Assembly (NCBI GenBank): GCA_964444755.1 | Contig: CAYUIF010000001.1 | Span: forward strand, 238,402-302,401 | Source: an uncultured Alphaproteobacteria bacterium | Lineage (GTDB): Bacteria > Electryoneota > RPQS01 | Direction of reading: 5' to 3' | Length of the DNA: 64,000 bases | Shown: piece by piece, positions 1 through 64,000 of the stretch | Layout: each line of letters begins with the position of its first letter | How positions within the stretch are numbered: position 1 is the stretch's first letter | Made by a program: the position numbers and the translations under genes | Notes under the pieces: generated by a model | Told to the model about the DNA's origin: nothing | What the model saw: the letters and a program-made list of their open reading frames with translations, nothing else | Database searches by the model: none

Positions 1-324
1 TTCGGCAAACCGCTCGCGCTGCACCGGATATTTTTCCATCAGCTTGAAAGTCCGCCGTAGAATAATATCGTCCGAATATAAAATCACCGGCTGCGGATAG
101 CGCAGCAGTTTGTCGGTCATCTTCCACGCCGCCGCCGGAGTCAGCGGCCGCTTGGCAAACCGCGCATCGGTAATCGCCGTGGCGAACTCCTGCAAGCTCT
201 GTTCGCACACGCACGCCACCCACAAACCTTTGACCGATTGTTCCAACAATTCGCTGGCTCGCTTGTGAAACGGCGAGGCGATATCCGCCGCGTAAATCAG
301 CACGCTCGTATCAATGCACTTCAT
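1..324 (-). CDS. PIN-domain toxin (VapC-like), partial; only the N-terminal ~107 aa are in the window
   Basis: Reverse-strand ATG at 322-324 gives MKCIDTSVLIYAADIASPFHKRASELLEQSVKGL..., typical of a PIN N-terminus (IDTSVLI acidic pocket). The ORF runs off the left edge. Its start overlaps the upstream antitoxin stop as ATGA. Confidence 0.7.
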   Translation of the reverse strand, partial: MKCIDTSVLIYAADIASPFHKRASELLEQSVKGLWVACVCEQSLQEFATAITDARFAKRPLTPAAAWKMTDKLLRYPQPVILYSDDIILRRTFKLMEKYPVQRERFAE

Positions 325-635
325 GGCCGCTCCTCGCGCAAGGCGGCGCGGTCGAAGGGTTCGATGAATCCGATGTGCGTAGCCAATTTCAGAAATTCCT
401 TCAGCCCGTTGCGCAGGCTCACCGACGCATCCTTGACGTTTTGCGTGCTGTCACGGCGCGTCTTTTGTTCCTGCTTGTAGAGCATGATCTCCGGACTCTG
501 GGCGGGAAACCGCCACAGTTTGCCGACCTTGATCGCCGACAAGCGCCCTTCGCGGGCCATTTTTTGGACGGTGGAAGAACTGACTTTGAGAAGTTTCGCC
601 ACCTCGGCGGTGGTGATGAATTCGCCTTGGACCAT
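321..635 (-). CDS. HTH (excisionase/MerR-like) DNA-binding antitoxin paired with the PIN toxin
   Basis: Internal start MVQGEFITTAEVAKLLKVSSSTVQKMAREGRLSAIKVGKLWRFP... is a helix-turn-helix of the excisionase family. It is translationally coupled (ATGA) to the downstream PIN gene. The longer ORF-track start at 785 is unlikely. Confidence 0.6.
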   Translation of the reverse strand: MVQGEFITTAEVAKLLKVSSSTVQKMAREGRLSAIKVGKLWRFPAQSPEIMLYKQEQKTRRDSTQNVKDASVSLRNGLKEFLKLATHIGFIEPFDRAALREERP

Positions 636-661
636 AGCGGGTAGTCCTCGGGTTCGGGTTG

Positions 662-1876
662 TTAGGCGGGGGCGGGGGTCTTGGCGGACAGTTTGGCTTG
701 AATGGCTTTGTAGCGCGTGTCCACCTCGGCCGCTTCGTCGAATTTTCCGGTATCGGTATAGAGATGGCCGAGTTCTTTTAAACACTCGGCAACATCGGGA
801 TGATCCGCGCCGCCGCTTTTTTCGAAAATCGCCGCCGCTTCCTTGTAGAGCGGTTCGGCTTCGGAATATTTCCCCGGCACGTTATAGATCGCCGCCAGTT
901 TCTGCATCGAACGCGCTACATCGGGATGTTCATTGCCCAGTCGTTCGCCGTCCAAGGCAATCGCCAGTCGGTAGAGTTCCGCGGCTTCGTCGTCTTTCGA
1001 AAGAAACCGGCACAAACAGGCTAACTTCTTGATGGATGCCGACGTTTCGGGTTTGTTTTTCCCCAGCGCCGTTTCCCGAATTTGTCTCGCCCGCCGCACC
1101 AGCGGCTCGGCTTGCGGGAACGCCTTGCGCGAGATTTCGAGATCGGCCAGCCACATTAAATCATCGGCCACGTGCGGATGATCGGCACCTAACGCCTTTT
1201 CGTGGATTTCTAATGCCTGCTTGCCGATGCGTTCTGCGTCCGTGAATTTACCCCGTGCTGCATGCAGATTCGCGTAGGAAATCAGCGCTTCCGCCATTTC
1301 GGGATGGTCTTTGCCCAGCGCTTTCTCCCGAATCGCCAACGCTCGCGAAAAGAACTGCTCGGCTTCGTTGTAGCGTTTTTGTTCGTGCTGAAGTTCCGCC
1401 AGTTTCACCAGCAATTCAGCGACGTCGGCATGCCACGAACCCAACGCCCGTTCCCGCATGCTCAGTGCCTTGGTTAAAACCAGTTCGGCTTGTCCGTACC
1501 GGTCAATCCCCCGATAGAATTCCACCAGCTTCAGCATCGAGTCCGCTACAAACGGGTGGGTGGCGCCCAAGGCGCGCTCCAGGATCATCAGCGCGCGCTT
1601 GAAATGCTTTTCGGCTTCGGTATAATCTTCCCGCGACCGATAAACTTCACCCAAATTATTCAGACTGGCGGCAATGCGCGGATCGTTTGCCGGAAAGTCG
1701 TGTTCAGCATAGGCCAGCGCCATTGAGAACAGACGATTAGCTTCCTTGAAGTCGCCTTCGTGAAACTTCTGTTGACCGGCTTCAGTGGCTTCCTGCCAGC
1801 GGGATTCGTCGCTCAAATGGCACCTCCTGTCATCATTTTCCGGATACGGAACAAATGTGGGCAAACCCTGTTCCAT
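662..1876 (-). CDS. Tetratricopeptide-repeat protein (TPR_10/TPR_12-like repeats)
   Basis: 404 aa with about nine repeats of ~42 aa matching A-x2-Y-x2-A-L-x-I-x-E-K-A-L-G-x-D-H-P-x-V-A (kinesin-light-chain-type TPR). Confidence 0.85.
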   Translation of the reverse strand: MEQGLPTFVPYPENDDRRCHLSDESRWQEATEAGQQKFHEGDFKEANRLFSMALAYAEHDFPANDPRIAASLNNLGEVYRSREDYTEAEKHFKRALMILERALGATHPFVADSMLKLVEFYRGIDRYGQAELVLTKALSMRERALGSWHADVAELLVKLAELQHEQKRYNEAEQFFSRALAIREKALGKDHPEMAEALISYANLHAARGKFTDAERIGKQALEIHEKALGADHPHVADDLMWLADLEISRKAFPQAEPLVRRARQIRETALGKNKPETSASIKKLACLCRFLSKDDEAAELYRLAIALDGERLGNEHPDVARSMQKLAAIYNVPGKYSEAEPLYKEAAAIFEKSGGADHPDVAECLKELGHLYTDTGKFDEAAEVDTRYKAIQAKLSAKTPAPA

Positions 1877-1938
1877 TAAATCCGGCTAATGATTACAGAA
1901 AGTTACGCTACGAACCCTCCATTTTTGCCGCGACGCTT

Positions 1939-2505
1939 TTACCTTCCGTATGTCCCCATAACTTGGGCTTCATCAAGGATGTGCCCCTTCATCGCATTCT
2001 CCAGTCCGGCCTTGTTTGCACTGGTCGGGAGTTCAAGGATGGTGTCGAGGGCATACAGTTTGAAGAAATAGCGGTGAGGTTTGCCGGGAGGTGGGCAGGG
2101 ACCACCGTATCCCGCTTTCGGCCAACTGTTCAATCCCTGATACATTCCACCCGGCAGCACGCTGTCGGCGGGCACGCCTTCCGGCAGTGTGGGGGCGCTG
2201 GGCGGGAGTCCCCATAGCACCCAATGAGTCCAGGTGCCCATCGGCGCGTCGGGATCGTCGCAAATCAACGCTAAACTTTTCGTTTGTTCCGGAATTCCCG
2301 TCCATGATAGCGGCGGGGAAAGATCCTGACCGTCGCATGTGTACTTCTTCGGGATTGTCGCTCCGTTCTCGAATGCGTTACTCTTAATCACCAAAGCCAT
2401 GCCGGTCGCCCCTTTCTCCTCCACGACTGAGGAGGGTTTCTCGGCCTTCTTGCAGCCTGCAAGTAAGACCAGAGCCAGCGCTGTCGTCAGTAAGAATCGG
2501 TGCAT
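1939..2505 (-). CDS. YbhB/YbcL (PEBP/Raf-kinase-inhibitor-like) family lipoprotein
   Basis: Lipoprotein signal MHRFLLTTALALVLLAGC. PEBP core motifs are present: YTCDGQDLSPPLSW, ICDDPDAP, GTWTHWVLWG, PPPG..HRYFFKLYALD. The start codon is ambiguous (2505, 2520 or 2541). Confidence 0.85.
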   Translation of the reverse strand: MHRFLLTTALALVLLAGCKKAEKPSSVVEEKGATGMALVIKSNAFENGATIPKKYTCDGQDLSPPLSWTGIPEQTKSLALICDDPDAPMGTWTHWVLWGLPPSAPTLPEGVPADSVLPGGMYQGLNSWPKAGYGGPCPPPGKPHRYFFKLYALDTILELPTSANKAGLENAMKGHILDEAQVMGTYGR

Positions 2506-2558
2506 AAGATATTGCCTCATCGAAGGAACAAAGATGGCCATTGTCGAATGGCCGTGGA

Positions 2559-3023
2559 TTAGCCGAGGATTTTTTTCAGGAGGGCGATCTGCCCGGCGTG
2601 ATAGAGATCGTGATGAATCACGCCGTTGAGCCGCACAAAGTGCGACAAGCCACCGCCCGCTGGAATTTCCTCATCCAAGCGTGGCGGGTCCAGCTTCACC
2701 ACCGCCTCGCGCAATTGGGCGTGTGCCGTTTTCAGCGTCTCGATCGCCGCCTTCCAAGACTGAGTATCGGTGTGAATCACCGGCGGAAAATTTTCTTCAT
2801 CGGTGGGAACTCGCTCGATTTTCTCGAGTCTCCAGCGCGCGACGTTCTTCCATGTTGCCATATGCAGCACCAGTTCCCAAATGCTGTGAATATGATCCAA
2901 CGGATGCGCCGCCGCTTCTTCAGACGGGATATCCTTGAGTACCTCCAGCACCGCCGGACCGTGCCAGGCCGGACCGGAGAACGCGCGATCCATCAAATCA
3001 ACGAGTCGTTCGGTTTCGGTCAT
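2559..3023 (-). CDS. DinB-family (DinB_2 four-helix-bundle, metal-dependent) protein
   Basis: 154 aa with the H..W.NV.RW...E...H....Y.HAGQI pattern typical of DinB/YfiT. There is a 4-nt overlap with the downstream gene. Confidence 0.75.
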   Translation of the reverse strand: MTETERLVDLMDRAFSGPAWHGPAVLEVLKDIPSEEAAAHPLDHIHSIWELVLHMATWKNVARWRLEKIERVPTDEENFPPVIHTDTQSWKAAIETLKTAHAQLREAVVKLDPPRLDEEIPAGGGLSHFVRLNGVIHHDLYHAGQIALLKKILG

Positions 3024-3910
3024 TTTTTCGGTTGCTTCGGCTCGTTTTTATTCATTTCACGAACTCGTTCGCGGGCTTTCGCCAAGGTCGGCACATTCCA
3101 TTGCTCGCGCTCGATATCGGTTACCGTCGTCGTGTCCATCGGTTCCAGCGTCCACTTCCCGTCGTCTCCCTTGCGGAATTGCGTGCCGTAGATTTGCGGT
3201 TGTCCGACACTCTGCAGATACCGATCCATCGCCGCTGCCGCCAGCCACCGTGCACTCCGATTGGTGGAATCCAGCTTCACCGCCATCAAGGATAACTCGC
3301 GCGCGCGCCGATAGGCTGCCGAATCCGCTCCGTGTTGAAAGATCAGCGCGGCGTTCAGATAATCCTCGGTAGCCTTCAATTCACCGTTGTCAGCCATCGC
3401 TTGAACACGGCTTAGCCGTTCGCGATCCTTCACGCTCACACTGTCCCAATTGATATCATCGAAATCGCCCTTGCGCGCCGCCTGATCTTCCTTCATCATG
3501 AAGAACAGCTCTTCATTCAAACCTTCCCGTTTCAGATAATCCCGCTGCGCGCCGGACATGTGTTCCACAACATCCGGCCAGCGGGCGTCGGTCGTTAAAA
3601 GTTCCAGATCGGGATCGTCTTTCAGGTGCTGCACGTTCGTAAAATCGTGCGCAATGGCTTCTTCCAGATAGAAGAACGCCGCGTTGGCGTCGCCCGCCAG
3701 CGCGAAACAGCAGGCGCAATTGTAATAGATGCCCGGAGTCTGGCGGCCTGCTTCGATGGCTTCCACGTAGAGCTTCGCGCAATCGTCATAGCGCTCGTCA
3801 TCGTAAGCGGCATTGGCTAACGTGGTCAGGCTGTCCAGCTCATGATCCGGGTGAGCGAAGGCAGCGGCTGCCAGCGCGAGAATGATTAGCAGGGAAAGCG
3901 ATAGTCGCAT
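3020..3910 (-). CDS. Secreted hypothetical protein with a TPR-like N-terminal region
   Basis: Signal peptide MRLSLSLLIILALAAAAFA. N-terminal helical repeats (YDDCAKLYVEAIEAG..., YYNCACCFALAGDANAAFFYLEEAI). No confident family match. Confidence 0.6.
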   Translation of the reverse strand: MRLSLSLLIILALAAAAFAHPDHELDSLTTLANAAYDDERYDDCAKLYVEAIEAGRQTPGIYYNCACCFALAGDANAAFFYLEEAIAHDFTNVQHLKDDPDLELLTTDARWPDVVEHMSGAQRDYLKREGLNEELFFMMKEDQAARKGDFDDINWDSVSVKDRERLSRVQAMADNGELKATEDYLNAALIFQHGADSAAYRRARELSLMAVKLDSTNRSARWLAAAAMDRYLQSVGQPQIYGTQFRKGDDGKWTLEPMDTTTVTDIEREQWNVPTLAKARERVREMNKNEPKQPKK

Positions 3911-3959
3911 GGGAGTGTCTTGTTTAATCGATCCGACTCCCATCTCCGGGAAGGGCACA

Positions 3960-4372
3960 TGACCCCTCCCGGGATGGGTTGTGGTTTGTCCGAGGTGCGA
4001 GCAAAGCAGGCGCGGCGCGCGGCTTTACGGGGAGTTGCGTGTCAACGTGGCTTTGCACGGACGGCGTCGGGTTTGGATTCGGATCGGACTATCCGTTCGC
4101 ACCGTTCCCGACGGCCTCTTACGCCGGAATCTATCGTTATCGCCGAGGCAGATCCCCGATCTGCCCGGAACGCACACCTATCGCCGTGCGCGGGTCCGTG
4201 ACCCGACTGGCGCTCTCTGTTATTCGCCGAGGAGGGTCCCCAGACCCTCCCGGAATCTTCATCGCCGAGGCACCCGTCCGCGGGTGCCCGGAACGTAATC
4301 GTTGTTCGCGGCGGCGAATCCCCAGATTCGCCCCACCGTGATTGGCCGGGGTGTCCGTACTCCGCGCGAAAT
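3960..4372. repeat. Cluster of REP/BIME-like palindromic elements
   Basis: Several units of the form TTCGCCGAG-[GC-rich hairpin]-CCGGAA(TC), e.g. ggcagatcccc/gatctgcc, ggcacccgtccgcgggtgcc, ggagggtccccagaccctcc. The same flanks and hairpins recur at more than 8 other intergenic sites in the window. Confidence 0.6.
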
Positions 4373-4373
4373 A

Positions 4374-5843
4374 TTACCGCTTCCCCCAATCATCGGCCAG
4401 AAGCTTCGCCTTGCGCCATGCCGAAAGATCGTTCATATTCAGCAGGCTGTTGATCTGTGCGGCGGTGGTCATGTTGGCGAGGGCTTTCTGATGTTCGCCC
4501 AGTTCCTTTTGCGCGAGAGCCAGTTTGTACAGCAAATCGGCGCGCTGGAGGTTGGCTTGCGACAGTTCCTCCGCCGCCTTATCGTACTGTTTCTTGGCTA
4601 AAGCCAGTCGCCCGTTCAATTCGTGCAACTGGCGCATCACGTCTACAGTTCCCGCCGCATTGGCTAACGACGCATAGGAATCAATTAAAGTTTTGGCTTT
4701 GGTCAGATCATCACGCTGCAGTGCGATCAAGGCCTCGCCGTACAACGCAGCCCGTTCGGTGGCCGCGATTTGCGTCGGCGCCAGCTTGGAACCTTCGACG
4801 ATTTCCACCGCCCGTTTGAAACTCACGATGGCATCTTCGTTATACTCGAACTGCCATTGCAGCATACCGATGGTGATGGCATTTCCCGCCAACTGCGCGA
4901 TGTCGTCGTTCTTGGCTGCGATCTCGCCGTTTGCCTGCAACTCTTTGAGCGCTGCGTCGTAATTCCCCTCGTCAAAGTAGGTCATCGCCATCCCGAAATG
5001 CGCGGTTTGCCGTTCGCCGTCGTTGCGCGCGCGAGCTAGTAATTCCTGCAATTCGCGGCGGGCCTCCTCATGCCGTCCCAAATAAACCAGCGGGCTGGCG
5101 AGATTGAAGCGCGAGGCGTTGAATGTTGAATCCACCTTCAGCGCTTCGCGGTAGCGCGTAATTGCTTCTTCAAACCGCCCCTCTTTGAGCAGCAGTTCGG
5201 CATAGGAATCATAGGGATTCGCATCCGTCGGATTCAGTTCGATATACTTGAGAAACGCTTGCTCTGCGCCCGGATAGTCGTTGAGATTCCGCCGCGCATA
5301 GCCCAGCATATTCCACGCGGGAATAAACGATGGGTTGATGTCCACCGCCCGCTGCAATTCCGCCGCCGCGCTGTCGTAGTATTGCCGTCCCCAATAGTAG
5401 ACCGCAAACGAATTATGCGCCCGTTCGTCGTCCGGGCATTTCGCAATCAGTTGCCCGAGTTTCTCTCGCTGCTTCGGAAAATCGGCCTGCGAAGCCGCTT
5501 CGTCGGCGCCAATCCACAGTCGTTCGCATTCCGAAGCGTGCTCCGCCGCGTCCGCCGCCAGCGCCAGACAATCCTGAAAATCTTTCGCGCTGGTTTGCGA
5601 GAACGCCAATCCCCGATACGCGAGTGCGAAGTTCGGATCCAACTTCACGGCTTGCTCGAAAAGTCCCCGCGAATCGAAAAACTTGAACCGGTCCTGCAAG
5701 TCCATCCCCTGCAAGTACAAGTGTCGCGCGTCCTCGGAAGCCGTCGTAATCGGAATCTTCCCGACCTCCCCTTCCGCGGCTATCAGCCCCACCGCTAATC
5801 CCCACACCCCCACCAACATCAAAACACCACCAAGGTACTTCAT
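4374..5843 (-). CDS. Secreted tetratricopeptide-repeat protein
   Basis: 489 aa. Signal peptide MKYLGGVLMLVGVWGLAVGLIAAEG. Multiple TPR units (AYRGLAF..., AWNMLGYA..., YDSYAELLLKEGRFEEAI...). Confidence 0.85.
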   Translation of the reverse strand: MKYLGGVLMLVGVWGLAVGLIAAEGEVGKIPITTASEDARHLYLQGMDLQDRFKFFDSRGLFEQAVKLDPNFALAYRGLAFSQTSAKDFQDCLALAADAAEHASECERLWIGADEAASQADFPKQREKLGQLIAKCPDDERAHNSFAVYYWGRQYYDSAAAELQRAVDINPSFIPAWNMLGYARRNLNDYPGAEQAFLKYIELNPTDANPYDSYAELLLKEGRFEEAITRYREALKVDSTFNASRFNLASPLVYLGRHEEARRELQELLARARNDGERQTAHFGMAMTYFDEGNYDAALKELQANGEIAAKNDDIAQLAGNAITIGMLQWQFEYNEDAIVSFKRAVEIVEGSKLAPTQIAATERAALYGEALIALQRDDLTKAKTLIDSYASLANAAGTVDVMRQLHELNGRLALAKKQYDKAAEELSQANLQRADLLYKLALAQKELGEHQKALANMTTAAQINSLLNMNDLSAWRKAKLLADDWGKR

Positions 5844-6007
5844 GGTCAGTCTCCTCTCGGTTGAACTGCCTATCCCTTAGCAAGTGCAGAGAAGAAAATC
5901 GATCTATCCTGCGAAGAAAGAATCCGAAATAATGACGGTCTCTGACAGCCTTGTCTCCGTCGCCCGGGGTGTCCTTGCACCACGTCACAAATCTATTTAA
6001 TTATCAA

Positions 6008-6036
6008 CGGCGCGGGGTGTTGCCACCCCGCGCCGC
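6008..6036 (-). terminator. GC-rich hairpin downstream of the aldehyde dehydrogenase gene
   Basis: ggcgcggggtg-ttgc-caccccgcgcc forms a perfect 11-bp stem, followed on the minus strand by AT-rich sequence. Confidence 0.4.
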
Positions 6037-6050
6037 TCTATATTATCCGC

Positions 6051-7610
6051 TTATTTTTTCTTCTTTAGTTCGTCCGTGTCAATCTGCGCTTTCTGCAGCG
6101 AGCCTGACCAGTCCACATAGCAGGTCTTGACCTCGGAGAAGAACTCGTAGGGACCCCAGCCGCCTTCGCGGTGGCCGTTGCCCGTGCCCTTCATGCCGCC
6201 GAACGGCAGATGGGCTTCCGCGCCGATGGTGGCGGAGTTGATGTAGGTGATGCCGGTCTCGATATCGCGGAAGGCGCGGAACGCCTTATTCACGTCCTGC
6301 GTGAATACCGCGCTCGATAACCCGTATTCGATGTCGTTGCCGACCTTCAGCGCTTCGTCGTAATTCTTGACCTTGATCACCGACACCACCGGCCCGAAAA
6401 TTTCTTCCTGGCTGATGCGCATTTTCGGCTTGCAGTCCGTGAAGATGGTCGGCTGAATGAAGTAGCCGTTCTTGTGCTCGGGCGTCGTCAGCCGCTTGCC
6501 GCCGTAGGCCAGCGTTGCCTTATCTTCCTTCTTCCCGATTTCGATGTATTCGAGGTCGGTGTTGAGTTGGCTTTCGGAAACCGCCGGTCCCATGGTGATG
6601 CCGGGATCGTTGCCATAGCCGACTTTCAGTTTCTTTGCCGCCTTGATGAACATCTCCACGAATTCGTCATGCACGCCCTCTTCCACGATCACGCGCGATG
6701 TGGCCGTGCAGCGTTGTCCGGTGGTGCCGAAGCCCGCCCATACGCAGGCGTCCACGGCCAACTCGAGATTGGCGTCGTTGAGAATGATCGTGCAGTTCTT
6801 GCCGCCCAACTCCATCGAGATGCGCTTCAGCATCGGTGCGGCCATTTCCATGATCTTGCGGCCGACGAAATTGGAACCCGTGAACGAAATCATTTTGGTG
6901 TCGGGATGCTGGACGATGGCGTTGCCCACCTTCGTGCCCGAACCGCACACCATGTTGATGACTTCCGGCGGAAAACCGGCGTCCAGAATCGCATTAACCA
7001 GATTCCACACCGACAGCGGCGTGATTTCGGCGGGTTTGATCACCACCGTATTGCCGCACATCAACGCCGGGAACGTCTTCCATGTGGGAATCGCCATCGG
7101 GAAATTCCACGGCGTCACGAGTCCGGCCACGCCCATCGGTAGGCGGACGGTCATATTGAACTTGCTGGGTAGTTCGCTGGGCACGGTCTTGCCGAACAGG
7201 CGGTAGCCTTCGCCGCTGGCGTAAAGGGCGGTGTCAATGCCTTCCTGCACGTCGCCGCGGGTTTCGAAGACCGGTTTGCCCATTTCCCGCGTCATATCGA
7301 ACGCGAATTGTTCCTTGCGCGCCTTCATGATGTCCACGAGCTTGAGGAACATCTGCGCGCGCTGCGGCGGCGGTACCAACCGCCACCATTCGTAGGCTTT
7401 CTTCGCCGACTTTACCGCGCGATCCACGTCTTCTTTCGTGCTGCGCGGAAAGGTTCCGATCAGATCATCCTTGTTCGCCGGATTGCGGTTTTCGGAAACT
7501 TCACCGCTGGACGAATCGCACCACTTGCCCGCAATGAAGTTCTGATATTTCTTGGTCTCGTGTTTGAATTTGTAGGTGGGTTTGATTGCCTTGGTCTTTT
7601 CTGGACTCAT
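6051..7610 (-). CDS. Aldehyde dehydrogenase family protein, 1-pyrroline-5-carboxylate/glutamate-semialdehyde dehydrogenase-like
   Basis: 519 aa. Catalytic Glu in ELGGKNCTII and Cys in GQRCTATSRVIV. NAD-binding FTGSNFVGRKI. Length and N-terminal extension resemble RocA/PruA-type P5CDH. It is divergent from a glutamate dehydrogenase gene. Confidence 0.85.
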   Translation of the reverse strand: MSPEKTKAIKPTYKFKHETKKYQNFIAGKWCDSSSGEVSENRNPANKDDLIGTFPRSTKEDVDRAVKSAKKAYEWWRLVPPPQRAQMFLKLVDIMKARKEQFAFDMTREMGKPVFETRGDVQEGIDTALYASGEGYRLFGKTVPSELPSKFNMTVRLPMGVAGLVTPWNFPMAIPTWKTFPALMCGNTVVIKPAEITPLSVWNLVNAILDAGFPPEVINMVCGSGTKVGNAIVQHPDTKMISFTGSNFVGRKIMEMAAPMLKRISMELGGKNCTIILNDANLELAVDACVWAGFGTTGQRCTATSRVIVEEGVHDEFVEMFIKAAKKLKVGYGNDPGITMGPAVSESQLNTDLEYIEIGKKEDKATLAYGGKRLTTPEHKNGYFIQPTIFTDCKPKMRISQEEIFGPVVSVIKVKNYDEALKVGNDIEYGLSSAVFTQDVNKAFRAFRDIETGITYINSATIGAEAHLPFGGMKGTGNGHREGGWGPYEFFSEVKTCYVDWSGSLQKAQIDTDELKKKK

Positions 7611-7870
7611 GGCCGGCTCCTCTGTGGGTTGGATGATCGGAATATAAGCACGGCGGGGGGAATGCCTTTGCTTCTATTTAGTGATTTCAACCTTCTAATT
7701 TAGGAAAATTCCCGAAAAGTATCAACCAATCCAATTTCCTGTAAGTCTATATAATGTAAACGTTTTTGTGAAAGCTTGTGAGACGATTCACGGGCTGTGT
7801 CGCCTCGAATGGCTGCTAATATGTTCTATCGCTATGGGTTGCAAGGATTCGAAATAAATTACGTCAGGGG

Positions 7871-7899
7871 TTGACTTTTCGACTATGTGACAATATCTT
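7871..7899 (+). promoter_or_regulatory. Candidate sigma-70 promoter for gdh
   Basis: TTGACT, then 17 nt, then TATCTT, about 45 nt upstream of the GDH start. AGGAGG RBS at 7937-7942. Confidence 0.3.
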
Positions 7900-7947
7900 G
7901 TTATTTATGTCACGATGATCGCAAACTTCAAGGTTCAAGGAGGTTGC

Positions 7948-9261
7948 ATGAAAGGAGCGGGATCGGGGAGCGGGAAAATAACGAATCCCAATGTTGCGGA
8001 GCCGAGCCCCGGCAGTCTGTTCGACCACGTTCTCTATCACTTCGATCGCGCCGCGGACCGGATCGGTATTGATCCCTATACGCGGAAGATCATGCGTACG
8101 ACCACGAATGAGATTCTCGTTCATTTCCCGGTGAAGATGGATGACGGTCGTATTGAAATCATGGCCGGCTACCGGTTTCAATACAACAATGTACAGGGAC
8201 CGTTCCAAGGCGGTATGCGCTATCATCCCCGGTTGGATCAGGATCTGGCCCGCGGACTGGCAGCCCTGGCCACGTGGCGCGCGGCCCTGGTTGGACTGCC
8301 CGCCGGTGGCGCGGAAGGCGGCCTCCAAATTGATCCGGCACGCTACACGCTGGGGGAACTTGAGCGCATTACTCGTCGCTTCACGTATGCGTTGGGTAAT
8401 GTGATCGGACCGGAATATGATATCCCTGCGCCCGACGTCAACACCAATTCGCAGATCATGGTGTGGATGCTCGACACGTATCTATCCACCCTGCAGCCGC
8501 TCGAACGGGCTCGCAATACCCATGTAGTCACCGGCAAACCGCTGGAATCGGGTGGTACGCAAGGCCGCGACAAAGCCACTGGACAGGGTTTGGTGTATCT
8601 GCTCAACGAATGGTCGCGCGATCGTCATTTCGCATTATACTCCGCGACTTATTCGTTGCAGGGCTTCGGCAACGTCGGCTCGTGGACCGCGCGGTTGTTG
8701 AAAGCGGAAGGTTGTCGGTTAATGGCCGTTGAAGATCATACCGGCGCGATCCGCAACAAGGACGGAATTGATCCCGACGAACTCTTTGCCTATGTCTCGT
8801 CCACCGGCGGTGTCAAGGGCTATCCTAAAGGCGAAGCCATTGATCACGAAGCCTTCCTGAAAACCAAAGCGGATATTTTTATCCCCGCCGCATTGGAAAA
8901 CCAAATCCACGGCGAAAATGCCGATCTGCTTAATGTGCGGGTGGTGGCGGAAGGCGCGAACGGTCCGTTGGCGCCGCTCGCGGATGCCAATTTCGAAAAA
9001 CGCGGTATTGATGTTCTCCCGGATATTCTCTCTAATTCCGGCGGTGTGATTGTCAGCTATTATGAATGGCTGCAAAACAAACGCAGTGAATATTGGGAAT
9101 TGGAGGAAGTGGATACAAAACTGCATAAGCGCATTGTGGATGCCTATGTAAAGGTTCGCGATACGGCCCGCAACCTCTCCGTTGATTGGAGGACTGCCGC
9201 TTACATCGTGGCCTTGCAACGAATGGCTACCGTTTACAAAGAACGTGGCATCTTCCCATGA
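7948..9261 (+). CDS. gdhA: Glutamate dehydrogenase (Glu/Leu/Phe/Val dehydrogenase family)
   Basis: Start MKGAG follows an AGGAGG RBS. Conserved GLPAGGAEGG, a Lys-containing GG.RYHP region and Rossmann LQGFGNVGSW. Confidence 0.9.
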   Translation: MKGAGSGSGKITNPNVAEPSPGSLFDHVLYHFDRAADRIGIDPYTRKIMRTTTNEILVHFPVKMDDGRIEIMAGYRFQYNNVQGPFQGGMRYHPRLDQDLARGLAALATWRAALVGLPAGGAEGGLQIDPARYTLGELERITRRFTYALGNVIGPEYDIPAPDVNTNSQIMVWMLDTYLSTLQPLERARNTHVVTGKPLESGGTQGRDKATGQGLVYLLNEWSRDRHFALYSATYSLQGFGNVGSWTARLLKAEGCRLMAVEDHTGAIRNKDGIDPDELFAYVSSTGGVKGYPKGEAIDHEAFLKTKADIFIPAALENQIHGENADLLNVRVVAEGANGPLAPLADANFEKRGIDVLPDILSNSGGVIVSYYEWLQNKRSEYWELEEVDTKLHKRIVDAYVKVRDTARNLSVDWRTAAYIVALQRMATVYKERGIFP

Positions 9262-9300
9262 TCTGATACTCACAAGTGCACAGTTGAAAAGGCATTAGGT

Positions 9301-9326
9301 AAACAGGCCGCATTGCGGCCTGTTTA
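9301..9326 (+). terminator. Hairpin terminator after gdh
   Basis: aaacaggccgca-t-tgcggcctgttt is a perfect 12-bp palindrome about 40 nt after the stop. Confidence 0.5.
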
Positions 9327-9623
9327 CATTAGTGCGAAAAAAGTTTCGCAGTTGTGTAACTATTCATCCTCGAATATTGTCGTAAACTTTGTTGAGTTTT
9401 CATGTGTAAAGACTTGTTTTCGTAACCTTGCTTTCGTAAATTCCCGTGTGAAGGTGGATTGGCGGTTAGCTGGCCATCTGATAAACAGCACTGTATGGGC
9501 ATGGGGCCCCATCGCAGGCCAGTGTCACGGGAAGGATTGCGGGCGCGTTCCTTTTCGGCTTGGCGATGTATGAGGCGGTGACAGCAACGGGGTTGAGAGT
9601 CCCCAGGTTGGAAAGGAACGGCT

Positions 9624-9914
9624 ATGGTGAACATTTATGCGGGTAATCTGGCTTGGGCAGTTACCGAGGAAGACCTTCGGGGCGTCTTCGAGGAATTCGG
9701 GGAAGTGGAACGGGTATCCGTCATCATGGATCGCTTAACCGGTCGCTCGCGCGGCTTCGGATTCGTCGAAATGCCGAATGTGACCGAGGCCAATGCGGCC
9801 ATTGCCGCGTTGCATGATCAGGATCTGAAGGGCCGCAAAATGCTTATTCGCGAAGCACGGCCGAAGAGTGAAATGGATCAGCGTCCCCGGCAGGCTCAGC
9901 AAGCCGGTGAATAG
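9624..9914 (+). CDS. RRM-domain RNA-binding protein
   Basis: RNP-2 IYAGNL and RNP-1 RGFGFVEM. 96 aa. Paralog of the 23390-23695 gene. Long (~360 nt) 5' leader. Confidence 0.9.
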   Translation: MVNIYAGNLAWAVTEEDLRGVFEEFGEVERVSVIMDRLTGRSRGFGFVEMPNVTEANAAIAALHDQDLKGRKMLIREARPKSEMDQRPRQAQQAGE

Positions 9915-9939
9915 TCTTCACCCACATGATTTAACAAAG

Positions 9940-10066
9940 CGCCGCATGGATTTTCCCATGCGGCGTTTTGTATCTGTATTCTGTAGGGGCACAGCGCGCT
10001 GTGCCCTTCTCTTCGCCGAGCGAGGTCGCCGACCTCGCCGGAATCATTCACTTTTTGTATCGGTTG
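9940..10066. repeat. REP-like palindromic elements
   Basis: tgtaggggcacagcgcgctgtgccc (GTAG + hairpin) and ttcgccgag-cgaggtcg-cc-gacctcg-ccggaatc. Confidence 0.55.
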
Positions 10067-10609
10067 CTACTTCCCCTCCACCTCGATTTCCACCCCCAGT
10101 GCATTCGCCAGCCGGTTGATGTAGTTGTAATAGGCTGCGATCTGTACCACCCGTAAAATCTCCAAATCATCCAATCCGCACACTCGCAAGTCTTCCACAT
10201 CCTGCCGCTTCATGGAATTGGGCAGTAGCGTGATCTTCCGCGCGAAATACACCAACCGCTGTAATCGCTTCGGTTGATCGTCCGGTTCTTCGCCGTCCGT
10301 TAAACACTGCACCAGATCCTCGCTGCCGCCGGCCTGTCGCAGCGCATCCGTGTGATGATGCAGACAGTAGTGGCACTCGTTGGCCACCGAAACCGCGACC
10401 GCAATCGCTTCCCGCTCCAATCGCGGCAAGCCCTCCGGCGAGTACATCGCCGCGAAGTACAGATCGCGACTCGCGCGCAGGCTGTCGGGATCGAGACTTT
10501 GCAGCGGATAGATATTCGCCACCCGTCCCCGCGCCCGCGCAATCTCGCGGTAAATCTCCGCCAGTTTGCCTTCCGCCTGTTCCGGATTGATCGTTTCGAT
10601 GTACGGCAT
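10067..10609 (-). CDS. Carboxymuconolactone decarboxylase / AhpD-like peroxidase-related protein
   Basis: CHYCLHHH (CxxC...H) AhpD-core motif. Start MPYIETINPEQAEGK. Confidence 0.75.
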   Translation of the reverse strand: MPYIETINPEQAEGKLAEIYREIARARGRVANIYPLQSLDPDSLRASRDLYFAAMYSPEGLPRLEREAIAVAVSVANECHYCLHHHTDALRQAGGSEDLVQCLTDGEEPDDQPKRLQRLVYFARKITLLPNSMKRQDVEDLRVCGLDDLEILRVVQIAAYYNYINRLANALGVEIEVEGK

Positions 10610-10635
10610 GTTTAATGAAAATTCATAACACAAAG

Positions 10636-10858
10636 GGTAGGGGGTTTAAGCAGCGCGGAATCCGCCCGTGTTCTTCCGTCGGGGCACAGCGTGCTATGCC
10701 CAAATCGCGGCGGCACGTGCTCCACGTGCCCCGCTAACCGCGCACTGCCATGTGGCGCCACAACAATCTTTTCGCCGAGCGACATCGCTGACCTCGCCGG
10801 AATCCATCATCGACGTGCGGGGTATCCTTACTCCGCACGCTCTTTGTGACGCGGTTTT
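10636..10858. repeat. REP/BIME-like palindromic element array
   Basis: ggggcacagcgtgctatgccc, ggcacgtgctccacgtgcc, ttcgccgag...ccggaatc, gtgcggggtatccttactccgcac. Confidence 0.55.
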
Positions 10859-10859
10859 T

Positions 10860-12224
10860 TTACACTACTCCCGCCCGTTGCCACAGCGCCGTCGCTTCGC
10901 GTTGGGCGTTCCGCTTTATGGCGATCTCATCGCCCTTGACCAACCGGCCGTCCTCCACTACGATTTCACCGTTGGTAATCACCGCCCTGGCTCGATGATC
11001 GAATCCGCAAAAGACCGGCGCCGCAATGGGATCGAATGCTCCGGCAAACGCCAGTTGATCCAAATCGAAAATCGCCACATCGGCGGCTTTTCCTTCCAGC
11101 AAGCGGCCCGCCTCGCAGAATCCTAAAACCCGGGCTGATCCCGCCGTCGCCAGATGAATCACTTTCCGCGCCGTCAGCGCGCGGTTGCCCCACACCGCCC
11201 GCCCTAACAGCATCGCTTGCCGGAGTTCGCCCAGCATATCGCTGCTGTCGTTGGACGCGCTGCCGTCTACGGCCAGTCCCACCGGCACACCCCGCGTAAT
11301 CATTTCGGGAATCCGCGCCGCGCCCGATCCCAACCGCATGTTGCTGGATGGGCAATGCGCCACTCCCGTTCCCCGCTTGGCCAGCTTGTCTAACTCGTCA
11401 TCGTTGAAATGAATGCCGTGCGCATACCAGATATCCGCGCCGATCCACCCCAAATCGTCCATGAATTGCAGCGGACGCACGCCGTATTTCGCGATGCAAT
11501 ACTCTTCTTCATCCTTCGTTTCCGCCAAATGCGTATGCAGTCGCACGTGATGTTTGCGCGCCAATTCCGCCGACTCCTTCAGCAAATGCGGCGTAACGTT
11601 GAACGGACTGCACGGCGCCAGATTCAACCGGCACATGGATAGGGGAGAGGGATCGTGATATTTGCGGATTAAGTCTTCGCTGCTCCTTAGAACATGATCG
11701 TCATCTTCCACCAGATCATCCGGCGGCAAGCCTCCGCCGGATTGTCCAAGGGTCATGGAACCCCGCGTCGCGCAGAACCGCATTCCCAGTTCGCGTGCCG
11801 CCTCGATCTCAATCCCGATCAAATCATCCGCCACACCTTGCGGGAACAAATAGTGATGATCGGAACTGGTTGTGCAGCCCGTGATCTGCAATTCGGCAAT
11901 CGCCAGCCGCGCCGCCGCGTGCAGCGTCTCCGGGCGCACGTGCCGCCACACTTGGTAATGATACACCAGCCATTCGAACAGCTTCTCGTCTTGTGCGCCC
12001 GGCAGGCAGCGCGTCATCGTCTGAAAGAAATGGTGATGCGTGTTGATCAATCCCGGCAGCACGACTTTGTTCGTACAATCCAACACGCGGGTTTCCGGGG
12101 ATGCCTTCAGACCGTGTCCGATCTCGGCAATCTGGTTTCCGGAGATGCGCAGATCAACATCTCGTTGTTCGGTCCCTTCACATTGAAACAGCGCATGAAT
12201 GTTTTTAAGTAGTAGATCAGCCAT
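10860..12224 (-). CDS. Amidohydrolase (TRZ/ATZ chlorohydrolase / 8-oxoguanine-deaminase / SsnA-like family)
   Basis: Metal-binding VVLPGLINTHHHFFQT. 454 aa from MADLLLKNIHALFQ. HxH...H...D architecture. Confidence 0.85.
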   Translation of the reverse strand: MADLLLKNIHALFQCEGTEQRDVDLRISGNQIAEIGHGLKASPETRVLDCTNKVVLPGLINTHHHFFQTMTRCLPGAQDEKLFEWLVYHYQVWRHVRPETLHAAARLAIAELQITGCTTSSDHHYLFPQGVADDLIGIEIEAARELGMRFCATRGSMTLGQSGGGLPPDDLVEDDDHVLRSSEDLIRKYHDPSPLSMCRLNLAPCSPFNVTPHLLKESAELARKHHVRLHTHLAETKDEEEYCIAKYGVRPLQFMDDLGWIGADIWYAHGIHFNDDELDKLAKRGTGVAHCPSSNMRLGSGAARIPEMITRGVPVGLAVDGSASNDSSDMLGELRQAMLLGRAVWGNRALTARKVIHLATAGSARVLGFCEAGRLLEGKAADVAIFDLDQLAFAGAFDPIAAPVFCGFDHRARAVITNGEIVVEDGRLVKGDEIAIKRNAQREATALWQRAGVV

Positions 12225-12660
12225 TTCACTTTCCGCTTGCGTGGTTAACACTCCAATATATGAAATTGAATGAAAGTCGCACGGTATTACCGTACTTAAA
12301 ACGAGAAATCGTAAAGGAGGCATGATATTGTACTAAATAGTCCATTAATGGGTCATGACTGTGCAGTTTCTAACACACTTCCAGACTTCTTCACTATTCA
12401 TATGTTAATCTGACAATTCCGAGATTATTTTTGGGGAATGCCATTCTTCTCAAATTACAAATATTTTAAACTTTTCATATTGAAGATATTGCTTCACCAT
12501 ATAAAGTCCTTATCTTTTTATTAGGTGTAAAGGAACAGGTTGGATTGATATTGTTCTAAATTTCACAAATAGAGTGCTGGTGTTCGTATTCTCAGGCATG
12601 CGTCCTCTCTGCATTGCGTATGCGAATACCGCGTATGTTCCTGACCAGGAGGAGAGATCA

Positions 12661-15600
12661 ATGAAACAATTCATGAGAGGGTTTTGTGGGGCGCTCTTGA
12701 CGATAATCATCGTCGGAGCGTCTTCGGTTTTTGCACAGTGTAACGCACATTTGCTTGCGGCACTCGATGAAAACAATCCCCTGTACGCCGGTCAACGGTT
12801 CGATGTTTCGGTCTGGACCGGCAGTCCGTACTGCCCGGCCAGTGGTCAGATCACGATTCGAACCGAACCGCCCGGTTCGGCGCTCATTGCGGGTAATCCG
12901 TTCTGGGTGGACAGTTTCTTCGATGTGTTTACTGAAGTCGAAACCGTGAAACCGCCGATCACACCGATCGTGCCGCCGGGCACCCCGTTTCAGATCATCA
13001 CCGAAGTGACCTTCGACGATCCGGTGTATCCGGCCTTGTGGTATGAAGAGATGGTGCAGGTTACTCCAATGAACCGTTTGGAGATCATTCATCCGCTGCC
13101 GTGCACCAGTAACGTACCCCCGGATTTGTTCTTGGGGTCGGGCAGTTGCTTCACGGTTTGTCATGGAGTGTACACGGTAGCATTGATCGGCGGTCCGATC
13201 AATTGTGAGCCGATTATTCACGTGACTCCCGGTTGCACAATGCCGCCGTGCGGACCGCAGCCGTGTATGCCGGGTTCGCCGGATTCCTACCGCTATGAGG
13301 TCTATCAATATGGCGGTCAATGGTACCTTGAGTTCGAGTATTCCAATCCCCTTGTGGAACCGGTTTGCTACTGCGTCAACTATGTGGGCAATTTGCCGCA
13401 TGCCGGCGAAACCTATGTATTAGGCGGATGGGAGAACGCGCGCCAGGATATGAATGTCTCGGTGTGGACCAACAACTTGATGGATCCCATCAGCGGGACA
13501 ATCGAGATCTTTTCCTATCCCGCCGGAGCCCAGTTTGAAGGTGGCGGTGGGGGCGGTGGTGGATATGTCGAATCCTTCTTCGATGTCTTCATGGAGCCGT
13601 GGACGGCCGATCCGCCGGTCGGTCCCGGTATCTTTACTCCCGGTCAGCAGTTCCAACTCATTGGCTACATCCACTATGATCCCCCCGGACTGAGCTATCC
13701 GCCGCAATGGGTAGTAGAGGATGTGGTTGTCACGCCCAATGGCGGATTACAACTGGTCAATCCGGGTTGTACCGGTCCGGTGATTATCCCGCCCCGGATT
13801 ACTCCGGGAGTCCCGGCTTGTCTGAATGTCTGTCACGATATCTATTACATTCCGCTGGATTGCGAGGCATCGTCTACGCCCGAAGTGCAAATCTTCTCCG
13901 GCTGTGATCTGACCACGCCCTGTGCCAGTACGTTCCCCTGCACGCCGGGCGCCATGACTGATTTCCGCTATGATGTTTATCGGGTGGGCGGAACGTGGAT
14001 TTTGGAATTCGAATACTCCAACGAGCAGATTCAACCGGTTTGCTATTGTGTGGATGTTTCGTGCCCGTCCACGCCTCGTCCCGTGGCCTATGGTTTAGGC
14101 GCGCTCAGCGAATGGCATCAAACCTTTGATGTTTCCGTGTGGGGGAGCAGTCCGCGAGTTCCCCTGAATGGAACAATCCACTATCGCTCCGACCCGCCGG
14201 GAGCCGCTTTAGACTGGCCGGTGGATAGTTTCTTCGATGTGTTCCTGGAACCGTTTACCTCGAAGGTTCCGGTCATGCCGGGCATCTTCATGCCCGGTGA
14301 GACGTTCCATCTGATTGCCGAGATTGATTTCTTTGGTCCCGGCAGCGATCCCTTCGATGGAATTATTTACGATGAGTGCGTGGTGGTTACTCCCACCGGA
14401 CAATTGGCGCTATGGGATCCCATTACCCCCTGCGGCGGTGACTACACGCCCGGCTCGATGAGTCCCGGACAATCCGAATGTTTCCGGGTTTGTCACCGGG
14501 TTTACGAAATTGTTTTGAATTATCTGCCCGGCGGCGGTCGTCCGGTGATCAGTGTGACGCCCGGCTGCCAAGGTCCGCCGTTCGATAATTGCGTGATGGA
14601 AGCTTGCGTTCCCGGCGGTCCTAACGACTTTGTCTATGATGTTTATCACAACGGAGTGGATTGGATTCTGCGTTTCGAGTATTCCAATCCTTATGTCGAA
14701 CCGGTCTGTTACTGCGTGACCTATGAAGGCAATGTGCCATTCGATTGTGAAACCCGCGAACTGGCCGCTCTCGATGAGATAGATTCGTTCTTCGATGTGT
14801 CACTCCGCACCTTCAGCCCCAGCGGTCAAACCTGTCCCGCTTCGGGAATGATTACTCTCTATTCTTATCCGGAGGGTGCGTATATCGGTCCGTACATCGA
14901 TTCCTTCTTCGATGTGTTCACCGAATGGTACACCGTAAAGGCGCCGGTCGGTCCGGGTACCTTTGGACCGGGTGAAGCCTTCCAGCTCATCGCCTATATT
15001 GATTACACCGAACCCGCCTATCCCGATCAATGGCTGACCGAGGAAGTGATGGTGAATTCTGCGGGTACGGGTCTCGTGATCAATGACACCGGTGGTGAAT
15101 GCACGGGCGATATCGTTCCGCCGGCCATGAACTTGGGGATGTCGGCCTGCTTCAAGGTCTGTCATCGCATCTACCATATTCCCATCATTGATGCGACTGA
15201 TCCCGCCAATCCGCCAACGGTCATCGTTACTCCCGGCTGTTTCGGTGAACCGCAGGATCATTGCCTGCCCGACCCGGAATGCACGCCCGGTCATCCCGAC
15301 TACTATCGTTACGATCTCATTTGGATGGGAGACCATTGGGAACTGGAGTTCGAATACTCCAACGAGAATGTCGAACCCGTCTGTTACTGTGTGACGGTCG
15401 AAGGAACCTCCCAACCCTGTGAGACGCACGCCTTGGTCGCGCTGGACAGCGACAATCAGTTGTTGAAGGTGAGCTTGATGTCGCGTGATCCGGGCGGGAC
15501 ACTGCCCTGCGAAGTTAGTGGAACGGTAAGGCTGCAATCGGTTCCATTCGGACTGTATTTCCAGACTCCAACTTGGCACTTCTTCGGAGTCGGTGAAGAA

Positions 15601-17004
15601 TGGGTTGCAGAAGCCACGCCGGTGGCGCGGGATGCGGGTGTTCCGGATAGCTTCTTCGATGTCTTCGTGGAAATTGATTTTGATGATCCCGCTCAACCGG
15701 ATATGATCGAAACCGAAAGTGTGATGGTTGATCCGGTTTCCGGCGGCTTGGTCATTAACGACGTGGGCGGCCAATGCCCGCCCGGCGCGATCTATGTTCC
15801 GGATACGTTGCACTACGGACAACCCGAATGCTTCAAGGTCTGTCACGATATCTATTACGTGTCGCTGGATATCCCCGGACCGCAAGTCATCCCGGTGGTT
15901 ATGGTGACGCCCGGCTGTGATCCTTCCGCCACCAATTGCAGCGATCCGGCCTGCACCCCCGGCGGCCCCTTCGACTATCGCTACGATGTGTTCAAAGTCG
16001 GCGGCTCGTGGATTCTCGAATTTGAATATTCCAACGAGGATATCGAACCGGTTTGTTACTGCGTTGAAGTCTCCGCGATCAATCCGGTTCCCTTCGAAGC
16101 GTATATGCTGGGAACGTTGAACGAAGTGGATCAGACCTTCGATATCACCTTATGGACCTCCCCCGGTGCGCCCCTCGCCGACGGCAGCTTGATCGTATAT
16201 GCCGATCCGATTTCCGCCAGTGTTATTCCGTTTACCGGAGTGGGAGCGGATTACGTGACGTGGCATGTGCCGGTCAGCACCGGTATGCTGCTGCCCGGAC
16301 AGGATTTTGAGCTGATCGCCCGCGTGCAATTCAACGATCCGGTCTTCGGCAGATGGGAGTATCACGAGACCGTGATGATTGATCCCACCGGCATCGTTAT
16401 CCCCTGGGATCCCATCACACCGTGCATCGGTGATCATGTTCCGGCGGTGATGGACGGCGGCACGTCCCGCTGCTTCATCGTCTGCCACAAGGTCTACGAT
16501 GTTCTGCTCAATATCTCGCCGCTGGTGACGCAGCCGTTGATTTCGGTCACCCCCGGCTGTTTCGGCGCGCCGTTGGATAGCTGCCCCGTAGTGGATTGCC
16601 GGCCCGGCGGTCCGCTGGATTACTGCTACCGCTTCTACTTCGATGGAATCTATTGGCATCTCCTCTTCGAGTATTCCAATATGTACCGTCAGCCCGTGTG
16701 CTACTGCGTCACGATTCTTTCACCGCCGCCGCCGTGCGATCCGGTGCCTGACCTGGTGATTCTCTGGCCGAATGTGGATACCGGGGCTCCGCTGCAGATT
16801 ACCTTCACCTGCCCGCAGGATGCGGAATACCTGATCTACAGCACCACCGATCCGAACAATCACGGCGATCCGCCCGGTCCGCTGTGGTCGCTGGATCACA
16901 CCGTCCTCGGTTTGGCCGGTCAGCAGATTACCTGGGTTCCGGTTCATGCCGATAATGCCTACTACCGCAATTATGTCGTGAAGGCGCGCTGCGGTCCGCA
17001 TTAA
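12661..17004 (+). CDS. Giant secreted cysteine-rich protein built from six tandem ~225-aa repeats (novel repeat family with a CX3CH motif)
   Basis: GGAGGAG RBS, then ATG at 12661. Signal peptide MKQFMRGFCGALLTIIIVGASSVFAQC. Six units each contain DSFFDVF, C-x3-CH (CFTVCH, CLNVCH, CFRVCH, CFKVCH twice, CFIVCH), VTPGC, C.PG.P.D.YRYDVY..G..W.LEFEYSN and EPVCYCV. There is a poly-Gly linker (GGGGGGGG) and no T9SS C-terminal domain. Confidence 0.85.
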   Translation: MKQFMRGFCGALLTIIIVGASSVFAQCNAHLLAALDENNPLYAGQRFDVSVWTGSPYCPASGQITIRTEPPGSALIAGNPFWVDSFFDVFTEVETVKPPITPIVPPGTPFQIITEVTFDDPVYPALWYEEMVQVTPMNRLEIIHPLPCTSNVPPDLFLGSGSCFTVCHGVYTVALIGGPINCEPIIHVTPGCTMPPCGPQPCMPGSPDSYRYEVYQYGGQWYLEFEYSNPLVEPVCYCVNYVGNLPHAGETYVLGGWENARQDMNVSVWTNNLMDPISGTIEIFSYPAGAQFEGGGGGGGGYVESFFDVFMEPWTADPPVGPGIFTPGQQFQLIGYIHYDPPGLSYPPQWVVEDVVVTPNGGLQLVNPGCTGPVIIPPRITPGVPACLNVCHDIYYIPLDCEASSTPEVQIFSGCDLTTPCASTFPCTPGAMTDFRYDVYRVGGTWILEFEYSNEQIQPVCYCVDVSCPSTPRPVAYGLGALSEWHQTFDVSVWGSSPRVPLNGTIHYRSDPPGAALDWPVDSFFDVFLEPFTSKVPVMPGIFMPGETFHLIAEIDFFGPGSDPFDGIIYDECVVVTPTGQLALWDPITPCGGDYTPGSMSPGQSECFRVCHRVYEIVLNYLPGGGRPVISVTPGCQGPPFDNCVMEACVPGGPNDFVYDVYHNGVDWILRFEYSNPYVEPVCYCVTYEGNVPFDCETRELAALDEIDSFFDVSLRTFSPSGQTCPASGMITLYSYPEGAYIGPYIDSFFDVFTEWYTVKAPVGPGTFGPGEAFQLIAYIDYTEPAYPDQWLTEEVMVNSAGTGLVINDTGGECTGDIVPPAMNLGMSACFKVCHRIYHIPIIDATDPANPPTVIVTPGCFGEPQDHCLPDPECTPGHPDYYRYDLIWMGDHWELEFEYSNENVEPVCYCVTVEGTSQPCETHALVALDSDNQLLKVSLMSRDPGGTLPCEVSGTVRLQSVPFGLYFQTPTWHFFGVGEEWVAEATPVARDAGVPDSFFDVFVEIDFDDPAQPDMIETESVMVDPVSGGLVINDVGGQCPPGAIYVPDTLHYGQPECFKVCHDIYYVSLDIPGPQVIPVVMVTPGCDPSATNCSDPACTPGGPFDYRYDVFKVGGSWILEFEYSNEDIEPVCYCVEVSAINPVPFEAYMLGTLNEVDQTFDITLWTSPGAPLADGSLIVYADPISASVIPFTGVGADYVTWHVPVSTGMLLPGQDFELIARVQFNDPVFGRWEYHETVMIDPTGIVIPWDPITPCIGDHVPAVMDGGTSRCFIVCHKVYDVLLNISPLVTQPLISVTPGCFGAPLDSCPVVDCRPGGPLDYCYRFYFDGIYWHLLFEYSNMYRQPVCYCVTILSPPPPCDPVPDLVILWPNVDTGAPLQITFTCPQDAEYLIYSTTDPNNHGDPPGPLWSLDHTVLGLAGQQITWVPVHADNAYYRNYVVKARCGPH
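12780..16740 (+). repeat. Six intragenic tandem repeat units (~660-680 nt each) inside the giant gene
   Basis: EFEYSN codons recur at about 13331, 14011, 14673, 15342, 16021 and 16670. Protein units share roughly 35-50% identity. Confidence 0.8.
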
Positions 17005-17030
17005 TCATCCTCAACGAACCTGAAACCATC

Positions 17031-17059
17031 GGCGGGACGCGATCATTCGCGTCCCGCCG
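17031..17059 (+). terminator. Terminator hairpin after the giant gene
   Basis: ggcgggacgcga-tcat-tcgcgtcccgcc (13-bp stem), then ttcttataaa. Confidence 0.6.
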
Positions 17060-17073
17060 TTCTTATAAACGAC

Positions 17074-17103
17074 GCGGGCTGTCGTCCGAAGACCGACAGC
17101 CCG
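17074..17103 (-). terminator. Terminator hairpin after the rhodanese gene (convergent)
   Basis: gcgggctgtcg-tccgaaga-cgacagcccgc is a perfect 11-bp stem. Confidence 0.5.
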
Positions 17104-17128
17104 CAGCCAGTGAGAGAAAAAGCGGTGA

Positions 17129-18151
17129 TTATCGAATCGCAATCGCGCCGGTTTCCACCGGATAAGTCGGTGTGAGATTCGTCCACACATTCGCGCCCAG
17201 AATTGCCGGATCATCGGTGATGGCGTTCACGCCCATCCGCATCGAATAAGCGTCATAACCCAGCGCGTTGAGATAAGCGTCCATCTGCATGGAGGTTTGA
17301 CCCGTGAAACAGTACACAACCACCGGACGATCGGTGGGAATGTACTTCAGATTCTCGGTAAGACCCAGCGATCCGGGCTGAAAGCGATAGGAACCGGGAA
17401 TATGTCCCGCATTGTAGTTGGCTTCCGGCCAGTAGCACAAGAGGAACCAGTCGTTGCTGGCGTCGCCGTCGTTCAGGTTGGTATAAACGTCCGCCGCGCT
17501 CTTCATCTTCCAGTTTACCGGGGAAGCCGTGAGCTGCTGGGAAATGCGGCTGACGAACATATCAATCGCGCTGCCGCTGGCGCTCGGATTCGGGAACGCG
17601 TATTCGGTGGTCAGCGGATGATTGGCTGTTTCCAACGTCTGTCCGCCGCGGGTCAGGGTGTACCAGCCGCCGCCCGCGCCGGTCTGGGCTGTATCGCTGG
17701 TCCATGAACAGAAGCCCCACTTGAGATTGTAGGCGTTGAGACCGACCAGGTTCAAGTAACTGGTGGCAAAACTGGCGGTTTGGCCCGTATAGCAGTAAAC
17801 CACGATCTTCTTATCCGTCGGCAGATCCGCGCGATAGTTCACTAAGTCTGCGGCATCCCAGTGATGCGCGCCGGGAATGTGACCGCGCACCGTATCATCC
17901 GCCAGCGAGCGAATGCTGATGATATAGGGTTGAGTTGCATCACCGTCGTTCATTTCCGTCCATAACACATCCGCGGTGATATTCTTGGTTGAACCGAGAA
18001 TACTGTCGCCCCAGGCTGCCATCGTTTGAAACGCAGTAGTAGCTGGCGGATTGTTGTTGTCGCTGCTGTCGTCATCATCGGAACAACCGATGAATACCGT
18101 TAAACTGGCCATGAGAATCATGGGGACCAGCCATTTCGCAAATGCCTTCAT
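17129..18151 (-). CDS. Lipoprotein with two rhodanese-like domains
   Basis: Lipobox LTVFIGC. Two rhodanese active-site-type loops, VVYCYTGQTASF and VVYCFTGQTSMQ, each preceded by HIPGA/HIPGS. Confidence 0.85.
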   Translation of the reverse strand: MKAFAKWLVPMILMASLTVFIGCSDDDDSSDNNNPPATTAFQTMAAWGDSILGSTKNITADVLWTEMNDGDATQPYIISIRSLADDTVRGHIPGAHHWDAADLVNYRADLPTDKKIVVYCYTGQTASFATSYLNLVGLNAYNLKWGFCSWTSDTAQTGAGGGWYTLTRGGQTLETANHPLTTEYAFPNPSASGSAIDMFVSRISQQLTASPVNWKMKSAADVYTNLNDGDASNDWFLLCYWPEANYNAGHIPGSYRFQPGSLGLTENLKYIPTDRPVVVYCFTGQTSMQMDAYLNALGYDAYSMRMGVNAITDDPAILGANVWTNLTPTYPVETGAIAIR

Positions 18152-18208
18152 GTACCTCTCCTTGAATGGGTGTTGTGTGTTGTTATTCGTGTATCGAATG
18201 ATTTCTAC

Positions 18209-19309
18209 TTACCAGGGCGGCGGTCCGTCGGGAACGATCACTCCCGCATTGGCTTGCCGCTCGTTCGCTGATGATAATTGATCCAAATCCACCTGCCGGA
18301 GGAAGAAACCTTCCGGAGTGTTGGGAGTCAGGTGGCAGGCTGCGTTGCAGCTCTGTCCGCCGCTGGTATCGGTCTGCGCCGTCCAGCGTACGATATTGTG
18401 CGGAGTTGCGTATTTGTACGTCGGCAACGATGCATAATTCGGACTGGCGATCCCCCACGGTGTGTACGTATTCTCGGATACCGGGATATGCCGCAGCACG
18501 ACATATTCGCCGGGGCGCTGATCGGGAATCGGATTCCGTCCGATCTTGAAATCTATCCACGATGGTTGCTGAATGCCGTCGCCCGCATGACACTCCGCGC
18601 AATTCTTGTAGGCTTGCGAGTGGCACACCTGACACTGTAAATCGTCGCCGTGAACGGTGTGATACGAATTGGCCGCCAGCGGACTGTGGCAGTCGCGGCA
18701 GCTCACCGGATCGTCCACGTCATAGCGGGTTGTGTACTCCGTTCCGTCGCCATGAATCTTCTGGCCGCTGTGACAGGCTTTGCAATGCATCGCATTGGGA
18801 ATGTAGTGGACGTCGGCGCGGTATCCGGCGTTTTCGCCGGTATATTCAGGACCGATGCGGCTGCCGTGACAAGCGATGCACTGGTTGGTCATATCCGGAG
18901 TGCGGCGGATGTTATGGCCTTGAATAAACCCTCCGCCCACCGACTTCGGACGGCTGATGTGGCATGATCCGCAGCTCGCATGGCACTTGTTGCATTCGGC
19001 GTTGTACGCCTCATAGGCGTGCGGATCGGAAGTCAAAGCCCGCCCCGTGCGTGCTTCGAAGAGCGTATGATACCCCTTCATGGTCGTATGCAGACTGTGC
19101 GATACGTTATTCGCGATCTCCTGATGGCACATCCCGCACTGGTTGACGGAGATCTCCGACGGATCGGCAATCATTCCGTCGTGCGCTTCTTCCTTCGTGA
19201 GTTGTCCGGCCCGTCCGCCGTGACAGATGCGGCATTCCAGTGCGTGGGCGCTGTTGCGGAACGCTTCATAACCGCTGCCTGTCAGAATTACTTTTTGCCA
19301 TCCCTCCAA
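18209..19309 (-). CDS. Multiheme c-type cytochrome (9 CxxCH + 1 CxxxCH), body segment without its own signal peptide
   Basis: CRICH, CGMCH, CNKCH, CGSCH, CIACH, CKACH, CRDCH, CQVCH, CAECH, CNAACH. Begins at a TTG, 18 nt downstream of and in frame with the 19328-19549 ORF. Confidence 0.8.
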   Translation of the reverse strand: MEGWQKVILTGSGYEAFRNSAHALECRICHGGRAGQLTKEEAHDGMIADPSEISVNQCGMCHQEIANNVSHSLHTTMKGYHTLFEARTGRALTSDPHAYEAYNAECNKCHASCGSCHISRPKSVGGGFIQGHNIRRTPDMTNQCIACHGSRIGPEYTGENAGYRADVHYIPNAMHCKACHSGQKIHGDGTEYTTRYDVDDPVSCRDCHSPLAANSYHTVHGDDLQCQVCHSQAYKNCAECHAGDGIQQPSWIDFKIGRNPIPDQRPGEYVVLRHIPVSENTYTPWGIASPNYASLPTYKYATPHNIVRWTAQTDTSGGQSCNAACHLTPNTPEGFFLRQVDLDQLSSANERQANAGVIVPDGPPPW

Positions 19310-19327
19310 CGGAGAGACTGAGCCGCC

Positions 19328-19549
19328 TCAGCCTTCGCCGCTGTCATCGCCGGAAGAGCCGGTATCCGGCAGCGCAACGGCTTTCAGCATGGTTTCGTTG
19401 GTATGGCAGCCGATGCAATCCGCGGTGTTGGCTTCTCCCGCGGGAGCGGCCGGATTATCCTCATCGCTGCATCCCCAAAAGGCGAAGGCGGCGAAGAGTA
19501 ATCCGATAGCAACCAGTACCCAAAACGTCATGGGTTTCATATCGTGCAA
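19328..19549 (-). CDS. Lipoprotein signal peptide + first heme-binding site (CIGCH); probable N-terminal part of the multiheme cytochrome, cut off by an in-frame TGA
   Basis: MKPMTFWVLVAIGLLFAAFAFWGC lipobox, then CIGCH. The TGA at 19328-19330 is in the same frame as the 366-aa cytochrome ORF. Confidence 0.55.
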   Translation of the reverse strand: MHDMKPMTFWVLVAIGLLFAAFAFWGCSDEDNPAAPAGEANTADCIGCHTNETMLKAVALPDTGSSGDDSGEG

Positions 19550-19727
19550 CCTCGTTTGTCCGAAGATGGATTGTTAATTGGGACTAAATTCACATGCCGG
19601 GGAACAACAATCAAATGAGTATCACATTAAGCCCTGATTCTGCATATATAATTTCATAAATAACAAAGATAAGATTGCAATTCTGGCAGACTCATTATGG
19701 TCGGCTTAGAGAATCTGACTCCCGTGA

Positions 19728-20168
19728 TTACTGTGCTCTCTGGTTCAGTATCTCGATGATCTGCGGAACCTGCGGATCTTCGGGAACCAGCTTCTGATAT
19801 TCCCGGAACAGTTCAATTGCGGTGCGGGCATCACAGTAGGATTCATAAATTCCCAGCACCAACACCCGGTTGGCCGGATCGTCGAAGCTGCGGTGTCCGT
19901 TGCCGATAAACGAAGCCAAATCCGGGCACGGACAATCCTCCGCCTTTGGATCGGTGTCCAGAATGATTGCGGGATTTTCGGTTAGTAGTTCGAAATAGAG
20001 GCGGTAGCCGTCCCGTAAGCGACCGGTTTCGATGTAGGCAATAATCAGTTTCTTGCGAGCCTTCAGATGTTCGGGATGAAGGCGAAGGTATTCTTCCAGG
20101 ATCGGCACCGCCCGCTCATAGCTGTGGGTCAGAAAAAAGTAATTGCCGATCATCTCCGAGATCGCCAT
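19728..20168 (-). CDS. Small TPR-like protein
   Basis: 146 aa from MAISEMIGNYFFLTHSYERAVPILEEYLRLHPEHLKARKKLIIAYIETGRLRDGYRLYFELL. Helical repeat character. Confidence 0.55.
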   Translation of the reverse strand: MAISEMIGNYFFLTHSYERAVPILEEYLRLHPEHLKARKKLIIAYIETGRLRDGYRLYFELLTENPAIILDTDPKAEDCPCPDLASFIGNGHRSFDDPANRVLVLGIYESYCDARTAIELFREYQKLVPEDPQVPQIIEILNQRAQ

Positions 20169-20248
20169 CGGACCTCCATGTCCAGTTGTTAAAAATGTAA
20201 CAAGCAACATTCAGACCATCTTGTAAAAATAATAACTTAACAAAAAAC

Positions 20249-20269
20249 GGTGAAACATAAAGTTTCACC
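20249..20269 (-). terminator. Rho-independent terminator of the sigma-54 activator gene
   Basis: ggtgaaac-ataaa-gtttcacc hairpin, followed on the minus strand by GTTTTTTGTT. Lies in a very AT-rich spacer. Confidence 0.55.
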
Positions 20270-20374
20270 GCCTGAGACATAGTGTCATTAAAACAATTTT
20301 TTCTTATAAAAAACAAAACTATAAATAATTTTTTAACAATTTGTTTCAGTTAACAAAAAATGAAACAGCTGTCA

Positions 20375-21688
20375 CTACTGTTCCATCTTATATTGCTTCA
20401 TCAACCGCCACAAAGTCGTTCGGCTGATTCCTAAAAGTTCGCAGGCTTTTTGTCGGTTCCAGTTAGTATCCCGCAATGCGCGAAGAACTCTCGCCTTTGC
20501 GGTTGATCCGCCCTGGTCATTGATCGAAATCACACTCTGGTTCTCCCTGACTTCAGGAGGCAAATGACCCAGTTGCACAGATCCGCCACGGGCTCGAATC
20601 ATGCTATACTCCAGAGCGTTCTCTAATTGCCGCACATTTCCCGGCCATTGGTAGCGTGCCAAGGCATCGTAACACTCATCGGTGAGCTGCGCTTTCGGGT
20701 AATTATTTTTGTTCTTCAGGCGGTTGAATAGACTCTCAACCAGTAACAATACATCATTTCCTCGTTTGCGCAGCGGCGGCAATTCCATGGGGACGGTTGA
20801 CAGACGGTAAAATAGATCCTCGCGAAACTTTCCCTCGGCGATGAGCTTTCGTAAATCCCGGTTGGTCGCGGCAATCACCCGGACATCCACTTTGATCGTC
20901 CGGCTCCCGCCCACCGGTTCGAACTCCCGCGATTGCAGCACTCGCAGCAGTTTAAGCTGAACGGCCGGAGACGCTTCCCCGATCTCATCTAAAAATATCG
21001 TTCCCCCGTCCGCCGTCTCGAACCGCCCCGCCCGGTCGGTGTAGGCTCCTGTGAATGCTCCCTTTACATGACCGAATAACTCGCTTTCCAGAAGATTTTC
21101 GGCAAAAACGGAGCAATTGACCTTCACATACGCCTTGTTCCGGCGGGGACTGCGGGCGACGATGGCATCCGCCGCCAATTCCTTCCCGGTTCCGCTTTCG
21201 CCCGTGATTAATACCGTGGTCTCCAACCCCGCCACTTGCTCGATCAGCTCGAAAACCTCCAGCACACTGCGATCTCGACCGATCATTCCTTCAAAATGAT
21301 CCTCGGCCGCCAGTTGACTACCCCGTTGCGCGCTATCCACTGGGCGAAACACCATGATTCCGCCGGTGGTCTCGCCGGTTTCATCTTTCAGTTCCGAAGA
21401 ATTGACCAGCACCTGAAGGGTTGCTCCATCCTTGCGGGTAATAGCCATCCGGGTATCCCGGAGTGGTTGGCCAAGTTCCAGGGCGCGAAATAACGGGCAC
21501 TCATCCTCACACCGGTCCGTCTTAAATACGCTCCGGCAGAATAACCCCGTTTCTGCCGACGTTGAGAAGCCCGTCAGGCGTTCGGCGGACGGGTTCATAT
21601 AGGTCAGCTTCCAGTTGCGGTCCACGATATAGACGCCTTCGTGAAGCGCATCCAATAGCGCATGAAGTGCGAAATCAGATAGGTCCAT
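20375..21688 (-). CDS. Sigma-54-dependent transcriptional activator with N-terminal PAS domain (NtrC family)
   Basis: PAS (YIVDRNWKLTYMNPSAERLTG). AAA+ Walker A GESGTGKE. GAFTGA sigma-54 contact motif. ESELFGH. C-terminal Fis-type HTH (ACELLGISRTTLWRLMK). Confidence 0.92.
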   Translation of the reverse strand: MDLSDFALHALLDALHEGVYIVDRNWKLTYMNPSAERLTGFSTSAETGLFCRSVFKTDRCEDECPLFRALELGQPLRDTRMAITRKDGATLQVLVNSSELKDETGETTGGIMVFRPVDSAQRGSQLAAEDHFEGMIGRDRSVLEVFELIEQVAGLETTVLITGESGTGKELAADAIVARSPRRNKAYVKVNCSVFAENLLESELFGHVKGAFTGAYTDRAGRFETADGGTIFLDEIGEASPAVQLKLLRVLQSREFEPVGGSRTIKVDVRVIAATNRDLRKLIAEGKFREDLFYRLSTVPMELPPLRKRGNDVLLLVESLFNRLKNKNNYPKAQLTDECYDALARYQWPGNVRQLENALEYSMIRARGGSVQLGHLPPEVRENQSVISINDQGGSTAKARVLRALRDTNWNRQKACELLGISRTTLWRLMKQYKMEQ

Positions 21689-21891
21689 AATTCTAATATA
21701 CAGGACGCTCCGGTGTTATGCAATCCGTGGGAGGCTCAAATCCGTTGGTTGATTTGAAAATCCGGCTGATTATTTCTGTTCGCATTCCAAATCGCGTTGA
21801 CTTCTAAGGGCACATTTGCTAAATTATTCACCTAAACTTCCATTGCTTGCATTATTCCCCCCGTTTACCGGCTCATATCGTGAGGTGCCCC

Positions 21892-23256
21892 ATGTCCAAG
21901 AAATGGTTTTGGCTTTTATTGATCATCCCCGCCCTGATCTTCTGGGGATGTCCCAAAGACGATGAAGAGGAAAACAACACTCCCCCGGTAGTCGAAGATA
22001 ACGCCAGCGGCAGCGTGACTTCCACCACCTCCGGCACAATTCAAACTCCCGCCGGCGCCCGCATCGTCGTTCCCGTCGGTGCCGTTCCGCAGACCGAAAG
22101 TGGTCAACCCGGTACGATGGTCTTCTCGATTGAGAAGAACAACAACATTCTGGTCACTCCGCCCACCGGTGAATCGGTGGTCTCGGATGTTTATCAGTTC
22201 GGTCCCGAAGGCTTCGTTTTTGCCCGCCCCGTCGAGGTCGCGATTCCCGTTCCCGGTGATACCGATCCCGGCCAGGTCAGCATCTGGCGGAAGAATCCCA
22301 CGACCGGTGTGGCGGAATTCTACGGCTCCGAATACGATCCGGCCACCCGTACGGTGAAAGCCCAAACCTACCAGCTTTCCCCGTGGTTCATCACTAACAA
22401 CAACCGCGTGGATGATGCCTCCGCCTGCATCCGTGTCAGCAACACCAGCCTATCAACCTGGCTGTATGTCTGCATTGAAGAGTACACCCTGGACTTCCCG
22501 GAGCAAGCCACGTGGCTGCCGGAAGGCGATGGGAACGGTTGCCTGTGGGCTCCCATCGGAACCATCGGTTGGGCTCATGAAGGCAACTGGTATGTCCCGC
22601 AGGGTGTTTACAAACTCTGCCTGCAGCGAGAAAACGAGCAACAGGATCGCTACGAACACATTTTTGTCGAGAACGTTCAAGCCACCGCTCCGTGGCACTA
22701 CAATGATCCCCGCTGTGCAAACGTTTCTTCCGGTGATTTCTTCCCCGCCGATACCGGACGTTGCGGCTGCATTCCCACCCCTACTACATCCGTGGGAACC
22801 GGCGACATTCAAGTCACGCTTACGTGGTATAACCAGCAATCCCTCGACCTCGATCTGTGGGTTATGGATCCCGATAGCGAATGGTGCTACTACGGCAACG
22901 GTCAGGCTCCCGGAACAACAACTTCCGGCGGTCAATTGGATCGTGATAATCTCTGCGGAAATTACGTCAACGGTCGTCCCGAGAATATCTATTGGACGCA
23001 AACCCCGCCCAATGGTCAATACGTCGTGGCGGTGGACTGGTTCTCCAGCTGCGGCAATGAGCTGGGTAATCAATCCTACAATGTCCGCACCGTAGTCGGC
23101 GGTACGACCCGCACGTTCAATATGGTGATCGAGCCCTATGCGAATATGCAGGAAGTCACGCGCTTCACGATCAGCGGCAACACAATCAATTTCCTGCCGC
23201 CGCGCAGCGATGTGGACTATTCCAAGCTGCCGCGTCCGAGCAAGACTCAGAACTAA
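21892..23256 (+). CDS. Lipoprotein of unknown function with C-terminal beta-sandwich (PPC/DUF2135-like LDLWVxDP) domain
   Basis: Signal and lipobox MSKKWFWLLLIIPALIFWGC. C-terminal DIQVTLTWYNQQSLDLDLWVMDPDSEW...NGQYVVAVDWF. Confidence 0.65.
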   Translation: MSKKWFWLLLIIPALIFWGCPKDDEEENNTPPVVEDNASGSVTSTTSGTIQTPAGARIVVPVGAVPQTESGQPGTMVFSIEKNNNILVTPPTGESVVSDVYQFGPEGFVFARPVEVAIPVPGDTDPGQVSIWRKNPTTGVAEFYGSEYDPATRTVKAQTYQLSPWFITNNNRVDDASACIRVSNTSLSTWLYVCIEEYTLDFPEQATWLPEGDGNGCLWAPIGTIGWAHEGNWYVPQGVYKLCLQRENEQQDRYEHIFVENVQATAPWHYNDPRCANVSSGDFFPADTGRCGCIPTPTTSVGTGDIQVTLTWYNQQSLDLDLWVMDPDSEWCYYGNGQAPGTTTSGGQLDRDNLCGNYVNGRPENIYWTQTPPNGQYVVAVDWFSSCGNELGNQSYNVRTVVGGTTRTFNMVIEPYANMQEVTRFTISGNTINFLPPRSDVDYSKLPRPSKTQN

Positions 23257-23292
23257 TCGTCGAGTGTTCTGACACTCGATTGGCGAACCACA

Positions 23293-23326
23293 AGACAGCC
23301 CCCGAACCATGCGGTTCGGGGGCTGT
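23293..23326 (+). terminator. Terminator hairpin after the lipoprotein gene
   Basis: acagcccccgaacc-atgc-ggttcgggggctgt, then tctt. Confidence 0.55.
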
Positions 23327-23344
23327 TCTTGGTCCATGAAAAAG

Positions 23345-23367
23345 CCGCCCGGCATCGCCGGGCGGCT
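23345..23367 (-). terminator. Terminator of the RRM gene (minus strand)
   Basis: gccgcccgg-catcg-ccgggcggc, followed on the minus strand by TTTTTCAT. Confidence 0.5.
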
Positions 23368-23389
23368 CTCGAATCTACTTCCGGTTGGC

Positions 23390-23695
23390 TTACCAGCGAT
23401 TACCGCCGCCGCCACCGCCGCCCCGCCGCTCGGTGCGACGCGGACGTTCGGACTGCGGACGCGCTTCGTTGACCAGAATGTTGCGGCCCTTCAGATCGGT
23501 TTCGTTCATCTTGGTGATGGCTTCACGAGCTTCCGCTTCGTTCGGCATTTCCACAAAACCAAAACCCTTGGAACGGCCGGTCATACGGTCGGTGATGACG
23601 CTGGCCCGATCCACGGCGCCGTGGGCTTCAAAAGCTGCACGAAGATCGTCTTCGGTCACGGTGTAAGGGAGATTCCCAACGTAGATGTTTACCAT
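23390..23695 (-). CDS. RRM-domain RNA-binding protein with Gly-rich tail
   Basis: MVNIYVGNLPYTVTEDDL... RNP-1 KGFGFVEM. RRGGGGGGGNRW C-terminus. The ORF-track start at 23866 is rejected in favour of the conserved MVNIY start. Confidence 0.9.
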   Translation of the reverse strand: MVNIYVGNLPYTVTEDDLRAAFEAHGAVDRASVITDRMTGRSKGFGFVEMPNEAEAREAITKMNETDLKGRNILVNEARPQSERPRRTERRGGGGGGGNRW

Positions 23696-23982
23696 GATTT
23701 GATCCTTTCCGGACTTGGGGATGGTGCCCCGAACTTTGCCACCTTTACCATCGCATAGCCGAAAGGGACTCGAAACATCTACCTCCCCACGTGACAGGGC
23801 CTGCGAGAGGGTCCCCATGGACCCCACCTTTACAATGTCAATTAACAGAGCACAATGAGTGCCCATACAGACAGCGACAATATACCGAACAAAATGTTGA
23901 ATCGCAAGTGAAAAGTGAGCTTAAAATACTCTATTTGATGAGTAATTATGCAACACGTTTCATGCAAACTATATGGTGTCGG

Positions 23983-24957
23983 CTATTTAAGAAGTACTAC
24001 CGGTTGTGATAGAGTTCTTTTCGGACTCGTAAGTCGCACATAATACATGCCCGACGAAAGTTGACTTCCCTCAATCTGAACTCTATGAAAACCAGAACTC
24101 AACGGACCCTTTGTCAAAGTCTGGACACGCCTGCCCAAAAGATCATAAAGTGCCACATCCATCACCATCGGCGAGGACAACGTGAACGAAATCGTGGCCG
24201 TGCTGTTGAAGGGATTCGGGTAGACCTCGCTTAATGCGAACTCCTCTCCGATGGCCGCGCGAGGCTCGTCGGTCCACGAGGTCGCTTCGAGAGTGATGTC
24301 TATTCCCTCGGGGAAATTCGATTCCTGTACGACGATGGCGGTGGGAGTGCCGCCGCCGTAGACGCCGCGCGGTTCGCCGGGATCCCATGCGAAGTTGCCG
24401 TCGAGATCCATGAAGGCATAAGCATAGAAGGTGGCGAAGCTGTCCACCAGCGCGACGTAATCGCCGTTGCCGGTATTGTTGAAGAGCAGGCTGCCGCCGT
24501 GGGGGAGGTCGAGAAAATCGGGAGTGTAATAGGCGAACAGCAGGGTGGTTCCGGTGCCCGCGCCGCTATAGCTGATGGTTCCCGAAAAGCCGCCTTGATT
24601 GGGCGGATGGAGTTCGATGTTCACGCCGGTGGTATCGGAAATCAACTCGAAGACCTGCGGGATATCGCCGCCGTAGAAACCGCGCGGTTCGTCCAGATCG
24701 GGAGTGATGCTGGTATTCAGATCCTGATAGGCAAACAGCACATAGCCGCCTTCATCCAAACCCGAAAAACCGTAGGTGTTGATGAACGGAATGGCGATGG
24801 TGATGTAGAAGGTATCGAGGGTAGTGGGCACGGCAAACACATAGCGCAGCGGCAAGCCCGTTCCGCCGGTGATAGTGCCGGAGATGGAATAGGCTTGGGC
24901 AGTACCCGCCCATAGAATGAGGCACAACAAACAGATCGCGAATAATCGGCTCTTCAT
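23983..24957 (-). CDS. T9SS (Por) C-terminal sorting-domain secreted protein
   Basis: Signal MKSRLFAICLLCLILWAGTAQA. C-terminal VYPNPFNSTATISFTLSSPMVMDVALYDLLGRRVQTL...GMYYVRL...VVLLK matches the TIGR04183-type domain. Confidence 0.8.
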   Translation of the reverse strand: MKSRLFAICLLCLILWAGTAQAYSISGTITGGTGLPLRYVFAVPTTLDTFYITIAIPFINTYGFSGLDEGGYVLFAYQDLNTSITPDLDEPRGFYGGDIPQVFELISDTTGVNIELHPPNQGGFSGTISYSGAGTGTTLLFAYYTPDFLDLPHGGSLLFNNTGNGDYVALVDSFATFYAYAFMDLDGNFAWDPGEPRGVYGGGTPTAIVVQESNFPEGIDITLEATSWTDEPRAAIGEEFALSEVYPNPFNSTATISFTLSSPMVMDVALYDLLGRRVQTLTKGPLSSGFHRVQIEGSQLSSGMYYVRLTSPKRTLSQPVVLLK

Positions 24958-25139
24958 AAGAACTCCCGTCGGCATAAGTGGCGATGACCCAGTGTACGAA
25001 GATTTCCGCGCATTTTCAAATTCTACTTACGTTACACAATTCATGCCGAAATCCGGCGGTCCGCTCAATAAATTTAAGGCGATAGGTGGAGTGGCATGGA
25101 AATATTTTTTTGCCGAACGAACTACCTAAGAACAGAGAA

Positions 25140-25260
25140 AAACTGAAAATCTGAAATACCGAAACGCCGAAATTCGAACTATAGTTGATTTCTCAAGAGG
25201 GGCAATCCAGCCATAAAAGATATGAACATTTGTTCAGATTGTCAAGAGGAAGGTGAAGAA
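25140..25260. promoter_or_regulatory. Duplicated intergenic module containing a GAAC-N4-GTTC (Cheo/LexA-like) palindrome
   Basis: ctgaaaatctgaaata ... aagatatGAACatttGTTCagattgtcaagagga. A near-identical module lies at 61345-61445. Confidence 0.45.
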
Positions 25261-25289
25261 ACGATAAGCGATGAACCGGATTTGTAGCG

Positions 25290-25546
25290 CCCAGCTTGCT
25301 GGGCTTTGTTTCGCCGAGTGGGGTTTGTTTCCCCCTGCTTCAGCGGGGGGATGAAAGGGGGGCGTATTCCGGGCACAGCACGCAGTGCCCCTACGGAAAA
25401 GAACGGGCGGGTACGCTTGCACTTTACCCGCCCCTACGGAAGACGGCCATAATGAATTATGGCCCTACAAAACGCAAGATGTTACAATCGGTAGGGGTCG
25501 TTCGAGAACGACCCGCGGGCGGTTCGCGAACCGCCCCTACAGCACG
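25290..25546. repeat. Composite REP/BIME-like element
   Basis: ttcgccgag...; gggcacagcacgcagtgcccctac; ggccataatgaattatggccctaca; cgcgaaccgcccctacagcacgtt. This block is about 80% identical to 51215-51480. Confidence 0.6.
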
Positions 25547-25843
25547 TTACTTGAGCAGCACCATCTTCCTTATCTGTGACCGCTCCCCCGCCTGCACCCG
25601 TGCGATATACACTCCCGACGGCAACTCACTTGCGTCAAACACCTGCCGATGCTCTCCGGCATTCAGCCGCCCGAGGTTTTCTTCATAGATGGTTTGGCCG
25701 AGAACGTTGTAAACACTCACCATCACCAGCACCGAGTGTGGAAGAGTGAAGGATAGAGTTGTCGTAGGATTGAAGGGATTGGGATAAACCAAAAGATTGA
25801 AGGATGAGGGATAAGGAATGAACGGATCATCTACACCGACCCG
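25547..25843 (-). pseudogene. Detached T9SS C-terminal sorting domain, separated from the upstream FG-GAP gene by an in-frame TAG
   Basis: Continues in frame after the TAG at 25844-25846 as RVGVDDPFIPYPSSFNLLVYPNPFNPTTTLSFTLPHS...MVLLK. The 51589-53967 paralog has the homologous DPFIPQSSSF..YPNPFNP join intact. Confidence 0.6.
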
Positions 25844-27061
25844 CTAGCTTGTATCTCCGGCCACGACGATACATCGTCCGCGCCAGCCTTCCGTGTCCAG
25901 ATCATCCCACGCTCCGATGGCGAAATCATCAATCCCGTCTCCGTTCACATCCCCCAAGCCCGCCGCTGTCTGAAGACTGACGAGATTCTGCCAACCCCGA
26001 CCATAAATCGTCCACGCCGGTTGAGAGTTAAGCGCCGACTGTCCGAGATACAGCGACAGAACGCCCCACCATGATCCGGGACAATAGCTCCGGATTAACG
26101 CCATGTCCTTGAAACCATCTGCATTTATGTCCCCTAAGCTTGCAACCACTTCCGCACCGGACCCACAAGGGTAGGACAATTGGACATCTGCAACGGAATG
26201 AAGAACGGAACCACCCAAATGAACATCTGCACCACCTTGATATGTATAGATCAGCTCGTCGCAACGGTTTGCATTTAGGTCATTGACAATCCCTTCCGGA
26301 AATATCCGCATGTTCGGCCATGTATAAGCCGGAATTGTGTCGGGATATGTGTTTCCGAGGAAAATGTAAGTCGTGTTTGACATCAAGGTCGCACTCACCC
26401 AATCGCTATATCCGTCATCATTCAAATCGCCGTAGGATTGGGGGAGTGCTTGGTAGGAATTCCCCGATGGGCTGGTTCGACTCCAATCCGGTATCCAATC
26501 AATTATATTGTTGCCATAGAAAATGTCAATATAATCAGGGATTGTATGATACCAGAAAAGATCGGATTGTTCGTCGCCATTGAAATCACCCACGGTTCCG
26601 AAATAGTCGTTTCGTCCAATTAGTAGGCTGTATTCCGGAATCGTATCCGCGGCATTGCCACCCCAGAAGACATCAACTATGCAGTAATCAAAACTTTCCG
26701 ACCGGCGTTTCGTGAACCAATCCACATACCCATCCCCATTCACATCGTTCAGAATCCCCGCCATTCCCCAGCCCCACAGATTGGACGGACCGAAGATCGT
26801 CATGTAAGGAATGTTGGAGGGTGGATTGCCGCCGTGAAAGAACTCAACATATGGCCACTGATTCCCCACAACAATCCGGTTTCCCCCCGCCGCTACCGCC
26901 CAATCATCGAATCCGTCATCGTTCTGATCGCCCAGCGGAAGGATCTCGTAGCCGTATAGCGAGCTATCCTGTAATCCACTCCGATCCCAGATCACCTCCG
27001 GCGACCACGGCTGGGCAAGCAGGGAAGATGCGAGGAACAGGATAATGAAGAGAGGTTTCAT
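25844..27061 (-). CDS. Secreted FG-GAP/VCBS-repeat protein (truncated before its T9SS C-terminal domain)
   Basis: Signal MKPLFIILFLASSLLAQP. Repeated D.N.DG..D calcium-binding FG-GAP-type loops (DQNDDGFDDW, DVNGDGYVDW, DLNDDGYSDW, DINADGFKDM, DVNGDGIDDF). Confidence 0.75.
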   Translation of the reverse strand: MKPLFIILFLASSLLAQPWSPEVIWDRSGLQDSSLYGYEILPLGDQNDDGFDDWAVAAGGNRIVVGNQWPYVEFFHGGNPPSNIPYMTIFGPSNLWGWGMAGILNDVNGDGYVDWFTKRRSESFDYCIVDVFWGGNAADTIPEYSLLIGRNDYFGTVGDFNGDEQSDLFWYHTIPDYIDIFYGNNIIDWIPDWSRTSPSGNSYQALPQSYGDLNDDGYSDWVSATLMSNTTYIFLGNTYPDTIPAYTWPNMRIFPEGIVNDLNANRCDELIYTYQGGADVHLGGSVLHSVADVQLSYPCGSGAEVVASLGDINADGFKDMALIRSYCPGSWWGVLSLYLGQSALNSQPAWTIYGRGWQNLVSLQTAAGLGDVNGDGIDDFAIGAWDDLDTEGWRGRCIVVAGDTS

Positions 27062-27560
27062 GGTACGGTCTTTAGTAGGCGGTTAGCCGGGCAGGTTGAG
27101 AACCTGCCGCGGCGAGGTCGTTGCGAGAAGATTCCGGGCAGATCAGGGGATCTGCCTCGGCGAAGACGGGCACGGCATGCCGTGCCCCTACGGAAGACGG
27201 CCATAATAAATTATGGCCCTACAAGACGGACGCGATGAATCGGCCCCTACAGGACGATGCGTTGCAGTTGTTCCGGCGGGGTAGAAAACCCCGCTCGGCG
27301 AATACATGGGCACAGCACGCTGTGCCCCTACGAAAACAAAGATTCCGGCCAGGTTGCGGTCTGCGACCTTAACCACGGCTCGGCAAGATCGTTACGTGAA
27401 GATTCCGGGCAGATCAGGGGATCTGCCTCGGCGAAGACGGGCACGGCATGCCGTGCCCCTACCGCGTGTGCGATTCCGGCAGGGGTAGGGACCCCGCTCG
27501 GTGAATACGCGTGCAATGGTGCAATATGCAGGGCTTTACAAGGAAAGGCAATTGAATCCC
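27062..27560. repeat. REP/BIME-like element array
   Basis: gattccgggcagatcaggggatctgcctcggcgaa (twice); gggcacggcatgccgtgcccctac (twice); ggccataataaattatggccctaca; ttccggcggggtagaaaaccccgctcggcgaa; gggcacagcacgctgtgcccctac. Confidence 0.65.
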
Positions 27561-27722
27561 GTATAGCATCCGTTACAGCAACTTAAAGTATTGATTATGT
27601 TGCAATCAGCTTGACTTCCCTGAAAATTTGGGGTATATTAACCATGTGCTATAGTTAATCGGCTAAGCCGTTTGAATAGGCTAAAAAGCCGATGAAACAA
27701 CGATGCTAAGGTACTGATTATT

Positions 27723-28544
27723 GTGAGCAAATTTTCTTACATACGTCTCGCGGTCATGAGCCTGATTGTCATTGGAAGTTTCTGGTTCATGGACCATATC
27801 AGCCAGCCTCGTGGTTGTCCTCCCCCAGCTTTCTCTGCCTCCACGGATATTCGCTCCACCGATAATGCCCCGCAATCTTTGTTCTCCGATTCCCTGCCCC
27901 CGGTGGATGTCACGTCGCTCCCGTTTGTCGCTCAGGACAATACCTGTTTAAGCAGCCTGCAGGCGGATTTATCGGCCTGTACCGGATTGTTGTCCGGTGG
28001 CGAAGCCCGCGAGTATCGAATTACTTTAACCAAAGATAACTATACACTCATCATTGAAGCCGAACCCGGCGATCTGCAATTCGATATCAGTTTGGCGGTG
28101 TTCGATAAGCAGAGCCAATGTCTGGCGGGTGTGGATATGGAAGGGGAAGGCGGAATCGAACGAACGGAACTCGCGCATCTTGCGGCAGGACAATACAAAC
28201 TGGTGGTGGGCGGCTATCGCGATAACTGCGGGCTTTATCAATTAACCATTCGCGAAGATCGGCCGCCCGCCACGGAAATCGTGAGCAGCGCCGTCACCGT
28301 CGGACCCAACGGCACGAGCGTTCGCTGGACCAGCTTTGCCGAAGTCGGTTTAGCCCACTACAATCTGTACCGCATCACCGATAGCGAACGCAAGCGCGTG
28401 GCGACTTACCGCAGTCACGGCAGCCCGGCGGACTTCGCCGATTACCGGTTCTTCGACCGCAGCTACACCGCCAATATCCGCTACGAACTGGAAGCAGTCG
28501 CCCGCGACGGCCGCACCACCCTCCGCGAACTGAAGGTCGGCTGA
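27723..28544 (+). CDS. Membrane-anchored hypothetical protein with PPC-like beta-sandwich domain
   Basis: N-terminal TM helix LAVMSLIVIGSFWF. YRITLTKDNYTLIIEAEPGDLQFDISLAVFD...GQYKLVVGGYRDNCGLYQLTI resembles a pre-peptidase C-terminal domain. Confidence 0.6.
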   Translation: MSKFSYIRLAVMSLIVIGSFWFMDHISQPRGCPPPAFSASTDIRSTDNAPQSLFSDSLPPVDVTSLPFVAQDNTCLSSLQADLSACTGLLSGGEAREYRITLTKDNYTLIIEAEPGDLQFDISLAVFDKQSQCLAGVDMEGEGGIERTELAHLAAGQYKLVVGGYRDNCGLYQLTIREDRPPATEIVSSAVTVGPNGTSVRWTSFAEVGLAHYNLYRITDSERKRVATYRSHGSPADFADYRFFDRSYTANIRYELEAVARDGRTTLRELKVG

Positions 28545-28567
28545 TTTTGTATGACAGACCATTAATT

Positions 28568-28594
28568 GAAGACGCACAACGGTGCGTCTTTTTT
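28568..28594 (+). terminator. Rho-independent terminator
   Basis: gacgcac-aacg-gtgcgtc, then TTTTTT. Confidence 0.7.
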
Positions 28595-28707
28595 ATGGCT
28601 TAAATTGACCAAACCGCCGGAATTGGTCTTCCCTTCTTTGTGCGTTGTTTTTACAGACATAATTTCTTACATTAAAGCACTTGCGTTCACAATTGGCAGG
28701 GAACTCT

Positions 28708-29103
28708 ATGACAGACCTTGACTTGGTAGCCGCCGCGTGGCAAGCGCGGGAACAGGCCGCCGCCCCCTACTCCAACTATCGCGTCGGCGCCGCCTTACTG
28801 ACCGAAGCGGGCACCCTTTATTCGGGAGCCAACGTGGAATCGTCGAGCTACGGCCTTTCGGTCTGCGCCGAACGCGTCGCGCTGTTTAAAGCGATCTCCG
28901 AAGGCGAAAAAAGTCCCTTCGTTAAGATTGCCATCGCCGCCGAAGGCCGGTTCACTCCCGTTCCCTGCGGCGCGTGCCGGCAATTGCTGGCCGACTACGC
29001 TCCCGCGGTCGAGGTTTTATTGTCGGGCCGACCCGGCGAGTTCGAACGGATTCCGTTATCTGAAATCTTTCCGCGACCCTTCTCCTCCGCATTTTTGAAA
29101 TAG
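28708..29103 (+). CDS. cdd: Cytidine deaminase
   Basis: CAER zinc-ligand motif and PCGACRQ. 131 aa. Confidence 0.88.
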   Translation: MTDLDLVAAAWQAREQAAAPYSNYRVGAALLTEAGTLYSGANVESSSYGLSVCAERVALFKAISEGEKSPFVKIAIAAEGRFTPVPCGACRQLLADYAPAVEVLLSGRPGEFERIPLSEIFPRPFSSAFLK

Positions 29104-29110
29104 GACGACT

Positions 29111-29782
29111 ATGCCAACCTCGACCTATTCGCCTCCGGCCAACGCCGGACGCAGCAGCCGCCGGGCGGGATCACACCTCATCGGGATTTGCGGCGGTTCG
29201 GGTTCCGGTAAAACCTTGGTCGCGCGTTCGGTGGAAGCCGCCCTCGGACCGGGCAACGTGCTGCTCATGGAGCAGGACAGCTATTATCGCGATCTCGCCC
29301 ACATTCCGCTCGAAGAACGCCACCATGTGAACTTCGACCATCCCGCCGCCTTCGACAACGATCTGCTGATTCTCCACCTCCACGAACTTCTGGCCGGGCG
29401 CTCGGTGGAGATGCCCGAATACGATTACACCCAGCACACCCGCTCGCAGAACGTGCAGGAGATTCAGCCGCGCATGGTGATTCTGCTGGACGGCATTCTG
29501 GTCTTCGAGGATGCCCGCCTGCGCGATTTAATGGATATTCGCGTGTACGTGGATACCGACGCCGACATCCGGCTGGCGCGCCGTATCCGCCGCGATATTT
29601 CCGAGCGCGGCCGCAATTTGCAGGCGGTGCTGGAACAGTACGAAAAGCAAGTGCGGCCCATGCACGAGCAGTTCGTGGAACCGTTCAAGCGCTACGCCGA
29701 TATCATTATTCCGCAGGGCGGCATGAATTCCGTAGCGGTGGACATGCTGGTAACGAAGGTTAAGGATATTCTCAAGCGATAA
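29111..29782 (+). CDS. udk: Uridine kinase
   Basis: P-loop IGICGGSGSGKT. Conserved DxYY, LLDGIL and ARRIRRD motifs. Confidence 0.9.
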   Translation: MPTSTYSPPANAGRSSRRAGSHLIGICGGSGSGKTLVARSVEAALGPGNVLLMEQDSYYRDLAHIPLEERHHVNFDHPAAFDNDLLILHLHELLAGRSVEMPEYDYTQHTRSQNVQEIQPRMVILLDGILVFEDARLRDLMDIRVYVDTDADIRLARRIRRDISERGRNLQAVLEQYEKQVRPMHEQFVEPFKRYADIIIPQGGMNSVAVDMLVTKVKDILKR

Positions 29783-29811
29783 GGCTTTGCCGATCGCAAC
29801 CGGGATTAAAC

Positions 29812-30144
29812 ATGACTCAAAAAATCGAATCCATCGAACCCCGCATTCCCATCAACCGGGAACAAATCAAGGCCTTCTGTGAGAGGTGGAAGATCACCGA
29901 ATTCTCGCTGTTCGGCAGCGTACTCACCGACGATTTCGGCCCGGACAGCGACGTGGATGTGCTGGTGACGTTCGAGACGCCCGCCCTGTGGTCGTTGCGA
30001 GATTTGGATCGCATGGAAGATGACTTGAGTATGATTCTCGGCCGACGGGTGGATCTCTCGACGCGCTTAAGCGTAGAGCATATGTCCAATCCCATTCGAC
30101 GGAGTTCCATTTTGCGTGGATCGCGAGTCATCTATGCGTCGTGA
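29812..30144 (+). CDS. Minimal nucleotidyltransferase (MntA-type antitoxin)
   Basis: GS-x10-DxD motif FGSVLTDDFGPDSDVDVLV. 110 aa. Overlaps the downstream HEPN gene. Confidence 0.8.
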   Translation: MTQKIESIEPRIPINREQIKAFCERWKITEFSLFGSVLTDDFGPDSDVDVLVTFETPALWSLRDLDRMEDDLSMILGRRVDLSTRLSVEHMSNPIRRSSILRGSRVIYAS

Positions 30145-30478
30145 GAAAGAATATCTGCACGACATATATCTCGCGGCGAACGACATTTTGGACACCGTAG
30201 GTGGACTGCAATTCGAGACGTTTGCGGAGAATCGCATCCTTCAGCATGCAGTCAAGGATTGCCTGTCCGAGATCGGCGAAGCCAGCAAGAAGCTGTCAGC
30301 GGAATTCAAGCGACAGCATCCGCTTGTTCCGTGGGAAGAGTTGGTATCTCGGCGAAATCGGCTTGCACATGAGTATTTCCGCATGGATTTGGGTGAAATG
30401 TGGCACGTTGTCGAGAACATCATCCCCGGACTGATCGAGTATCTCGGACCGTTGGTTCCGCCCGAAGAATCCCTCTAA
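30134..30478 (+). CDS. HepT-type HEPN (DUF86) toxin
   Basis: R-x4-HxY motif RNRLAHEY. About 114 aa. Translationally overlapped with the NTase gene. Confidence 0.8.
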   Translation: MRREKEYLHDIYLAANDILDTVGGLQFETFAENRILQHAVKDCLSEIGEASKKLSAEFKRQHPLVPWEELVSRRNRLAHEYFRMDLGEMWHVVENIIPGLIEYLGPLVPPEESL

Positions 30479-30507
30479 TCGGTTTTCTTAACTGAACGGA
30501 ATTTGCG

Positions 30508-30846
30508 ATGTTCTATCAGGCTAATTCCGCACATTTCACGGAACTCGTTCCGGGCGTGAAACTGAAAACGCTGGTGCATGGCGAGCACACGCTGCTTACC
30601 GAAGTCCGGTTCGTTAAAGGCGCGGTGGTGCCGGTGCATAAGCATCCGCAGGAACAGACCGGCTGTTTGATCAAGGGCGCGCTGCGATTCACGGTGGACG
30701 GCGAGATCATCGAAGCCCGCCCCGGCGACAGTTGGAACCTGCCCGCGAACGTTCCCCACGGCGCGGAAGCGCTGGAAGAATCGGTGGTCATCGAAGTCTT
30801 TGCGCCGCCCCGCGAAGATTATTTGGCCCTCGCTCATCATCCATAA
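30508..30846 (+). CDS. Cupin-domain protein
   Basis: Cupin-2 motifs VPVHKHPQEQ and GDSWNLPANVPHG. Confidence 0.75.
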   Translation: MFYQANSAHFTELVPGVKLKTLVHGEHTLLTEVRFVKGAVVPVHKHPQEQTGCLIKGALRFTVDGEIIEARPGDSWNLPANVPHGAEALEESVVIEVFAPPREDYLALAHHP

Positions 30847-30867
30847 GTTTGTTCACGGAGTATTCAA

Positions 30868-31548
30868 ATGCGCGGACAAACCCTGATCGGTTGTGCTGTC
30901 CTCTTGAGTTTACTCCTTGCGGTTTCATCGGCACATGCGATACCGCGCGCGCCGGTGCGGCTGATGCTGGCAGGACTCTACATGGAACCCAACGGTCCCG
31001 ATGCACAGGACTACGGCACCGGGCATTACGGCATTAGCGCGAGTTTGATTGTGCCGGTTTCGCAGAAGCTTCACTGGCTGGCGGGAGTGGCGGGGGCGGA
31101 TTTCGTATCGCTGCTCGATAAAACCAAAGACCTGCGCGATTCCGAGACCGGACTGCGCGTCGAGCAAGTGACCAGTCAAACCTACTTCCGCTTGTTTCTG
31201 GGCGGGCAGATCGGCGGACATGCGCGGGGCTTTTTGCGGCCGCACGCGGGCTTTAACGTGGCGCTCATCGTGTACGGCTATTCCACCGATGTGGTCGTGC
31301 CCGACGATTACAACACCGAGCAGGAAATCCGCCAGAACCTGGAATCCGAACATCATGTCACGGTGGGGCAGGACATTAATATCGGTATGGACTTCCGGCT
31401 GTCGCGGCGCATGGATGTTGATCTCGGCTTGCGCTATCTGAAAAGTCTCGGCGTGGAACAAAATATGGGCCGCGATCTCGTCACCGTCTATCCCGAATAC
31501 GCCCAGGTCTATCTTGGTGTCGGCTTCTCGTTCGGAACGACGGAATAA
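30868..31548 (+). CDS. Outer-membrane beta-barrel protein (OmpW/porin-like)
   Basis: Signal MRGQTLIGCAVLLSLLLAVSSAHA. Alternating amphipathic beta-strand pattern and aromatic girdle residues. Confidence 0.6.
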   Translation: MRGQTLIGCAVLLSLLLAVSSAHAIPRAPVRLMLAGLYMEPNGPDAQDYGTGHYGISASLIVPVSQKLHWLAGVAGADFVSLLDKTKDLRDSETGLRVEQVTSQTYFRLFLGGQIGGHARGFLRPHAGFNVALIVYGYSTDVVVPDDYNTEQEIRQNLESEHHVTVGQDINIGMDFRLSRRMDVDLGLRYLKSLGVEQNMGRDLVTVYPEYAQVYLGVGFSFGTTE

Positions 31549-31648
31549 TGACAAGGCACAGTATGCTGACCCATACTTTGATTGTTAATCTCTAATTCAT
31601 ATCCTTTCCCGTTTCTGATTTCTCATTTCCAATTTCTCATTGGTTGAA

Positions 31649-32254
31649 ATGCATCCTTCCCCTCGCAATACCGGCTGGATTGAAGTGATTTGCGGGCCGA
31701 TGTTCTCGGGCAAGACCGAAGAACTGATCCGCCGGCTCGTGCGCGCGCAAATCGCCAAGCAGCGCGTGGAAATCTTCAAGCCGCAAATTGACCAGCGCTA
31801 CGCCAAAACCGAAATCGTCAGCCATTCGCGGATGATCATTCCCTCGCAATTGGTGGACTCGCCGTGGGAAATATTGGAACTCGCGCGCGAGGCCGACGTG
31901 GTGGGCGTGGACGAAGCGCAGTTTCTCGGCCTCGACCTCGTGCCCGTGGTGCAGCAACTGGCCGATGCGGGCAAGCGCGTGATCTGCGCGGGACTTGACA
32001 CCGACTATCGCGGTCTGCCCTTCGAACCCGTACCGCAGCTCTTGTGCATCGCCGAGTATATTGATAAGACATTAGCCATTTGCGTGCGCTGCGGCAATCC
32101 CGCCAAGCACACCCAGCGCATCGTGGATTCCTCCGAGCGCATTCTGGTCGGCGAATACGACGCCTACGAGCCGCGCTGCCGCAAATGCTTCGTCCCCCCG
32201 CAGCCCGCCCCGCCCAGTGCAGAACAACTTGCACTTACTATGAAGAAACGATAA
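31649..32254 (+). CDS. tdk: Thymidine kinase
   Basis: GWIEVICGPMFSGKT P-loop, VVGVDEAQF, and a C-terminal CxxC...CxxC zinc ribbon (CVRCG...CRKC). The ATG at 31649 is preferred over the TTG at 31640. Confidence 0.9.
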   Translation: MHPSPRNTGWIEVICGPMFSGKTEELIRRLVRAQIAKQRVEIFKPQIDQRYAKTEIVSHSRMIIPSQLVDSPWEILELAREADVVGVDEAQFLGLDLVPVVQQLADAGKRVICAGLDTDYRGLPFEPVPQLLCIAEYIDKTLAICVRCGNPAKHTQRIVDSSERILVGEYDAYEPRCRKCFVPPQPAPPSAEQLALTMKKR

Positions 32255-32257
32255 GCG

Positions 32258-32599
32258 ATGACCAAAGAAGTTCAACAGTATTTCAAAGCAGTGCCCGCCG
32301 AACGCAAGCCGCTGATCACTCGATTGCGCGATCTGATTTTGGAGCTGTATCCCGATGCCGAAGAACTGTTGTGGTACAAAATGCCGACCTATCGCGCGAA
32401 GTCGGGCTGGGTAAGTTTAGCCAACCAAAAGCACTATGTCTCGCTCTATACCTGCAGTGAAACGTACATCGCGGACTTTAAAGCCAAGCATCCGCAAATC
32501 AAAACCGGCAAAGCTTGCATTAATTTCCGCGATAGCGATCCGGTTCCGGCGGCGGCGCTCAAAAAAGTAATCAAGCTGGCAATGGAAAGCAAAAAGTAG
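32258..32599 (+). CDS. DUF1801 (YdhG-like) domain protein
   Basis: 113 aa with the ...KPLITRLRDLILELYPDAEEL..YKMPTY... pattern typical of DUF1801. Confidence 0.65.
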   Translation: MTKEVQQYFKAVPAERKPLITRLRDLILELYPDAEELLWYKMPTYRAKSGWVSLANQKHYVSLYTCSETYIADFKAKHPQIKTGKACINFRDSDPVPAAALKKVIKLAMESKK

Positions 32600-32638
32600 G
32601 CTTCATCCCTCATCCTTCATCTTTCATCCTTTGCTATT

Positions 32639-33889
32639 ATGGATCGTCTTCAGTCTTTCGTCGGCATTCCCGTTCTGGTTCTCATCGCGTGGCTGGTGTT
32701 TTCCACCGACCGCAAGAATTTCCCGTGGCGGACCGTGCTGTGGGGACTCGGCCTGCAATTCAGCTTTGCGATTCTGATTCTGTGGACGCCGTGGGGCCGT
32801 GCCGCGTTCGAATGGCTCGGGCATATCGTCACCGTCTTTCTCGGTTTTTCCAAAGAGGGCGCGAGCTTTCTGTTCGGCAATATCGTGGACGAAAAGTATC
32901 AGGAAACCTTCGGCTTCCAGTTCGCGTTCGCGATTCTGCCCACGATCATCTTCGTCGGCAGCGCGATGGCCATCGGTTATCACCTCGGCATCATGCAGCG
33001 CATCGTGCGCGGCGTGGCGTGGATCATGTCCAAGACGATGGGTACGTCCGGGGCGGAGTCGCTTTCCTGCGCGGCCAATATCTTCGTCGGTCAGACTGAA
33101 GCACCGTTGGTCGTGCGTCCGTTCATTGACACGCTCACCCGCAGCGAATTGATGGCGGTGATGGCGGGCGGCTTTGCGTCTATCGCGGGCGGTGTGATGG
33201 CGGGCTACATCATGCTCGGCATTCCCGCCAAGCATCTGCTGGCCGCTTCGGTGATGTCCGCTCCGGCCGCCTTAATGTTCGCGAAGATCATGGTTCCCGA
33301 ACACGGCCAGCCACTCACCGCCGGAAAAGTGGAAATGCCCGTCATGGAGCGCAACAGCAACGTGATTGACGCGGCGGCGGCGGGCGCGCGCGACGGCTTG
33401 AAGCTGGCGGTGAACGTTGGCGCGATGCTGCTGGCCTTCATTGCGATCATCGCGCTCATCAATGCGGTGCTGTCGTGGATTCACGGCGTATTCTTCGATT
33501 GGGGCTTCAGCTATTTCCCATCCAGTTTGCGCGATATTTTTTCGGTGATCTTCGCACCCCTCGCGTTTGTCGTCGGTGTGCCCTTTGGTGAACTCAAAGA
33601 CTTCGGTTATTTAATCGGCACGCAGATTTCGATCAACGAATTCGTGGCTTATATCGAACTGTCCAAAATGATTCAGTCCGGCGCGATTTCCGAGCGCACG
33701 ATTACGCTGGCGTCCTATGCGCTGTGCGCGTTCGCGAATTTTTCATCTATCGCCATTCAGATCGGCGGCATTTCCGGTCTGGCGCCGCAGCGGCGGCAGG
33801 AACTCGCGCAACTGGGCTTGCGCGCGATGTTCTGCGGCAACCTGGCCAGCCTCCAAACCGCCACCATTGCCGGAATGCTCATTCGATAA
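32639..33889 (+). CDS. nupC: NupC/NupG-family concentrative nucleoside transporter
   Basis: 416 aa polytopic membrane protein with CNT-family motifs (GIMQRIV, FVGQTEAPL, GGFASIAGGVM). Confidence 0.9.
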   Translation: MDRLQSFVGIPVLVLIAWLVFSTDRKNFPWRTVLWGLGLQFSFAILILWTPWGRAAFEWLGHIVTVFLGFSKEGASFLFGNIVDEKYQETFGFQFAFAILPTIIFVGSAMAIGYHLGIMQRIVRGVAWIMSKTMGTSGAESLSCAANIFVGQTEAPLVVRPFIDTLTRSELMAVMAGGFASIAGGVMAGYIMLGIPAKHLLAASVMSAPAALMFAKIMVPEHGQPLTAGKVEMPVMERNSNVIDAAAAGARDGLKLAVNVGAMLLAFIAIIALINAVLSWIHGVFFDWGFSYFPSSLRDIFSVIFAPLAFVVGVPFGELKDFGYLIGTQISINEFVAYIELSKMIQSGAISERTITLASYALCAFANFSSIAIQIGGISGLAPQRRQELAQLGLRAMFCGNLASLQTATIAGMLIR

Positions 33890-33892
33890 AAC

Positions 33893-34702
33893 ATGTCCAC
33901 CATTGATCTTCAACCCATTATTGCCAAGCTGCCCGGTCCCGCCGACGTCGGATTGATCCTGGGTTCCGGCTTGGGCGCGTTTGCCGATACGCTGGAACAT
34001 GCGCAGTCGGTGAGCACCCGCGATCTGCCCGGCTATCCGCAAAGCACGGTGGCGGGACACGCCGGTCGCATCGTCATCGGCAACATCGGACCGACCCGCA
34101 TTGTCGCGTTTCAAGGCCGCGTGCACATTTACGAGGGCTATCCGCCGGAAGTGGTTGTCACGCCGGTGCGCGTTGCCCATGCGCTGGGTGCGAGGATTCT
34201 GGTGGTCACGAACGCCTCCGGCGCGTTTACCAAGCGCTTTTCCCCCGGCGATCTGCTGCTCATTGACGATCACATCAATCTGCAATTCCGCAATCCGCTG
34301 CGCACACACTGGAACGACGGCGTGCGCTGTCCCGATACGAGCTTCTTTTACGATCAGGACTTGTGCGCGCTGGCCGAACGGGTGGCGCTGGCCGAACGCA
34401 TTCCGCTGAAGCGCGGCACGCTGTGCAGCCTGACCGGACCTACCTACGAAACTCCCGCCGAATCCAAAATGCTCGCGCGGATCGGCGCGGATGCGGGCTG
34501 CATGTCCACCGTGCCCGAAGCGATCATGGCGGCGGCGCTCGGTTTGCGCGTGCTGGGCATCTCCTGCGTGACCAATTGGGCGGCGGGTGTGGGCGACAGC
34601 GTCCTCGATCACGACGACGTACAGCGTGTCGCCGCCGAAACCGGCGGCAAGTTCGCGCAGCTATTGAAAGCAATTCTCCTCCAACTGAAGGATGAACTAT
34701 AG
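33893..34702 (+). CDS. punA: Purine nucleoside phosphorylase (PNP/MTAP family I)
   Basis: LILGSGLG, GHAGRIVIG, VTNASGA and TYETPAE motifs. Confidence 0.9.
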   Translation: MSTIDLQPIIAKLPGPADVGLILGSGLGAFADTLEHAQSVSTRDLPGYPQSTVAGHAGRIVIGNIGPTRIVAFQGRVHIYEGYPPEVVVTPVRVAHALGARILVVTNASGAFTKRFSPGDLLLIDDHINLQFRNPLRTHWNDGVRCPDTSFFYDQDLCALAERVALAERIPLKRGTLCSLTGPTYETPAESKMLARIGADAGCMSTVPEAIMAAALGLRVLGISCVTNWAAGVGDSVLDHDDVQRVAAETGGKFAQLLKAILLQLKDEL

Positions 34703-34762
34703 ATCGTTTCGATTCGATTTAATTCCGTAGCGCAATTCCGATTCGCCCGAAGGAATACACCG

Positions 34763-36502
34763 ATGCAAACCCTCCGCCTCATCCTTCATCCGTTTATCTT
34801 CGTCTTCTTTCTTGTCTGCTCCGTCTCGGCGGAGCAGCTTTATGACGTCGGCGATTGGACCTCCTATCGCGACTTTCGCTTCGCGCGCGCGGTGGACGTC
34901 AGCTCCCATGACGTGTTCGTGGCCACGTCCGGCGGGATTCTGCAATATCAACTGCTTCGGCAGCAATGGTATGATCCCATCGTCATCGGCTACGGATTTA
35001 GCGAGTGGGTGCCGCTGAACGATCCGATTCTGCTGCTCATTGACGAGACTACGAACTTCCTGTGGCTGGCCACCCGCGACGAACTGCTGCAATACGATAT
35101 CATCGGCGAGCGCTGGCGGCGTGTTGAGCGGCACTTGTGGGGACCCGCTGAACGCGTGGTGAATATCGGCGTGGGCGGCAACAGTATCTATATCGAGACC
35201 GTGCCCGATGCATTTTATCCCGATTTCTTTCCGCCGGATTCGCCACTGCCCAATGATCGCTGGCAAGCCCACGTCACCCGTTATAAAGGCCTGCGCAACG
35301 TCGGAAGTTTTATGCAAGATGTTGATCCGGACGAACCGCCCGACGTTCGCTGGCGGGGCTTGCGGTCGAAGGTTCCCTTACAGCGCGAAGATCTTTACGG
35401 CATGCTGGGCATGCCGCCGGTGGGCTTTCCGTCATTTCTGATGCCCTCCGGCTGGGTGGTGTATCCCAACGGCACGGTCTTGGATCCCTACTTGCGCACC
35501 TTCCCGCTCACCGATTGGATCACGGATAGCTACGGCCGCTTGTGGGCTACGTATTGGGGCGGTGGCGTGCTGATCGGCGATTTGCGGATGGGCACCGCCG
35601 AATTTTACGCAGCCGGTCCGGCGGGAAATGATATTCGCACGGTTTATGTTGATAAAAATGCCGTTTGGACGGGCGGCAACAACACCGGCGACCGCCGCGG
35701 TATTTCCCGCGCCTCCCGCAATCTGATCACGTGGCAATTCTTTGAGCGGCGGGATAACATCCGCCTTCAATCCACGGATGTGTTCGATATCCTGGCTTTC
35801 GACGGTTCGACATGGATTGCAACCGAAGAAGGACTTCTGGAGTATCAAAAGAGTAAGGATTGGCGGCAGTTCACGGTTAAAGAAAATTTCTTCAGCGATC
35901 AGATCCGTGCGCTGGCCGCCACCGATTCGGAATTATGGGTCGGAACTACGCGCGGTTTGTACGTGATTAAAGGCAGCAGCCGCGAAGTGTGGCGGATCGA
36001 AAATCCGGGAATCGAACTGGCGGGTGTGAACGATTTGGCTGTCTGCGTTGATACGGTATATGTGGCCACAGCGCAAGGACTTTTCAAAGGCAGCATTCCT
36101 GATCGTCAATTCAGCTTTTGGGCAATGCCGGGCGGATTCTTGAATGCCTCCGTTCCCGAAATTTCCGTGCAGGGCTCGGAAGTCTGGTTGGTTACCGCCG
36201 AAGGGGTGTTGTGCTATGATCAGAATACCGGCAAAGCGAAAAGCTGGCGAGCCGATCCATGGCTAAACAGCGCACAGCCGACCTGTATTGGGGTCGCGGG
36301 TAAATTCGTGTGGGTGGGCACGAGGAATAACGGGTTTTATCGCCACAATCGTATGACCGGCGAATGGATTCAGTACACAACCAACGACGGCCTGCTCGAT
36401 AATCGCGTGCAAACCATTCGCCGCGACGGCGATGATTTGCTCATTGGCACTCCGTCGGGACTGACGCGCTTCTATTGGAATCGTCCGGATCGCACCAAAT
36501 GA
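34763..36502 (+). CDS. Secreted protein with two-component-regulator-propeller (Reg_prop) beta-propeller repeats
   Basis: Signal MQTLRLILHPFIFVFFLVCSVSA. Repeated ...W.GT..GL... blades (LWLATRDELLQY, LWVGTTRGLYV, VWVGTRNNGFYRHN, LLIGTPSGLTRF). Confidence 0.7.
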   Translation: MQTLRLILHPFIFVFFLVCSVSAEQLYDVGDWTSYRDFRFARAVDVSSHDVFVATSGGILQYQLLRQQWYDPIVIGYGFSEWVPLNDPILLLIDETTNFLWLATRDELLQYDIIGERWRRVERHLWGPAERVVNIGVGGNSIYIETVPDAFYPDFFPPDSPLPNDRWQAHVTRYKGLRNVGSFMQDVDPDEPPDVRWRGLRSKVPLQREDLYGMLGMPPVGFPSFLMPSGWVVYPNGTVLDPYLRTFPLTDWITDSYGRLWATYWGGGVLIGDLRMGTAEFYAAGPAGNDIRTVYVDKNAVWTGGNNTGDRRGISRASRNLITWQFFERRDNIRLQSTDVFDILAFDGSTWIATEEGLLEYQKSKDWRQFTVKENFFSDQIRALAATDSELWVGTTRGLYVIKGSSREVWRIENPGIELAGVNDLAVCVDTVYVATAQGLFKGSIPDRQFSFWAMPGGFLNASVPEISVQGSEVWLVTAEGVLCYDQNTGKAKSWRADPWLNSAQPTCIGVAGKFVWVGTRNNGFYRHNRMTGEWIQYTTNDGLLDNRVQTIRRDGDDLLIGTPSGLTRFYWNRPDRTK

Positions 36503-37083
36503 GCGAGGTTGTCGTCACCGAATCACCACGGCTGATTCTGCGGCACATGACCGCCGATGATACCGAAAATCTCTACGGGATTCTCTCCGATCCCATCGCG
36601 ATGACGTTTTATCCCAAAGTCTATACGTGGGAAGAAACCGTCGGTTGGATCGAACGAATTTTAGAGCGCTACCATAAGCACGGACATTGTTTCTACGCTT
36701 GCGTGCGCAAGGATACCGGACAATTCAGCGGGATATGCGGGCATTTGTTTCAGGAAGATTTCGGTCACGGGCGGGATGAATGGGAAATCGGTTATCTTTT
36801 TCTGAGAAGTGATTGGAATCAGGGCTTTGCCTCGGAAGCGGCGCAGCGCTGCCGCGATTATTGGTTCGAGAATAATTTGGGGGAGCGGTTGGTTTCGTTT
36901 TGCGATACCGGCAATCTCGCCTCCCGCCGCGTGGCCGAAAAGAACGGCATGATTCTCGAGCAAATGATCCCCCGTGAAAAAAGTAAACACGGCGGCGAAT
37001 ATTGCGTGTATGCCATTCACCGCGACCGCTGGCAGGAATTGCGCAAAAGTGGCAGCCTCCCGGCCCAATCGCCGCATTACTGA
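36499..37083 (+). CDS. GNAT-family N-acetyltransferase (RimJ/RimL-like)
   Basis: LILRHMTADD...; acetyl-CoA-binding region QGFASEAAQR; ATGA overlap with the upstream gene. Confidence 0.8.
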   Translation: MSEVVVTESPRLILRHMTADDTENLYGILSDPIAMTFYPKVYTWEETVGWIERILERYHKHGHCFYACVRKDTGQFSGICGHLFQEDFGHGRDEWEIGYLFLRSDWNQGFASEAAQRCRDYWFENNLGERLVSFCDTGNLASRRVAEKNGMILEQMIPREKSKHGGEYCVYAIHRDRWQELRKSGSLPAQSPHY

Positions 37084-37247
37084 ACATCGCTTGCGTTTAT
37101 GCCCGGAAATAGCCCAGAGTTTTGTGTTTTCTATCTCTGTCCACGAACGATAAACAAATCGTAATGAAAGTCTCACTTGCGATATAACAATGGGAGTAGT
37201 ATCTTACCAGCGTATGGTAATGACTTGATGCTAAGGATTTATTGATC

Positions 37248-37772
37248 ATGAATACTTGTCAAGCCTGTGGAATCCGCCCCGCCGTGGTGGAATTCGTGCA
37301 AGTGACCGGCGCTGAACGCCGCGAATTATCGTTGTGCCGCGAATGCGCGCTGTCCATCGGTATGCGGTCGCAGGTCGAAGCGTTTCAACGGCTTTCGCAG
37401 TTGCTGCTGCACCATAGCCCGTTGACCGAAGTCACCGAAGAAATGCGCGCCTCGCTGGCTGTCACCTGTACACATTGCCAGATGGCGTTTGAGCAGTTTG
37501 TCAAAACCGGCTTGTTGGGCTGTCCGCATTGTTATGAAGAATTCCACGATTTGCTCAAGCCTGTGCTGCGGCGGATGCACGGCGTGACCCGCCTTACCGA
37601 CGAAGCGTCTGAACATAGCATAAAACCGATTCGATCCCGCGAACCGATTATCGCTGAGGCTCGTTCGTCCGACGAACAGCGCGCGCAACTGGAAATGGAG
37701 TTGAATCTCGCGCTTCTGGAAGAGGATTACGAACGCGCGGCCAGCCTGCGTGATCGCTTGAAGAAGCTCTGA
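37248..37772 (+). CDS. mcsA: McsA-like protein (zinc fingers + UVR domain), activator of protein-arginine kinase
   Basis: Two CxxC...CxxC pairs (CQACG..CRECA; CTHCQ..CPHCY) and a C-terminal UvrB/C motif RAQLEMELNLALLEEDYERAASLRDRL. Confidence 0.75.
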   Translation: MNTCQACGIRPAVVEFVQVTGAERRELSLCRECALSIGMRSQVEAFQRLSQLLLHHSPLTEVTEEMRASLAVTCTHCQMAFEQFVKTGLLGCPHCYEEFHDLLKPVLRRMHGVTRLTDEASEHSIKPIRSREPIIAEARSSDEQRAQLEMELNLALLEEDYERAASLRDRLKKL

Positions 37773-37931
37773 CGCGGCGCGGGGTGGGAACAATCATGAT
37801 CCCTCCCGCGTTGCCTAAAAGCTGTTGATGCGATCAGCGCAGTCAATGATCAATACCGAATTCGCGGGTCTCTACGGCCCGCGAATCTATACTCAGGATA
37901 TTCTTCACGAACCTTTAGCGAGAAATTCTCC

Positions 37932-39014
37932 ATGCCGGAACGTCCTGCTAACTCCCCCTTAATTTTGCTTTCCGAATATCCTGCTTGGGCCAAAGCGGGC
38001 GGCGACGAGTCGGCGGTGGTGCTCAGCACGCGTGTACGCATCGCGCGCAATATCAAGGGCGAAGTTTTTCCGGGACGCATGGATACCGAAGGCCGGATTC
38101 GTGTGATGCGCACCGCCTCGCGCGTGATCGCTGCGCTGCCCGAAGCCGAAGACGGCGTATTCTATTCGCTGGCCGCGTTGACTCCCGTCGAGCTAGCCGT
38201 GCTCATCGAACGGCGCGCGATTTCGCCGCAGCTCGCGCGGGATGAGCATCCGCGCGGCGTGTTCGCGTGGAAAGATTTGGATCGCGCGATTATGATCTGC
38301 GAGGAAGACCATGTGCGCGTGACCGACATCGTGCCCGGCTTGGCGCCGCGCCAGGCGTGGGAAAACGTCATGCCCGTGGTTGAAAATCTCGAACAGCATT
38401 TCGAATTCGTGAAGGACGATTCCCTCGGCTACTTGACCGCTTGTCCGGCCAATATCGGGGCGGCGGTGCGGACCTCGCTGTTTTGTCATTTGCCCGCCTT
38501 GGTCGCCACCGGCGGCATGGAATCGCTGGCCTCTCATGTGTCTGATGCCGGGTTTACAATTCGCGGATTTTGGGGGGAAGGGTCGGAGGTTTTAGGCAAC
38601 ACGTTTCAATTTACCGACGGTCCCGGTCTTTCACACAATGTGCAAGATATGCTCGCTCGGATAGATATTCTTGGTCAGGAAATCATGGAACGCGAGGCGA
38701 TTGCCCGCATTGAATTGCAGAGTCAGCGCCCCGCCTTGCTCAAGGACAAAATTGCCCGAGCGGTGGCTATTTTGCAGTCTTGTCGGGCCTTATCCGGCGG
38801 CGAGACCATGGCCTTAATTTCCACCATTCGGTTGGGATTGGATATTGGATTCATTGAAGGGCTAAAACGCGAAACTATTTCAATGTTAACATTTGATTTA
38901 GGGCGCGGTCATTTGAAGTGGCGGGGCTACGATAACGGCATTCCCGATGGCCGATTAGTGGAACGGGCGAACCGGGCCCGTGCGGTCTTTGCCGAGGCCC
39001 GATTTGTGGGATAG
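37932..39014 (+). CDS. mcsB: Protein-arginine kinase (ATP:guanido phosphotransferase family)
   Basis: Phosphagen-kinase active-site motif CPANIGAAVR. 360 aa. Lies between mcsA and clpC. Confidence 0.85.
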   Translation: MPERPANSPLILLSEYPAWAKAGGDESAVVLSTRVRIARNIKGEVFPGRMDTEGRIRVMRTASRVIAALPEAEDGVFYSLAALTPVELAVLIERRAISPQLARDEHPRGVFAWKDLDRAIMICEEDHVRVTDIVPGLAPRQAWENVMPVVENLEQHFEFVKDDSLGYLTACPANIGAAVRTSLFCHLPALVATGGMESLASHVSDAGFTIRGFWGEGSEVLGNTFQFTDGPGLSHNVQDMLARIDILGQEIMEREAIARIELQSQRPALLKDKIARAVAILQSCRALSGGETMALISTIRLGLDIGFIEGLKRETISMLTFDLGRGHLKWRGYDNGIPDGRLVERANRARAVFAEARFVG

Positions 39015-39212
39015 TTTGTGGATAAATGATCTATAATTAGCGGCAAAGTTTTTGCTCATAGTAACGATTGATGCGAACCGGTCCGGGAGCAATGAGGGCG
39101 GGCCGGTTCGCAAAATGGCCGGCTTGCTTCTCTGATTCGACCTTCTTACATTAAGTTTTAGACGGCCACGCAACTTAAACCAACTCGGCTGTTCTACTCC
39201 TTCGAGGTTACG

Positions 39213-41678
39213 ATGCAAAACAAGTTTTCGCTACGTGTTCAGCAAGTGATTCAGTATTCGCGTGAGGAAGCCCTGCGGCTCGGCCACGATTTCATCGGCA
39301 CCGAGCATTTGTTGTTGGGAATTATTCGGCTGGGGGACGGCTTGGCCGTGCAGATTCTCCACAATCTGGGCTGTGATCTCGAAGAGATTCGGGAATCCGT
39401 GGAAGAGATGGTGGATACCTCCAAGGGCACCATGAAAATCGGCAACATTCCGTTTACCAAACGGGCCGAAAAAGTGCTCAAGGTTTCGTATATCGAAGGC
39501 CGCAACTATTCTTCCGACATCATCGGCACCGAGCATTTGTTGCTGGCGCTGCTGAAGGAAGAAGACAGCATGGCCGCTCAGGTGCTGCACGGATTCAATG
39601 TCACCTACGATGCGGTAAAGGGCGAACTCGACAATCTGCTGCGCGGCAGCGGACAAGCCCAGCCTTCGGCGCCGGCGGAAAAATCCAAGACTCCCAATCT
39701 CGATCATTTCTCCCGCGATCTGACCAAACTGGCGCGCGATAATCAACTCGATCCGATCATCGGCCGCGAAAACGAAATCGAGCGCGTGGCGCAGATTCTT
39801 TCGCGCCGTAAAAAGAATAACCCGGTGCTGCTGGGCGAACCCGGCGTCGGCAAGACAGCGATTGCCGAAGGACTCGCGCTGCGCATCGTCCAGCAAAAAG
39901 TCTCACCCGTGCTCTATGGCAAGCGCGTGGTAGCCCTCGATCTGGGTTCCATCGTGGCGGGCACCAAATACCGCGGTCAGTTCGAAGAGCGCATTAAGGC
40001 GATTATGACCGAAATCGAGAAGAGTCCCAATATCATTCTCTTCCTCGACGAGCTGCATACCATCGTCGGCGCGGGCAGCGCGTCCGGCAGTCTCGATGCG
40101 TCCAATATGTTCAAGCCCGCGTTGGCGCGCGGCGAGTTGCAATGCATCGGCGCGACCACGCTGAAGGAATACCGCCAGTCCATCGAAAAGGACGGCGCGC
40201 TGGAACGCCGTTTCCAGAAAGTCATGGTGGATCCGCCGTCGGTGGACGATACCATTGCGATTCTGAAGGGACTGCGCGAAAAATACGAAGAGCATCACGG
40301 CGTCAAATATTCCGATGAAGCCATCGAACTTTCGGTGCAGTTGGCCGAGCGCTACATTACCGACCGCTTCCTGCCCGATAAGGCCATTGACGTGATGGAC
40401 GAAACCGGCTCCTGTGTGCGGATTTCCCACATCGTAATTCCCGAAAAGGTCGTGGAAATCGAAAAGGAAATCGAAGCCGTCCGCCGCGAAAAAGAAGATC
40501 TGGTCAAGCGGCAGGAATACGAAAAAGCCGCCATGCTCCGCGACAAGAAGATGAAGCTTGAAGCGATGCTCAAGGAAGAGAAGGACAAGTGGGAGAAATC
40601 CGAAACCCGTCCCGCTCTGCAAGTGTCGCTGGATGATATCGCCGGCACTGTGGCGCGCATGACCGGTATTCCCGTGCAGCGCGTTGCTTCCGGAGAAGGT
40701 GAACGGCTGCTGCATATCAAGGACGAACTGTCCAGCCGCATCGTCGGTCAGGATGAAGCGTTGGACGTCATCGCCCGCAGTCTGCGCCGCGCCCGCAGCG
40801 GATTGAAGAGCCACGCGCGGCCCATCGGCAGCTTCATGTTCCTCGGCCCCACGGGTGTCGGCAAGACCGAACTCGCGTTGGCTCTCGCCGAGTATTTGTT
40901 CAACGATCCCGGCGCGCTCATTCGCATTGACATGAGCGAATACATGGAGAAGTTCAACGTCTCGCGGCTCATCGGTTCGCCGCCCGGCTATGTGGGTTAC
41001 GATGAAGGCGGCCAGCTTACCGAGCGCGTGCGTCGCAAACCCTACAGCGTCGTGTTGTTCGACGAAATCGAGAAAGCCCATCCCGATGTGTTCAACATCC
41101 TGCTGCAAGTGCTGGATGCGGGCGAACTCACCGACGGCACCGGGCAGAAGGTGGACTTCCGCAATACGATTCTGATCATGACCTCCAACCTCGGCACGCG
41201 CGAAGCGGCCAAGAGCATGGAGTTCGGTTTCGCGGGCGCAAAGACCGTCAGCTTCGACAAACTGCAGGGCAAGATGCTGGAAGAAGTCAAGATCATGTTC
41301 CGTCCCGAATTCCTGAATCGCTTGGACGAGATGGTGGTCTTCCGCATGCTCGAACGCGAATCCATTGACAAGATTCTTACGCTTTACATGGACGACGTCA
41401 ACCACCGCCTCAGCGATCGGCACTTGAAGATCGTCCTCAATCAAAAAGCCCGCGATCTCATCATTGACAAGGGCTATAAGCCGGAAGTGGGCGCGCGGCT
41501 GCTGCGCCGCACGGTGGAACGGGTGCTCGAAGATCCGCTGGCTGAAGAGCTGTTGAAGGGTCGCTTCACAGACGGCTCGACGGTATCGGTTAACGTCAAG
41601 GACGAGCAACTGACCTTCCGCGAGCAGCGCGAAAAAGTTCCCGAAAACGCCGCCGAGACCACCGCCCAGAGCGACTGA
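39213..41678 (+). CDS. clpC: ATP-dependent Clp protease ATP-binding subunit ClpC (class III)
   Basis: Two Clp_N repeats. Two AAA+ modules (GEPGVGKT; GPTGVGKT). UVR-like middle domain. 821 aa. Confidence 0.93.
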
Positions 41679-41695
41679 TTTCCTGCCAATTCCAC

Positions 41696-41726
41696 GGGGC
41701 GGATTAATAATCCGCCCCGTTTTTTC
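41696..41726 (+). terminator. Rho-independent terminator after clpC
   Basis: ggggcggatt-aataa-tccgcccc, then GTTTTTT. Confidence 0.7.
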
Positions 41727-41771
41727 TCGCTACAAAATATTCTATTCACATCCGCCTAACGGGAGGCTGTT

Positions 41772-44081
41772 ATGAAAACGCTCCTAAGTTTCATTCTTAT
41801 GTGCTGTTTTGTAGGAGCAGCCATCGCAACTTCTGTTTTGGAGTGGTACCGTTTGTTGCCCAGTCTTGGTGAAGCAAGTAGTGTAGTATGTTTGTCCGAT
41901 GGTGGATTTGTGGTTGTTGGAAATGGCGTAATCATGCGATTGACTTCGCGGGGGGACACATTATGGTCTCAATCCTTCAGCAGTCCAAGCGGAGGATGGG
42001 CCGTCAATCATAAAGTCATTTTTGACTCTGATTCAAACTTAGTCGTTGCAGGTGAATGGTATAATGCAGGAATTAGAGCCTTTATTCGTAAGCTTTCATT
42101 ATCAAGCGACCTGATCTGGTGCCATGAATATATTCTTACAGAGTATACGGGTTTCAATGATATTAAGAATACTCCCGGAGGCGGTTTTGTTGCGGTAGGA
42201 AAGTATCTTTATATAAATGGATTCATCGCTCGCTTGGATGAGCAGGGTGACACCCTGTGGACAAGAATTATTCCCAACGAATTCATTCCCAGTGGAGTGA
42301 TTGTATCACCGGATTCTGCCTATCTCATTTCTGGCTATACATCAAATCCGGACTATCCAATTTTTGCCAGATACAGTCTTGAAGGAAATCAAGATTGGAT
42401 CAGGTATTGCGGAGGTATGGGAAGATCAGCCACGATCTTGCTGGAAAATTCTCAATTGCTAATCGGTTTCGGAACAGCAAGTTATTCTGATTACAGTGGA
42501 CAACCGCGATGGTCCTCCATGAGTACGGATAATGGATTAGCCTGCACAGCGGGAGTAGTACCTTCTCCTACCAGCCACATTAGCGATGCCATGCCGATTT
42601 CAAATGGATATCTGTTAGCGGGATGGACTGGTTATAGCACGTATGATCACTTGGGCTATATTCTGAAAGTAGATAGTTTCGATCCATCACGAGTAGTCTG
42701 GACGACCACAATACATACCGGAACATCGTACAATCGTGAATGGTCACAATTTAATGGAATTGCATCAACTCTTGATGGGGGATTTGTTGCCGTTGGACGA
42801 GGTACAGGAGGAACACATCAGGACTGGTTAATTGCGAAATACTGCCCCGAAGATGCTCCAGCTGGCGGATTCACTATTATCCACCCCGGACCACCCGATT
42901 GGGGCTTCTCGCTTGGTTGGTTAGGTGGAGAGTTAGATACAATCGCCTTTACGAATATTAGTGACGGCGCCTATGGCGATGTTACGGGTTCGGCTGCGGC
43001 CGACTGGCATATTCTGAATAATGGAGACGGTAATGACGGGGATTCGATCATCTTCGTTGCATCCCAACCTTTCGGCGGTTGGGAAGTGGATACGTTTTGG
43101 ATCAGGAATATGCAAGACAACCACTGCACGATTTCCTATATTGCGGAATGTCCCAAAGGAATTATTGGTTTGGATAATGGAGGACACGTTGAGATTCTCG
43201 CTGAAGGACTATATCACTCCGGTTTTGCAGTTGTCCGTGATACGGCTGCCGTACGGAAAATCATCTTTTCGCAATTTCCCACTGGTACAACCGGCAGAAT
43301 AACTGGTGTGGCATCGCTGACTTGGGAAATGATGTCAAATGGCGATGGAAACAATGGCGATTCGGTAATCTTCTTTACTGGCGTTCCGCTTTTGACCGGT
43401 TCAGTGGATACCTTTTGGCTTGATAGACCTGAAGGCAGCGGAATCGCAGATTGGTCCATCGGTTGCAACTCCGGAACAGCGCGGGTATTTACGGGCATCG
43501 TAGATTCGGTGCGATTTGCGGGACAGTACTTGGCGAATGGCATTTCTCTTTCGCTTACGACATACAATGAATCATATCTTTCTTGCTTCCGTGTTTTTGG
43601 CAAGCACACAACAAGTGCACCGTGGGTTGAGATTGGCGTTATTCCTGCCACGAATGACTCTGGTCCTAACCACTATTTGCTCAATGGTGGAGTCCGCGGG
43701 ATTGGATTCCAATTCATGGTTATAGCTGAGGATTCATTTGGTGTCCAGCGAGAGTATGATGATCAAGTTCTGATTGTCGGTCAAAATGTGCCGACTGATA
43801 TGAAGAATATATATCTGTCAACTGAGTTTAAACTCTCTTCCTTCCCCAACCCCTTCAACCCATCCACTACCATTTCGTTTTCGCTTCCCAAATCCGCAAT
43901 CACCCGCTTAACGGTCTATGATCTCTTAGGCCGTGAAGTGGCGGTATTGACAGATCATTTGTTAGAAGCGGGCGAACATAATCTGCAATTCGATGGTTCT
44001 GATTTACCCTCCGGTCTCTACTTCGCCCGTCTGCAATCCGGAGATTTCGTTACGACTCAGAAGCTCTTATTGGTGAAATAA
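41772..44081 (+). CDS. T9SS-sorted beta-propeller-repeat protein (769 aa)
   Basis: Signal MKTLLSFILMCCFVGAAIA. Repeated DGGF.V.G / GDTLW blades. C-terminal FPNPFNPSTTISFSLPKSAITRLTVYDLLGREVAVL...LLLVK. Confidence 0.8.
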   Translation: MKTLLSFILMCCFVGAAIATSVLEWYRLLPSLGEASSVVCLSDGGFVVVGNGVIMRLTSRGDTLWSQSFSSPSGGWAVNHKVIFDSDSNLVVAGEWYNAGIRAFIRKLSLSSDLIWCHEYILTEYTGFNDIKNTPGGGFVAVGKYLYINGFIARLDEQGDTLWTRIIPNEFIPSGVIVSPDSAYLISGYTSNPDYPIFARYSLEGNQDWIRYCGGMGRSATILLENSQLLIGFGTASYSDYSGQPRWSSMSTDNGLACTAGVVPSPTSHISDAMPISNGYLLAGWTGYSTYDHLGYILKVDSFDPSRVVWTTTIHTGTSYNREWSQFNGIASTLDGGFVAVGRGTGGTHQDWLIAKYCPEDAPAGGFTIIHPGPPDWGFSLGWLGGELDTIAFTNISDGAYGDVTGSAAADWHILNNGDGNDGDSIIFVASQPFGGWEVDTFWIRNMQDNHCTISYIAECPKGIIGLDNGGHVEILAEGLYHSGFAVVRDTAAVRKIIFSQFPTGTTGRITGVASLTWEMMSNGDGNNGDSVIFFTGVPLLTGSVDTFWLDRPEGSGIADWSIGCNSGTARVFTGIVDSVRFAGQYLANGISLSLTTYNESYLSCFRVFGKHTTSAPWVEIGVIPATNDSGPNHYLLNGGVRGIGFQFMVIAEDSFGVQREYDDQVLIVGQNVPTDMKNIYLSTEFKLSSFPNPFNPSTTISFSLPKSAITRLTVYDLLGREVAVLTDHLLEAGEHNLQFDGSDLPSGLYFARLQSGDFVTTQKLLLVK

Positions 44082-44225
44082 TCCGCCGTGGTCGGTCTCC
44101 CGACCGGCCATGGCCCATCGTCATTATTCTTCAGGAGGTTCTCATGAAATCGGCAACTGTGACCTGTCTCCTGTTCTTATCCGTATCCCTTTCTTTTTCG
44201 CAACCCCCCGATACCCTGTGGATGC
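43840..44225 (+). repeat. Cassette junction: conserved C-terminal-domain coding block + intergenic RBS + conserved signal-peptide coding block
   Basis: The ~240-nt C-terminal-domain coding segment recurs at 45327-45568, 46752-46992 and 48050-48291 (about 80-90% nt identity). The RBS/signal-peptide block (ttcaggaggttct.atgaaatcggcaactgtgacctgtctcctg...) recurs at 45583-45680. Confidence 0.75.
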
Positions 44226-45568
44226 GCACCTATTACGCTGATATGGGAGGCAATGCGAACGCACTGTGTCTCACCCAAGACGGCGGTTATGCTGTAGCCG
44301 GTATCTGCTGCTTTGCTGGCTACCACAACTTCTTCTTTGGTGGTTTTGTTAATAAACTGGATCATTCCGGCCAGACGGAATGGACATGGAGTATTTTAGG
44401 CAGTGCGCTCGCCAACAGCTGCTGGGCGAATGACGTGATTTCGACGGCAGACGGCGGTGTGGTGGCCTGCGGCAGTGGCAACTACTGGGGAGGCGGTCTC
44501 GGCCAAGGTCCGGAAATGTACCTCTGGGTAGTGCGATTAAATGCCCAGGGAGATACCCTATGGTTTTACGAGCAAACGGAAAGTAATACTGATTGGTATG
44601 GCGGCGGTCGGGCGATTGCGACCGCGCCCGACGGATTCCTCATTGCCGGATCATATTTTACGTCGCTGACAAAGCTGGACACCGCTGGGAACCTGCTCTG
44701 GCAGCGCAATTGGGGCATGTCGCTAAAGGATATCACACCGACTCCCGATGGGAATTTCGTGTGTGTCGGATCGTATGATACCAGCGCATCCCGCTGCCTG
44801 ATCGTTAAAGTCACTCCCGACGGCGATACGCTGTGGACGCGCGATTGTAATACGGGATGGGATGAACAGGTGCGTGCGGTGACCACCACCTTTGGCGGCG
44901 GACTGGCCATCTGCGGAACGGGTAACTATCCACCTATCGGCGTTGATACCTTCTTGGGGATCTTGGATAGCAGCGGCAATTATCTGGTACGACGGGCTTA
45001 TGAACACGAGCATTCTTATGCCATAGATCTCTGCCAACTCGCCGATTCGGGATTCATCCTGGTGGGCGGAATTACACCGACCTACCCTAATCCGAGGCAG
45101 ACCTTTGTCGTTCGCACGGCACCGAATGCCGATGCGATGTGGACCAAGCTGTGGGATGAGACTTTTGAAAACTTTGCCAACTCCGTCGTACAGGATACCG
45201 ACAGCGGCTTTGTCTTGGTCGGCAAATGGGGAAATGATTACTGGTATATCTCCAAACTGGAATACGATCTGGTGGATATAGATGAGTCGCCGACCGCTCG
45301 CATTCCCGAGTCGTTTTCCTTGATGGCTTTTCCCAATCCCTTCAATCCGTCTACTACAATTTCCTTTTCGCTTCCGAAAAGCGCTCAAACCCGCTTAACG
45401 GTCTATGATCTCTTAGGCCGCGAAGTGGCGATACTGAGCGACGGAATGCTGGAAGTGGGCGAACACCAAATGCAATTCGATGGTTCAGCCTTGCCTTCCG
45501 GTCTCTACTTCGCTCGCTTGCAATCCGGAGATTTCGTTACGACTCAGAAGCTCTTATTGGTGAAATAA
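44144..45568 (+). CDS. T9SS-sorted beta-propeller-repeat protein (474 aa), paralog
   Basis: Signal MKSATVTCLLFLSVSLSFSQPPDTLW is identical to that of the next gene. Repeated DGGY / GDTLW blades. T9SS C-terminal domain. Confidence 0.8.
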   Translation: MKSATVTCLLFLSVSLSFSQPPDTLWMRTYYADMGGNANALCLTQDGGYAVAGICCFAGYHNFFFGGFVNKLDHSGQTEWTWSILGSALANSCWANDVISTADGGVVACGSGNYWGGGLGQGPEMYLWVVRLNAQGDTLWFYEQTESNTDWYGGGRAIATAPDGFLIAGSYFTSLTKLDTAGNLLWQRNWGMSLKDITPTPDGNFVCVGSYDTSASRCLIVKVTPDGDTLWTRDCNTGWDEQVRAVTTTFGGGLAICGTGNYPPIGVDTFLGILDSSGNYLVRRAYEHEHSYAIDLCQLADSGFILVGGITPTYPNPRQTFVVRTAPNADAMWTKLWDETFENFANSVVQDTDSGFVLVGKWGNDYWYISKLEYDLVDIDESPTARIPESFSLMAFPNPFNPSTTISFSLPKSAQTRLTVYDLLGREVAILSDGMLEVGEHQMQFDGSALPSGLYFARLQSGDFVTTQKLLLVK

Positions 45569-45597
45569 TCCGCCTTTATCGCTCTTCAGGAGGTTCT

Positions 45598-46992
45598 ATG
45601 AAATCGGCAACTGTGACCTGTCTCCTGTTGTTATCCGTATCCCTTTCTTTCTCCCAACCCCCCGATACTCTCTGGACACGGCACTTTTCTCCACTTTGGC
45701 CAGACGCCGGTGGTCTGCGCAGTGTTCATGCGCTGCCCGATGGCGGTTTTATGGCGGTAGGACATTGCTGCTATAATCTGTACCACTTCTTCTATAATGC
45801 TGCATATGTCGGACGGTATGATTCAGAGGGAAATGCCGTCTGGGAGAATCATTATTGGGGAACCAGCGGCTCAACTCTCGGAATTGGAGCAATCGCCTTC
45901 GATGTTTGGCCATTGCCCGAGAGCGGGTGCATTGTGGCGGCGGGGATCGGAGCAGGTTGGCCATGGCTTCCAGCCACAGTCATGCGTGTAAATGAGGGAG
46001 GTACTATTGAATGGGCATTTTCGAGCACTACATATGGCATAACTGAAATGCGCGCGGTCAGTATGACTACTGAAAATGTAGTGGCCGCCGTTGCCAGTGA
46101 TTCAGGAACAGTCTTTCGTTTCAGTCTCGATGGTGATACATTATCGAGGACCGACCTGTATCCTGCCGACCTGTTCGCGACGCTTCCCACACCCGACGGC
46201 GGATTTGTGGTGGCGGGGAGCGATACCTTTCCCATCCGTTATGCGTTCTATCTGGCTAAGTTTGACGCCCACGGCGATACGATGTGGACGCGGCGGCATT
46301 CGGTATCCACCTTGGGCGGCGGCGCGTATGCCCTGTGCCATGCCCCGAATGGCGGATTCATGCTGGCGGGCACGGCGCTCATGCCCGATACCACGCTGCC
46401 GGAATTTGCCGCCGTGGTGATGGTGGATTCCACCGGCCAATTATTGAGCCAGCATATCTATGGAGACATTCCACCCGTAATCGCGGCGGATCGCTGCGCG
46501 GAAGGCGGCTACATCCTGCTCGCCGACCGGCTCCTGCGCATTAACGATGAGGGCGATACCTTGTGGACACGCACCCTGCCCTGCAACGATTGCTTCTACA
46601 GTGTCATCCAAACCGCCGATAGCGGCTATCTCGTGGCCGGGCAGATTACGGTTGATCTAAGACAAAAAGCGTATTTAGCGAAGTACACACGGGAAGGTTT
46701 ACCCGTCACGGATCATCCAGCTGCTCTGCCTGCTGAATTCCGACTGATAGCCTATCCGAATCCGTTTAATCCATTAACCACGATTGCATTTTCGCTTCCT
46801 AAATCCGCACTCACCCGCTTGACGGTCTATGACCTCTTAGGTCGTGAAGTGGCGGTGCTGACGGATCAAATGCTCGAAGCGGGCGAGCATCTTGTTTCGT
46901 TTGACGGCACAGCCCTGCCATCGGGACTATATTTTGCTCGACTGAGAAGCGGCGAGTTTACTGCCACGAGAAAACTTTTGCTTGTAAAATAA
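45598..46992 (+). CDS. T9SS-sorted beta-propeller-repeat protein (464 aa), paralog
   Basis: Same signal peptide. Divergent middle region. C-terminal domain ...AYPNPFNPLTTIAFSLPKSALTRLTVYDLLGREVAVL...LLLVK. Confidence 0.8.
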   Translation: MKSATVTCLLLLSVSLSFSQPPDTLWTRHFSPLWPDAGGLRSVHALPDGGFMAVGHCCYNLYHFFYNAAYVGRYDSEGNAVWENHYWGTSGSTLGIGAIAFDVWPLPESGCIVAAGIGAGWPWLPATVMRVNEGGTIEWAFSSTTYGITEMRAVSMTTENVVAAVASDSGTVFRFSLDGDTLSRTDLYPADLFATLPTPDGGFVVAGSDTFPIRYAFYLAKFDAHGDTMWTRRHSVSTLGGGAYALCHAPNGGFMLAGTALMPDTTLPEFAAVVMVDSTGQLLSQHIYGDIPPVIAADRCAEGGYILLADRLLRINDEGDTLWTRTLPCNDCFYSVIQTADSGYLVAGQITVDLRQKAYLAKYTREGLPVTDHPAALPAEFRLIAYPNPFNPLTTIAFSLPKSALTRLTVYDLLGREVAVLTDQMLEAGEHLVSFDGTALPSGLYFARLRSGEFTATRKLLLVK

Positions 46993-47043
46993 CCATAATT
47001 GAATTACATTCTATGTTGAACTACACCTTTGTCGGGAGGGACA

Positions 47044-48291
47044 ATGAGAATCATTCTGCGCGCCGCATTAATCCTGTTTTTGTCGGTCACGGCGGTTAAG
47101 GTTTATGGATCTGTAGAACTGGAGACGTTTCGAATATGGGGGATGGAGAACAGTCTTTCCGTAGGATGGAGTACCAGCTCCGAAACCGCTAATGCCTTTA
47201 TAGAATTGTGGAGAGCGGAAACAGAGTCGGGTCCTTATGTTCTAATAAGCATTGAACAAGGACATGGTACGACAACCAATACGAGTAGTTACTGGCACTA
47301 CAACTCGGGACTCTTGCCGAATCAGCGATATTTCCATTATTTGATCGCCGTTGATACCGCCGGATACCGCGAGATTGTCAGCGATACGGTATCCGAGCGA
47401 ACTGCTCCGATAAAAATTAATGGGATACCGGGCTATCCGAAATGTCCCACGGGATATCGGGTTTCGTGGACGGTTCATTATGAATATGATATTCTGGACT
47501 ACTCGCTTCGTCGTGGACCATACGGTGGATGCAATACTGATATTGCCGTCATCCCGTCACAGGGTAATACGGACTCGATTCGTACGTATTACTATACCGA
47601 TCTCGATGCGCCCTTGCGCGTGAGCACTTACTGCATCGTCGCTCGTCGTATGGACTCCACGACTTATGCACCGCTCTTCTTCTATATTCCAGAGGAACCG
47701 GTAGCTATAGCAAGCTTGGATTCCTTTGCCGTCACACCAGCATCTTCGAATGTCGAAATATTCTGGCGAACAAATTATGAAAGCTGGCTGCGCTGTTACG
47801 AAGTTCAGCGGCGACGTACGAGCGATTCCAGCTATACCGTAGTCGCGGAATTGCAGGGTGCAGGATATTATGCCTACGATCGCAGTTACACGGTGGTTGA
47901 TACAACTCTCACCGCTGGTGGCACATACAATTATCTGGTCGGCTATACGGATGCCTACGAGGTCTTTCGCGTGTTGTGCGATTCTACGGTGGAGGTAGTG
48001 CTTTCCGGTGCGGAGTATGAGCCGCTGGCACAATCGTTTGCTCTGTCCGCTTTCCCCAATCCGTTTAATCCAACGACCACAATTTCGTTTTCACTTCCAA
48101 AATCCGCCCTTACTCACTTGATAATCTACGATCTCTTAGGCCGTGAAGTGGCGATATTGACGGATGGCATGCTCGAAGCGGGGGAGCATCGCTTTTCGTT
48201 TGACGGCTCTGATCTACCGTCGGGATTGTACTTTGCTCGACTGAGAAGCGGTGAGTTGACTGCCACGCATAAACTCCTATTAGTGAAATAG
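47044..48291 (+). CDS. T9SS-sorted protein with FN3/Ig-like body (415 aa)
   Basis: GGGAGGG RBS. Signal MRIILRAALILFLSVTAVKVYG. Same-family C-terminal domain ...FPNPFNPTTTISFSLPKSALTHLIIYDLLGREVAIL...LLLVK. Confidence 0.75.
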   Translation: MRIILRAALILFLSVTAVKVYGSVELETFRIWGMENSLSVGWSTSSETANAFIELWRAETESGPYVLISIEQGHGTTTNTSSYWHYNSGLLPNQRYFHYLIAVDTAGYREIVSDTVSERTAPIKINGIPGYPKCPTGYRVSWTVHYEYDILDYSLRRGPYGGCNTDIAVIPSQGNTDSIRTYYYTDLDAPLRVSTYCIVARRMDSTTYAPLFFYIPEEPVAIASLDSFAVTPASSNVEIFWRTNYESWLRCYEVQRRRTSDSSYTVVAELQGAGYYAYDRSYTVVDTTLTAGGTYNYLVGYTDAYEVFRVLCDSTVEVVLSGAEYEPLAQSFALSAFPNPFNPTTTISFSLPKSALTHLIIYDLLGREVAILTDGMLEAGEHRFSFDGSDLPSGLYFARLRSGELTATHKLLLVK

Positions 48292-48519
48292 TCCTTGTAC
48301 CCGGTGGTGACTCTCCAGAGTCACCCCGATACTTGAAACACAACCGCAACAAATATACATGAGGCACCGGGGTCAATCCCCGGTGCCTTTGCTTGGAAAA
48401 GCATTGTCCTCCGGTTTGCCTATCGGTGATTCCCTCCGTATATTTAAAGTCTATCCTTTAAGTGCCGAACCGATTTCGACCCGATGAAGTGAATTTGCGC
48501 GGGTAATGGGAGTCAGCGA

Positions 48520-50919
48520 GTGCGATTTTTCGCGGTAAGCCTTGTTATTGTTCTATTTTGCATGGGTCTGGCCGATGCGGGAACCCTCACGCCCGGTCTA
48601 ACCGATGCCTACTCGCGGGCTGCCGATTCCGAGTTGCTGCCCGTTCTGATCACGCTGGCCGATTCCGCCTCCGCCTCCCGAATGGCCGAGCAATTGGCCG
48701 CTGAAGGTCTGCCGCTGGCGCAGATTCATCAGCGGGTCATGGATGCTCTGACCTCCCAAGCCGCCGCTCGGCCAGCGGAACTGCTCCGGCTGCTGGAAAC
48801 CATGACCAGCAATGGCCAAGCCCGGGCGGTTCGACCGTTCTGGCTTGCCAATGTTATTGCCGCCGAGCTGACGCATTCCGCCGCCGAGACCTTAGTCGAA
48901 CAAACCGGCATCGAAGAAATCGGACTCGATGAAACCGTCACGCTGCAGCGCAATCAACCGCTGCTGTCCGACGGCGGCGCGCAAAGCCTGAGCGCCATCG
49001 GCGCGCTGGATGTGTGGCTGAAGGGCACGCGCGGCGATGGCCGTATTGTGTGCGTGATCGGCGACGGTCTTGCTTCAACTCATCCGGCTCTCAAAAATAA
49101 CTGGCGCGGTAAAACGGCCCCGGCGAGCGAATGCTGGTATGATAAAAACGGCGGCCCTCCCGCCTCCTGCGGCAGCGAGAGTAGTTATCTGCTGGGTCTG
49201 CTGTGCGGCGCGCCCGCTGGGAATAATCCCGCCACCGGAGTTGCGCCCGCCGCTAATTGGATCGCCGCTAATATTTTCTGCGCGGGAACCGCCCGGCTTT
49301 CCGATGTGCTCGCCGCTTATCAGTGGGCGGCCGATCCCGATGGCAACTCCGCTACCGTGAATGACGTGCCCGATGCGATTTTAAGTCCGTGGCAAGTGAA
49401 TGGCGATTGCTTAGGCGCGGAGCCATCGCATGTATGGCAATTCGTTGCCAATCTTGAAGCGCTGGGACCGTTGCCGGTCTTTGCCGCCGGATCACTGCAC
49501 GCTCCGGCTTCGCTTCCGCAATGTTTTACCATCGGCAATCTTGACATCCGCGGCGGCCAGTCCATGCCCGAAGCCTCGGCTCCGCAAGGTCCGTCGCCCT
49601 GCGATCCGCGCATCACCAAGCCCGATCTTTCCGCCCCCGGCGCCGCCGTGCATACCACCGGTGAAACCGGCTACGTGGATGTGACCGGCGCGCCCGCCGC
49701 CGCCGCTTACGTCGCGGGCGCTGTCGCGCTGATCCGGCAGACCAATCCGCAGCTTTCCGCCACGGCCATAAAAAATCTGCTGACCGCTTCCGCTAAAGAT
49801 CTCGGCACTCCCGGTGCCGATAACCGCTTTGGCAGCGGCTTGCTGGATATTTCCAAAGCGGTGGAAATGGCGGTCTCCCGCGAGAATACCGGCAGCGTGC
49901 AGGTGACTGTGAAGTGTGACGGCAAGCCGCTCTCCGGCGCGCGCGTGGTGTTGTCAGGAAGTGGCGGTACTTTCAGTGCAAATACCGATAACGGAGTTGC
50001 GCTTCTGAATCGTATCCCCGCTGGCGAAAGCTATACCATCACCGTGGGCCGCTTTGGCTATACGGTGGATGCGCCCGCCGAACCCGTTGTTGTGAACAAA
50101 GGCGAAACCGCGCGCGTCACCGCCGCGTTGGAACCGTCATACGCTGATAATGCCGAATTCGATCAAGGCTGGAGTTTGGGAATTGCGGGAGACAACGCCA
50201 CCAGCGGGCAATGGCTGCGGGCGATTCCGGTGGGTTCGAAAGTCACAGGCCGGCCCGTGCAGCCCGAGATGGATGCCGATCCCGACGGGAAGTACTGCTT
50301 CGTGACGGGCAATGCCGACTCTCGCGATGCCGAAGCCAGTCAGGCGGATGTGGACGGCGGTCGCACCACCCTGCAATCGCCGCAGTTTGATCTGCGCGAT
50401 GTCGAAGCGCCGGAACTCTCTTTCAGCTACTGGTACAGCAACAACCAAGGCACGAATCCCGGCGAAGATGCATTCCGCGTGCAAATTTCTTCCGATGGCG
50501 GCGCGACATGGACGGACTTACTCACGACGACGCAATCCACCACCGGCTGGACGACACAAAAATACTCGCTGGACAGTTACGTCACCGCCACCGAGCGCAT
50601 GAAATTGCGGTTCATCGCCGAAGACCGCGAGCCGGGATCGCTCGTGGAAGCGGCGGTGGATGCGATTCGCATCGTCGGCACCCCCTCCGCACCCGAAGCG
50701 CCGCAGGATCTCACGCTGGACGTGCAATTCAATCAAGTCATTCTCCGCTGGCACAGTTCCAAGGGCGCGACCGCCTATCGCGTGTATCTTTCCGGTAATG
50801 CCGACAAGGTGGTGGATCCTGCCAATCTCTATGCCACTGTTTCCGATACGACCCTGCTGGTTCCCATGAGCGATATCCCCTACGTGCAGTTCTATTTCCA
50901 AGTGACTGCCGTTCGATAG
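48520..50919 (+). CDS. Subtilisin (S8)-like secreted protein with apparently degenerate catalytic triad + Ig-like + FN3 domains
   Basis: GTG start. Signal MRFFAVSLVIVLFCMGLADA. S8 scaffold recognisable (VCVIGDGLASTHPAL corresponds to VIDTGxxxxHPDL; VTGAPAAAAYVAGAVAL corresponds to GTSMAAPHVAG), but the Asp, His and Ser positions are not conserved. C-terminal FN3-like domain (YRVYLSG). Confidence 0.7.
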   Translation: MRFFAVSLVIVLFCMGLADAGTLTPGLTDAYSRAADSELLPVLITLADSASASRMAEQLAAEGLPLAQIHQRVMDALTSQAAARPAELLRLLETMTSNGQARAVRPFWLANVIAAELTHSAAETLVEQTGIEEIGLDETVTLQRNQPLLSDGGAQSLSAIGALDVWLKGTRGDGRIVCVIGDGLASTHPALKNNWRGKTAPASECWYDKNGGPPASCGSESSYLLGLLCGAPAGNNPATGVAPAANWIAANIFCAGTARLSDVLAAYQWAADPDGNSATVNDVPDAILSPWQVNGDCLGAEPSHVWQFVANLEALGPLPVFAAGSLHAPASLPQCFTIGNLDIRGGQSMPEASAPQGPSPCDPRITKPDLSAPGAAVHTTGETGYVDVTGAPAAAAYVAGAVALIRQTNPQLSATAIKNLLTASAKDLGTPGADNRFGSGLLDISKAVEMAVSRENTGSVQVTVKCDGKPLSGARVVLSGSGGTFSANTDNGVALLNRIPAGESYTITVGRFGYTVDAPAEPVVVNKGETARVTAALEPSYADNAEFDQGWSLGIAGDNATSGQWLRAIPVGSKVTGRPVQPEMDADPDGKYCFVTGNADSRDAEASQADVDGGRTTLQSPQFDLRDVEAPELSFSYWYSNNQGTNPGEDAFRVQISSDGGATWTDLLTTTQSTTGWTTQKYSLDSYVTATERMKLRFIAEDREPGSLVEAAVDAIRIVGTPSAPEAPQDLTLDVQFNQVILRWHSSKGATAYRVYLSGNADKVVDPANLYATVSDTTLLVPMSDIPYVQFYFQVTAVR

Positions 50920-50944
50920 ATTTCTGATTCACAGAATGTAATTC

Positions 50945-50978
50945 GGGCGACTCTTCGGAGTCGCCCGTTTTTTTTCGC
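50945..50978 (+). terminator. Rho-independent terminator
   Basis: gggcgactc-ttcg-gagtcgccc, then GTTTTTTTT. Confidence 0.7.
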
Positions 50979-50979
50979 C

Positions 50980-51480
50980 GATGCACCCGTCCGCGGGTGC
51001 CCGGAACTTTCGGAATTCGCCGCGGCAGGCTCTCAGCCTGCCCGGCTAACCAGCACAATCGTTGGTCATCCTGAACGCCGTGAAGGATCTCGCTTACGCC
51101 ACCGTGGCGGGTGTGTCACCCGCCCGGTAATATGCGGGTCTCCCTCCGTTTACGGGGGGACGGAAGGGGGGATTCGCCGAGGCAGATCCCCTGATCTGCC
51201 CGGAATCTTGTAGCGCCCCGCTTGCTGGGCTTTATTCGCCGAGTAGAGTTTGTTTCCCCCTACTTTAGTGGGGGGATAAAAGGGGGGTGCATTCCGGGCA
51301 CAACCCGCTGTGCCCCTACCGAAGACGGCCATAATGAAGTATGGCCCTACAAAGTGCGGGAATTTTACATCTGGGAGGGGTCGTTCGCGAACCGCCCCTA
51401 CAGCACGTTGCATCGCAGTAATGATCGCCGCGGCAGGTTCTTAACCTGCCCGGCTCACCGCGAATAATCGTTTGTCATCC
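50980..51480. repeat. REP/BIME-like element array
   Basis: ttttcgccgatgcacccgtccgcgggtgcccggaac; cgcggcaggctctcagcctgcccggct; ttcgccgaggcagatcccctgatctgcccggaatc; gggcacaacccgctgtgcccctac; ggccataatgaagtatggccctaca; cgcgaaccgcccctacagcacgtt. Confidence 0.65.
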
Positions 51481-51553
51481 TGAACGCAGTGAAGGATCTC
51501 TCTTCGATGTTAGGGATTCTTCAGCCTGCTGACGCAGACTTCAGAATGACACT
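51473..51553. mobile_element. MITE-like ~80-bp element with ~12-bp terminal inverted repeats
   Basis: TGTCATCCTGAAcgcagtgaaggatctctcttcgatgttagggattcttcagcctgctgacgcagacTTCAGAATGACA. A second full copy lies at 54081-54160 and a partial copy at 51064-51100. Confidence 0.45.
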
Positions 51554-51588
51554 CTCTTGTGAAGGCTTTTAAGTTTTAAGTTTTAAGT

Positions 51589-53967
51589 TTATTTCAAGAG
51601 CACTATCTTCCGCACTTGCGACCGCTCCCCCGCTTGCACTCGGGACAGATATACTCCCGATGGTAGTTCGCTTGCATCGAACAGATGCCGATGTTCTCCC
51701 GCGTTCAACCGCCCGAGGTTTTCTTCATATACGGTTTGGCCGAGGACGTTGTAAACGCTCACGGTTACTGGTGCCGAGTGCGGCAACGTGAAGGATAGTG
51801 TTGCAGTAGGATTAAACGGATTGGGGTAAGTGGAAAGAGTGAAGGATGAGGATTGAGGGATGAAGGGATCTCTCGCAGATTGGGATGACAAATCCATTCG
51901 CAATAAGAAACCGGTAGAAGGTTGCGGGAACATGGCATTAGAAGTGATCGGAAACTCATTGGAGAATGTGTGTCCGGCTAACCAAATAGCACCGGGATGG
52001 TCATATACCAAGGCATCCGTCCATTCGTCGTATTCTCCACCGATATACGTGCAGTATTCCAACGCTGTAAAATCGGAAGACAACCGACAGAGAAACAAAT
52101 CTTCGCCGTTCTCTTCACCGGGGTGAAGTGTACTGTCATAGGCATCGGGAGTTACGGGTAAATCGCCGCTATGGGTAATCCCAGGAATCAGAATCGACAC
52201 CGCAGATTCCACATAGGCATTATTCCAAATATCATAATCACTACCGCCGAAAAATGTCCCCCGCAGAGGAGTATTCGGCAATTGAAAATCCAAGATGAAT
52301 CCATCATAAAATGAAGGTGGTCCGGGATTCAATCCCCCCGGTGGCATCGGGAAGTTGGGATTATTCGTATAGCCGATTAGCAATAACCGGTCGTCCCCTT
52401 GCACAATGATTTGGCAAAGATAGTCGTTTTCATATCCGCTATGGGGCGCGCCCAAATAGGATGCATATTCGACACTATTACTATTCAAATCCACTCGCGC
52501 GAAATACCCCGAATACCGCCCCGTTGTCTCGGAGATGAATGCATCGGGAGTGGTTGGCAATCCTCCTGCACCATTATAGTCTAATAACACAATCCACAGA
52601 TATCCCGGCGATAGAACCACAAGATCCATGGGAAACCATCTTCCACCCAAAATCGGACTGTAAAAGGTCGAATAGACTAATGCCCCAGTTGTGTCAAAGA
52701 TTGCTAAAAATGTGCATTCAATACCTACGAACTCGCCCCACATCGCACCGGGAGTAACGGGAAAGTCTGAGGATTGTGTCCTCCCAGAAATATAGAATCG
52801 CCCCAGTGAATCTACCTCACAGTCGGATAAGGATTCATCATCCACACCTCCCAAATAGGTGCAGAACAGCAGACTATCTCCGTGTGATGTCAAATGAATC
52901 ACACCAAGTTCACTGGAAGCATTTACTGTATCAAATGCGTCCGGCGATAGCGGCCAACCGGATGAAGCATTACTTGCGATATATATGGAATTATCAGTAA
53001 GCGTTCGAACTTTACCGTAAAATCCGCTACCTCCCGAGATATAGGTTGAAAAGATCAGGGAATCGGCATTCGGTGAGAATTTCATCAGGAAACCACCGCC
53101 AGTGCCGGTCTCCTGAAACGCGCCGGGAGTTGTGGGAAAGTTTGCGCGCCAAGTATCTCCATGAATCAATTTATTGCCAAGACCGTCCTTTGTCATATCA
53201 AAGACTTCATCGCGAATTGACCCGGCAATGTACGTACTATACACCAGCGGATCAATCACCAGTTCTGCACTGCGGTTGTACTCCTCACATATCAGACCAT
53301 AACGATTGTTTCCCAACAGCCGATACTGCACCCGAATGCTGGCTTGCCTGCGGCTTTCGATCTGAAAAGCGAACGGGGCCTTTTCGTAAAGATCGCCCAC
53401 GGACGTGACCAAAACCAGCTTGCCCTCGCCATCCATCCGCAACGGCTCATCCAAGCCCTCATACTGAACCACGATTCGGCTGACATCGGCACCCGGCTTG
53501 ACATGAAAAAACGTTTCCACGCCGCGCGGATCGGCCTTATATTCCACATCAATCCCCGGCCACACCTCCTTGGCAATCACTCTGCCGTAGTTAGGCACCC
53601 GGCTCTTCCACTGGCTTTGGTCTCTTCCCTTGAAATAGTTGCTGTAGCTGGTGAGCCTGTCCTCCGGCACCAGTTCGTACTGTTCATTACACCCCACTAA
53701 CCTCACCATCACCGCATGCCCGCGCACCGTCCGCGCCGTATCTTGAGGCACGTATCTTTCGGCTTCATCCCTCATCCTTCGTCCTTCATCCTTTGCTGTC
53801 ACGGCAATCGTCATCCCCGTCCCGGTCAGAAAATAGCTCGCGTTCCCTACGTCACACCGATAGGCAAACTCCCCCTCCCACTGACCCTGATTCGGCTCGA
53901 AGTGGAAGGGAGCGGGGAGCGCGAAAGCGACGGAAACGAAAAGAAGAGTGAGGAAGAAAGGTTTCAT
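51589..53967 (-). CDS. T9SS-sorted beta-propeller (SBBP-like repeat) protein (792 aa)
   Basis: Signal MKPFFLTLLFVSVAFALPAP. C-terminal YPNPFNPTATLSFTLPHSAPVTVSVYNVLGQTVYEENLGRLNAGEHRHLFDASELPSGVYLSRVQAGERSQVRKIVLLK is nearly identical to the detached C-terminal domain at 25547-25792. Confidence 0.8.
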   Translation of the reverse strand: MKPFFLTLLFVSVAFALPAPFHFEPNQGQWEGEFAYRCDVGNASYFLTGTGMTIAVTAKDEGRRMRDEAERYVPQDTARTVRGHAVMVRLVGCNEQYELVPEDRLTSYSNYFKGRDQSQWKSRVPNYGRVIAKEVWPGIDVEYKADPRGVETFFHVKPGADVSRIVVQYEGLDEPLRMDGEGKLVLVTSVGDLYEKAPFAFQIESRRQASIRVQYRLLGNNRYGLICEEYNRSAELVIDPLVYSTYIAGSIRDEVFDMTKDGLGNKLIHGDTWRANFPTTPGAFQETGTGGGFLMKFSPNADSLIFSTYISGGSGFYGKVRTLTDNSIYIASNASSGWPLSPDAFDTVNASSELGVIHLTSHGDSLLFCTYLGGVDDESLSDCEVDSLGRFYISGRTQSSDFPVTPGAMWGEFVGIECTFLAIFDTTGALVYSTFYSPILGGRWFPMDLVVLSPGYLWIVLLDYNGAGGLPTTPDAFISETTGRYSGYFARVDLNSNSVEYASYLGAPHSGYENDYLCQIIVQGDDRLLLIGYTNNPNFPMPPGGLNPGPPSFYDGFILDFQLPNTPLRGTFFGGSDYDIWNNAYVESAVSILIPGITHSGDLPVTPDAYDSTLHPGEENGEDLFLCRLSSDFTALEYCTYIGGEYDEWTDALVYDHPGAIWLAGHTFSNEFPITSNAMFPQPSTGFLLRMDLSSQSARDPFIPQSSSFTLSTYPNPFNPTATLSFTLPHSAPVTVSVYNVLGQTVYEENLGRLNAGEHRHLFDASELPSGVYLSRVQAGERSQVRKIVLLK

Positions 53968-54328
53968 GGTACGGTCTTTAGTAAGCAGTTAGCCGGGCAG
54001 GTTGAGAACCTGCCGCGGCGATGTCGTTGCGATGCGGTTCTTCCGGCGGGGTAGAAAACCCCGCTCGGCGAACACACGAGTGTCATCCTGAACGTAGTGA
54101 AGGATCTCTCTTCGATGCAAGGGATTCTGGACGCCCGCTGACGCGGTATCCAGAATGACACATTAATGTCACGTTCCGGGCACCCGGGGACGGGTGCCGC
54201 GGCGAAGACGGGCACGGCATGCCGTGCCCCTACCAAACGGACGGTACAACCCCCCTTTAATCCCCCCGCTGAAGCAGGGGGAAATATATACACGGGCGGG
54301 TGACACACCCGCCACGGTGATGATAGGT
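53968..54328. repeat. REP/BIME-like array including a MITE-like copy (54081-54160)
   Basis: The first ~60 nt after the gene start are nearly identical to 27062-27120 (shared upstream block). ttccggcggggtagaaaaccccgctcggcgaa; gggcacggcatgccgtgcccctac; ccccccgctgaagcaggggg. Confidence 0.6.
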
Positions 54329-55507
54329 TTACTCCGGCTGCAGCACTAACTCCACCGCGTATTCCTGTGTGGCGGCGATATCCAGTGTGCTGTCGGCAAT
54401 CTGATATCCGTTCTTGATGGCTACCACCGTCAGCCGCGTGAGGATCAGCGTGCCCTGATCCGCGCCGTCCGCGCTGCGCAAACGAATGGTCTGCCCCGCC
54501 GCCGCATCGAAGGTATATGTTCCTTCGCTGCCGGACAGCGCAAACTCCTCCATCCCTCGCAGCGTGTTATAATCGTACACATTTCGCAGCAGTGTGTGTT
54601 CATTGCTGTAGGTTCCCGCTGTGTAATGCACGGTGTATAGTCCGTTGGGGCGATCGCCCAAGTTCAGCTTGAGCTGCTGCCCGCCCGAGCCGTAGACACT
54701 GTCCAGGAGGGTTTCGCTGTAGCGGTTGTTGGGCCAGCGCAGGGTGATTTTGCTTTGCGCCACGTCCTGCAACCCGAACCGGATCGTCACCGAATCCGCC
54801 GCCGGATTGGGATAACTTTGTTCCAGATTCCACGATGGAATCACCGGCGCGCCGTCACAGGGCGTGCAGGTGAACACCAGTTCGCGTTCGCTGGGACCGG
54901 CCGGCACGTCCACGACCTGACTGGTCCACAATACGTTGCCGTCCGCACAATAAATGCGCGCATAGAACCGGTTGGGGGTCAGGACGTCGCCGACTGTCGT
55001 AAAGAACAGATTGGCCATAAACTGCCCTTCCCCTAATCCGATGGTCGGACCATTGATCGGCATTTCAATGAAGTTGACAGTACCAGCCGGGCTGCCTTCA
55101 CAATTCGGCGGATTATCGCAGAGCGGCGGCGGTGGGTCTTCATTATCCACCCCGTCCCCGTCCCGATCCCAAAACAGCTTGATGATCACGCCTTCGGGGA
55201 GCGACGTCGAACCGCCGCATTCGGTGGTGAGAGTCTGACTGTCATTGTAGAATAACACCGAGGATGGCGTCATGGGATGCGCCTGCTCGGTGGTCGTCGT
55301 TCCCACGGGATAAATGATGTGCAGAAATACATCCGAAACCGGAGTTCCGGCGGCATCGCGCACCGTTCCCGTCAGGCGGGCATAGCCCGCCGGAACATCG
55401 GGTCCGTCACCGGGTCCGGTAGGACTCTTCTCCTCCTTCTTGCAGGACAGCAGCAGACTCGAGATCGTCAGCACACCAATCAGCAGTCGCAAATGATGTC
55501 GTACCAT
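54329..55507 (-). CDS. Lipoprotein of unknown function (CarbopepD_reg-like N-terminal domain, Asp-rich calcium-binding-like segment)
   Basis: Lipobox LLSCKK. ARLTGTVRDAAGTPVSDVFLHIIYP. DRDGDGVDNEDPPPP. Confidence 0.65.
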   Translation of the reverse strand: MVRHHLRLLIGVLTISSLLLSCKKEEKSPTGPGDGPDVPAGYARLTGTVRDAAGTPVSDVFLHIIYPVGTTTTEQAHPMTPSSVLFYNDSQTLTTECGGSTSLPEGVIIKLFWDRDGDGVDNEDPPPPLCDNPPNCEGSPAGTVNFIEMPINGPTIGLGEGQFMANLFFTTVGDVLTPNRFYARIYCADGNVLWTSQVVDVPAGPSERELVFTCTPCDGAPVIPSWNLEQSYPNPAADSVTIRFGLQDVAQSKITLRWPNNRYSETLLDSVYGSGGQQLKLNLGDRPNGLYTVHYTAGTYSNEHTLLRNVYDYNTLRGMEEFALSGSEGTYTFDAAAGQTIRLRSADGADQGTLILTRLTVVAIKNGYQIADSTLDIAATQEYAVELVLQPE

Positions 55508-55772
55508 TGGGCAAACCTTATCGTATTCATTAGAGGCAAGTGTTCTTGTAAGGTACGAACCCCCTCTCGAAAAAACAAGTTATCTGTCGTACAATCCAAG
55601 CCTTACTCCCATGTACTGATTTTCCGCAGATTTCCTCACTGCTTTGCGGAATTGCCAAAAACTTAACATATTAATTGACGGTTTAGTCTAAGCCTTTGTA
55701 GGTCTGTAAGTAAAATATGGACTTACAGGCAAGTTCGATGCTCAGCGCATTCAACTCCCAACGGAGGATTTC

Positions 55773-56327
55773 ATGGGTGCTTTTCTGATACTTTTAGCGA
55801 TTATTGTCGTGATTGTCGTTTGGATCGTCGGCATCTATAACGGACTGGTCGGTCTGCGCAATCAGGTTCGTAATGCGTGGGCGCAGATTGACGTGCAGCT
55901 TAAGCGGCGGCGCGATCTGATTCCCAATCTGGTGGAAGTGGTCAAGGACTATATGTCCTACGAACAGGAAACGCTCACCAAGGTCGTGGAAGCGCGCAGC
56001 AAAGCCATCAGCGCGCAGGGCGTCGTCGCCACCGCCGAAGCCGAAAATCAATTGACCGGCGCGCTGAAATCGCTGTTTGCGGTGATGGAAAACTACCCGA
56101 CGCTCAAGGCCAACGAAAATGTGGCCAAACTTCAGGAAGAGTTGACGTCCACCGAAAACAAAATCGCCTTCGCGCGGCAATACTATAACGATTCGGTCAT
56201 GCGCATGAACAACAAGACCGAGATGTTCCCGTCCAATGTCATCGCGGGCATGTTCAACTTCAAGCGTGAAGACTATTATCCCGTGCCCGAAGAGGAGAAG
56301 GAAGCGATTAAGGTGGATTTGCGGTAG
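55773..56327 (+). CDS. lemA: LemA-family protein
   Basis: N-terminal TM helix + LemA core (GLVGLRNQVRNAWAQIDVQLKRRRDLIPNLVEVVK...). Confidence 0.9.
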   Translation: MGAFLILLAIIVVIVVWIVGIYNGLVGLRNQVRNAWAQIDVQLKRRRDLIPNLVEVVKDYMSYEQETLTKVVEARSKAISAQGVVATAEAENQLTGALKSLFAVMENYPTLKANENVAKLQEELTSTENKIAFARQYYNDSVMRMNNKTEMFPSNVIAGMFNFKREDYYPVPEEEKEAIKVDLR

Positions 56328-56333
56328 CGAATC

Positions 56334-57272
56334 ATGCTGGCCGTAGAATCTACATCGAGCCTTCGACCGCGCCGCGATTTCGCCGCCGATATCGCCGCCA
56401 ATAAAAACAAGTCCGCCATTCTGCTCATTTTATTGGGAGCGATTCTGGTATTGCTGGGCGCGGGCTTCGGCGCGTATATCGGTTCCGTCGAGTTGGGCGT
56501 GATCGGCGGATTGCTCATTGCGCTCATCGTCGGCTTGGTGGCATACTTCGACGGCGCGCGCACGATTCTCGATTTAAGCGGCGCGCGCAAGGCCGATCCC
56601 CAGCGCGATCAAGTCGTGATCAACGTGGTGGATGAAATGCGCATCGCCGGGGGACTGCCAATGCCGGAAGTGTACGTGATCGAAACCGACGCGCTCAACG
56701 CCTTCGCTACGGGCCGCGATCCGCAGCACGCGGTGGTGGCGGTGACGACCGGACTGGTGAATAAACTGAACCGCGAAGAGCTGCAAGGCGTGGTCGGCCA
56801 CGAAATGAGCCACATCCGCACGTTCGATATTCGCTATATGATGCTGGTGGCGGCGCTGGTGGGGGCGATCGTGCTGCTCTCCGACGGCATGCTACGCGGC
56901 GGACGCTTCTTCGGCGGACGGCGCAGCCGCGGCGGTGGTGGCGGCAATGCGATCTTTTTGATTCTTGCTTTAGTCTTAGCCATCATCGCGCCGCTGTTTG
57001 CCGCGCTCTTGCAGATGGCCATCTCCCGCAAACGCGAGTTCATGGCCGATGCGGGCGGCGTGGAACTGACGCGCAATCCGCTGGCGCTGGCCAGCGCCCT
57101 CGAAAAAATCGATCATCACCTGATCGCCGATCCGCTGCCGGGCGCCAATCGCGGCACGCAGCATCTGTATATCGCCAATCCGCTGCACCGCTTCAAATGG
57201 AACGCCTCCGCGCTGATGAGCACGCATCCGCCGATGGAAGAGCGCATCGCCCGGCTGCGCGCCATGGGCTAA
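56334..57272 (+). CDS. htpX: M48-family zinc metalloprotease (HtpX-like)
   Basis: HEXXH (VVGHEMSHI). Four TM segments. C-terminal HPPMEERIARL. Confidence 0.88.
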   Translation: MLAVESTSSLRPRRDFAADIAANKNKSAILLILLGAILVLLGAGFGAYIGSVELGVIGGLLIALIVGLVAYFDGARTILDLSGARKADPQRDQVVINVVDEMRIAGGLPMPEVYVIETDALNAFATGRDPQHAVVAVTTGLVNKLNREELQGVVGHEMSHIRTFDIRYMMLVAALVGAIVLLSDGMLRGGRFFGGRRSRGGGGGNAIFLILALVLAIIAPLFAALLQMAISRKREFMADAGGVELTRNPLALASALEKIDHHLIADPLPGANRGTQHLYIANPLHRFKWNASALMSTHPPMEERIARLRAMG

Positions 57273-57293
57273 AACACGATTCGGAACTCTGAG

Positions 57294-57743
57294 ATGTTCA
57301 CACCCTCCGATCCCTTCCTGGCTGCCGCACTGGAAGAAGCGCGGTTGGGTTTGGCCGAGGGCGGTATCCCCATCGGCTCGGTGATCGTGCACAACGGCCG
57401 GATCATCGGGCGCGGCCACAACCGCCGCGTGCAGCAGGGCAGCGCGATCCTGCATGGCGAAATGGATGCGCTGGAAAACGCCGGTCGGCAACCCGCGCGT
57501 GTCTATCGCGAGTGCACGCTCTACACCACCCTCTCCCCGTGCTCCATGTGCAGCGGGGCGATTCTGCTCTACGGCATACCTCGCGTCGTCATCGGCGAAA
57601 GCGTAAACTTCATGGGCGAGGAAGACTGGCTGCGCTCGCGCGGCGTGCAGATAGAAGTCGTGAACGATCCCGCCTGCATCGAACTCATGGCCGACTTCAT
57701 CCGCACCCACCCCGACCTCTGGAACGAAGATATCGGGGAATGA
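57294..57743 (+). CDS. CMP/dCMP-type nucleoside deaminase (TadA/GuaD/CodA-small-like)
   Basis: HGEMDAL (H-x-E zinc motif) and SPCSMCSGAI (PC..C). 149 aa. Confidence 0.8.
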   Translation: MFTPSDPFLAAALEEARLGLAEGGIPIGSVIVHNGRIIGRGHNRRVQQGSAILHGEMDALENAGRQPARVYRECTLYTTLSPCSMCSGAILLYGIPRVVIGESVNFMGEEDWLRSRGVQIEVVNDPACIELMADFIRTHPDLWNEDIGE

Positions 57744-57779
57744 TCTGCGCTGTGGCGGGTCCATGACCCGACCGGCGAA

Positions 57780-58637
57780 ATGCGGGATGCAACGGGACGG
57801 AGCCCGTTACCTAATTTGTCTTCGACCTTCAATCCTGAAGCAATGCTGATTATCTCAGAACCAATCCGTCAAACGATTTTGCGGAGGTTGGACACAATCG
57901 AGAGCGAGCACTCGATCCGCATTCTATATGCCGTGGAAACCGGAAGCCGAGCCTGGGATTTCGCTTCGCTGAACAGTGACTACGACGTGCGATTTATTTA
58001 TGCTAACACGCGGGACTGGTATCTGACACTCAAGGAAGGACACGATGTCCTTGAAACGCCCATTGTGGACGATCTGGACATTCAGGGATGGGATATTCGC
58101 AAGGCATTGCGCCTATTTGCGAAATCCAATCCTCCTTTGAACGAGTGGCTGGTATCGCCGCATATTTATCTTGAGAACGGAATCTTCGCGCCGCGCCTTC
58201 GTCAACTGACGAGCGAATATTACTCTCCCAAGAGTGCAGCCTATCACTATCTGCACATGGCTCAGCATGAATATCGCAGCGACTTCTACAAAGGTCCTGA
58301 AGTTATTCTGAAAAAATACTTATACATCGTGCGTCCGTTGCTCAATATTCTGTGGATCCGCGACCGCCAAACCGTGCCGCCGATTTCGATGATCGAGGTG
58401 ATGAACGGAGCGGAAATGCCGGATGATGCCCAGGCGGCTGTTCTCTCGATTGTGGAGAAGAAACGGGCGGGACTGGAACTCGGCAAAGGCAGCAAGATTC
58501 CGGTGCTGGATCGGTATTTGGAAGCGCTCTTCATTCAAGCGGAAGTATTCTGTGCCGGAGCGCAAGCGCGTAAAATCGGCACCCAGGCTTTAGACCAACT
58601 GTTTCGTGAAGTGCTTAACGAAACCGGGCGTGAATAG
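57780..58637 (+). CDS. Pol-beta-superfamily nucleotidyltransferase (COG3541-like)
   Basis: GSRAWDFASLNSDYDVRFIY (GS...DxD). 285 aa. An alternative start at 57843 is possible. Confidence 0.65.
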   Translation: MRDATGRSPLPNLSSTFNPEAMLIISEPIRQTILRRLDTIESEHSIRILYAVETGSRAWDFASLNSDYDVRFIYANTRDWYLTLKEGHDVLETPIVDDLDIQGWDIRKALRLFAKSNPPLNEWLVSPHIYLENGIFAPRLRQLTSEYYSPKSAAYHYLHMAQHEYRSDFYKGPEVILKKYLYIVRPLLNILWIRDRQTVPPISMIEVMNGAEMPDDAQAAVLSIVEKKRAGLELGKGSKIPVLDRYLEALFIQAEVFCAGAQARKIGTQALDQLFREVLNETGRE

Positions 58638-58742
58638 TATTGATTCGCCAAGCGCGGGCACGGCGTGCCGTGCCCCTGCCGATAGGTTCGATTGATTTAC
58701 GTTTTCTGATTTCTCGTTTCTCATTTCAAATTTCTTTTGCCC

Positions 58743-60719
58743 ATGTCTCAAACACTCGTTGAAAAAATCGCCCAGCGGTTCGCCGTGGGCTTGGAAGCGG
58801 ATCACGTCGTGCGGTCGGGGGATTATCTTTCGATCCGCCCCGCCCACGTGATGACCCATGACAACACCGGCGCGGTGCTCTCCAAATTCAAGAGTATCGG
58901 CGCGCAGAAGGCTGCTCATCCCCGCCAGCCGGTTTTCACCCTCGATCACAATGTGCAGGATCGCACGCCGGAGAATTTGGCCAAGTATGCCAAGATCGAA
59001 GCCTTCGCCCGCGATCATGGCATTGACTTCTATCCCGCCGGACGCGGTATCGGCCACCAGATCATGATCGAAGAAGGCTACGCGTGGCCGGGCACGATGG
59101 TCGTCGCCTCCGACAGCCAATCCAACATGTACGGCGGGATCGGCTGCCTCGGCACGCCGGTGGTGCGCACCGACGCGGCGGCGATTTGGGCCACGGGCCG
59201 CACATGGTGGCAAGTGCCGCCCATTGCCAAGGTCGAACTGCGCGGCAAACTCCGTCCCGGCGTGTCCGGCAAGGACGTGATCATCACGCTGTGCGGACTG
59301 TTCAACCATGATGAAGTGCTCAACCACGCGGTGGAATTCACCGGCGACGGCGTGGCGGCGCTTTCCATCAGCGAGCGGCTGGCCATCGCCAATATGTCCA
59401 CCGAATGGGGCGCGCTGGCGGGCGTTTTTCCGGTGGACGAAATCACGCGGGCGTGGCTGGCGCTGCGCGCCCAGCAGGTGGCCGCACGCGGACTCGCGGG
59501 CGTGCCTTCCGATGCCGATGCGCAAGACGGAGTGCATCCGCGCATGAACGGTGAGCGCATCCGGCAAACGTGCGAGCATCCCATCGCCGCCGACCGCGAT
59601 GCGCAATATGCCATCGAACTGGAATTGGATTTGAATACGGTGGAGCCGTATGTATCCGGTCCCGATACCGTGAAGAAGATGGAAGCCGTGGCCGCGCTGC
59701 GCGCGAAGCAAGTTCCCGTGCACAAAGCTTATCTGCTCTCATGCGTGAACGGCCGCGTGGAAGACTTGGCCGAAGCGGCAACGATACTCAAATCCAAGAA
59801 GATCGCACCGGGTGTGAAGTTCTATCTGGCGGCGGCATCCAGCGACGTGCAGGCGGAAAGCGAGCGGCGCGGCGATTGGCAAGTGCTGGTGGATGCCGGG
59901 GCGATCGTGCTGCCGCCCGGCTGCGGTGCGTGCATCGGCTTGGGAGAAGGTATTCTCGACGACGGCGAAGTGGGTATCTCAGCCACCAATCGCAATTTCA
60001 AAGGTCGCATGGGTTCACGCAGCGCGCAAGCCTATCTGGCGTCTCCGGCGGTGGTCGCGGCATCGGCCATCGCCGGTTATATTGATCTGCCGGATGCAAA
60101 TCCCGCATCGCAAAACGGTCCGCAGGGGCGAGTGACCAAGCGCGCTAGCGCGGCGGCGGCGACCGGCGAGACCACGATTATTCCCGGTTTCCCGGCGATC
60201 ATCGAAGGCGAACTGATCTTCTGCCATCAGGATAATCTCAACACCGACGGCATCTATCCCGGCAAATATACCTACGTTGACGACATGACTCCCGATCAGC
60301 AGGCGGCGGTGGTGATGGAGAATTACGATCCCGAGTTCCGCACGCTGGCCAAGCCGGGGGATATTCTGGCGGGCGGATTCAATTTCGGAACGGGCAGTAG
60401 CCGCGAGCAAGCCGCCACCGCTCTGAAATACTTCGGCATTCCGTTGGTGTTGGCGGGATCGTTCAGCGAAACCTACAAGCGCAACGCGATCAACAACGGT
60501 TTCATCGTGATCGAAGTGCCCGAACTGTCCCGGAAACTGAAGGAACAATTCGGCAGCGCAAAACCGACCGTGCGGACGGCGATTCATGCGAAGCTGGACT
60601 TCCGCCGTTCCGAGTTGGAAGCGGGCGGCCAGCGCTACGCATTGGCTCCGCTGGGCGTGGCGGCGCAGGAGTTGGTGCTGTCGGGCGGACTGGAAAACTG
60701 GGTGAAAGAGCGGCTGTAA
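58743..60719 (+). CDS. Aconitase-family hydro-lyase, fused large+small subunit (3-isopropylmalate dehydratase / homoaconitase-like)
   Basis: LeuC-like N-terminus (MSQTLVEKIAQRF...VMTHDNTG). Fe-S Cys ligands (SCVNGR; GCGACIG). C-terminal LeuD-like swivel domain. 658 aa. Confidence 0.85.
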   Translation: MSQTLVEKIAQRFAVGLEADHVVRSGDYLSIRPAHVMTHDNTGAVLSKFKSIGAQKAAHPRQPVFTLDHNVQDRTPENLAKYAKIEAFARDHGIDFYPAGRGIGHQIMIEEGYAWPGTMVVASDSQSNMYGGIGCLGTPVVRTDAAAIWATGRTWWQVPPIAKVELRGKLRPGVSGKDVIITLCGLFNHDEVLNHAVEFTGDGVAALSISERLAIANMSTEWGALAGVFPVDEITRAWLALRAQQVAARGLAGVPSDADAQDGVHPRMNGERIRQTCEHPIAADRDAQYAIELELDLNTVEPYVSGPDTVKKMEAVAALRAKQVPVHKAYLLSCVNGRVEDLAEAATILKSKKIAPGVKFYLAAASSDVQAESERRGDWQVLVDAGAIVLPPGCGACIGLGEGILDDGEVGISATNRNFKGRMGSRSAQAYLASPAVVAASAIAGYIDLPDANPASQNGPQGRVTKRASAAAATGETTIIPGFPAIIEGELIFCHQDNLNTDGIYPGKYTYVDDMTPDQQAAVVMENYDPEFRTLAKPGDILAGGFNFGTGSSREQAATALKYFGIPLVLAGSFSETYKRNAINNGFIVIEVPELSRKLKEQFGSAKPTVRTAIHAKLDFRRSELEAGGQRYALAPLGVAAQELVLSGGLENWVKERL

Positions 60720-60741
60720 ATAGTATCGTATTAGTTGCGGG

Positions 60742-60771
60742 AAACGGGCACGGCTTGCGCCGTGCCCGTTT
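60742..60771. terminator. Bidirectional hairpin between convergent genes
   Basis: aaacgggcacggc-ttgc-gccgtgcccgttt (13-bp stem). The stem sequence is also related to the REP family. Confidence 0.5.
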
Positions 60772-60801
60772 GGTGTGGACCATACCATCCCGCCGAACCG
60801 G

Positions 60802-61266
60802 TTATTCGAAGTCGTAGATAAAGGCCGGAGCGATACCCATGAGCCGCAGATAAACCGTCAGTTGACCGCGGTGATGAATAATCTCATCGCCGACAAAACT
60901 GAGGAGCTGCCAGCCGGGGAAATCCATACCCCACGCGTTGATGACGGCGGCGATTTGCGCATCGTTCAGTTTGTGGAACGTGGCGAAGCCGGTTTCGACT
61001 TGCGCATCCATCCACTTCAGCAGTTCGGCCTTGTCGGTGAACTTAGGCTCGACATCCTTGGACGGATCCTGCTTGCCCTCCATGACCATTTGCGGAGCGA
61101 GTACGACATACTGATGCATGTGCACGCACAGTTCGCCGACGGAACGGACTTCGGGAGTGGGGCGGAAATCCAGTTTGTCGGCGGGAATGAGTTCCACTTG
61201 TTTGCGGGCATTCTTGAAAATCATTCGCAGATAGCCCCAATAGGCTTCTAAATCGGCCTTGTTCAT
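60802..61266 (-). CDS. DinB-family (DinB_2) protein
   Basis: 154 aa with the H...H..V........EIIHHRGQL pattern. A Cheo-like box lies about 143 nt upstream. Confidence 0.8.
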   Translation of the reverse strand: MNKADLEAYWGYLRMIFKNARKQVELIPADKLDFRPTPEVRSVGELCVHMHQYVVLAPQMVMEGKQDPSKDVEPKFTDKAELLKWMDAQVETGFATFHKLNDAQIAAVINAWGMDFPGWQLLSFVGDEIIHHRGQLTVYLRLMGIAPAFIYDFE

Positions 61267-61344
61267 GAGCGGATCCTTAAGTTGATGTTGGTATCAGGAA
61301 AGCGGAAATGTTTTTTGACCAAACGAACTGCGGAAGAGTAGGAA

Positions 61345-61445
61345 AATTCTGAAAATCTGAAATAATAAAAGGCTGAAAAAGGCAAGTGCACAAGGACAGA
61401 ACAAGATATGAACATTTGTTCAATTTGTCAAGGGAAATAATCAGG
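61345..61445. promoter_or_regulatory. Second copy of the intergenic module with GAAC-N4-GTTC palindrome, upstream of the DinB-family gene
   Basis: ttctgaaaatctgaaata ... aagatatGAACatttGTTCaatttgtcaaggga; palindrome at 61409-61422. Confidence 0.45.
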
Positions 61446-61499
61446 TTTGAGGAAAGATACTAAAGGCTAATTGCAGGATTATTAAGAGGGGGCACAAGA

Positions 61500-61600
61500 A
61501 TGAGGAGGATTGCAAGGGAAAGACGGGCGGTTCGCGAGCCGCCCATAAAGGAAAGGGCACAGCACGCTGTGCCCCTACGGAAGAAATATTTGATGATTGC
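61500..61600. repeat. REP-like elements
   Basis: gggcggttcgcgagccgccc; gggcacagcacgctgtgcccctacggaag. Confidence 0.55.
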
Positions 61601-61602
61601 GG

Positions 61603-62463
61603 TTAACGTTGTCGCTGCTGATTAATCATCTCAAGAACCTCTTGGCGTTCTCGTTGATAATTTTCCAATTGGAACTGCCGTTCTGTTGGACCCGAATCAT
61701 ATGAGAAAACCGTTATTCGACCATTGGCCTCAAAATCCAAATCCATCAAGTGCAAAGCGTCTTCGTACCGATTAGCACGTTTAGCGGATATGATTGCCCA
61801 GCCAAGACCTTCTGGATTTTGCCACCCTAATGCAACTAAAGAATCAGCTATTTCAACAGCTTTATCATAGTCGCCTTTGAAGTATGCTTCCTTAACAAAT
61901 GAAGCTTGGGTGATTTGTTTTGTTTTCTCGTCGCATGGTGCGATAAATTGCATGGGATAGATGAATATCAATTGTCCCGTTGCCGGGGAATCATAAGTTA
62001 CCCTAAGGGATATTAGCTGACCTGCATACTGTTCAGGAATCGACATAACAAACTTATAACAGACTCCATCAATTCTCTGACGTTCGGATATCTCATTATT
62101 TGCCTGGGCAATGCTGTCCCACTCTTTATCCTTGAATTCGATCATCCGTGATAACTCAAGGAGTTCAAGTAGAACATTATCCGGCACGAATTGCTTATCG
62201 TTAGTGTGCCCGGCTTCAATGGTGATCTCCGGCGGCCATTCTTTGTTTAAAGACGTATAGTATGGTGTTGATAGTCCGAATACGCGGACGCGAATCCCTT
62301 CCCGTCCACCCACTATACAGCCAGGAGGATTGCATTCCCAACCGCTATCATATCCTATTGAGAGCACATCTAATTTGTACGTTGTACTTCCATAAGAAGT
62401 GGTAGCGAGGTATCCTTGAAATATGCACGTGACAACAATCATCACATTAACAAGCCAGCGCAT
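61603..62463 (-). CDS. Hypothetical secreted protein encoded in an AT-rich (~42% GC) island
   Basis: Start MRWLVNVMIVVTCIFQGYLATTSYG (signal-like). No recognisable family. GC content is far below the window average. Flanked on both sides by REP arrays. Confidence 0.55.
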   Translation of the reverse strand: MRWLVNVMIVVTCIFQGYLATTSYGSTTYKLDVLSIGYDSGWECNPPGCIVGGREGIRVRVFGLSTPYYTSLNKEWPPEITIEAGHTNDKQFVPDNVLLELLELSRMIEFKDKEWDSIAQANNEISERQRIDGVCYKFVMSIPEQYAGQLISLRVTYDSPATGQLIFIYPMQFIAPCDEKTKQITQASFVKEAYFKGDYDKAVEIADSLVALGWQNPEGLGWAIISAKRANRYEDALHLMDLDFEANGRITVFSYDSGPTERQFQLENYQRERQEVLEMINQQRQR

Positions 62464-62504
62464 TGGATATCTCCTTAACTCAACGAACTTATGATAGCGA
62501 AAAA

Positions 62505-62750
62505 CGGGCGCACACATGGGTGCACCCCTACAGAACACGGCCATAATGAATTATGGCCCTGCTACTACAGACGGCCTCCGGCCGTCTGATGGATCCAACG
62601 GGCGCGATGAATCGGCCCCTACGGGATGCCGGGCGGGTGGCACACCCGCCACGGCAAAGATTCCGGCGGAGCGGAGACGCTCCGCTCGGCGAATCCCCCC
62701 CTACCCCCCCGCTGAAGCAGGGGGAAAAGATTCCGGGAAAGACAATCGTG
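62505..62750. repeat. REP/BIME-like array
   Basis: cacggccataatgaattatggccctgctac; gggcgggtggcacacccgccacggc; ttccggcggagcggagacgctccgctcggcgaa; ccccccgctgaagcaggggg. Confidence 0.6.
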
Positions 62751-63890
62751 TTACTTCACCAGAACCATTTTCTGAGTGGCGGTAAAACCGGAGGCATTCA
62801 AACGGCAGAGATAAACTCCGCTGGACAGCGACGAACCATCGAAGCGGACGGTATGCAGGCCGGGAGTCAAGCGATTATCGAGCAAGGTGGTCACCAATTG
62901 TCCGGCGATGTTATAGACGTTAACGGTCACATGTTCCGATTGTGGAACATAAAACGAAAGCTGCGTGGTCGGATTGAAGGGATTGGGATAAGCGGGATGA
63001 ATTTCAAATCGTGGCGTTGCGGCGGGATATCCTTGCGGCTCAGTGCTTTCCGGCAACAGCGAGAATATCGTCATGACTCCCAGATGGTCGGACGCACAGT
63101 GTGATCCATCATAAGTACTGTCCATAACCACGCGCGAGCTGTCCGCTTGAAGTCGGCCGAGGCTGCGTCGAAAAATATAGTCAATGCGCGAGGTGGGAGC
63201 CTCTGCCGGGACCGTAAATCCATCTTGCCCCGGATTCACTTCGGCAAAGGTGTCGTAGTAGATGGTATCGGTGGCGGATTCCACCAGCAGCCGAATAGGA
63301 TCCGAGTTGGGCTGTGAATTGAAGTCCCCGCCCAATACTGCTCCAACCGATGGATAAGCCTGTTCGATCTCGTTTATGTACGGCAGGATTTCCTGTACCT
63401 GCTGATAGGCCGCGTCGCCACTGAGATGCGTCGAGAAGGCATTGACGATCCCCAGCGGTGTGTCCACGCGGTTCCATGCGACTTTTCGAGGAAAGTCACC
63501 ACGCGGGAGTGATCGTGCCCCTTCCGCCAGAACCGGATATTTGGTGACGAATCCCACTCCTTCCGCAAATTGCTCCCAGCCGATATGAGTCTGAACAAAG
63601 TAATAGTGGTACTCGATTCCGAAGTGGTCACTCAGCCCCTCCGCCAGCGTGCGGGCCATATTATCTTCGCCGCCCCCGTTCAATGTCTGATTGATCTCCT
63701 GCAGGCAAATGATGTCCGGATCCAGCAGCTCAAAGAATTGAATCATGAAAAACAGCCGTACGGACCAGTTGCTATTCGGCCGCATCCCTTGCATGTTGTA
63801 CGTAATGACCTTCAGGGATTCTTGTGCAAAACCCGCCGGGCAGCACAAACTAAATAACGAAACGTAAAGAAATGCACAGTACCATTTCAT
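62751..63890 (-). CDS. Endonuclease/exonuclease/phosphatase (EEP) family protein with T9SS C-terminal sorting domain
   Basis: Signal MKWYCAFLYVSLFSLCCPAGFAQ. EEP motifs (VITYNMQG, ICLQEIN, GGDFN, SDHLGV). C-terminal YPNPFNPTTQLSFYVPQSEHVTVNVYNIAGQLV...LVK. Confidence 0.85.
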   Translation of the reverse strand: MKWYCAFLYVSLFSLCCPAGFAQESLKVITYNMQGMRPNSNWSVRLFFMIQFFELLDPDIICLQEINQTLNGGGEDNMARTLAEGLSDHFGIEYHYYFVQTHIGWEQFAEGVGFVTKYPVLAEGARSLPRGDFPRKVAWNRVDTPLGIVNAFSTHLSGDAAYQQVQEILPYINEIEQAYPSVGAVLGGDFNSQPNSDPIRLLVESATDTIYYDTFAEVNPGQDGFTVPAEAPTSRIDYIFRRSLGRLQADSSRVVMDSTYDGSHCASDHLGVMTIFSLLPESTEPQGYPAATPRFEIHPAYPNPFNPTTQLSFYVPQSEHVTVNVYNIAGQLVTTLLDNRLTPGLHTVRFDGSSLSSGVYLCRLNASGFTATQKMVLVK

Positions 63891-63935
63891 CGCAGATCCT
63901 GATCGATACATCATAAGACCTCCCGGATCCACCAT

Positions 63936-64000
63936 TATTCTTTAACGATACCTGCTTCCTGCAGCGCGTCGAAGACATCCCTTTTCAGAAACAATTGCGG
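63936..64000 (-). CDS. 3' end of an unidentified gene running off the right edge
   Basis: Reverse-strand reading ...PQLFLKRDVFDALQEAGIVKE, then a stop at 63936-63938. Confidence 0.3.

Follow-up and report, generated by a model that had tools for sequence, protein, structure and literature searches.

A giant protein with a Sec signal peptide from uncultured KSB1/Calditrichota bacteria is built from six copies of an undescribed bipartite, cysteine-rich module

Several described systems resemble the protein analysed here. Fibrillar adhesins and other giant surface proteins of bacteria, which string together Ig-like, FN3 or Big domains in tandem, combine a signal peptide with a long array of beta-sandwiches, and are likewise acidic and variable in copy number. 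The PPC (pre-peptidase C-terminal, PF04151), clostridial collagen-binding, CBM3 and GOLD domains are also among the closest known systems. Some exported cytochromes, such as ImcH and some CymA homologues, carry a linear C-x3-C-H, which is a documented atypical haem c motif (PMC6295460). Finally, a set of T9SS type A sorting-domain proteins secreted by uncultured bacteria (P0028, P0030, P0034, P0035 and P0038-P0041) contain the same bipartite module as our protein or its Cys-rich half, with profile-search E-values from 1e-49 to 9e-4. These relatives share with it the eight-Cys scaffold, the CX3C and the C-x-C end. In them, however, a single module (or a pair of C-halves) precedes an FN3-like domain, and the chain closes with a canonical Por_Secre_tail C-terminal domain (CTD); our protein carries six modules and a tail of another kind, and lacks a CTD.

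The window, that is, the whole 64,000-nucleotide stretch of DNA that was analysed, contains at 12661-17004 (+) a real ORF for a protein of 1447 aa (25-aa signal peptide included), which starts with the ATG at 12661, just 3' of the Shine-Dalgarno sequence, and ends with the stop codon at 17002-17004 (Table 1). Upstream, GC content falls to ~0.41 in 12324-12660, compared with 0.55-0.60 in the flanks, and this divergent region is common to the repeat-protein gene and a minus-strand amidohydrolase gene. The earlier note described it as an unusually long leader; since Rfam held no family match for it, and since an alignment of the upstream regions of seven homologous loci showed conservation of the Shine-Dalgarno sequence alone, this idea was dropped, and we regard the region as an ordinary divergent promoter. 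The terminator reported 3' of the gene was borne out by a terminator-like hairpin, and the gene would be monocistronic.

Table 1. Coordinates of the features of the repeat-protein gene within the window.
Feature	Position (nt)	Strand	Description	First residues (aa) of C-x3-C-H; FEYSN; PVCYCV	Basis
Divergent intergenic/promoter region	12324..12660	+	AT-rich; Shine-Dalgarno AGGAGGAG at 12647-12654		sequence read, GC, Rfam, locus alignment
Sec signal peptide	12661..12735	+	aa 1-25, junction SSVFA/QC, Gln-Cys at mature N-terminus		translation; conserved junction
Module 1	12736..13377	+	aa 26-239; Ig-like half + Cys-rich half; CFTVCH at nt 13147-13164	163; 225; 234	
Module 2	13378..14052	+	aa 240-464; 8-Gly loop at nt 13540-13563; CLNVCH at nt 13819-13836	387; 450; 459	
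Module 3	14053..14718	+	aa 465-686; CFRVCH at nt 14479-14496	607; 672; 681	
Module 4	14719..15393	+	aa 687-911; used for the model; CFKVCH at nt 15148-15165	830; 897; 906	
Module 5	15394..16065	+	aa 912-1135; CFKVCH at nt 15829-15846	1057; 1121; 1130	
Module 6	16066..16710	+	aa 1136-1350; CFIVCH at nt 16471-16488	1271; 1336; 1345	
Conserved C-terminal domain (tail)	16711..17004	+	aa 1351-1447 (97 aa) + stop codon; not a T9SS type A CTD		found in all family members
Terminator-like hairpin	17030..17059	+	intrinsic type; 13-bp stem, 11 G-C pairs		sequence

As the earlier note had proposed, the protein is a secreted giant made almost wholly of six copies of one module, with the signal peptide in front and the 97-aa tail behind. 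The signal peptide, MKQFMRGFCGALLTIIIVGASSVFA followed by QC, was assigned by inspection, and the A/S-Q-C junction at its end was kept in all 21 full-length members of the family. With a pI of 4.08, 2.9% K+R, 11.5% Pro and 4.4% Cys, the protein is in each of these respects more extreme than the other secreted proteins of the window. Its modules are ~215-225 aa long and all six carry the C-x3-C-H, FEYSN and PVCYCV landmarks. Three further landmarks proposed from the sequence proved looser: DVSVW was exact in two of the six modules (the others have NVSVW, DVSLR, KVSLM and DITLW), while SFFDVF (as [DE]SFFDVF) and VTPGC were each present in five and missing from one.

The modules of the window protein are pairwise 30-48% identical and the gene contains no DNA-level tandem repeat; these repeats are of ancient origin. 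Same-position modules of orthologues are 55-75% identical, compared with 30-48% between positions, and this positional conservation fits a defined multi-domain structure and not a recently expanded repeat. Repeat number nevertheless varies between related genomes, from 4 to 7 modules, a point that the earlier note had proposed to check, and a module HMM revealed no second repeat-protein copy in the window or in any homologous locus examined.

The module belongs to no described family, in agreement with the earlier note: Pfam and NCBIfam gave no match at E<=1 for the repeat protein, PDB sequence-profile searches with the module and with its C-half returned nothing below E 0.3, and Foldseek found no match in the PDB at E<=1e-3. 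The AF2 model of module 4 (pLDDT 96.1, pTM 0.91) is all-beta, with 14 strands, no helices and no cytochrome among its structural neighbours; it consists of an Ig-like half (~aa 692-798), which matches Ig-like, MG or transglutaminase-C folds, and a Cys-rich half (~aa 797-918), which gave a pLDDT of 94 when modelled alone. When 1.84 billion representative proteins were searched with a profile, only 24 matches emerged, all from KSB1/Calditrichota-type metagenomes. Extending the search widened the family little: in a word-indexed search, a Cys-rich-half profile with distant copies included brought up P0036 alone, and the N-part of P0038, used as query, brought up two T9SS proteins alone. The module is confined to a few uncultured sediment bacteria of poorly known phyla (KSB1/Calditrichota).

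We then counted the conservation of the cysteines and the histidine over 109 family modules, using module numbering. Six Cys were found besides the CX3C pair, where the earlier note had counted five or six, and each of the resulting eight (in module 4, aa 814, 830, 834, 860, 868, 874, 908 and 910, with the His at aa 835) was conserved in 102-109 of the 109 modules. C139, H144, C177 and C219 were invariant, and C123, C143, C183 and C217 slightly less conserved. For H144 this is stronger conservation than is usual for a purely structural residue, and we count it against the explanation that we favour below.

Conservation of CX3CH in orthologues was the point on which the earlier note had beforehand made its proposal depend. 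The outcome speaks partly against that proposal: the motif was intact in 104 of the 109 modules; in the other five, its second Cys (C143) was replaced by I, V or A, with the His and the first Cys kept. All five are first modules (P0014, P0016, P0017, P0019 and P0021), and exactly the same five lack the upstream C123, a co-loss that represents at least two independent events, one in the clade P0014/17/19/21 and one in P0016, whose sister P0015 has both residues. Since C143 is lost only together with C123, this covariation, as distinct from chemistry, indicates a C123-C143 disulfide. Other columns behaved similarly: the optional Cys at 36 and 78 were both present in 46 modules, both absent in 61 and single in 2, those at 81 and 170 were both present in 13 and both absent in 96, and C183 and C217 were co-lost in module 2 of P0019. 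An even set of eight Cys that covary in pairs is most simply read as four disulfides, although beyond C123-C143 the map is a tentative one drawn from few events. Cys parity was uninformative about full pairing: the mature total is even in 8 of 21 members, among them the window copy (62 Cys), and odd in the remaining 13, so some Cys stay unpaired. Moreover, in three distant domain copies, two in P0034 and one in P0036, the His is T, W or S and the CX3C and Cys scaffold are kept; among the relatives, FEYSN was not retained in P0035, P0038 and P0039.

The distant relatives also bear on export. A Por_Secre_tail CTD is present in the one-module proteins P0028, P0030, P0035, P0038 and P0039, as well as in P0034 (two C-halves) and in P0040 and P0041 (partial or truncated module); those from P0028 to P0039 scored above the Pfam curated cut-off, and for P0040 and P0041 the CTD was taken from Pfam domains computed beforehand and from their NCBI name, 'T9SS type A sorting domain-containing protein'. 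Because the module occurs in CTD-bearing proteins, it is a domain carried as a passenger by secreted or surface proteins. The repeat protein itself has no T9SS CTD despite its T9SS-rich genome, as previously noted: PF18962 and TIGR04183 gave no match at E<=1, and with a CTD HMM built from relatives its tail scored <=0.2 bits, whereas 8-9 other ORFs of the window matched at 1e-18 to 1e-29. Pfam and NCBIfam likewise revealed no cell-surface anchor, outer-membrane export signal, or extra or adhesive domain. Without such an anchor or signal, a surface location is presumptive, and the protein could be periplasmic.

How, then, does a 1,400-residue protein without a CTD leave the periplasm of a T9SS-rich bacterium? 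One answer would be that the tail is itself a new sorting or anchoring signal, either a third type of T9SS CTD or a partner-binding domain, with the co-occurring ZU5-like lipoprotein as its docking site, and this would explain how the giant reaches the surface. Every full-length member, regardless of module number, ends in the tail, which resembles CTDs in its position, its size (94-110 aa across the family) and its possibly beta-rich nature; the last residues of most copies form a short basic patch, and the protein is otherwise poor in K and R. The tail may be FN3- or Ig-like, to judge from a weak fn3 match in 2 of 18 tails (Pfam, E 0.011). The window tail itself had no Pfam match, a PDB sequence-profile search with the tail found nothing below E 0.3, and hhalign put the probability of a match to the single-module relatives' FN3-like domain at 0.9%, which shows no relationship. 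The first and last Cys of the tail, like the pairs within the modules, are missing together in P0013 and P0018. In three loci the next gene downstream encodes a ZU5-like lipoprotein, whose 43%-identical orthologue in the window is placed 4.8 kb downstream of the repeat-protein gene, but this neighbour is missing from the divergent clade, and in sequence the tail resembles neither type A CTDs nor any NCBIfam or Pfam CTD model. We consider this answer unlikely; it bears on export only and does not conflict with the explanation that we favour.

The remaining alternatives concern the Cys-rich half. If each module bound haem c covalently through CX3CH, with the His as axial ligand, the protein would be a six-haem beta-sandwich cytochrome for extracellular electron transfer. 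The motif recurs in every module of the window protein, has the precedent of the CX3CH cytochromes, and occurs in a protein exported by Sec, which haem attachment requires; the genome also makes c-type cytochromes, and the neighbouring gene at 18209-19309 (-) encodes one that carries 9 CXXCH and, as the earlier note had pointed out, CNAACH. That neighbour, however, is not conserved in homologous loci, and no Pfam cytochrome family matched even at E<=1, nor did we find any relationship in sequence or fold between the module and a known cytochrome family. In the secondary structure of the model, the first Cys would lie in an extended strand and the C-H at a hairpin turn, unlike the helical turn and haem pocket of cytochromes c. 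The residue lost with C123 is the Cys beside the His; to our knowledge, natural single-Cys haem c sites retain precisely that Cys. Together with the dispensable His of P0034 and P0036 and the all-beta fold, this co-loss makes haem attachment extremely unlikely, and leaves the proposal of a haem c site unsupported. A metal site (for example Zn, Cu or Fe) with C139, H144, C177 and C219 as ligands, by which the protein would bind or sequester metal at an array of sites outside the cell or in the periplasm, would fit the invariance of these four residues, which slightly exceeds that of the disulfide-covarying Cys, as well as the acidity of the chain. In three divergent members, moreover, the gene immediately follows an RND efflux operon with CzcB/CusB-like adaptor matches, and an ArsR-type regulator is also present in two of the loci (L001/L002). 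Yet neither the window nor its clade has this neighbourhood, the His is replaced in three distant copies that keep all Cys, no known metal-site motif matched in Pfam or NCBIfam, and the pairwise covariation points more simply to disulfides, which leaves a metal site decidedly unlikely. Neighbours give no functional clue, since they differ between clades: CMD/amidohydrolase and the ZU5-like lipoprotein accompany the gene in one, and the RND operon in another, with no family-wide partner among the loci compared. The general claim that each Cys-rich half binds a redox or metal cofactor through Cys139/His144 (with Cys177/Cys219), be it a Cys/His metal centre or haem c attached at a beta-hairpin, for which there is no precedent, is improbable; if true, the protein would be an array of six sites for extracellular electron transfer or metal handling, unique to KSB1/Calditrichota.

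The explanation that we favour, and consider probable, is a Sec-exported, disulfide-stapled, acidic beads-on-a-string protein of the surface or extracellular space, with a binding or scaffold role and belonging to an undescribed domain family. The signal peptide would be cut between VFA and QC and the mature chain would fold oxidatively outside the cytoplasm into a string, perhaps an extended rod, of 13 beta-sandwich domains: six bipartite modules and one C-terminal beta domain. The first half of each module would be a 7-strand Ig-like sandwich and the second a cysteine-rich sandwich of an uncatalogued kind, whose eight conserved Cys would most likely form four disulfides. CX3CH is most likely part of this framework rather than a haem site, with its second Cys pairing with the Cys ~20 residues upstream, its first Cys with another scaffold Cys, and the His, which may be structural or contact a ligand, placed by the model at a beta-hairpin turn. 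The most likely job would be that of a protease-resistant, adhesin- or fibril-like binding or scaffold protein of KSB1/Calditrichota, although no ligand-binding site was identified in the repeat protein. Compared with fibrillar adhesins, it has no Pfam stalk-domain match (Big, FN3, CARDB, PKD, cadherin), no recognised anchor (LPXTG, CTD, autotransporter barrel) or adhesive tip domain, and old, positionally distinct repeats in place of near-identical ones, and every second domain is predicted to be a four-disulfide sandwich.

No new mechanism is revealed by the present evidence, and the locus is a useful warning against reading a haem site into every perfectly repeated CX3CH. What the family adds is a bipartite module, an Ig-like plus a four-disulfide sandwich with a high-confidence predicted fold and no counterpart in Pfam, NCBIfam or the PDB, which occurs both in giant proteins of 4-7 modules and as single-copy T9SS cargo: a new building block for the catalogue of bacterial surface-protein domains.

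The giant protein, encoded by an intact ORF, is 1447 aa long and consists of six modules of 214-225 aa followed by a 97-aa tail, so the earlier note was correct in describing six tandem cysteine-rich modules with CX3CH. Its claim that every copy repeats the same landmarks stood in part: each module has one C-x3-C-H, one FEYSN and one PVCYCV, spaced at a regular period, while DVSVW, SFFDVF and VTPGC are found in most modules but not in all six. With just 30-48% identity between modules, and no DNA repeat detected in the gene by Tandem Repeats Finder, the repetition is old and visible at the protein level only. In module 2, a loop of the Ig-like half contains a run of eight glycines, written in mixed GGN codons, and 7-8 glycines occupy the same site in P0002, P0007, P0008, P0010, P0011, P0012 and P0014, relatives from the protein searches, despite identities of 38-75%.

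The longest possible reading frame opens with a GTG. Translation probably begins at the ATG at 12661, since AGGAGGAG (SD) lies six bases 5' of it, a typical signal peptide follows (MKQFMRGFCGALLTIIIVGASSVFA, with QC directly after it), and every homologue begins at the corresponding position behind a similar SD. The proposed terminator was borne out as a good candidate hairpin. The AT-rich upstream stretch, previously read as an unusually long leader, proved to be a 337-bp divergent intergenic region common to the minus-strand amidohydrolase gene, with no Rfam match and no conservation beyond the SD in the homologous loci.

Features of the window and of homologous loci, each in its own coordinates
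Sequence	Feature	Position	Strand	Detail
Window	Giant-protein ORF	12661-17004	+	
Window	Alternative GTG	12574		
Window	Glycine run	13540-13563		aa 294-301
Window	C-terminus	16990-17001		..KARCGPH
Window	Terminator candidate	17030-17059		hairpin
Window	Block between giant-protein and ZU5-like genes	17129-21688	-	4.7 kb
Window	Tandem-rhodanese gene	17129-18151		
Window	Multihaem cytochrome ORF	18209-19309	-	nine CXXCH, one CNAACH
Window	Sigma-54 activator	20375-21688		
Window	ZU5-like lipoprotein gene	21892-23256	+	lipobox ..LIFWGC; Pfam ZU5 E 2.9e-7
Window	Strong T9SS type A C-terminus	23983-24975	-	
Window	Four ORFs with strong T9SS type A CTDs	41772-48291	+	consecutive
Window	Strong T9SS type A C-terminus	51589-53967	-	
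Window	Strong T9SS type A C-terminus	62751-63935	-	
L001	RND operon	2978-9581		MFP with CzcB/CusB-like matches, ACR_tran
L015	RND operon	1785-6022		as L001
L016	RND operon	1096-5327		as L001
L003	Inserted gene	6982-9597		871-aa protein
L004	Inserted gene	4571-7444		957-aa protein
L003	Gene directly downstream of giant-protein gene	13222-14856		43% identical to window ZU5-like lipoprotein
L014	Gene at the same position	6445-8094		ZU5 E 1.9e-5
L010	Split homologous gene	5809-8762		two overlapping ORFs, 3 + 2 modules

Neither Pfam nor NCBIfam matched the giant protein at E<=1, which bears out the view that the module is an undescribed family. Searched by word index, 5.8 billion proteins yielded 21 relatives, all annotated 'hypothetical', from Calditrichota, candidate division KSB1 or unclassified metagenome bins; an exhaustive HMM search with a 56-module profile recovered only 24 proteins from 1.84 billion cluster representatives, and seven loci, each in a MAG, came from a scan of one genome per species (185,579 species). 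The number of modules does vary between related genomes, as the earlier note proposed to check: members have 4, 5, 6 or 7, and all end in the same tail. Conservation follows position, in the order m1-m2-m3-m4(-m5-m6), with equivalent modules of different proteins 55-75% identical, and a three-module block was duplicated to give the 7-module protein. None of the loci examined has a second copy of the gene. At locus L010, from a long-read MAG, the gene is split by a frameshift or assembly error.

The AlphaFold2 model of module 4 (aa 687-911), built from the module alignment, was very confident (pLDDT 96.1, pTM 0.91) and all-beta, with 14 strands; the module is thus predicted to be an Ig-like domain followed by a Cys-rich sandwich, the latter without a close solved relative. 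Haem proteins were absent from every match list. In this model the first Cys of CX3CH lies inside an extended strand and the Cys-His pair forms a beta-hairpin turn. In c-type cytochromes both thiols face one edge of the haem from a helical turn, and the predicted hairpin would be unlike that turn, judging from secondary structure.

Across the alignment of all 109 modules, His144 is invariant and eight cysteines are nearly so (C123, C139, C143, C169, C177, C183, C217 and C219 in module-4 numbering; aa 814, 830, 834, 860, 868, 874, 908 and 910). C143, which adjoins the His, is replaced by I, V or A in 5 of the 109, so the conservation of CX3CH held for the His but not for this Cys. All five also lack C123 while keeping C139 and His144; two further apparent C123 losses were alignment shifts, with the Cys visible in the sequences. 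The tree of first modules shows that the two cysteines were lost together at least twice independently, in the clade P0014/17/19/21 and in P0016, whose sister P0015 has both cysteines; since the clade's event is confounded by shared ancestry, the five modules count as two effective events. The same holds for other cysteines: columns 36/78 are both Cys in 46 modules, neither in 61 and one alone in 2, columns 81/170 are both Cys in 13 and neither in 96, module 2 of P0019 has lost C183 and C217, and the tails of P0013 and P0018 have lost their first and last Cys together. On this covariation, paired loss and gain is the pattern of probable disulfide partners. Module 4 would then have five disulfides, four of them in its Cys-rich half and one in its Ig half.

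These data bear directly on whether CX3CH attaches haem c in each module, as had been suggested. The motif is a genuine atypical haem site in other proteins (PMC6295460), and the neighbouring cytochrome of the window contains CNAACH. However, C143 disappears with C123 rather than with the remainder of the motif, the predicted strand and hairpin setting would not resemble that of c-type cytochromes, the neighbouring cytochrome is not conserved in other loci, and among the distant relatives from the profile search, which keep the eight-Cys scaffold, both P0034 copies and P0036 have Thr, Trp or Ser in place of the His. Haem attachment is therefore very unlikely, and we hold the non-haem conclusion with high confidence. 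The cytochrome ORF itself has weak Pfam matches to Cytochrome_C7 and MtrC/MtrF domains and no obvious signal peptide from the listed TTG, so its true start may differ; a tandem-rhodanese gene and a sigma-54 activator are its neighbours.

All family members have a signal peptide with a conserved A/S-Q-C junction. In at least eight window proteins an HMM from relatives' CTDs finds a strong T9SS type A CTD (E 1e-18 to 1e-29), confirming a T9SS-rich genome, yet the family tail scored <=0.2 bits against the same HMM and matched no Pfam or NCBIfam CTD model, in agreement with the reported lack of such a domain. Por_Secre_tail was above the curated cut-off in the single-module relatives P0028, P0030, P0034, P0035, P0038 and P0039, while P0040 and P0041 bear the annotation 'T9SS type A sorting domain-containing protein'. 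In related bacteria the module is thus a passenger of secreted or surface proteins. The giant protein is unusually acidic and Lys/Arg-poor (pI 4.08, K+R 2.9%, Pro 11.5%, Cys 4.4%), a composition that suggests a robust, protease-resistant extracellular protein. In the C-terminal alignment, the last Cys of most members, which have only about 3% K+R, is followed by a short basic terminus (..PTRR, ..PSR, ..GTRR, ..PTKK); the window copy has none.

The gene stands alone, with genes on the opposite strand on both sides, and no partner gene was conserved family-wide among the loci compared. Its own clade has CMD/amidohydrolase genes upstream; in L003 and L004 a protein without matches to Pfam or the module HMM is inserted between the amidohydrolase and giant-protein genes. 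The next gene downstream encodes a ZU5-like lipoprotein in three loci, with equivalent 545-549-aa genes at that position in L014 and the P0012 contig; in the window its 43%-identical orthologue lies 4.8 kb downstream, past the inserted minus-strand block. Its product is possibly a functional partner or anchor. The homologue of the divergent clade (P0014, P0013, P0018) sits downstream of an RND efflux operon on the same strand, a neighbourhood absent from the window, and L001/L002 additionally have OEP, a YgaP-like TM protein, a P-II-like protein and an ArsR-type regulator.

The best-supported reading is that the giant protein would be exported by Sec as a disulfide-stapled chain of 13 beta-sandwich domains. 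Confidence in this architecture is high; that in function is moderate to low, since the analysis yielded no firm ligand, anchor or partner. The module is a new domain family, giant repetitive secreted beta-sandwich proteins are a kind already known, and this one would most likely have a binding or scaffold role, at the surface or outside the cell.

Follow-up and report, generated by a model that had tools for sequence, protein, structure and literature searches.

Does the giant secreted protein encoded beside a rhodanese lipoprotein and a multihaem cytochrome form one redox module with them, and which of these genes belong together? The sequence-only reading of the window, by which we mean the whole 64-kb stretch of DNA analysed, had placed all three in one candidate periplasmic or extracellular module. 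The three genes are as follows.

12661..17004, plus strand: secreted giant protein of 1447 aa, with six Cys-rich all-beta repeats of ~220 aa and a tail of ~97 aa
17129..18151, minus strand: tandem (two-domain) rhodanese lipoprotein of 340 aa (PF00581, 82.3 bits in two stretches)
18209..19540, minus strand: undecahaem c-type cytochrome lipoprotein predicted to contain selenocysteine (Sec), a single gene of 443 codons including one UGA (Sec71)

The giant open reading frame (ORF) was confirmed to carry exactly six C-x3-C-H motifs, one per repeat and 214-227 residues apart. A module in which the giant protein bears six haems and works with the rhodanese and the cytochrome would fit the physical adjacency of the genes in the window. 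It would also fit the CxxxCH string, which most repeats keep intact (the His in 105/105), and the conserved CxxxCH haem motif of the cytochrome, from which the organism is probably able to mature such sites. However, the giant gene was found in 0/83 related cytochrome loci. Its 21 homologues, mostly unnamed metagenome proteins and otherwise from Calditrichota or candidate division KSB1, lie in other, unrelated gene neighbourhoods, and the locus L086 has the flanking genes of the window (RRM, CMD, amidohydrolase, giant, ZU5) without the block of regulator, TPR, cytochrome and rhodanese genes. The second Cys of CX3CH and the Cys at column 206 are both present in 100 repeats, both missing from 5 and discordant in none, with the reservation that the five repeats with Cys loss are orthologous first repeats and may reflect few events. 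As the second Cys is lost only together with column 206, it is probably a disulfide partner rather than a haem-binding residue, and the eight conserved Cys of each repeat leave room for four disulfides. The AF2 model of the repeat is all-beta (pLDDT 95) with weak Ig-like fold matches only, and the repeats have no conserved second axial ligand. Pfam and NCBIfam gave no match for the giant protein, nor was a cytochrome match obtained by Pfam, NCBIfam or fold search. The gene is convergent with the cytochrome and rhodanese genes and ends in its own terminator hairpin (17030..17059). Judged from its sequence and model, the giant protein is an unrelated convergent neighbour and not a haem protein; the three-gene module and haem binding by the giant protein, as claimed earlier, are highly improbable.

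On the minus strand, the ORF list of the window contains a cytochrome ORF (18209..19309) with 9 CxxCH and 1 CxxxCH motifs, and upstream of it a 73-aa ORF (19328..19549) that encodes a signal peptide and lipobox as well as a further CxxCH. These motif counts agree with the earlier description; the name "detached leader" given to the short ORF does not hold, as both ORFs share a common frame that is split by a single TGA. Two elements within the gene bear on its reading.

19328..19330, minus strand: in-frame UGA, predicted to encode Sec in the motif G-E-G-U-G-G; a Cys codon in aligned homologues
19301..19317, minus strand: SECIS-type hairpin UCUCUCC-GUU-GGAGGGA, beginning 10 nt past the UGA, assigned by comparison

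Read through the UGA, the protein has 10 CxxCH and 1 CxxxCH, in total 11 haem motifs, and its lipobox Cys24 is followed by SDEDN. The codon at the TGA column is TGA in 63/83 related loci drawn from several phyla, TGC or TGT in 18/83 and another codon in 2/83. Cys-type homologues of full length can be aligned through the TGA, with Cys (GCGG) at this column in P0048, P0074, P0094 and P0112, whereas the majority of database homologues are truncated directly past the TGA and cover ~83% of the query. Among 73 reconstructed full-length members, the Sec/Cys site, all 11 haem motifs and Cys24 are at least 97% conserved: Cys24 reaches 99%, haem 1 (C42/C45/H46) 100% and the motifs downstream of the UGA at least 97%, so that protein conservation runs on in frame on both sides of the UGA. 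Attachment of c-type haem needs export via a signal peptide, which the ORF after the TGA lacks when taken alone; this also argues that the two ORFs are one gene.

The hairpin starts 10-12 nt past the UGA in the related loci. Of the Sec-type sequences, 33 have a class A hairpin and 26 a class B hairpin in shifted position, with 92-93% of the pair cells paired, compared to 38-57% in shifted controls. Compensatory changes are seen at its closing pairs (CG 8, GC 16, AU 4, UA 2, GU 3), and the hairpin is missing from 17/18 Cys-type genes. This support is comparative: in the window alone, the minimum-free-energy fold of the post-UGA region is unexceptional (z = -1.1).

Could the TGA instead be a true stop, a sequencing error or a pseudogene lesion, with leader peptide and cytochrome as separate products? 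The annotation by gene callers and NCBI is confined to the downstream 366-aa ORF (P0001), named a "hypothetical protein", and no selenium machinery is visible nearby: selA, selB, selD and tRNA-Sec are absent from the 64-kb window, in which Rfam at gathering thresholds and ARAGORN detected no known RNA and no tRNA. Against this stand the TGA kept at one column in so many loci with Cys as its replacement, the coding conservation across it, the covarying hairpin 3' of it and the need to export a cytochrome whose downstream ORF has no signal, and the chance of separate products is close to nil. An alternative genetic code was rejected, because other long ORFs in the window also terminate at TGA. 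From the shared frame, the TGA/Cys column and the covarying hairpin missing from Cys-type genes, we conclude that 19328..19549 and 18209..19309 are almost certainly parts of a single gene for one 443-aa selenoprotein, the central point that the sequence-only reading overlooked.

With its export signal, lipobox, multiple CxxCH and conserved non-motif His, the product is a multihaem c-type cytochrome, and Pfam Cytochrome_C7 matches at 30.9 bits (cut-off 24.8). Nothing significant was found in the PDB by phmmer, and no NCBIfam family model matched at E up to 10. The family alignment (n = 73) contains 9 invariant non-motif His against 11 haem motifs, leaving two haems without a conserved His ligand, and no conserved non-motif Cys besides the lipobox Cys. 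The use of Sec together with this shortage of His ligands suggests a catalytic rather than a wire-like cytochrome.

The rhodanese was correctly recognized in the sequence-only reading as a double-domain lipoprotein with CYTGQT and CFTGQT loops. Its PF00581 score is far above the cut-off of 22.2 bits, and its lipobox Cys is followed by SDDDD. The active-site loops C120-YTGQT and C281-FTGQT contain the catalytic Cys expected of this fold, so that sulfurtransferase activity is predicted from the sequence; of 77 orthologues, 100% have C120, 97% have C281 and at least 90% have the lipobox Cys. The pairing of rhodanese and multihaem cytochrome noted earlier is well supported. The rhodanese gene adjoins the cytochrome gene in 79/84 loci (83 related loci plus the window) from many phyla, always on the same strand and with a median gap of 58 nt, in contrast to the giant gene, for which the same check showed no conserved neighbourhood. 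In two Chloroflexi MAGs the partners are fused into single ORFs, with two rhodanese domains in L078 and six in L083, and both fusions keep the U. In the window the 57-nt spacer between the two genes has no hairpin and holds the ribosome-binding site AAGGAGAGG, from which we propose that they are co-transcribed. The transcript probably ends at the following element.

17074..17104, minus strand: likely terminator of the cytochrome-rhodanese transcript, a GC-rich hairpin followed by GUCGUUUAUAAG, read from sequence

Thus the earlier view that the genes are convergent and each end in a terminator stands for the convergence and for the giant and rhodanese genes, whereas none lies between cytochrome and rhodanese. 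A functional coupling of the cytochrome to the rhodanese is very probable; no literature on this pair was found.

Three further features lie upstream of the cytochrome gene.

19728..20168, minus strand: small TPR protein (Pfam TPR matches) with a conserved TDPxxDDCPC motif
20203..20218, minus strand: candidate sigma-54 (-24/-12) promoter TGGTCTGAATGTTGCT, with GG-N10-GC spacing; a weak match that deviates from the consensus at 3 positions
20375..21688, minus strand: PAS-domain sigma-54 enhancer-binding protein (PF00158 at 227.6 bits, AAA_lid_14, PAS, HTH_8)

The PAS-type sigma-54 activator had been placed directly beside the three genes; it is indeed nearby, but the TPR gene, which that description leaves out, sits between it and the cytochrome. 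Its AAA+ domain, C-terminal HTH and sensory N-terminal domain identify it as an enhancer-binding protein. Within its PAS domain it has the motif C51-x8-C60-x3-C64-P, the three Cys of which are invariant in 16/16 cytochrome-adjacent orthologues. An activator homologue is present in 25/84 loci. The TPR gene starts at the ATG at 20168 according to alignment, preceded by a GGAGG ribosome-binding site, and has homologues within the fetched flanks of 15/84 loci, on the strand of the cytochrome in all of them; it lies upstream of the cytochrome in some loci and downstream of the rhodanese in Ignavibacteria loci. The activator and the TPR gene are found beside the pair in a minority of the loci. We take the TPR gene to be accessory to the unit and the activator to be its likely regulator.

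A search for the sigma-54 consensus in the window found no enrichment over chance (20 matches against 29 expected), so the promoter call at 20203..20218 relies on where the element lies and on closer matches in relatives. Examples of the latter, located 5' of the TPR gene or of the cytochrome, are TGGCACGCAGATTGCA in L016 and TGGCAT-N5-TTGCA in L044, L072 and L080. The strict pattern occurs in 13/84 sense-strand regions against 8/84 antisense controls over all loci, and in 6/23 against 1/23 in activator-carrying loci. This evidence across loci is no more than suggestive of a sigma-54 promoter.

What the pair acts on can be approached by comparison with known systems. In the Sud-Psr system of Wolinella succinogenes and other sulfur relays from a rhodanese to a reductase (see also reference 75 in PMC6148476), an exported rhodanese-fold protein is thought to take up polysulfide sulfur and transfer it to a respiratory reductase. 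The pair studied here likewise combines an exported rhodanese-fold protein having a catalytic Cys with a putative reductase that it would feed. The acceptor of Sud is a molybdopterin enzyme, whereas here it would be a haem selenoprotein, and the rhodanese is a lipid-anchored tandem that is sometimes fused to it.

The closest functional analogue, and the best functional precedent, is MccSep/ExtKL (GSU2937-2936) of Geobacter sulfurreducens, a Sec-containing pentahaem polysulfide reductase that also acts on selenite and is encoded beside the rhodanese-like lipoprotein ExtH (PMC13510729, PMC6148476). In both systems an in-frame UGA with a SECIS hairpin behind it interrupts the gene of a multihaem c-type cytochrome, and Cys-type variants occur. 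A rhodanese-family lipoprotein is encoded alongside in each case, and some relatives add genes for outer-membrane barrels and periplasmic cytochromes. No sequence similarity to MccSep was detectable, including no NF040886 match at E up to 10, and the rhodanese scored 22.8 bits (E = 4e-5) with the ExtH equivalog model NF040901, against a cut-off of 200. The window cytochrome has 11 haem motifs instead of five. Its Sec lies near the N-terminus in G-U-G-G, whereas U325 of MccSep lies in D-G-U-P of a C-terminal Ig-like domain. Unlike MccSep, with its Cys-ligated active-site haem, it has no second conserved Cys for His/Cys haem ligation. It is a lipoprotein while MccSep is a soluble periplasmic tetramer, and its family occurs in FCB-group phyla and Chloroflexi rather than mainly in Desulfobacterota and Nitrospirota. 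The window cytochrome is thus outside the MccSep/ExtKL family.

A fold search gave octahaem tetrathionate reductase (OTR) of Shewanella oneidensis (PDB 1SP3, NCBIfam TIGR04315), a family with GenBank-annotated Sec members (PMC13188914), as the closest fold match, and the haem core of the cytochrome is a distant relative of this enzyme. The AF2 model, which is without haems, was made from the Cys-type homologue P0048 (45-46% identical to the window protein), and its Sec loop has pLDDT below 50-55. Compared to OTR, the cytochrome has three extra haems, among them haem 1 and haem 2, which lie together with the Sec loop in an N-terminal extension of ~120 residues, and the family is lipid-anchored with a near-obligate rhodanese partner. 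TIGR04315 gave no match, even with E allowed up to 10. OTR has a Lys-ligated active-site haem with a nearby Cys; nothing in the family alignment corresponds to its Lys56/Cys64 segment. Assignment of Sec71 to the position of OTR Cys64 was rejected, as the alignment lends it no support. The cytochrome is thus not a member of the OTR family either.

A different comparison is with the decahaem lipoproteins MtrC and OmcA. The pair could be an outer-surface terminal reductase of this kind for Fe(III)/Mn(IV) oxides or electrodes, with the rhodanese as an accessory. The cytochrome is a multihaem lipoprotein with a borderline match to the Pfam family of MtrC/MtrF domains II/IV (PF22113), just below threshold (29.9 bits, cut-off 30). 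Genes resembling porins and periplasmic cytochromes also occur nearby in some relatives: a decahaem cytochrome adjoins the pair in 27 loci and putative beta-barrels in 19 and 12 loci, while a TAT-signal 4Fe-4S protein does so in 11; the 64-kb window itself contains neither a porin gene nor one for a periplasmic cytochrome partner. In Geobacter, the extHIJKL cluster contributes to metal-oxide reduction (PMC6148476). However, Mtr systems have neither Sec nor a rhodanese partner, and outer-sphere electron transfer to minerals does not require Sec. A sulfur or selenium substrate is indicated by the near-obligate linkage to a catalytically intact rhodanese and by the fusions with it. The best fold match is to an enzyme, tetrathionate reductase, rather than to MtrC, and two haems lack a conserved His ligand. 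We regard a mineral-reducing role as very unlikely.

That the substrate is a sulfur or selenium compound is, by analogy, moderately probable, and the link of the pair to sulfur-compound redox chemistry proposed earlier is plausible. Rhodaneses bind selenium, and multihaem sulfur enzymes, TsdA for instance, can run in either direction. These properties would allow two other roles, namely reduction or detoxification of selenite or tellurite as the main activity in place of sulfur respiration, or oxidation of thiosulfate, sulfide or polysulfide as by TsdA or SoxAX, and sequence gives no direction of reaction. MccSep also reduces selenite (PMC13510729), and NCBIfam names the Geobacter ext cluster, to whose ExtH the rhodanese is weakly matched, a selenite/tellurite reduction operon. 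The wide range in anoxic-sediment phyla, though, fits an abundant sulfur substrate over a trace element, and respiratory-type electron input modules also fit sulfur better; we consider these roles unlikely. From the analogous systems we infer that the pair reduces sulfane sulfur (polysulfide, S0, tetrathionate) or selenite, and reductive polysulfide, S0 or tetrathionate chemistry specifically is put forward tentatively. One gene with Sec, tight rhodanese linkage with occasional fusion and kinship with the tetrathionate reductase fold are what was observed; the combined reading, a Sec cytochrome acting with a rhodanese as a sulfur/selenium reductase, has a probability of roughly 0.55 as a whole.

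For this sulfur/selenium reductase we propose the following mechanism, with the substrate, reaction direction, cellular location and Sec role that we infer. The core would be a two-gene operon of a lipid-anchored 11-haem Sec cytochrome and a lipid-anchored tandem rhodanese with two catalytic Cys, preceded by the TPR gene and the PAS/sigma-54 activator. The N-terminal extension of the cytochrome would present haem 1 and a flexible G-U-G-G loop, the UGA being read as Sec with the aid of the downstream SECIS hairpin. The rhodanese would take sulfane sulfur, or a selenium species analogous to it, from polysulfide, S0, thiosulfate or tetrathionate as a cysteine persulfide and pass it to the Sec71 selenolate. 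Electrons arriving along the haem chain might then split the Se-S bond reductively, with release of sulfide. The electron input modules appear interchangeable, with a periplasmic decahaem and putative outer-membrane barrels in some relatives and an NrfC-like Fe-S protein in Chloroflexi relatives. The acidic residues after both lipidated Cys suggest surface exposure in these FCB-group bacteria; this export signal is known from Bacteroidota, not from Calditrichota. A bolder proposal, which we hold to be quite unlikely, is that the family is a widespread, so far unrecognized kind of molybdenum-independent reductase of sulfur, polysulfide, tetrathionate (or selenite), surface-displayed in FCB-group bacteria and Chloroflexi, and, in its most far-reaching form, that Sec71 is the sixth ligand of one of the two haems without a conserved His. 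The ligation is proposed because the family has no other conserved Cys for His/Cys ligation as in MccSep; if true, it would be the first natural selenolate-ligated haem.

Relatives of the cytochrome are encoded in at least 594 species-level genomes. The 80 best-matching loci, which were examined, belong to MAGs with the labels Calditrichota, KSB1, Eisenbacteria, Krumholzibacteria, Gemmatimonadota, Ignavibacteria, Bacteroidota and Chloroflexi, among others. Gene callers treat the UGA as a stop, and the databases therefore contain the protein in a truncated form without its signal; some copies are mislabelled as sulfurtransferase. Metabolic reconstructions of sediment and subsurface communities miss the family as a result. 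It was only in 2026 that MccSep, the sulfur reductase that had been missing in Geobacter, proved the concept of a Sec-dependent multihaem enzyme, and the window locus would represent a second, sequence-unrelated architecture of the same idea, combining Sec, a haem chain and a rhodanese. The family is probably a widespread, unannotated reductase of sulfur/selenium compounds. If it is a sulfane-sulfur reductase, sulfur-cycling capacity would be assigned to many uncultured lineages, and its natural Sec/Cys pairs and rhodanese fusions would be available for mechanistic work.

The genes and features of the region, the base composition of which is unremarkable, are as follows (window positions).

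12661..17004, plus strand: giant protein ORF, 1447 residues, six C-x3-C-H strings at 214-227-residue spacing
17129..18151, minus strand: rhodanese lipoprotein, 340 residues, two rhodanese domains (PF00581, 82.3 bits, two stretches), loops CYTGQT and CFTGQT
18209..19309, minus strand: cytochrome ORF after the TGA, nine CxxCH and one CxxxCH
18209..19540, minus strand: full selenocysteine (Sec) cytochrome gene, 443 residues, undecahaem lipoprotein
19301..19317, minus strand: SECIS-type hairpin UCUCUCC-GUU-GGAGGGA, class A register
19328..19330, minus strand: TGA between the leader and cytochrome ORFs, in the frame common to both
19328..19549, minus strand: leader ORF before the cytochrome ORF, 73 residues, with signal peptide, lipobox FWGC-SDEDN and one more CxxCH
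19728..20168/20210, minus strand: small TPR gene, upstream of the cytochrome
20375..21688, minus strand: PAS/sigma-54 activator, PF00158 (227.6 bits), upstream of the cytochrome

The sequence-only reading described these motifs largely correctly, namely the six C-x3-C-H strings, both rhodanese loops, and the nine CxxCH plus one CxxxCH of the cytochrome with a further CxxCH in its leader. Its "detached" leader, though, shares the frame of the cytochrome ORF and is split from it by a single TGA read as Sec (...SGEG-TGA-GGSVSPLEGWQK...). A protein search with Cys in place of the stop returned 854 homologues, nearly all covering only about 83% of the query and starting just past the TGA position. 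The few full-length homologues (P0048, P0074, P0094 and P0112) carry a Cys exactly at the TGA column (G-C-G-G). In a scan of one genome per species, at least 594 genomes encode a relative. The best 80 of these together with three loci from metagenome contigs gave a comparison set of 83, in which the aligned codon is TGA in 63, TGC or TGT in 18 and another in 2. Two family members have Arg (L014, 'GEIRGG') or Gly (L046, 'ARGGDG') at the site in place of Sec or Cys, and these copies may be degenerate or functionally diverged. Among 73 members reconstructed at full length with this one TGA allowed, the lipobox Cys is conserved in 99%, haem motif 1 in 100%, the Sec/Cys site in 97% and all ten downstream haem motifs in at least 97%.

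In the Sec-type genes a hairpin starts 10-12 nt past the UGA in one of two registers, class A (33 sequences including the window, loop GUU or GGU) and class B (26 sequences, loop UGGAA). Pair cells are paired in 92-93% in both classes, against 38-57% in controls with the 3' partners displaced by 1-2 columns, and compensatory changes occur among the closing pairs (CG 8, GC 16, AU 4, UA 2, GU 3). The hairpin is absent from 17 of the 18 Cys-type genes. The sole exception, L013 from a MAG labelled Actinomycetota, has TGT (codon at 2169) yet keeps a perfect 7-bp SECIS-like hairpin, and is apparently a recent Sec-to-Cys conversion. The ORF downstream of the TGA has no export signal of its own while c-type haem is attached outside the cytoplasm, which argues for read-through; a second point in its favour is that TGA also serves as an ordinary stop in the window. 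We therefore assign 18209..19540 with high confidence to one gene, which encodes an undecahaem lipoprotein of 443 residues with selenocysteine. The cytochrome has a near-identical counterpart in a Calditrichota MAG (P0001, 99% identity).

Pfam gave only generic multihaem matches for the cytochrome. NCBIfam gave no match, including the models for ExtKL/MccSep (NF040886), tetrathionate reductase (TIGR04315) and the GSU2204 family, the three multihaem selenoprotein families of a 2026 review (PMC13188914). The AlphaFold2 model of the Cys-type homologue P0048 has a pLDDT of 87 with low confidence in the Sec/Cys loop, and a Foldseek search with it found no match. Compared with octahaem tetrathionate reductase (OTR), the cytochrome has an N-terminal extension of about 120 residues beyond the OTR core, which carries haems 1 and 2 and, between them, the Sec loop. 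It lacks any counterpart to the OTR segment that contains Lys56 and Cys64. Residue 71 is the only conserved non-motif Cys/Sec besides the lipobox Cys. Nine invariant non-motif His are found for eleven haems, a count suggesting that the sixth position of two haems is probably open or taken by another ligand, as in catalytic haems.

In 79 of 84 loci the cytochrome gene has a rhodanese homologue beside it. The two share a strand throughout and are separated by a median of 58 nt; the rhodanese is usually the downstream gene, and in Chloroflexi the upstream one. Neighbourhood conservation, which had been suggested as a check, thus bore out the pairing of rhodanese with multihaem cytochrome but failed for the giant gene, which none of the 83 related loci contains. 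Two Chloroflexi MAGs have the partners fused in a single ORF with U retained: two rhodanese domains precede the cytochrome in L078 (Dehalococcoidaceae, ORF end ~9188) and six in L083 (Anaerolineae, ORF end ~9191). The L083 fusion additionally has two CxxCH motifs and a C-terminal membrane anchor. The JGI label 'thiosulfate/3-mercaptopyruvate sulfurtransferase' on truncated fragments with cytochrome domains only (P0005, P0029, P0034, P0037, P0041 and others) was probably transferred from such fusions. The rhodanese catalytic Cys residues are conserved in 100% and 97% of 77 orthologues, and its lipobox Cys is conserved too. Each gene was previously given its own terminator; however, the 57-nt spacer in the window has a ribosome-binding site and no hairpin, and a GC-rich hairpin lies 3' of the rhodanese gene. 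Therefore, the two genes form an operon. The conserved unit is this pair rather than three genes.

The giant protein had been placed in the module as a haem protein. Its 21 homologues, labelled Calditrichota or KSB1 where named, lie in differing neighbourhoods; one from a Calditrichota MAG (P0121) is 98% identical. Most telling is locus L086, where the giant gene recurs together with its neighbours from the window, the genes for the RRM protein, the CMD-family protein, the amidohydrolase and the ZU5 protein. There the ZU5 gene comes directly after the giant gene, and the activator/TPR/cytochrome/rhodanese block is missing. Upstream of the giant gene in the window lie genes for a CMD/AhpD-like protein (10067..10633, minus strand, CHYCLHHH motif) and an amidohydrolase (10860..12323, minus strand). 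Both flank the homologue in L086, and a CMD gene also that in L084, so they may be the true conserved neighbours of the giant gene. In an alignment of 105 repeats from 22 proteins, eight Cys positions per repeat are conserved. The Cys at column 206 occurs together with the second Cys of C-x3-C-H in 100 repeats, both are absent in 5, and no repeat is discordant; the five double losses are orthologous first repeats and possibly one or a few events. Such a pattern would be expected for a disulfide pair and not for haem thioethers. The His after the C-x3-C motif, which is not a haem site, is invariant in 105/105 repeats. The AlphaFold2 model of one repeat is all-beta (pLDDT 95.1), and Foldseek yielded weak Ig-like matches alone (fimbrial subunits, S-layer domains, DsbD-N; best E = 5.6e-3). 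This undescribed module of about 220 residues, an Ig-like beta-sandwich with a Cys-rich part (motifs DSFFDVF, CxxVCH and FEYSNxxxEPVCYCV), occurs in 4-7 copies per protein. The giant protein fits best with a secreted surface or adhesin-like protein that has six modules, is rich in disulfides and belongs to an undescribed family; it is not a cytochrome but an unrelated neighbour of the pair. Many secreted proteins of the window (41760..48291, 51589..53988, 62751..63941 and 23983..24975) have near-identical type IX secretion C-terminal domains (...SGLYFARLQSGDFVTTQKLLLVK), four of them tandem paralogues, consistent with an FCB-group organism.

Homologues of the activator and of the TPR protein occur in 25 and 15 of the 84 loci. 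In subsets of the loci the pair is also accompanied by a paired-CXXCH decahaem (27 loci), further multihaem cytochromes (16 and 13), TetR regulators (13), a TAT-signal 4Fe-4S NrfC-like protein (11, Chloroflexi) and two kinds of putative beta-barrel protein (19 and 12), which have no Pfam match and were called from sequence character. The window has no multihaem gene besides the cytochrome. Around a two-gene core that stays constant, these variable neighbours resemble exchangeable modules for electron input and regulation. In the activator PAS domain, C51-x8-C60-x3-C64-P (residues 51-65) is invariant in 16/16 cytochrome-adjacent orthologues; this triad may serve to sense redox state, metals or sulfane sulfur. 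Another sigma-54 activator, FisR, is known to sense polysulfide through Cys residues. The unit is probably regulated by the adjacent activator. In the window and several relatives, the TPR gene or the cytochrome is preceded by elements resembling -24/-12 promoters, which are only suggestive. The TPR protein has a conserved 'TDPxxDDCPC' motif and may act in assembly or as a co-regulator. Its gene precedes the cytochrome in Calditrichota/KSB1 and follows the rhodanese in Ignavibacteria.

The best functional precedent for the pair is a pentahaem selenoprotein of Geobacter sulfurreducens, MccSep (ExtKL). Work of 2026 showed it to be the polysulfide reductase required for sulfur respiration; it reduces selenite as well, and its Sec attacks the substrate beside a His/Cys-ligated haem (PMC13510729). 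ExtH, a rhodanese-like lipoprotein, and the porin-like ExtI are encoded in the MccSep gene cluster (PMC6148476). By analogy we propose the following mechanism, with substrate and direction of reaction inferred; in its favour are the linkage and fusions with rhodanese, a core resembling that of OTR, and Sec usage. The tandem rhodanese would bind sulfane sulfur, or a selenium species, in persulfide form, with polysulfide, S0, thiosulfate or tetrathionate as the sulfur source, and hand it to Sec71, and the Se-S intermediate would be reduced by the haem chain with release of sulfide. An acidic stretch directly follows the lipidated Cys in both proteins (CSDEDN in the cytochrome, CSDDDD in the rhodanese). 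Such stretches are surface-export signals in Bacteroidota and may be so in Calditrichota. Combined with the putative barrel and decahaem genes beside the pair in relatives, they suggest that the pair may be located on the outer surface.

The main finding is a widespread Sec/Cys undecahaem family with a near-obligate rhodanese partner, for which we found no NCBIfam model and no describing paper; about 116 clusters at 50% identity match with E of 1e-30 or better. The pairing of a Sec multihaem reductase with a rhodanese has only recently been established as a kind, and this family is a further example of it, with an architecture independent of the established systems and a different taxonomic range.

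Follow-up and report, generated by a model that had tools for sequence, protein, structure and literature searches.

On the minus strand of the window, the whole 64-kb stretch of DNA that was analysed, a single in-frame TGA (19330..19328) separates an open reading frame of 70 codons (ORF1) from one of 366 codons (ORF2), and the two read together as a multiheme cytochrome c. The question raised by this locus is whether the codon ends a gene, marks a decayed or misassembled one, or is translated. Recoding to selenocysteine (Sec) was among the alternatives listed in a preliminary description of this DNA, and it is now the one to be favored: with the TGA shared by 62 of 80 loci, Cys in nearly all the others and a conserved hairpin downstream, the UGA is very probably a selenocysteine codon.

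The interrupted cytochrome gene

ORF1 (19549/19540..19328, minus strand) encodes a signal peptide, MKPMTFWVLVAIGLLFAAFAFWGC, followed by the heme motif CIGCH and a Gly/Asp/Ser linker that ends in GEG immediately before the TGA; its probable start is the ATG at 19540, with an alternative TTG upstream at 19549. ORF2 (19309..18209, minus strand) continues in the same frame 18 nt past the TGA, the intervening codons reading GGSVSP, and opens with a TTG from which 366 aa are encoded. Translation agrees with the preliminary description on each point of this layout, including the absence from ORF2 of any signal peptide of its own. Read through the TGA, the product would have 443 aa if translation starts at the ATG at 19540, or 446 aa if it starts at the TTG upstream, and would carry 11 heme motifs, 10 of the form CxxCH and one CxxxCH. 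The complete gene of this putative selenoprotein, a lipoprotein multiheme cytochrome c, thus spans 18209..19540 on the minus strand and ends with a TAA at 18211..18209, and its length falls within that of the full-length Cys-type homologues (430–480 aa). The signal peptide (19469..19540, minus strand) contains a lipobox, F-W-G-C (residues 21–24), as read from the sequence, and the column of Cys24 holds Cys in 81 of 82 full-length homologues; the cytochrome is accordingly predicted to be a bacterial lipoprotein. The first heme motif (residues 42–46; 19403..19417, minus strand) lies 5' of the UGA, and the UGA itself (19328..19330, minus strand) would place Sec71 in the sequence G-E-G-U-G-G. Among Pfam models, Cytochrome_C7 scores above its cut-off in this protein, and the MtrC/MtrF domain II/IV is borderline (29.9 bits versus a cut-off of 30).

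The source is a metagenome assembly, which leaves room for an assembly or sequencing error, or for strain heterogeneity, at 19328–19330, the true codon being a sense codon such as TGC or TGG. Against this, the Logan assembly of SRR32167788 and the NCBI MAG GCA_049322395.1, which represent the same organism and possibly the same sample as each other, are identical in sequence around the TGA, and 61 other genomes have TGA at the homologous codon. Conservation and these independent assemblies effectively exclude both the error and the heterogeneity that had been considered beforehand, and the chance that either accounts for the codon is negligible.

TGA is also used as a genuine stop elsewhere in the window, as the preliminary description had noted: the 22 long ORFs end in TAA (15), TAG (5) or TGA (2), and the glutamate dehydrogenase gene gdh has a TGA stop (9259–9261). 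A reassigned genetic code, with UGA read as Gly or Trp, was considered and rejected because table 11 leaves the long ORFs unbroken and gdh ends at a TGA. A scan of the window for TGA codons flanked by long open stretches yielded no credible case of another selenoprotein gene.

The TGA codon among relatives

A search with the fused protein gave 852 relatives. Of these the best 120 were inspected, nearly all of them ∼350–390 aa long and matching the query in its ORF2 portion alone; Calditrichota, Eisenbacteria, Zixibacteria, Gemmatimonadota and others are represented. The few full-length matches have a cysteine exactly opposite the TGA, in the sequence G-C-G-G. Seeding the search with such a Cys-type protein recovered more than 100 full-length proteins, 440–480 aa long, from Bacteroidota and Ignavibacteriota; Cys-type homologues are encoded by single ORFs. 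In an alignment of 120 sequences the 11 heme motifs are all conserved, and at the site in question Cys is present in 80 of the 82 full-length proteins, the two exceptions having Arg and Gly, respectively; the surrounding motif G-[U/C]-G-G is invariant among the aligned homologues.

We then turned to the DNA, scanning one genome per species, which gave at least 593 relatives, and keeping 80 loci in which the frame 5' of each ORF2-like match was translated. The homologous codon is TGA in 62 of these species-level loci, Cys (TGC/TGT) in 16, and Arg (CGA-type) and Gly in one each; without exception the stops are TGA (62/62), with TAA and TAG absent. A CxxCH motif lies in frame 5' of the site in each of the 78 Sec- or Cys-type loci, and in most loci a lipoprotein-like signal peptide lies upstream (a hydrophobic stretch plus [GAS]-C, seen by eye and uncounted). 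Downstream of the site the motif G-G-x-x-P-x-L-E-x-W is conserved, and the coding sequence remains conserved to either side of the UGA. The family so defined occurs in Calditrichota, Eisenbacteria, Krumholzibacteria, KSB1, Gemmatimonadota, Chloroflexota, Ignavibacteriota and Bacteroidota, and the recurrence of the arrangement, codon for codon, in 62 of 80 loci is far beyond chance. Two marks by which selenoprotein genes are recognized are therefore present, namely a UGA conserved among orthologues within conserved coding sequence and Cys homologues aligned to that UGA.

These data bear directly on whether the cytochrome is a pseudogene in the source organism, disabled by a recent nonsense mutation. 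A single in-frame stop in an otherwise intact gene is what such a mutation would leave, and the window offers no sign of Sec machinery (see below). A recent mutation does not explain, however, why TGA occupies the homologous codon in 62 of 80 loci from different species and phyla, flanked on either side by sequence under purifying selection, and a general decay of these loci, with frameshifts or additional stops, is not seen. A relative with 80% identity is instructive in this respect; it keeps the TGA despite many substitutions nearby and a diverged linker just upstream. The conservation of the TGA effectively excludes the pseudogene that the preliminary description had offered as an alternative, leaving it a vanishingly small probability.

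The remaining conventional reading is that of two separate genes, a 70-aa monoheme lipoprotein and, after reinitiation at the TTG that lies 18 nt beyond the stop, a 366-aa cytochrome. This is how gene callers annotate the locus everywhere, as seen both in the near-identical protein at NCBI (a 366-aa hypothetical protein) and in more than 100 truncated database entries. Yet ORF2 has no export signal although its hemes need to be attached in the periplasm, the Cys-type orthologues are single ORFs, and the stop is always TGA. Nor does ORF2 have a conserved start, since the first possible start codon varies among loci from 3 to 79 codons after the TGA, and the Leu codon at the position of the TTG is CTG in many of them. 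Taken together, the conservation of TGA and Cys, the lack of a conserved ORF2 start and the identical assemblies exclude two genes as they do a pseudogene or an assembly error, and we regard a two-gene arrangement as very improbable. The comparison with orthologs that had been proposed at the outset thus supports 19540..18209 being one gene whose product is a 443-aa lipoprotein carrying Sec71 as well as 11 heme motifs, in line with the earlier suggestion of a single gene of ∼446 aa with 11 heme sites: the Cys-type homologues are uninterrupted, and the split falls at the same codon across phyla.

The effect on annotation is considerable. In hundreds of genomes, gene callers and the NCBI pipeline leave only a 366-aa "hypothetical protein" that lacks the signal peptide, and because of this truncation an exported 11-heme enzyme and its probable selenium dependence are invisible in metabolic reconstructions of Calditrichota, Eisenbacteria, KSB1, Krumholzibacteria, Gemmatimonadota and Chloroflexota.

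The hairpin after the UGA and the Sec machinery

Immediately downstream of the UGA the mRNA can form a SECIS-type hairpin (19300..19318, minus strand), identified by folding and covariation. With positions counted from the U of the UGA, an 8-bp stem is formed by nt 13–20 and 24–31, its arms being GUCUCUCC and GGAGGGAU, around a GUU loop (nt 21–23); the hairpin starts 10 nt and its apical loop 17 nt after the UGA. Folded alone, the window hairpin has a free energy of −13.3 kcal/mol, which is only modestly below that of shuffled sequences (z −1.63).

Among relatives the hairpin occurs in two registers. In class A, which comprises 33 Sec-type sequences including the window, 89.4% of cells are paired, compared with 39–53% when the partner columns are slid, and pair 15–29 appears as GC, CG, GU, AU and UA and is unpaired in none of the 33. 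In class B (25 sequences) the helix is shifted by 3 nt to positions 16–23 and 27–34 around a GGA loop, with 95.1% of cells paired versus 20–52% when slid, and pair 20–30 appears as CG, AU and UA, position 30 being a synonymous third codon position. Each sequence was placed in one register or the other according to its number of pairs, and the nucleotides of the hairpin also encode a conserved stretch (P-P-L-E-x-W); this inflates the percentages of paired cells but not the compensatory pairs. The 80%-identical relative gives a close-range example, a U·G pair of the hairpin having become C-G. The Ignavibacteria-type Cys forms have no hairpin, with only 1–4 of 7–8 positions able to pair. In one sequence variant a different pairing, read by eye and unscored, leaves a U bulged out of the 3' arm, a feature shared with the fdhF-type SECIS of E. 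coli.

Pair-by-pair covariation counts were used in place of the minimum free energy (MFE) of the whole segment, which discriminates poorly because the GC-rich P-P-L-E coding sequence folds regardless: against synonymous-codon shuffles, the 48 nt after the UGA give a mean z of −0.76 for Sec forms and −0.50 for Cys forms, a weak difference. Rfam contained nothing relevant, either in a gathering-threshold scan of the whole window or in an E-value scan of 19150–19450.

By the general rule for a bacterial SECIS (bSECIS), 16–37 nt separate the UGA from the apical loop, and a G is found among the first two nucleotides of the loop (PMC13188914). Both registers are stem-loops of this kind, with the loop starting 17 nt (class A) or 20 nt (class B) after the UGA and reading GUU, GGU, AGUUG or GGA. 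The hairpin, conserved in two registers with compensatory changes, thus fits the bacterial SECIS model and is best described as a putative SECIS. The earlier assessment of a weak stem that made an unconvincing bacterial SECIS was too pessimistic, given an 8-bp helix at the right distance from the UGA with compensatory changes across species. As in the fdhF-type SECIS of E. coli, the stem-loop lies directly 3' of the UGA inside the coding sequence, and the apical loop starts ∼17–20 nt after it with G/U first; the differences are a shorter stem (8 bp), a 3-nt loop (GUU or GGA), the existence of two alternative registers in different lineages and recruitment of SelB that here is predicted.

The machinery for Sec insertion was sought with Pfam on the 20 largest ORFs of the window, with tblastn using E. 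coli SelA, SelB and SelD against the window and 83 loci, and with ARAGORN on all loci. Within the 64-kb window, which has no tRNA genes, selA, selB, selD and tRNA-Sec were not found. The sole match in the window and loci is a selD homologue in locus L059 (42% identity, E 3e-62), ∼1.2 kb from the orthologous cytochrome.

The UGA might also be read through without selenium, by a near-cognate tRNA (Trp, Cys or Arg) or by local reassignment, with the hairpin acting as a stimulator. The lack of Sec machinery in the window would agree with this, as would the single relatives with Arg (CGA-type) and Gly. Set against these exceptions, nearly every sequence without the TGA has Cys in its place (16 loci; 80/82 proteins), the hallmark of Sec/Cys exchange; furthermore, the geometry of the hairpin fits a bSECIS, TGA is a normal stop in the window, and selD is linked to the cytochrome in L059. 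We therefore judge selenium-free read-through improbable and retain Sec as the residue most likely to be inserted.

The rhodanese partner and proposed chemistry

On the same strand, 57 nt downstream of the cytochrome, the window encodes a 340-aa tandem-rhodanese lipoprotein (17129..18151, minus strand; Pfam PF00581 in two stretches) in which both active-site cysteines, C120 and C281, are present. A rhodanese homologue accompanies the cytochrome in 75 of the 80 loci, lying directly downstream on the same strand in 72 with a median gap of 62 nt, and the two cysteines are conserved in 68/70 (C120) and 66/70 (C281) sequences. Upstream, and in the same orientation, are a small TPR protein with a D-C-P-C-P motif (19728..20168, minus strand; Pfam TPR_14/TPR_19) and a PAS, sigma-54 activator and HTH protein (20375..21688, minus strand; Pfam Sigma54_activat E 1e-67, PAS, HTH_8). 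The former probably starts at the ATG at 20168 (the mechanical ORF start being 20210) and is called as 146 aa in an independent assembly; homologues with the CPC motif are found near the cytochrome in 16 of the 80 loci. Homologues of the latter lie upstream of the cytochrome in 25 of 80, and it is the probable regulator of the cytochrome-rhodanese module.

Three cytochrome-related selenoprotein families are listed in a 2026 review, namely ExtKL (NF040886), GSU2204 (NF041027) and the octaheme tetrathionate reductase (OTR) type (TIGR04315), some members of the last being annotated as selenoproteins in GenBank (PMC13188914). Neither the window protein nor three Cys homologues matched any of these three models at E ≤ 10, and none of the NCBIfam models scores above its cut-off. 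Membership of ExtKL/MccSep, GSU2204 or OTR (TIGR04315) was rejected on this lack of HMM matches together with the different architecture. NF041027 does give a weak match elsewhere, to a barrel protein neighboring the cytochrome in one locus (E 2e-4, 20 bits versus a cut-off of 350). Our reading of the literature, the coverage of which is incomplete so that an earlier description is possible, found no description of an 11-heme Sec family, and the cytochrome looks like an apparently undescribed family of Sec-containing multiheme reductases.

By analogy, the nearest functional counterpart is MccSep/ExtKL (GSU2937-2936), a pentaheme selenoprotein of Geobacter sulfurreducens that reduces polysulfide and selenite and whose gene lies in a cluster with that of the rhodanese ExtH (PMC13510729; PMC6148476). 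MccSep was the first Sec-dependent multiheme reductase and was characterized only in 2026. In both cases an in-frame UGA divides the gene of a c-type multiheme cytochrome, which is annotated as a pair of ORFs, and the UGA is followed directly by a SECIS-like hairpin; Sec and Cys variants occur across the family, and a rhodanese-family lipoprotein (ExtH in MccSep) and porin/cytochrome genes are encoded nearby. The chemistry of MccSep is chalcogen reduction (polysulfide, selenite), and the 11-heme family may resemble it in this as well. There is, in contrast, no detectable sequence relationship between the two. MccSep has five hemes (five conserved CxxCH) rather than 11, and its Sec325 lies in a D-G-U-P loop of a C-terminal Ig-like domain, whereas Sec71 would lie in G-U-G-G in an N-terminal extension. 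In MccSep the Sec is paired with a conserved heme-ligating Cys239, and no free Cys is conserved in the 11-heme family; MccSep forms a soluble tetramer in the periplasm, whereas the 11-heme protein is predicted to be a lipoprotein. Desulfobacterota and Nitrospirota account for most occurrences of MccSep, a distribution different from that of the eight phyla of the 11-heme family. The differences in heme number, Sec position, partner Cys and lipoprotein anchor are the reason for proposing a new family rather than a further member of MccSep. If this is correct, the family would be a second and apparently unrelated solution that combines Sec, a heme chain and a rhodanese, with Sec placed elsewhere and without a partner Cys, and the two would offer a natural comparison of selenium-heme cooperation in the reduction of S–S or Se–O bonds.

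The heme core has an OTR-like fold in an AF2 model that contains no hemes, its best structural match being OTR of Shewanella oneidensis (PDB 1sp3) and not MtrC. OTR, too, is a multiheme enzyme, and it reduces sulfur compounds, as is proposed for the 11-heme family. The two differ in heme number (8 in OTR, 11 here) and share 21% identity, and OTR is not a lipoprotein. In a profile alignment hemes 1 and 2 of OTR align to hemes 3 and 4 of the 11-heme family, so heme 1 and the Sec segment form an N-terminal extension that OTR lacks. The alignment places K56 (a non-His residue) and the free C64 of OTR before its second heme motif, and the alignment of 120 sequences contains no conserved equivalent of either in the 11-heme family. 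From the work of Mowat et al. in 2004, Lys56 is reportedly the active-site heme ligand of OTR, with Cys64 near the active site. To our knowledge, OTR has no obligate rhodanese neighbor.

A role for the Sec residue can be proposed from what the protein lacks. Sec71 would be the sole chalcogen side chain outside the heme motifs and the lipobox. Across the 120 aligned sequences there are 11 heme motifs and only nine conserved non-motif His residues, with no conserved Met and no conserved free Cys besides the Sec/Cys site, so that at least two hemes would be without a His distal ligand. We envisage that the mRNA hairpin acts as a bacterial SECIS that recruits SelB with Sec-tRNA(Sec), allowing translation to continue through the UGA and yielding, in order, a lipoprotein signal peptide, heme 1, the flexible Gly/Asp/Ser linker, Sec71 in the G-U-G-G turn and a 10-heme body. 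As the only free chalcogen side chain in a protein with more heme motifs than His residues to cap them, Sec71 would most likely be the catalytic nucleophile at a heme that has no distal His, or else the distal ligand of that heme.

Together with the rhodanese lipoprotein, which is presumably co-transcribed, the cytochrome could carry out the reductive cleavage of sulfane or selenium substrates, with polysulfide, rhodanese persulfide, tetrathionate/thiosulfate and selenite as candidates. The rhodanese would hand the sulfane or selenium substrate to Sec71. A Sec residue beside an obligate rhodanese partner points to chalcogen chemistry rather than metal-oxide reduction, and we consider the case for a rhodanese-assisted chalcogen reductase to be evenly balanced; what Sec71 does in catalysis, which substrate is used and whether the enzyme works in the periplasm or at the surface are proposed from context and analogy. 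The pair is nonetheless a candidate for the reduction of sulfur, polysulfide, tetrathionate or selenite in abundant uncultured lineages of sediment and soil. Sulfur/polysulfide or selenium respiration in FCB-group phyla and Chloroflexota is currently assigned to molybdoenzymes. A more far-reaching proposal, which we put forward as speculative and rather unlikely, is that the 11-heme lipoproteins, present in at least 593 species-level genomes, are a very widespread group of selenoenzymes whose Sec, without a partner Cys, serves as the distal axial ligand of a c-type heme or sits directly over one (a natural His/Sec-ligated heme), and that with their rhodanese they provide an alternative route for such respiration in these groups.

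Electrons would reach Sec71 through the heme chain. A DmsE/MtrA-family decaheme cytochrome that passes the TIGR03508 cut-off is encoded in 42 of the 80 loci and, being of the MtrA/DmsE type, is a possible donor in about half of them; in fewer loci a porin-like barrel may also be available for the electron route, an MtrB/PioB-like barrel being present in 12 of 80 (12–24 loci with other barrel candidates). These genes, and a lipoprotein cytochrome with a borderline MtrC/MtrF match, recall the porin-cytochrome conduits of the Mtr/Ext type (MtrCAB; ExtHIJKL), from which the window differs in having no MtrA or MtrB gene beside its cytochrome-rhodanese module and in a fold nearest to that of OTR. 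Seven loci, all from Chloroflexota, encode an NrfC/PsrB-like 4Fe-4S protein.

Variation at the probable selenocysteine site and the hairpins beyond it

Among the Cys-type genes, in which a cysteine codon occupies the site homologous to the in-frame TGA of the window cytochrome (19328-19330), three from Bacteroidota (loci L038, L041 and L062) carry a strong hairpin, CUUCC(G)-GAAAU-GGAAG, about 10-30 nt past the Cys codon, with z values of -2 to -3.2 against synonymous shuffles. A fourth Cys-type gene, in L016, retains the full class A hairpin, the SECIS-type register used by the window (8-bp stem, loop 17 nt after the UGA). The hairpins in all four genes may be relic SECIS elements left after a recent Sec-to-Cys conversion. 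Two further loci, L015 and L048, have neither Sec nor Cys at this site, where Arg (GEIRGG) or Gly (ARGGDG) is found instead; these forms may be inactive paralogues, may have an altered chemistry, or may reflect point changes of TGA to CGA or GGA.

The deltaproteobacterial MAG represented by L059 encodes a homologue of the selenophosphate synthetase gene selD (1215..2225 of that locus, minus strand; 42% identity to E. coli SelD), which lies ∼1.2 kb upstream of a cytochrome of the Sec type, with TGA at the site.

Upstream genes and a sigma-54 promoter-like element

Upstream of the cytochrome, on the minus strand, lies a gene for a small TPR protein (19728..20168) with a conserved acidic D-C-P-C-P motif, which reads DDCPCPEL in the representative homologue from L065. 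Homologues of this protein were found alongside the cytochrome-rhodanese pair in 16 loci; possible roles are chalcogen or metal binding, or a chaperone function. Some 35 nt upstream of its probable start is a -24/-12-like element, TGGtctgaatgTTGCT (20203..20218, minus strand), which departs from the sigma-54 consensus at three positions but retains the correctly spaced GG and GC. This element is adjoined by a gene for a PAS-containing sigma-54 activator (20375..21688, minus strand), the PAS domain of which bears a cysteine cluster, C-x10-C-x3-C. Together, the promoter-like element, the neighboring activator and the cysteines of its PAS domain hint that the cytochrome module is under redox- or sulfur-responsive sigma-54 control.

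Other proteins of the window and database naming

Convergent with the rhodanese gene is a plus-strand gene (12574..17004) for a secreted protein of 1476 aa composed of six repeats of ∼230 aa, each of which contains DSFFDVF, FEYSN and PVCYCV motifs as well as a single CxxCH motif of the form C-[FL]-x-V-C-H; the product looks like a giant protein with a single heme motif per repeat. Proteins with a C-terminal Por_Secre_tail domain, for type IX secretion sorting, are encoded at 23983..24975, 44144..48291 and 62751..63935, consistent with an FCB-group (Calditrichota) origin of the window.

Several database homologues that are pure cytochromes (P0005, P0029, P0139, P0162 and others) bear the JGI name "thiosulfate/3-mercaptopyruvate sulfurtransferase," probably because the annotation of the adjoining rhodanese gene spilled over or because gene calls had been fused.

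Follow-up and report, generated by a model that had tools for sequence, protein, structure and literature searches.

Why does an in-frame TAG separate an FG-GAP protein from its T9SS sorting domain (CTD)? In the 64-kb window, by which we mean the whole stretch of DNA that was analysed, the minus-strand ORF at 25844..27061 runs from MKPLF to CIVVAGDTS (C-terminal end RGRCIVVAGDTS) and then meets a TAG at 25844–25846, which reads CTA on the plus strand. The 405 codons that precede this premature stop (25847..27061) encode a putative Sec-type signal peptide, MKPLFIILFLASSLLAQP, and an FG-GAP β-propeller. The signal peptide was read by eye; homologs keep the same segment, and the structural model has an N-terminal helix at residues 2–15. 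The body matches FG-GAP_3 (34.4 bits) and FG-GAP (25.5 bits), both above the Pfam cut-offs. The TAG itself is codon 406 of 505, counting the final TAA, and directly follows residue 405, within the linker that joins propeller and CTD. Past the TAG the frame reads RVGVDDPFIPYPSSFNL and runs into an 81-residue ORF (25547..25792; TTG start, VYPNPFNPTTTLSF...MVLLK-TAA), which opens at a TTG within the continued frame. In all, 98 codons follow the TAG in frame (25550..25843, minus strand; RVGVDDPFIPYPSSFNLLVYPNPFNPTTTLSF...RKMVLLK); they carry the detached linker and a complete type A T9SS CTD, untranslated as encoded, and extend to a TAA at 25547–25549 (minus strand). This TAA abuts ...MVLLK and is the ancestral full-length stop, homologs finishing at the same aligned position. 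The 98 codons match profile positions 1–74 of 75 of PF18962 (Por_Secre_tail) at 47.4 bits (cut-off 27) and TIGR04183 at 49.4 bits (cut-off 23). Searching the six-frame translation of the window with a family-specific CTD HMM gave eight CTDs, among which the detached one has the highest Pfam score. Seven of the eight form the C-terminal end of open (stop-to-stop) segments of at least 347 residues, and the CTD of the FG-GAP gene alone stands by itself, on its 98 codons. The full-length match and the long segments that carry the other seven CTDs argue that the open frame past the TAG is not there by chance. The first-pass annotation had claimed that the TAG cuts the 405-residue FG-GAP protein from a T9SS CTD in the same frame, and on this point the sequence, Pfam and TIGR04183 agree: as encoded, the polypeptide with the cargo domain does not include the CTD, the TAG lying between them.

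Homologs indicate that the TAG interrupts a single gene. The read-through product, used as query against about 5.8 billion protein clusters, returned 3,167 matches. Approximately 118 of the best 120 of these 3,167 are single proteins of ~500 residues that join FG-GAP repeats to Por_Secre_tail and cover 96–100% of the query, and the named homologs among the best 120 are proteins of Calditrichota or KSB1 MAGs. Essentially all homologs have the two parts joined, in keeping with the earlier view that one gene is broken here. When the 29 closest homologs are aligned, GDT(T/S)-L-R(A/V) is seen at the junction, and the column that holds the TAG contains Leu in 23 proteins, Trp in four, Arg in one and Ile in one, with a TAG in none (0/29). 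The closest homolog listed, P0002 (MFZ5434622.1, ‘T9SS type A sorting domain-containing protein’), is 63% identical across the full read-through length and shares the putative signal peptide, the repeats of the propeller, the GDTS-L-RV linker and the CTD with the window gene; it is a member of the ~500-residue family, with a seven-blade-type FG-GAP propeller, of Calditrichota, KSB1 and related MAGs. Its codons at the junction are GAT ACA AGT CTG CGC GTT, against GAT ACA AGC TAG CGG GTC in the window; the TAG is one base away from TTG (Leu) or TGG (Trp). Two matches among the best 120 lack a CTD, P0056 being frameshifted and P0115 a fragment. The N-terminal ~370 residues of P0056 are near-exact to those of P0016, after which its sequence is unrelated and out of frame. 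This points to a frameshift or an assembly error and hence to an apparent second disrupted member of the FG-GAP and CTD family. With homologs that are longer and homology that continues in frame past the stop, the 405-residue gene would be classed as a nonsense pseudogene or truncated allele. For annotation, this means that 25547..27061 should be described as one interrupted gene, not as a 405-residue protein and an 81-residue orphan.

The nearest relative is not the same gene in another strain. P0002 comes from a genome (GCA_049322395.1) that matches the window at ~95% identity over the cytochrome locus described below, yet P0002 itself is only 63% identical and sits at a different locus, where its neighbours are malic enzyme and CstA. 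We therefore rejected it as an ortholog and regard it as a paralog. The family is multi-copy within genomes, with several matches on one contig. No ortholog of the FG-GAP gene was found in the collections searched: exact look-ups of the 405-residue and 81-residue products for same-species copies returned no match, a DNA pattern in which the stop codon was left as NNN gave 0 matches in JGI metagenome contigs, and the best match in a scan of GTDB species representatives reached just 46% identity. The 405-residue product is represented by one record, a single gene call on a 317,452-bp NCBI contig.

To place the stop in the predicted fold, we used an AlphaFold2 model built from the homolog alignment, which has a mean pLDDT of 86 and is all-β over residues 23–400. 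The last propeller strand of the model spans residues 395–400 and is followed by a low-confidence linker (401–419, with its stretch at 410–417) and a CTD β-sandwich (420–502). In the model, the TAG thus lies five residues past the last propeller strand and ahead of the low-confidence stretch at 410–417. Since the stop is predicted to fall in a disordered linker, the truncated product would retain the whole propeller and lose the sorting domain alone. Foldseek matched the body to integrin α propellers with a probability of 1.0 and an E value of approximately 1e-15. The likeness to these seven-bladed FG-GAP propellers is one of body fold, with Ca-binding-like D-x-N-x-D-G motifs conserved in the family, whereas identity is just 12–15% and the FG-GAP protein is bacterial and secreted.

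The predicted layout of the read-through product is that of type A T9SS cargos (TIGR04183/PF18962; for example, RgpB), in which a Sec signal, a functional domain and a linker are followed by the CTD, an Ig-like domain of ~75 residues with a conserved hydrophobic-K motif at its end; the window gene has the same motif. No T9SS machinery (SprA/Sov, PorV, PorU or GldKLMN) was recognised among the proteins scanned in the 64-kb window, and the seven other CTD cargos imply a working T9SS. One of these cargos, the 792-residue protein at 51589..53967, had been put forward in the first-pass annotation as a paralog with an intact body-to-domain junction, DPFIPQSSSFTLSTYPNPFNPTATLSF. The junction part of that comparison holds, because the two genes have the linker and CTD in common from DPFIP onward: over 25550–25843 of the FG-GAP gene and 51592–51870 of the 792-residue gene, the identity is 83% over 93 amino acids and 78% in nucleotides. 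The paralogy does not, as the bodies (DUF7948 and FG-GAP) share no similarity. The relevant intact comparators are therefore the ~500-residue family members and not the 792-residue protein. The CTD of the FG-GAP gene is only 72% identical to that of its own nearest family member, and its greater closeness to an unrelated DUF7948 cargo shows that, within the genome, cargos with no other relationship share CTD subtypes. The window also contains a tandem array of four CTD proteins (769, 474, 464 and 420 residues) on the plus strand at 41772–48291. These have no other Pfam domain, their CTDs are 71–77% identical to one another, and a subtilase gene (48520..50919) comes next.

How old is the stop? 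We compared the detached tail with the intact CTD of the 792-residue protein, which is its closest CTD, in a relative-rate test with the P0002 CTD as outgroup. The tail had five unique amino-acid changes and the 792-residue CTD had six, which shows no acceleration; unique nucleotide changes numbered 21 and 32, respectively, and 13 of the 21 in the tail were at third codon positions. Relative to the P0002 gene, the tail has an omega of 0.12 and the body one of 0.215, although these are rough values because dS is saturated. The detached tail is thus still coding-like and undecayed, which argues that the stop is young. The lack of a second disabling lesion sets a weak bound on its age, at a neutral divergence below ~0.1–0.3 substitutions per site. 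We also considered whether the TAG arose at a recombination junction and rejected this, as similarity to the FG-GAP family crosses the TAG and the DNA similarity to the 792-residue CTD begins ~15 nt downstream of it. We think it probable that the TAG is a real allele, a recent single-base nonsense mutation in a linker codon of the T9SS cargo. It would probably have arisen from the Leu codon TTG; the Trp codon TGG is the other one-step origin that agrees with the residues of the homologs.

The surroundings of the gene suggest why such an allele could be tolerated. A Logan contig, L081 (SRR32167788), aligns to window positions 17658–25249 over 7,592 bp at 97.4% identity, with no net gaps and the same gene structures. 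The homology breaks at window position 25249 (L081 position 2456), at the TTGACA-17-TATCTT promoter of the 330-residue CTD gene. Past the breakpoint, L081 has an AIPR (abortive infection) gene in place of the REP-like repeats and FG-GAP gene of the window. The FG-GAP gene is flanked on both sides by REP-like arrays. The downstream intergenic array (25300..25546) lies beside the breakpoint and consists of short palindromic units, each a hairpin followed by CCCTAC, of repeat families D3 and D4; the upstream one (27062..27520) has like units of families D2–D5 and I1. A multi-copy family, the bracketing by REP-like arrays and the AIPR gene in a 97%-identical strain together suggest that this FG-GAP copy is probably dispensable. 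In a dispensable accessory copy at a variable spot, a nonsense allele would be tolerated. Each REP-like unit pairs a short GC-rich palindrome with a trailing CCCTAC, as in GGGCACGGCATGCCGTGCCCCTAC and GGCCATAATGAATTATGGCCCTAC. Further intergenic units were seen at 51122–51353, 9984–10020, 54251–54284, 61555–61584 and 62497–62560, and such units also adjoin the P0002 gene in the related MAG.

Alternatively, the TAG may stem from an error in sequencing, polishing or consensus calling, or may be a minority variant that the metagenome assembly fixed, in which case the true gene would be intact, with a Leu or Trp codon, and would encode a normal 504-residue T9SS cargo. We consider this unlikely, and several observations speak for it. 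The source is a MAG and a single record, the tail is perfectly intact and has the top CTD score in the window, and a change of one base would restore TTG or TGG. The codon is also atypical for a native stop: among 13 TAG stops, the one at 25844–25846 is the sole one preceded by C, and it forms one of the four CTAGs of the window, where it sits in a palindromic GCTAGC. Since CTAG is avoided approximately 15- to 60-fold in this genome, a new CTAG should be rare and would fit an error just as well, and base-calling errors related to methylation are conceivable in this context. Set against these points, consensus assemblies seldom carry substitution errors, and the 7.6 kb in common with L081 contain neither indels nor broken genes. 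The other in-frame stop of the window is a genuine selenocysteine codon (see below), so that the sequence gives no sign of being error-prone. The undecayed tail and the atypical stop fit either a very recent mutation or a wrong base. The first-pass annotation, which offered a fresh nonsense allele or an error, had chosen the right pair of alternatives. For CTAG as a whole, we counted 4 sites in 64 kb (5036, 25844, 38193 and 60145; three of the four within GCTAGC), where trinucleotide frequencies predict 61 and base composition predicts 245. The window has no excess of broken genes, the other same-frame ORF pairs being adjacent genes or non-coding frames.

If the nonsense allele is real, translation would stop after residue 405. 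The product would still be exported by Sec and fold as a complete propeller. Without the CTD, neither transfer to the outer-membrane translocon of the T9SS nor sortase attachment at the surface could take place, and the product would remain periplasmic or be degraded. The CTD remnant, which has no signal peptide, would have no useful expression. These expectations take RgpB of Porphyromonas gingivalis as their model. When this gingipain lacks its CTD, it builds up in the periplasm, and the loss of just two C-terminal residues blocks its export (PMC5445135). By analogy, T9SS export of the CTD-less propeller would be impossible and the propeller would be retained in the periplasm, so that the earlier claim that loss of the CTD stops export of the cargo accords with what is known for RgpB. 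As encoded, the window gene is a natural equivalent of the RgpB CTD-deletion mutants (PMC5445135). It differs from them in that the CTD is cut off by a stop codon, not deleted, and in that the host is a Calditrichota-like MAG, not a member of the Bacteroidota. A real allele would thus amount to a natural CTD-deletion experiment in a phylum with no prior T9SS study.

Could the truncation be real and also useful, with a CTD-less propeller that is periplasmic or otherwise released taking on a new role? The stop falls exactly in the disordered linker, approximately where sortase would cut, the propeller is left whole and the putative signal peptide is intact. However, a stop anywhere in the gene would have drawn notice, so its position weighs little. 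No homolog terminates at this junction, the CTD-less P0056 and P0115 being a frameshift and a fragment, and an old, selected form would be expected to show a decayed tail, which this gene does not. We regard a selected truncation as very unlikely.

TAG is a normal terminator in the window. Of 54 non-overlapping ORFs of at least 100 residues, 29 end in TAA, 14 in TAG and 11 in TGA. Thirteen of the 14 TAG ORFs were counted, the one dropped being a spurious plus-strand ORF opposite the detached CTD, so that 12 ORFs other than the FG-GAP gene terminate at TAG. Two intact CTD cargos (23983..24975 and 47029..48291) have their TAG no more than four residues past the end of the CTD profile. Stop usage and these CTD proteins argue against reassignment of TAG, which we rejected. 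Programmed recoding of this one UAG, through pyrrolysine, a suppressor tRNA or regulated read-through, would yield the whole cargo, or else both a periplasmic and a surface form. We consider such recoding highly improbable. The frame after the stop does stay open and conserved, the window does hold one genuine recoded stop, a UGA read as selenocysteine, and a C does follow the TAG. A stop codon followed by C is a weak termination context in Escherichia coli. Nonetheless, the TAG is absent from all 29 homologs, its column is a variable linker residue (Leu, Trp, Ile or Arg) with no catalytic role, and termination of 13 of the 54 ORFs by UAG speaks against any reassigned meaning. RNA folding around the stop was no better than that of shuffled sequence (z = 0.09), and the window contains no tRNA genes and no Rfam matches. 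The terminator-like hairpin right after the TAG is at chance level, as three such hairpins were found and 3.2 expected. A deliberately leaky UAG, owing to the weak UAG-C context or a suppressor, that yields mainly periplasmic propeller and a small CTD-bearing, surface-anchored fraction is the least probable reading of all, although if true it would let a stop codon act as a switch that sends one T9SS cargo to two locations. We see in the TAG of the FG-GAP gene a premature stop of the ordinary sort, either recent or artefactual, with no new mechanism behind it.

The other in-frame stop of the window has a different explanation. It lies in the gene for a lipoprotein-type multiheme cytochrome with approximately ten CxxCH motifs (18209–19540, minus strand), which is followed by a rhodanese gene (17129..18151). 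The TGA at 19328–19330 (minus strand), 71 codons from the start, stands in the motif SGEG-U-GGSV. The same split is found in L081 and L082, which are ~95–97% identical strains. In a JGI metagenome, a homolog with 65% identity likewise reads TSGEG-TGA-GGSVPPLEGWQK at this point, downstream of a lipoprotein signal and a CxxCH motif. In four of six full-length homologs, the TGA column contains Cys. Conservation of the TGA, together with Cys in homologs, argues that it is a selenocysteine codon and not a lesion. This would also explain why ~110 of the 120 cytochrome homologs listed are called as proteins of ~360 residues that begin just past the TGA. Judged by this pattern of conservation, the cytochrome TGA is a conserved selenocysteine codon. 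The first-pass annotation had counted two interrupted secreted-protein genes within 64 kb; that count falls, as the window has one lesion and one recoding site, not two lesions.

A published multiheme selenoprotein, MccSep, has five hemes and its selenocysteine near residue 325 (PMC13510729). The cytochrome of the window differs from it in both respects, with about ten CxxCH motifs and a selenocysteine 71 codons from the start, and no PDB sequence relatives of the cytochrome were found. It may represent an undescribed selenoprotein family tied to sulfur chemistry. The selenocysteine UGA of the cytochrome and of MccSep resembles the TAG of the FG-GAP gene in being an in-frame stop inside a secreted-protein gene with a frame that is conserved beyond it. 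The UGA, however, is kept in distant homologs and replaced by Cys in others, whereas the TAG is unique to the window and stands at a variable Leu. Because the TGA is a selenocysteine codon and the TAG a lesion or an error, in-frame stops of this MAG need to be judged case by case. The selenocysteine cytochrome is the more interesting object of this neighbourhood. A premature stop in one of eight T9SS cargo genes is within the normal bacterial pseudogene load and matters little alone.

Two further features were noted near the FG-GAP gene. On the plus strand at 29812–30478, an MNT nucleotidyltransferase and a HepT-like (HEPN) protein form a toxin–antitoxin pair, which sits in a nucleoside-salvage cluster of cytidine deaminase, uridine kinase, thymidine kinase and a nucleoside transporter. 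Inside the FG-GAP ORF, at 26502–26529 on the minus strand (codons ~178–187, IDIFYGNNII), there is a sigma-70 consensus with 12 of 12 matching positions (TTGACA, a 16-nt spacer and TATAAT). By our own estimate, approximately 0.001 such matches would be expected by chance in the 2.85-kb region, and this internal consensus may be a coincidence.
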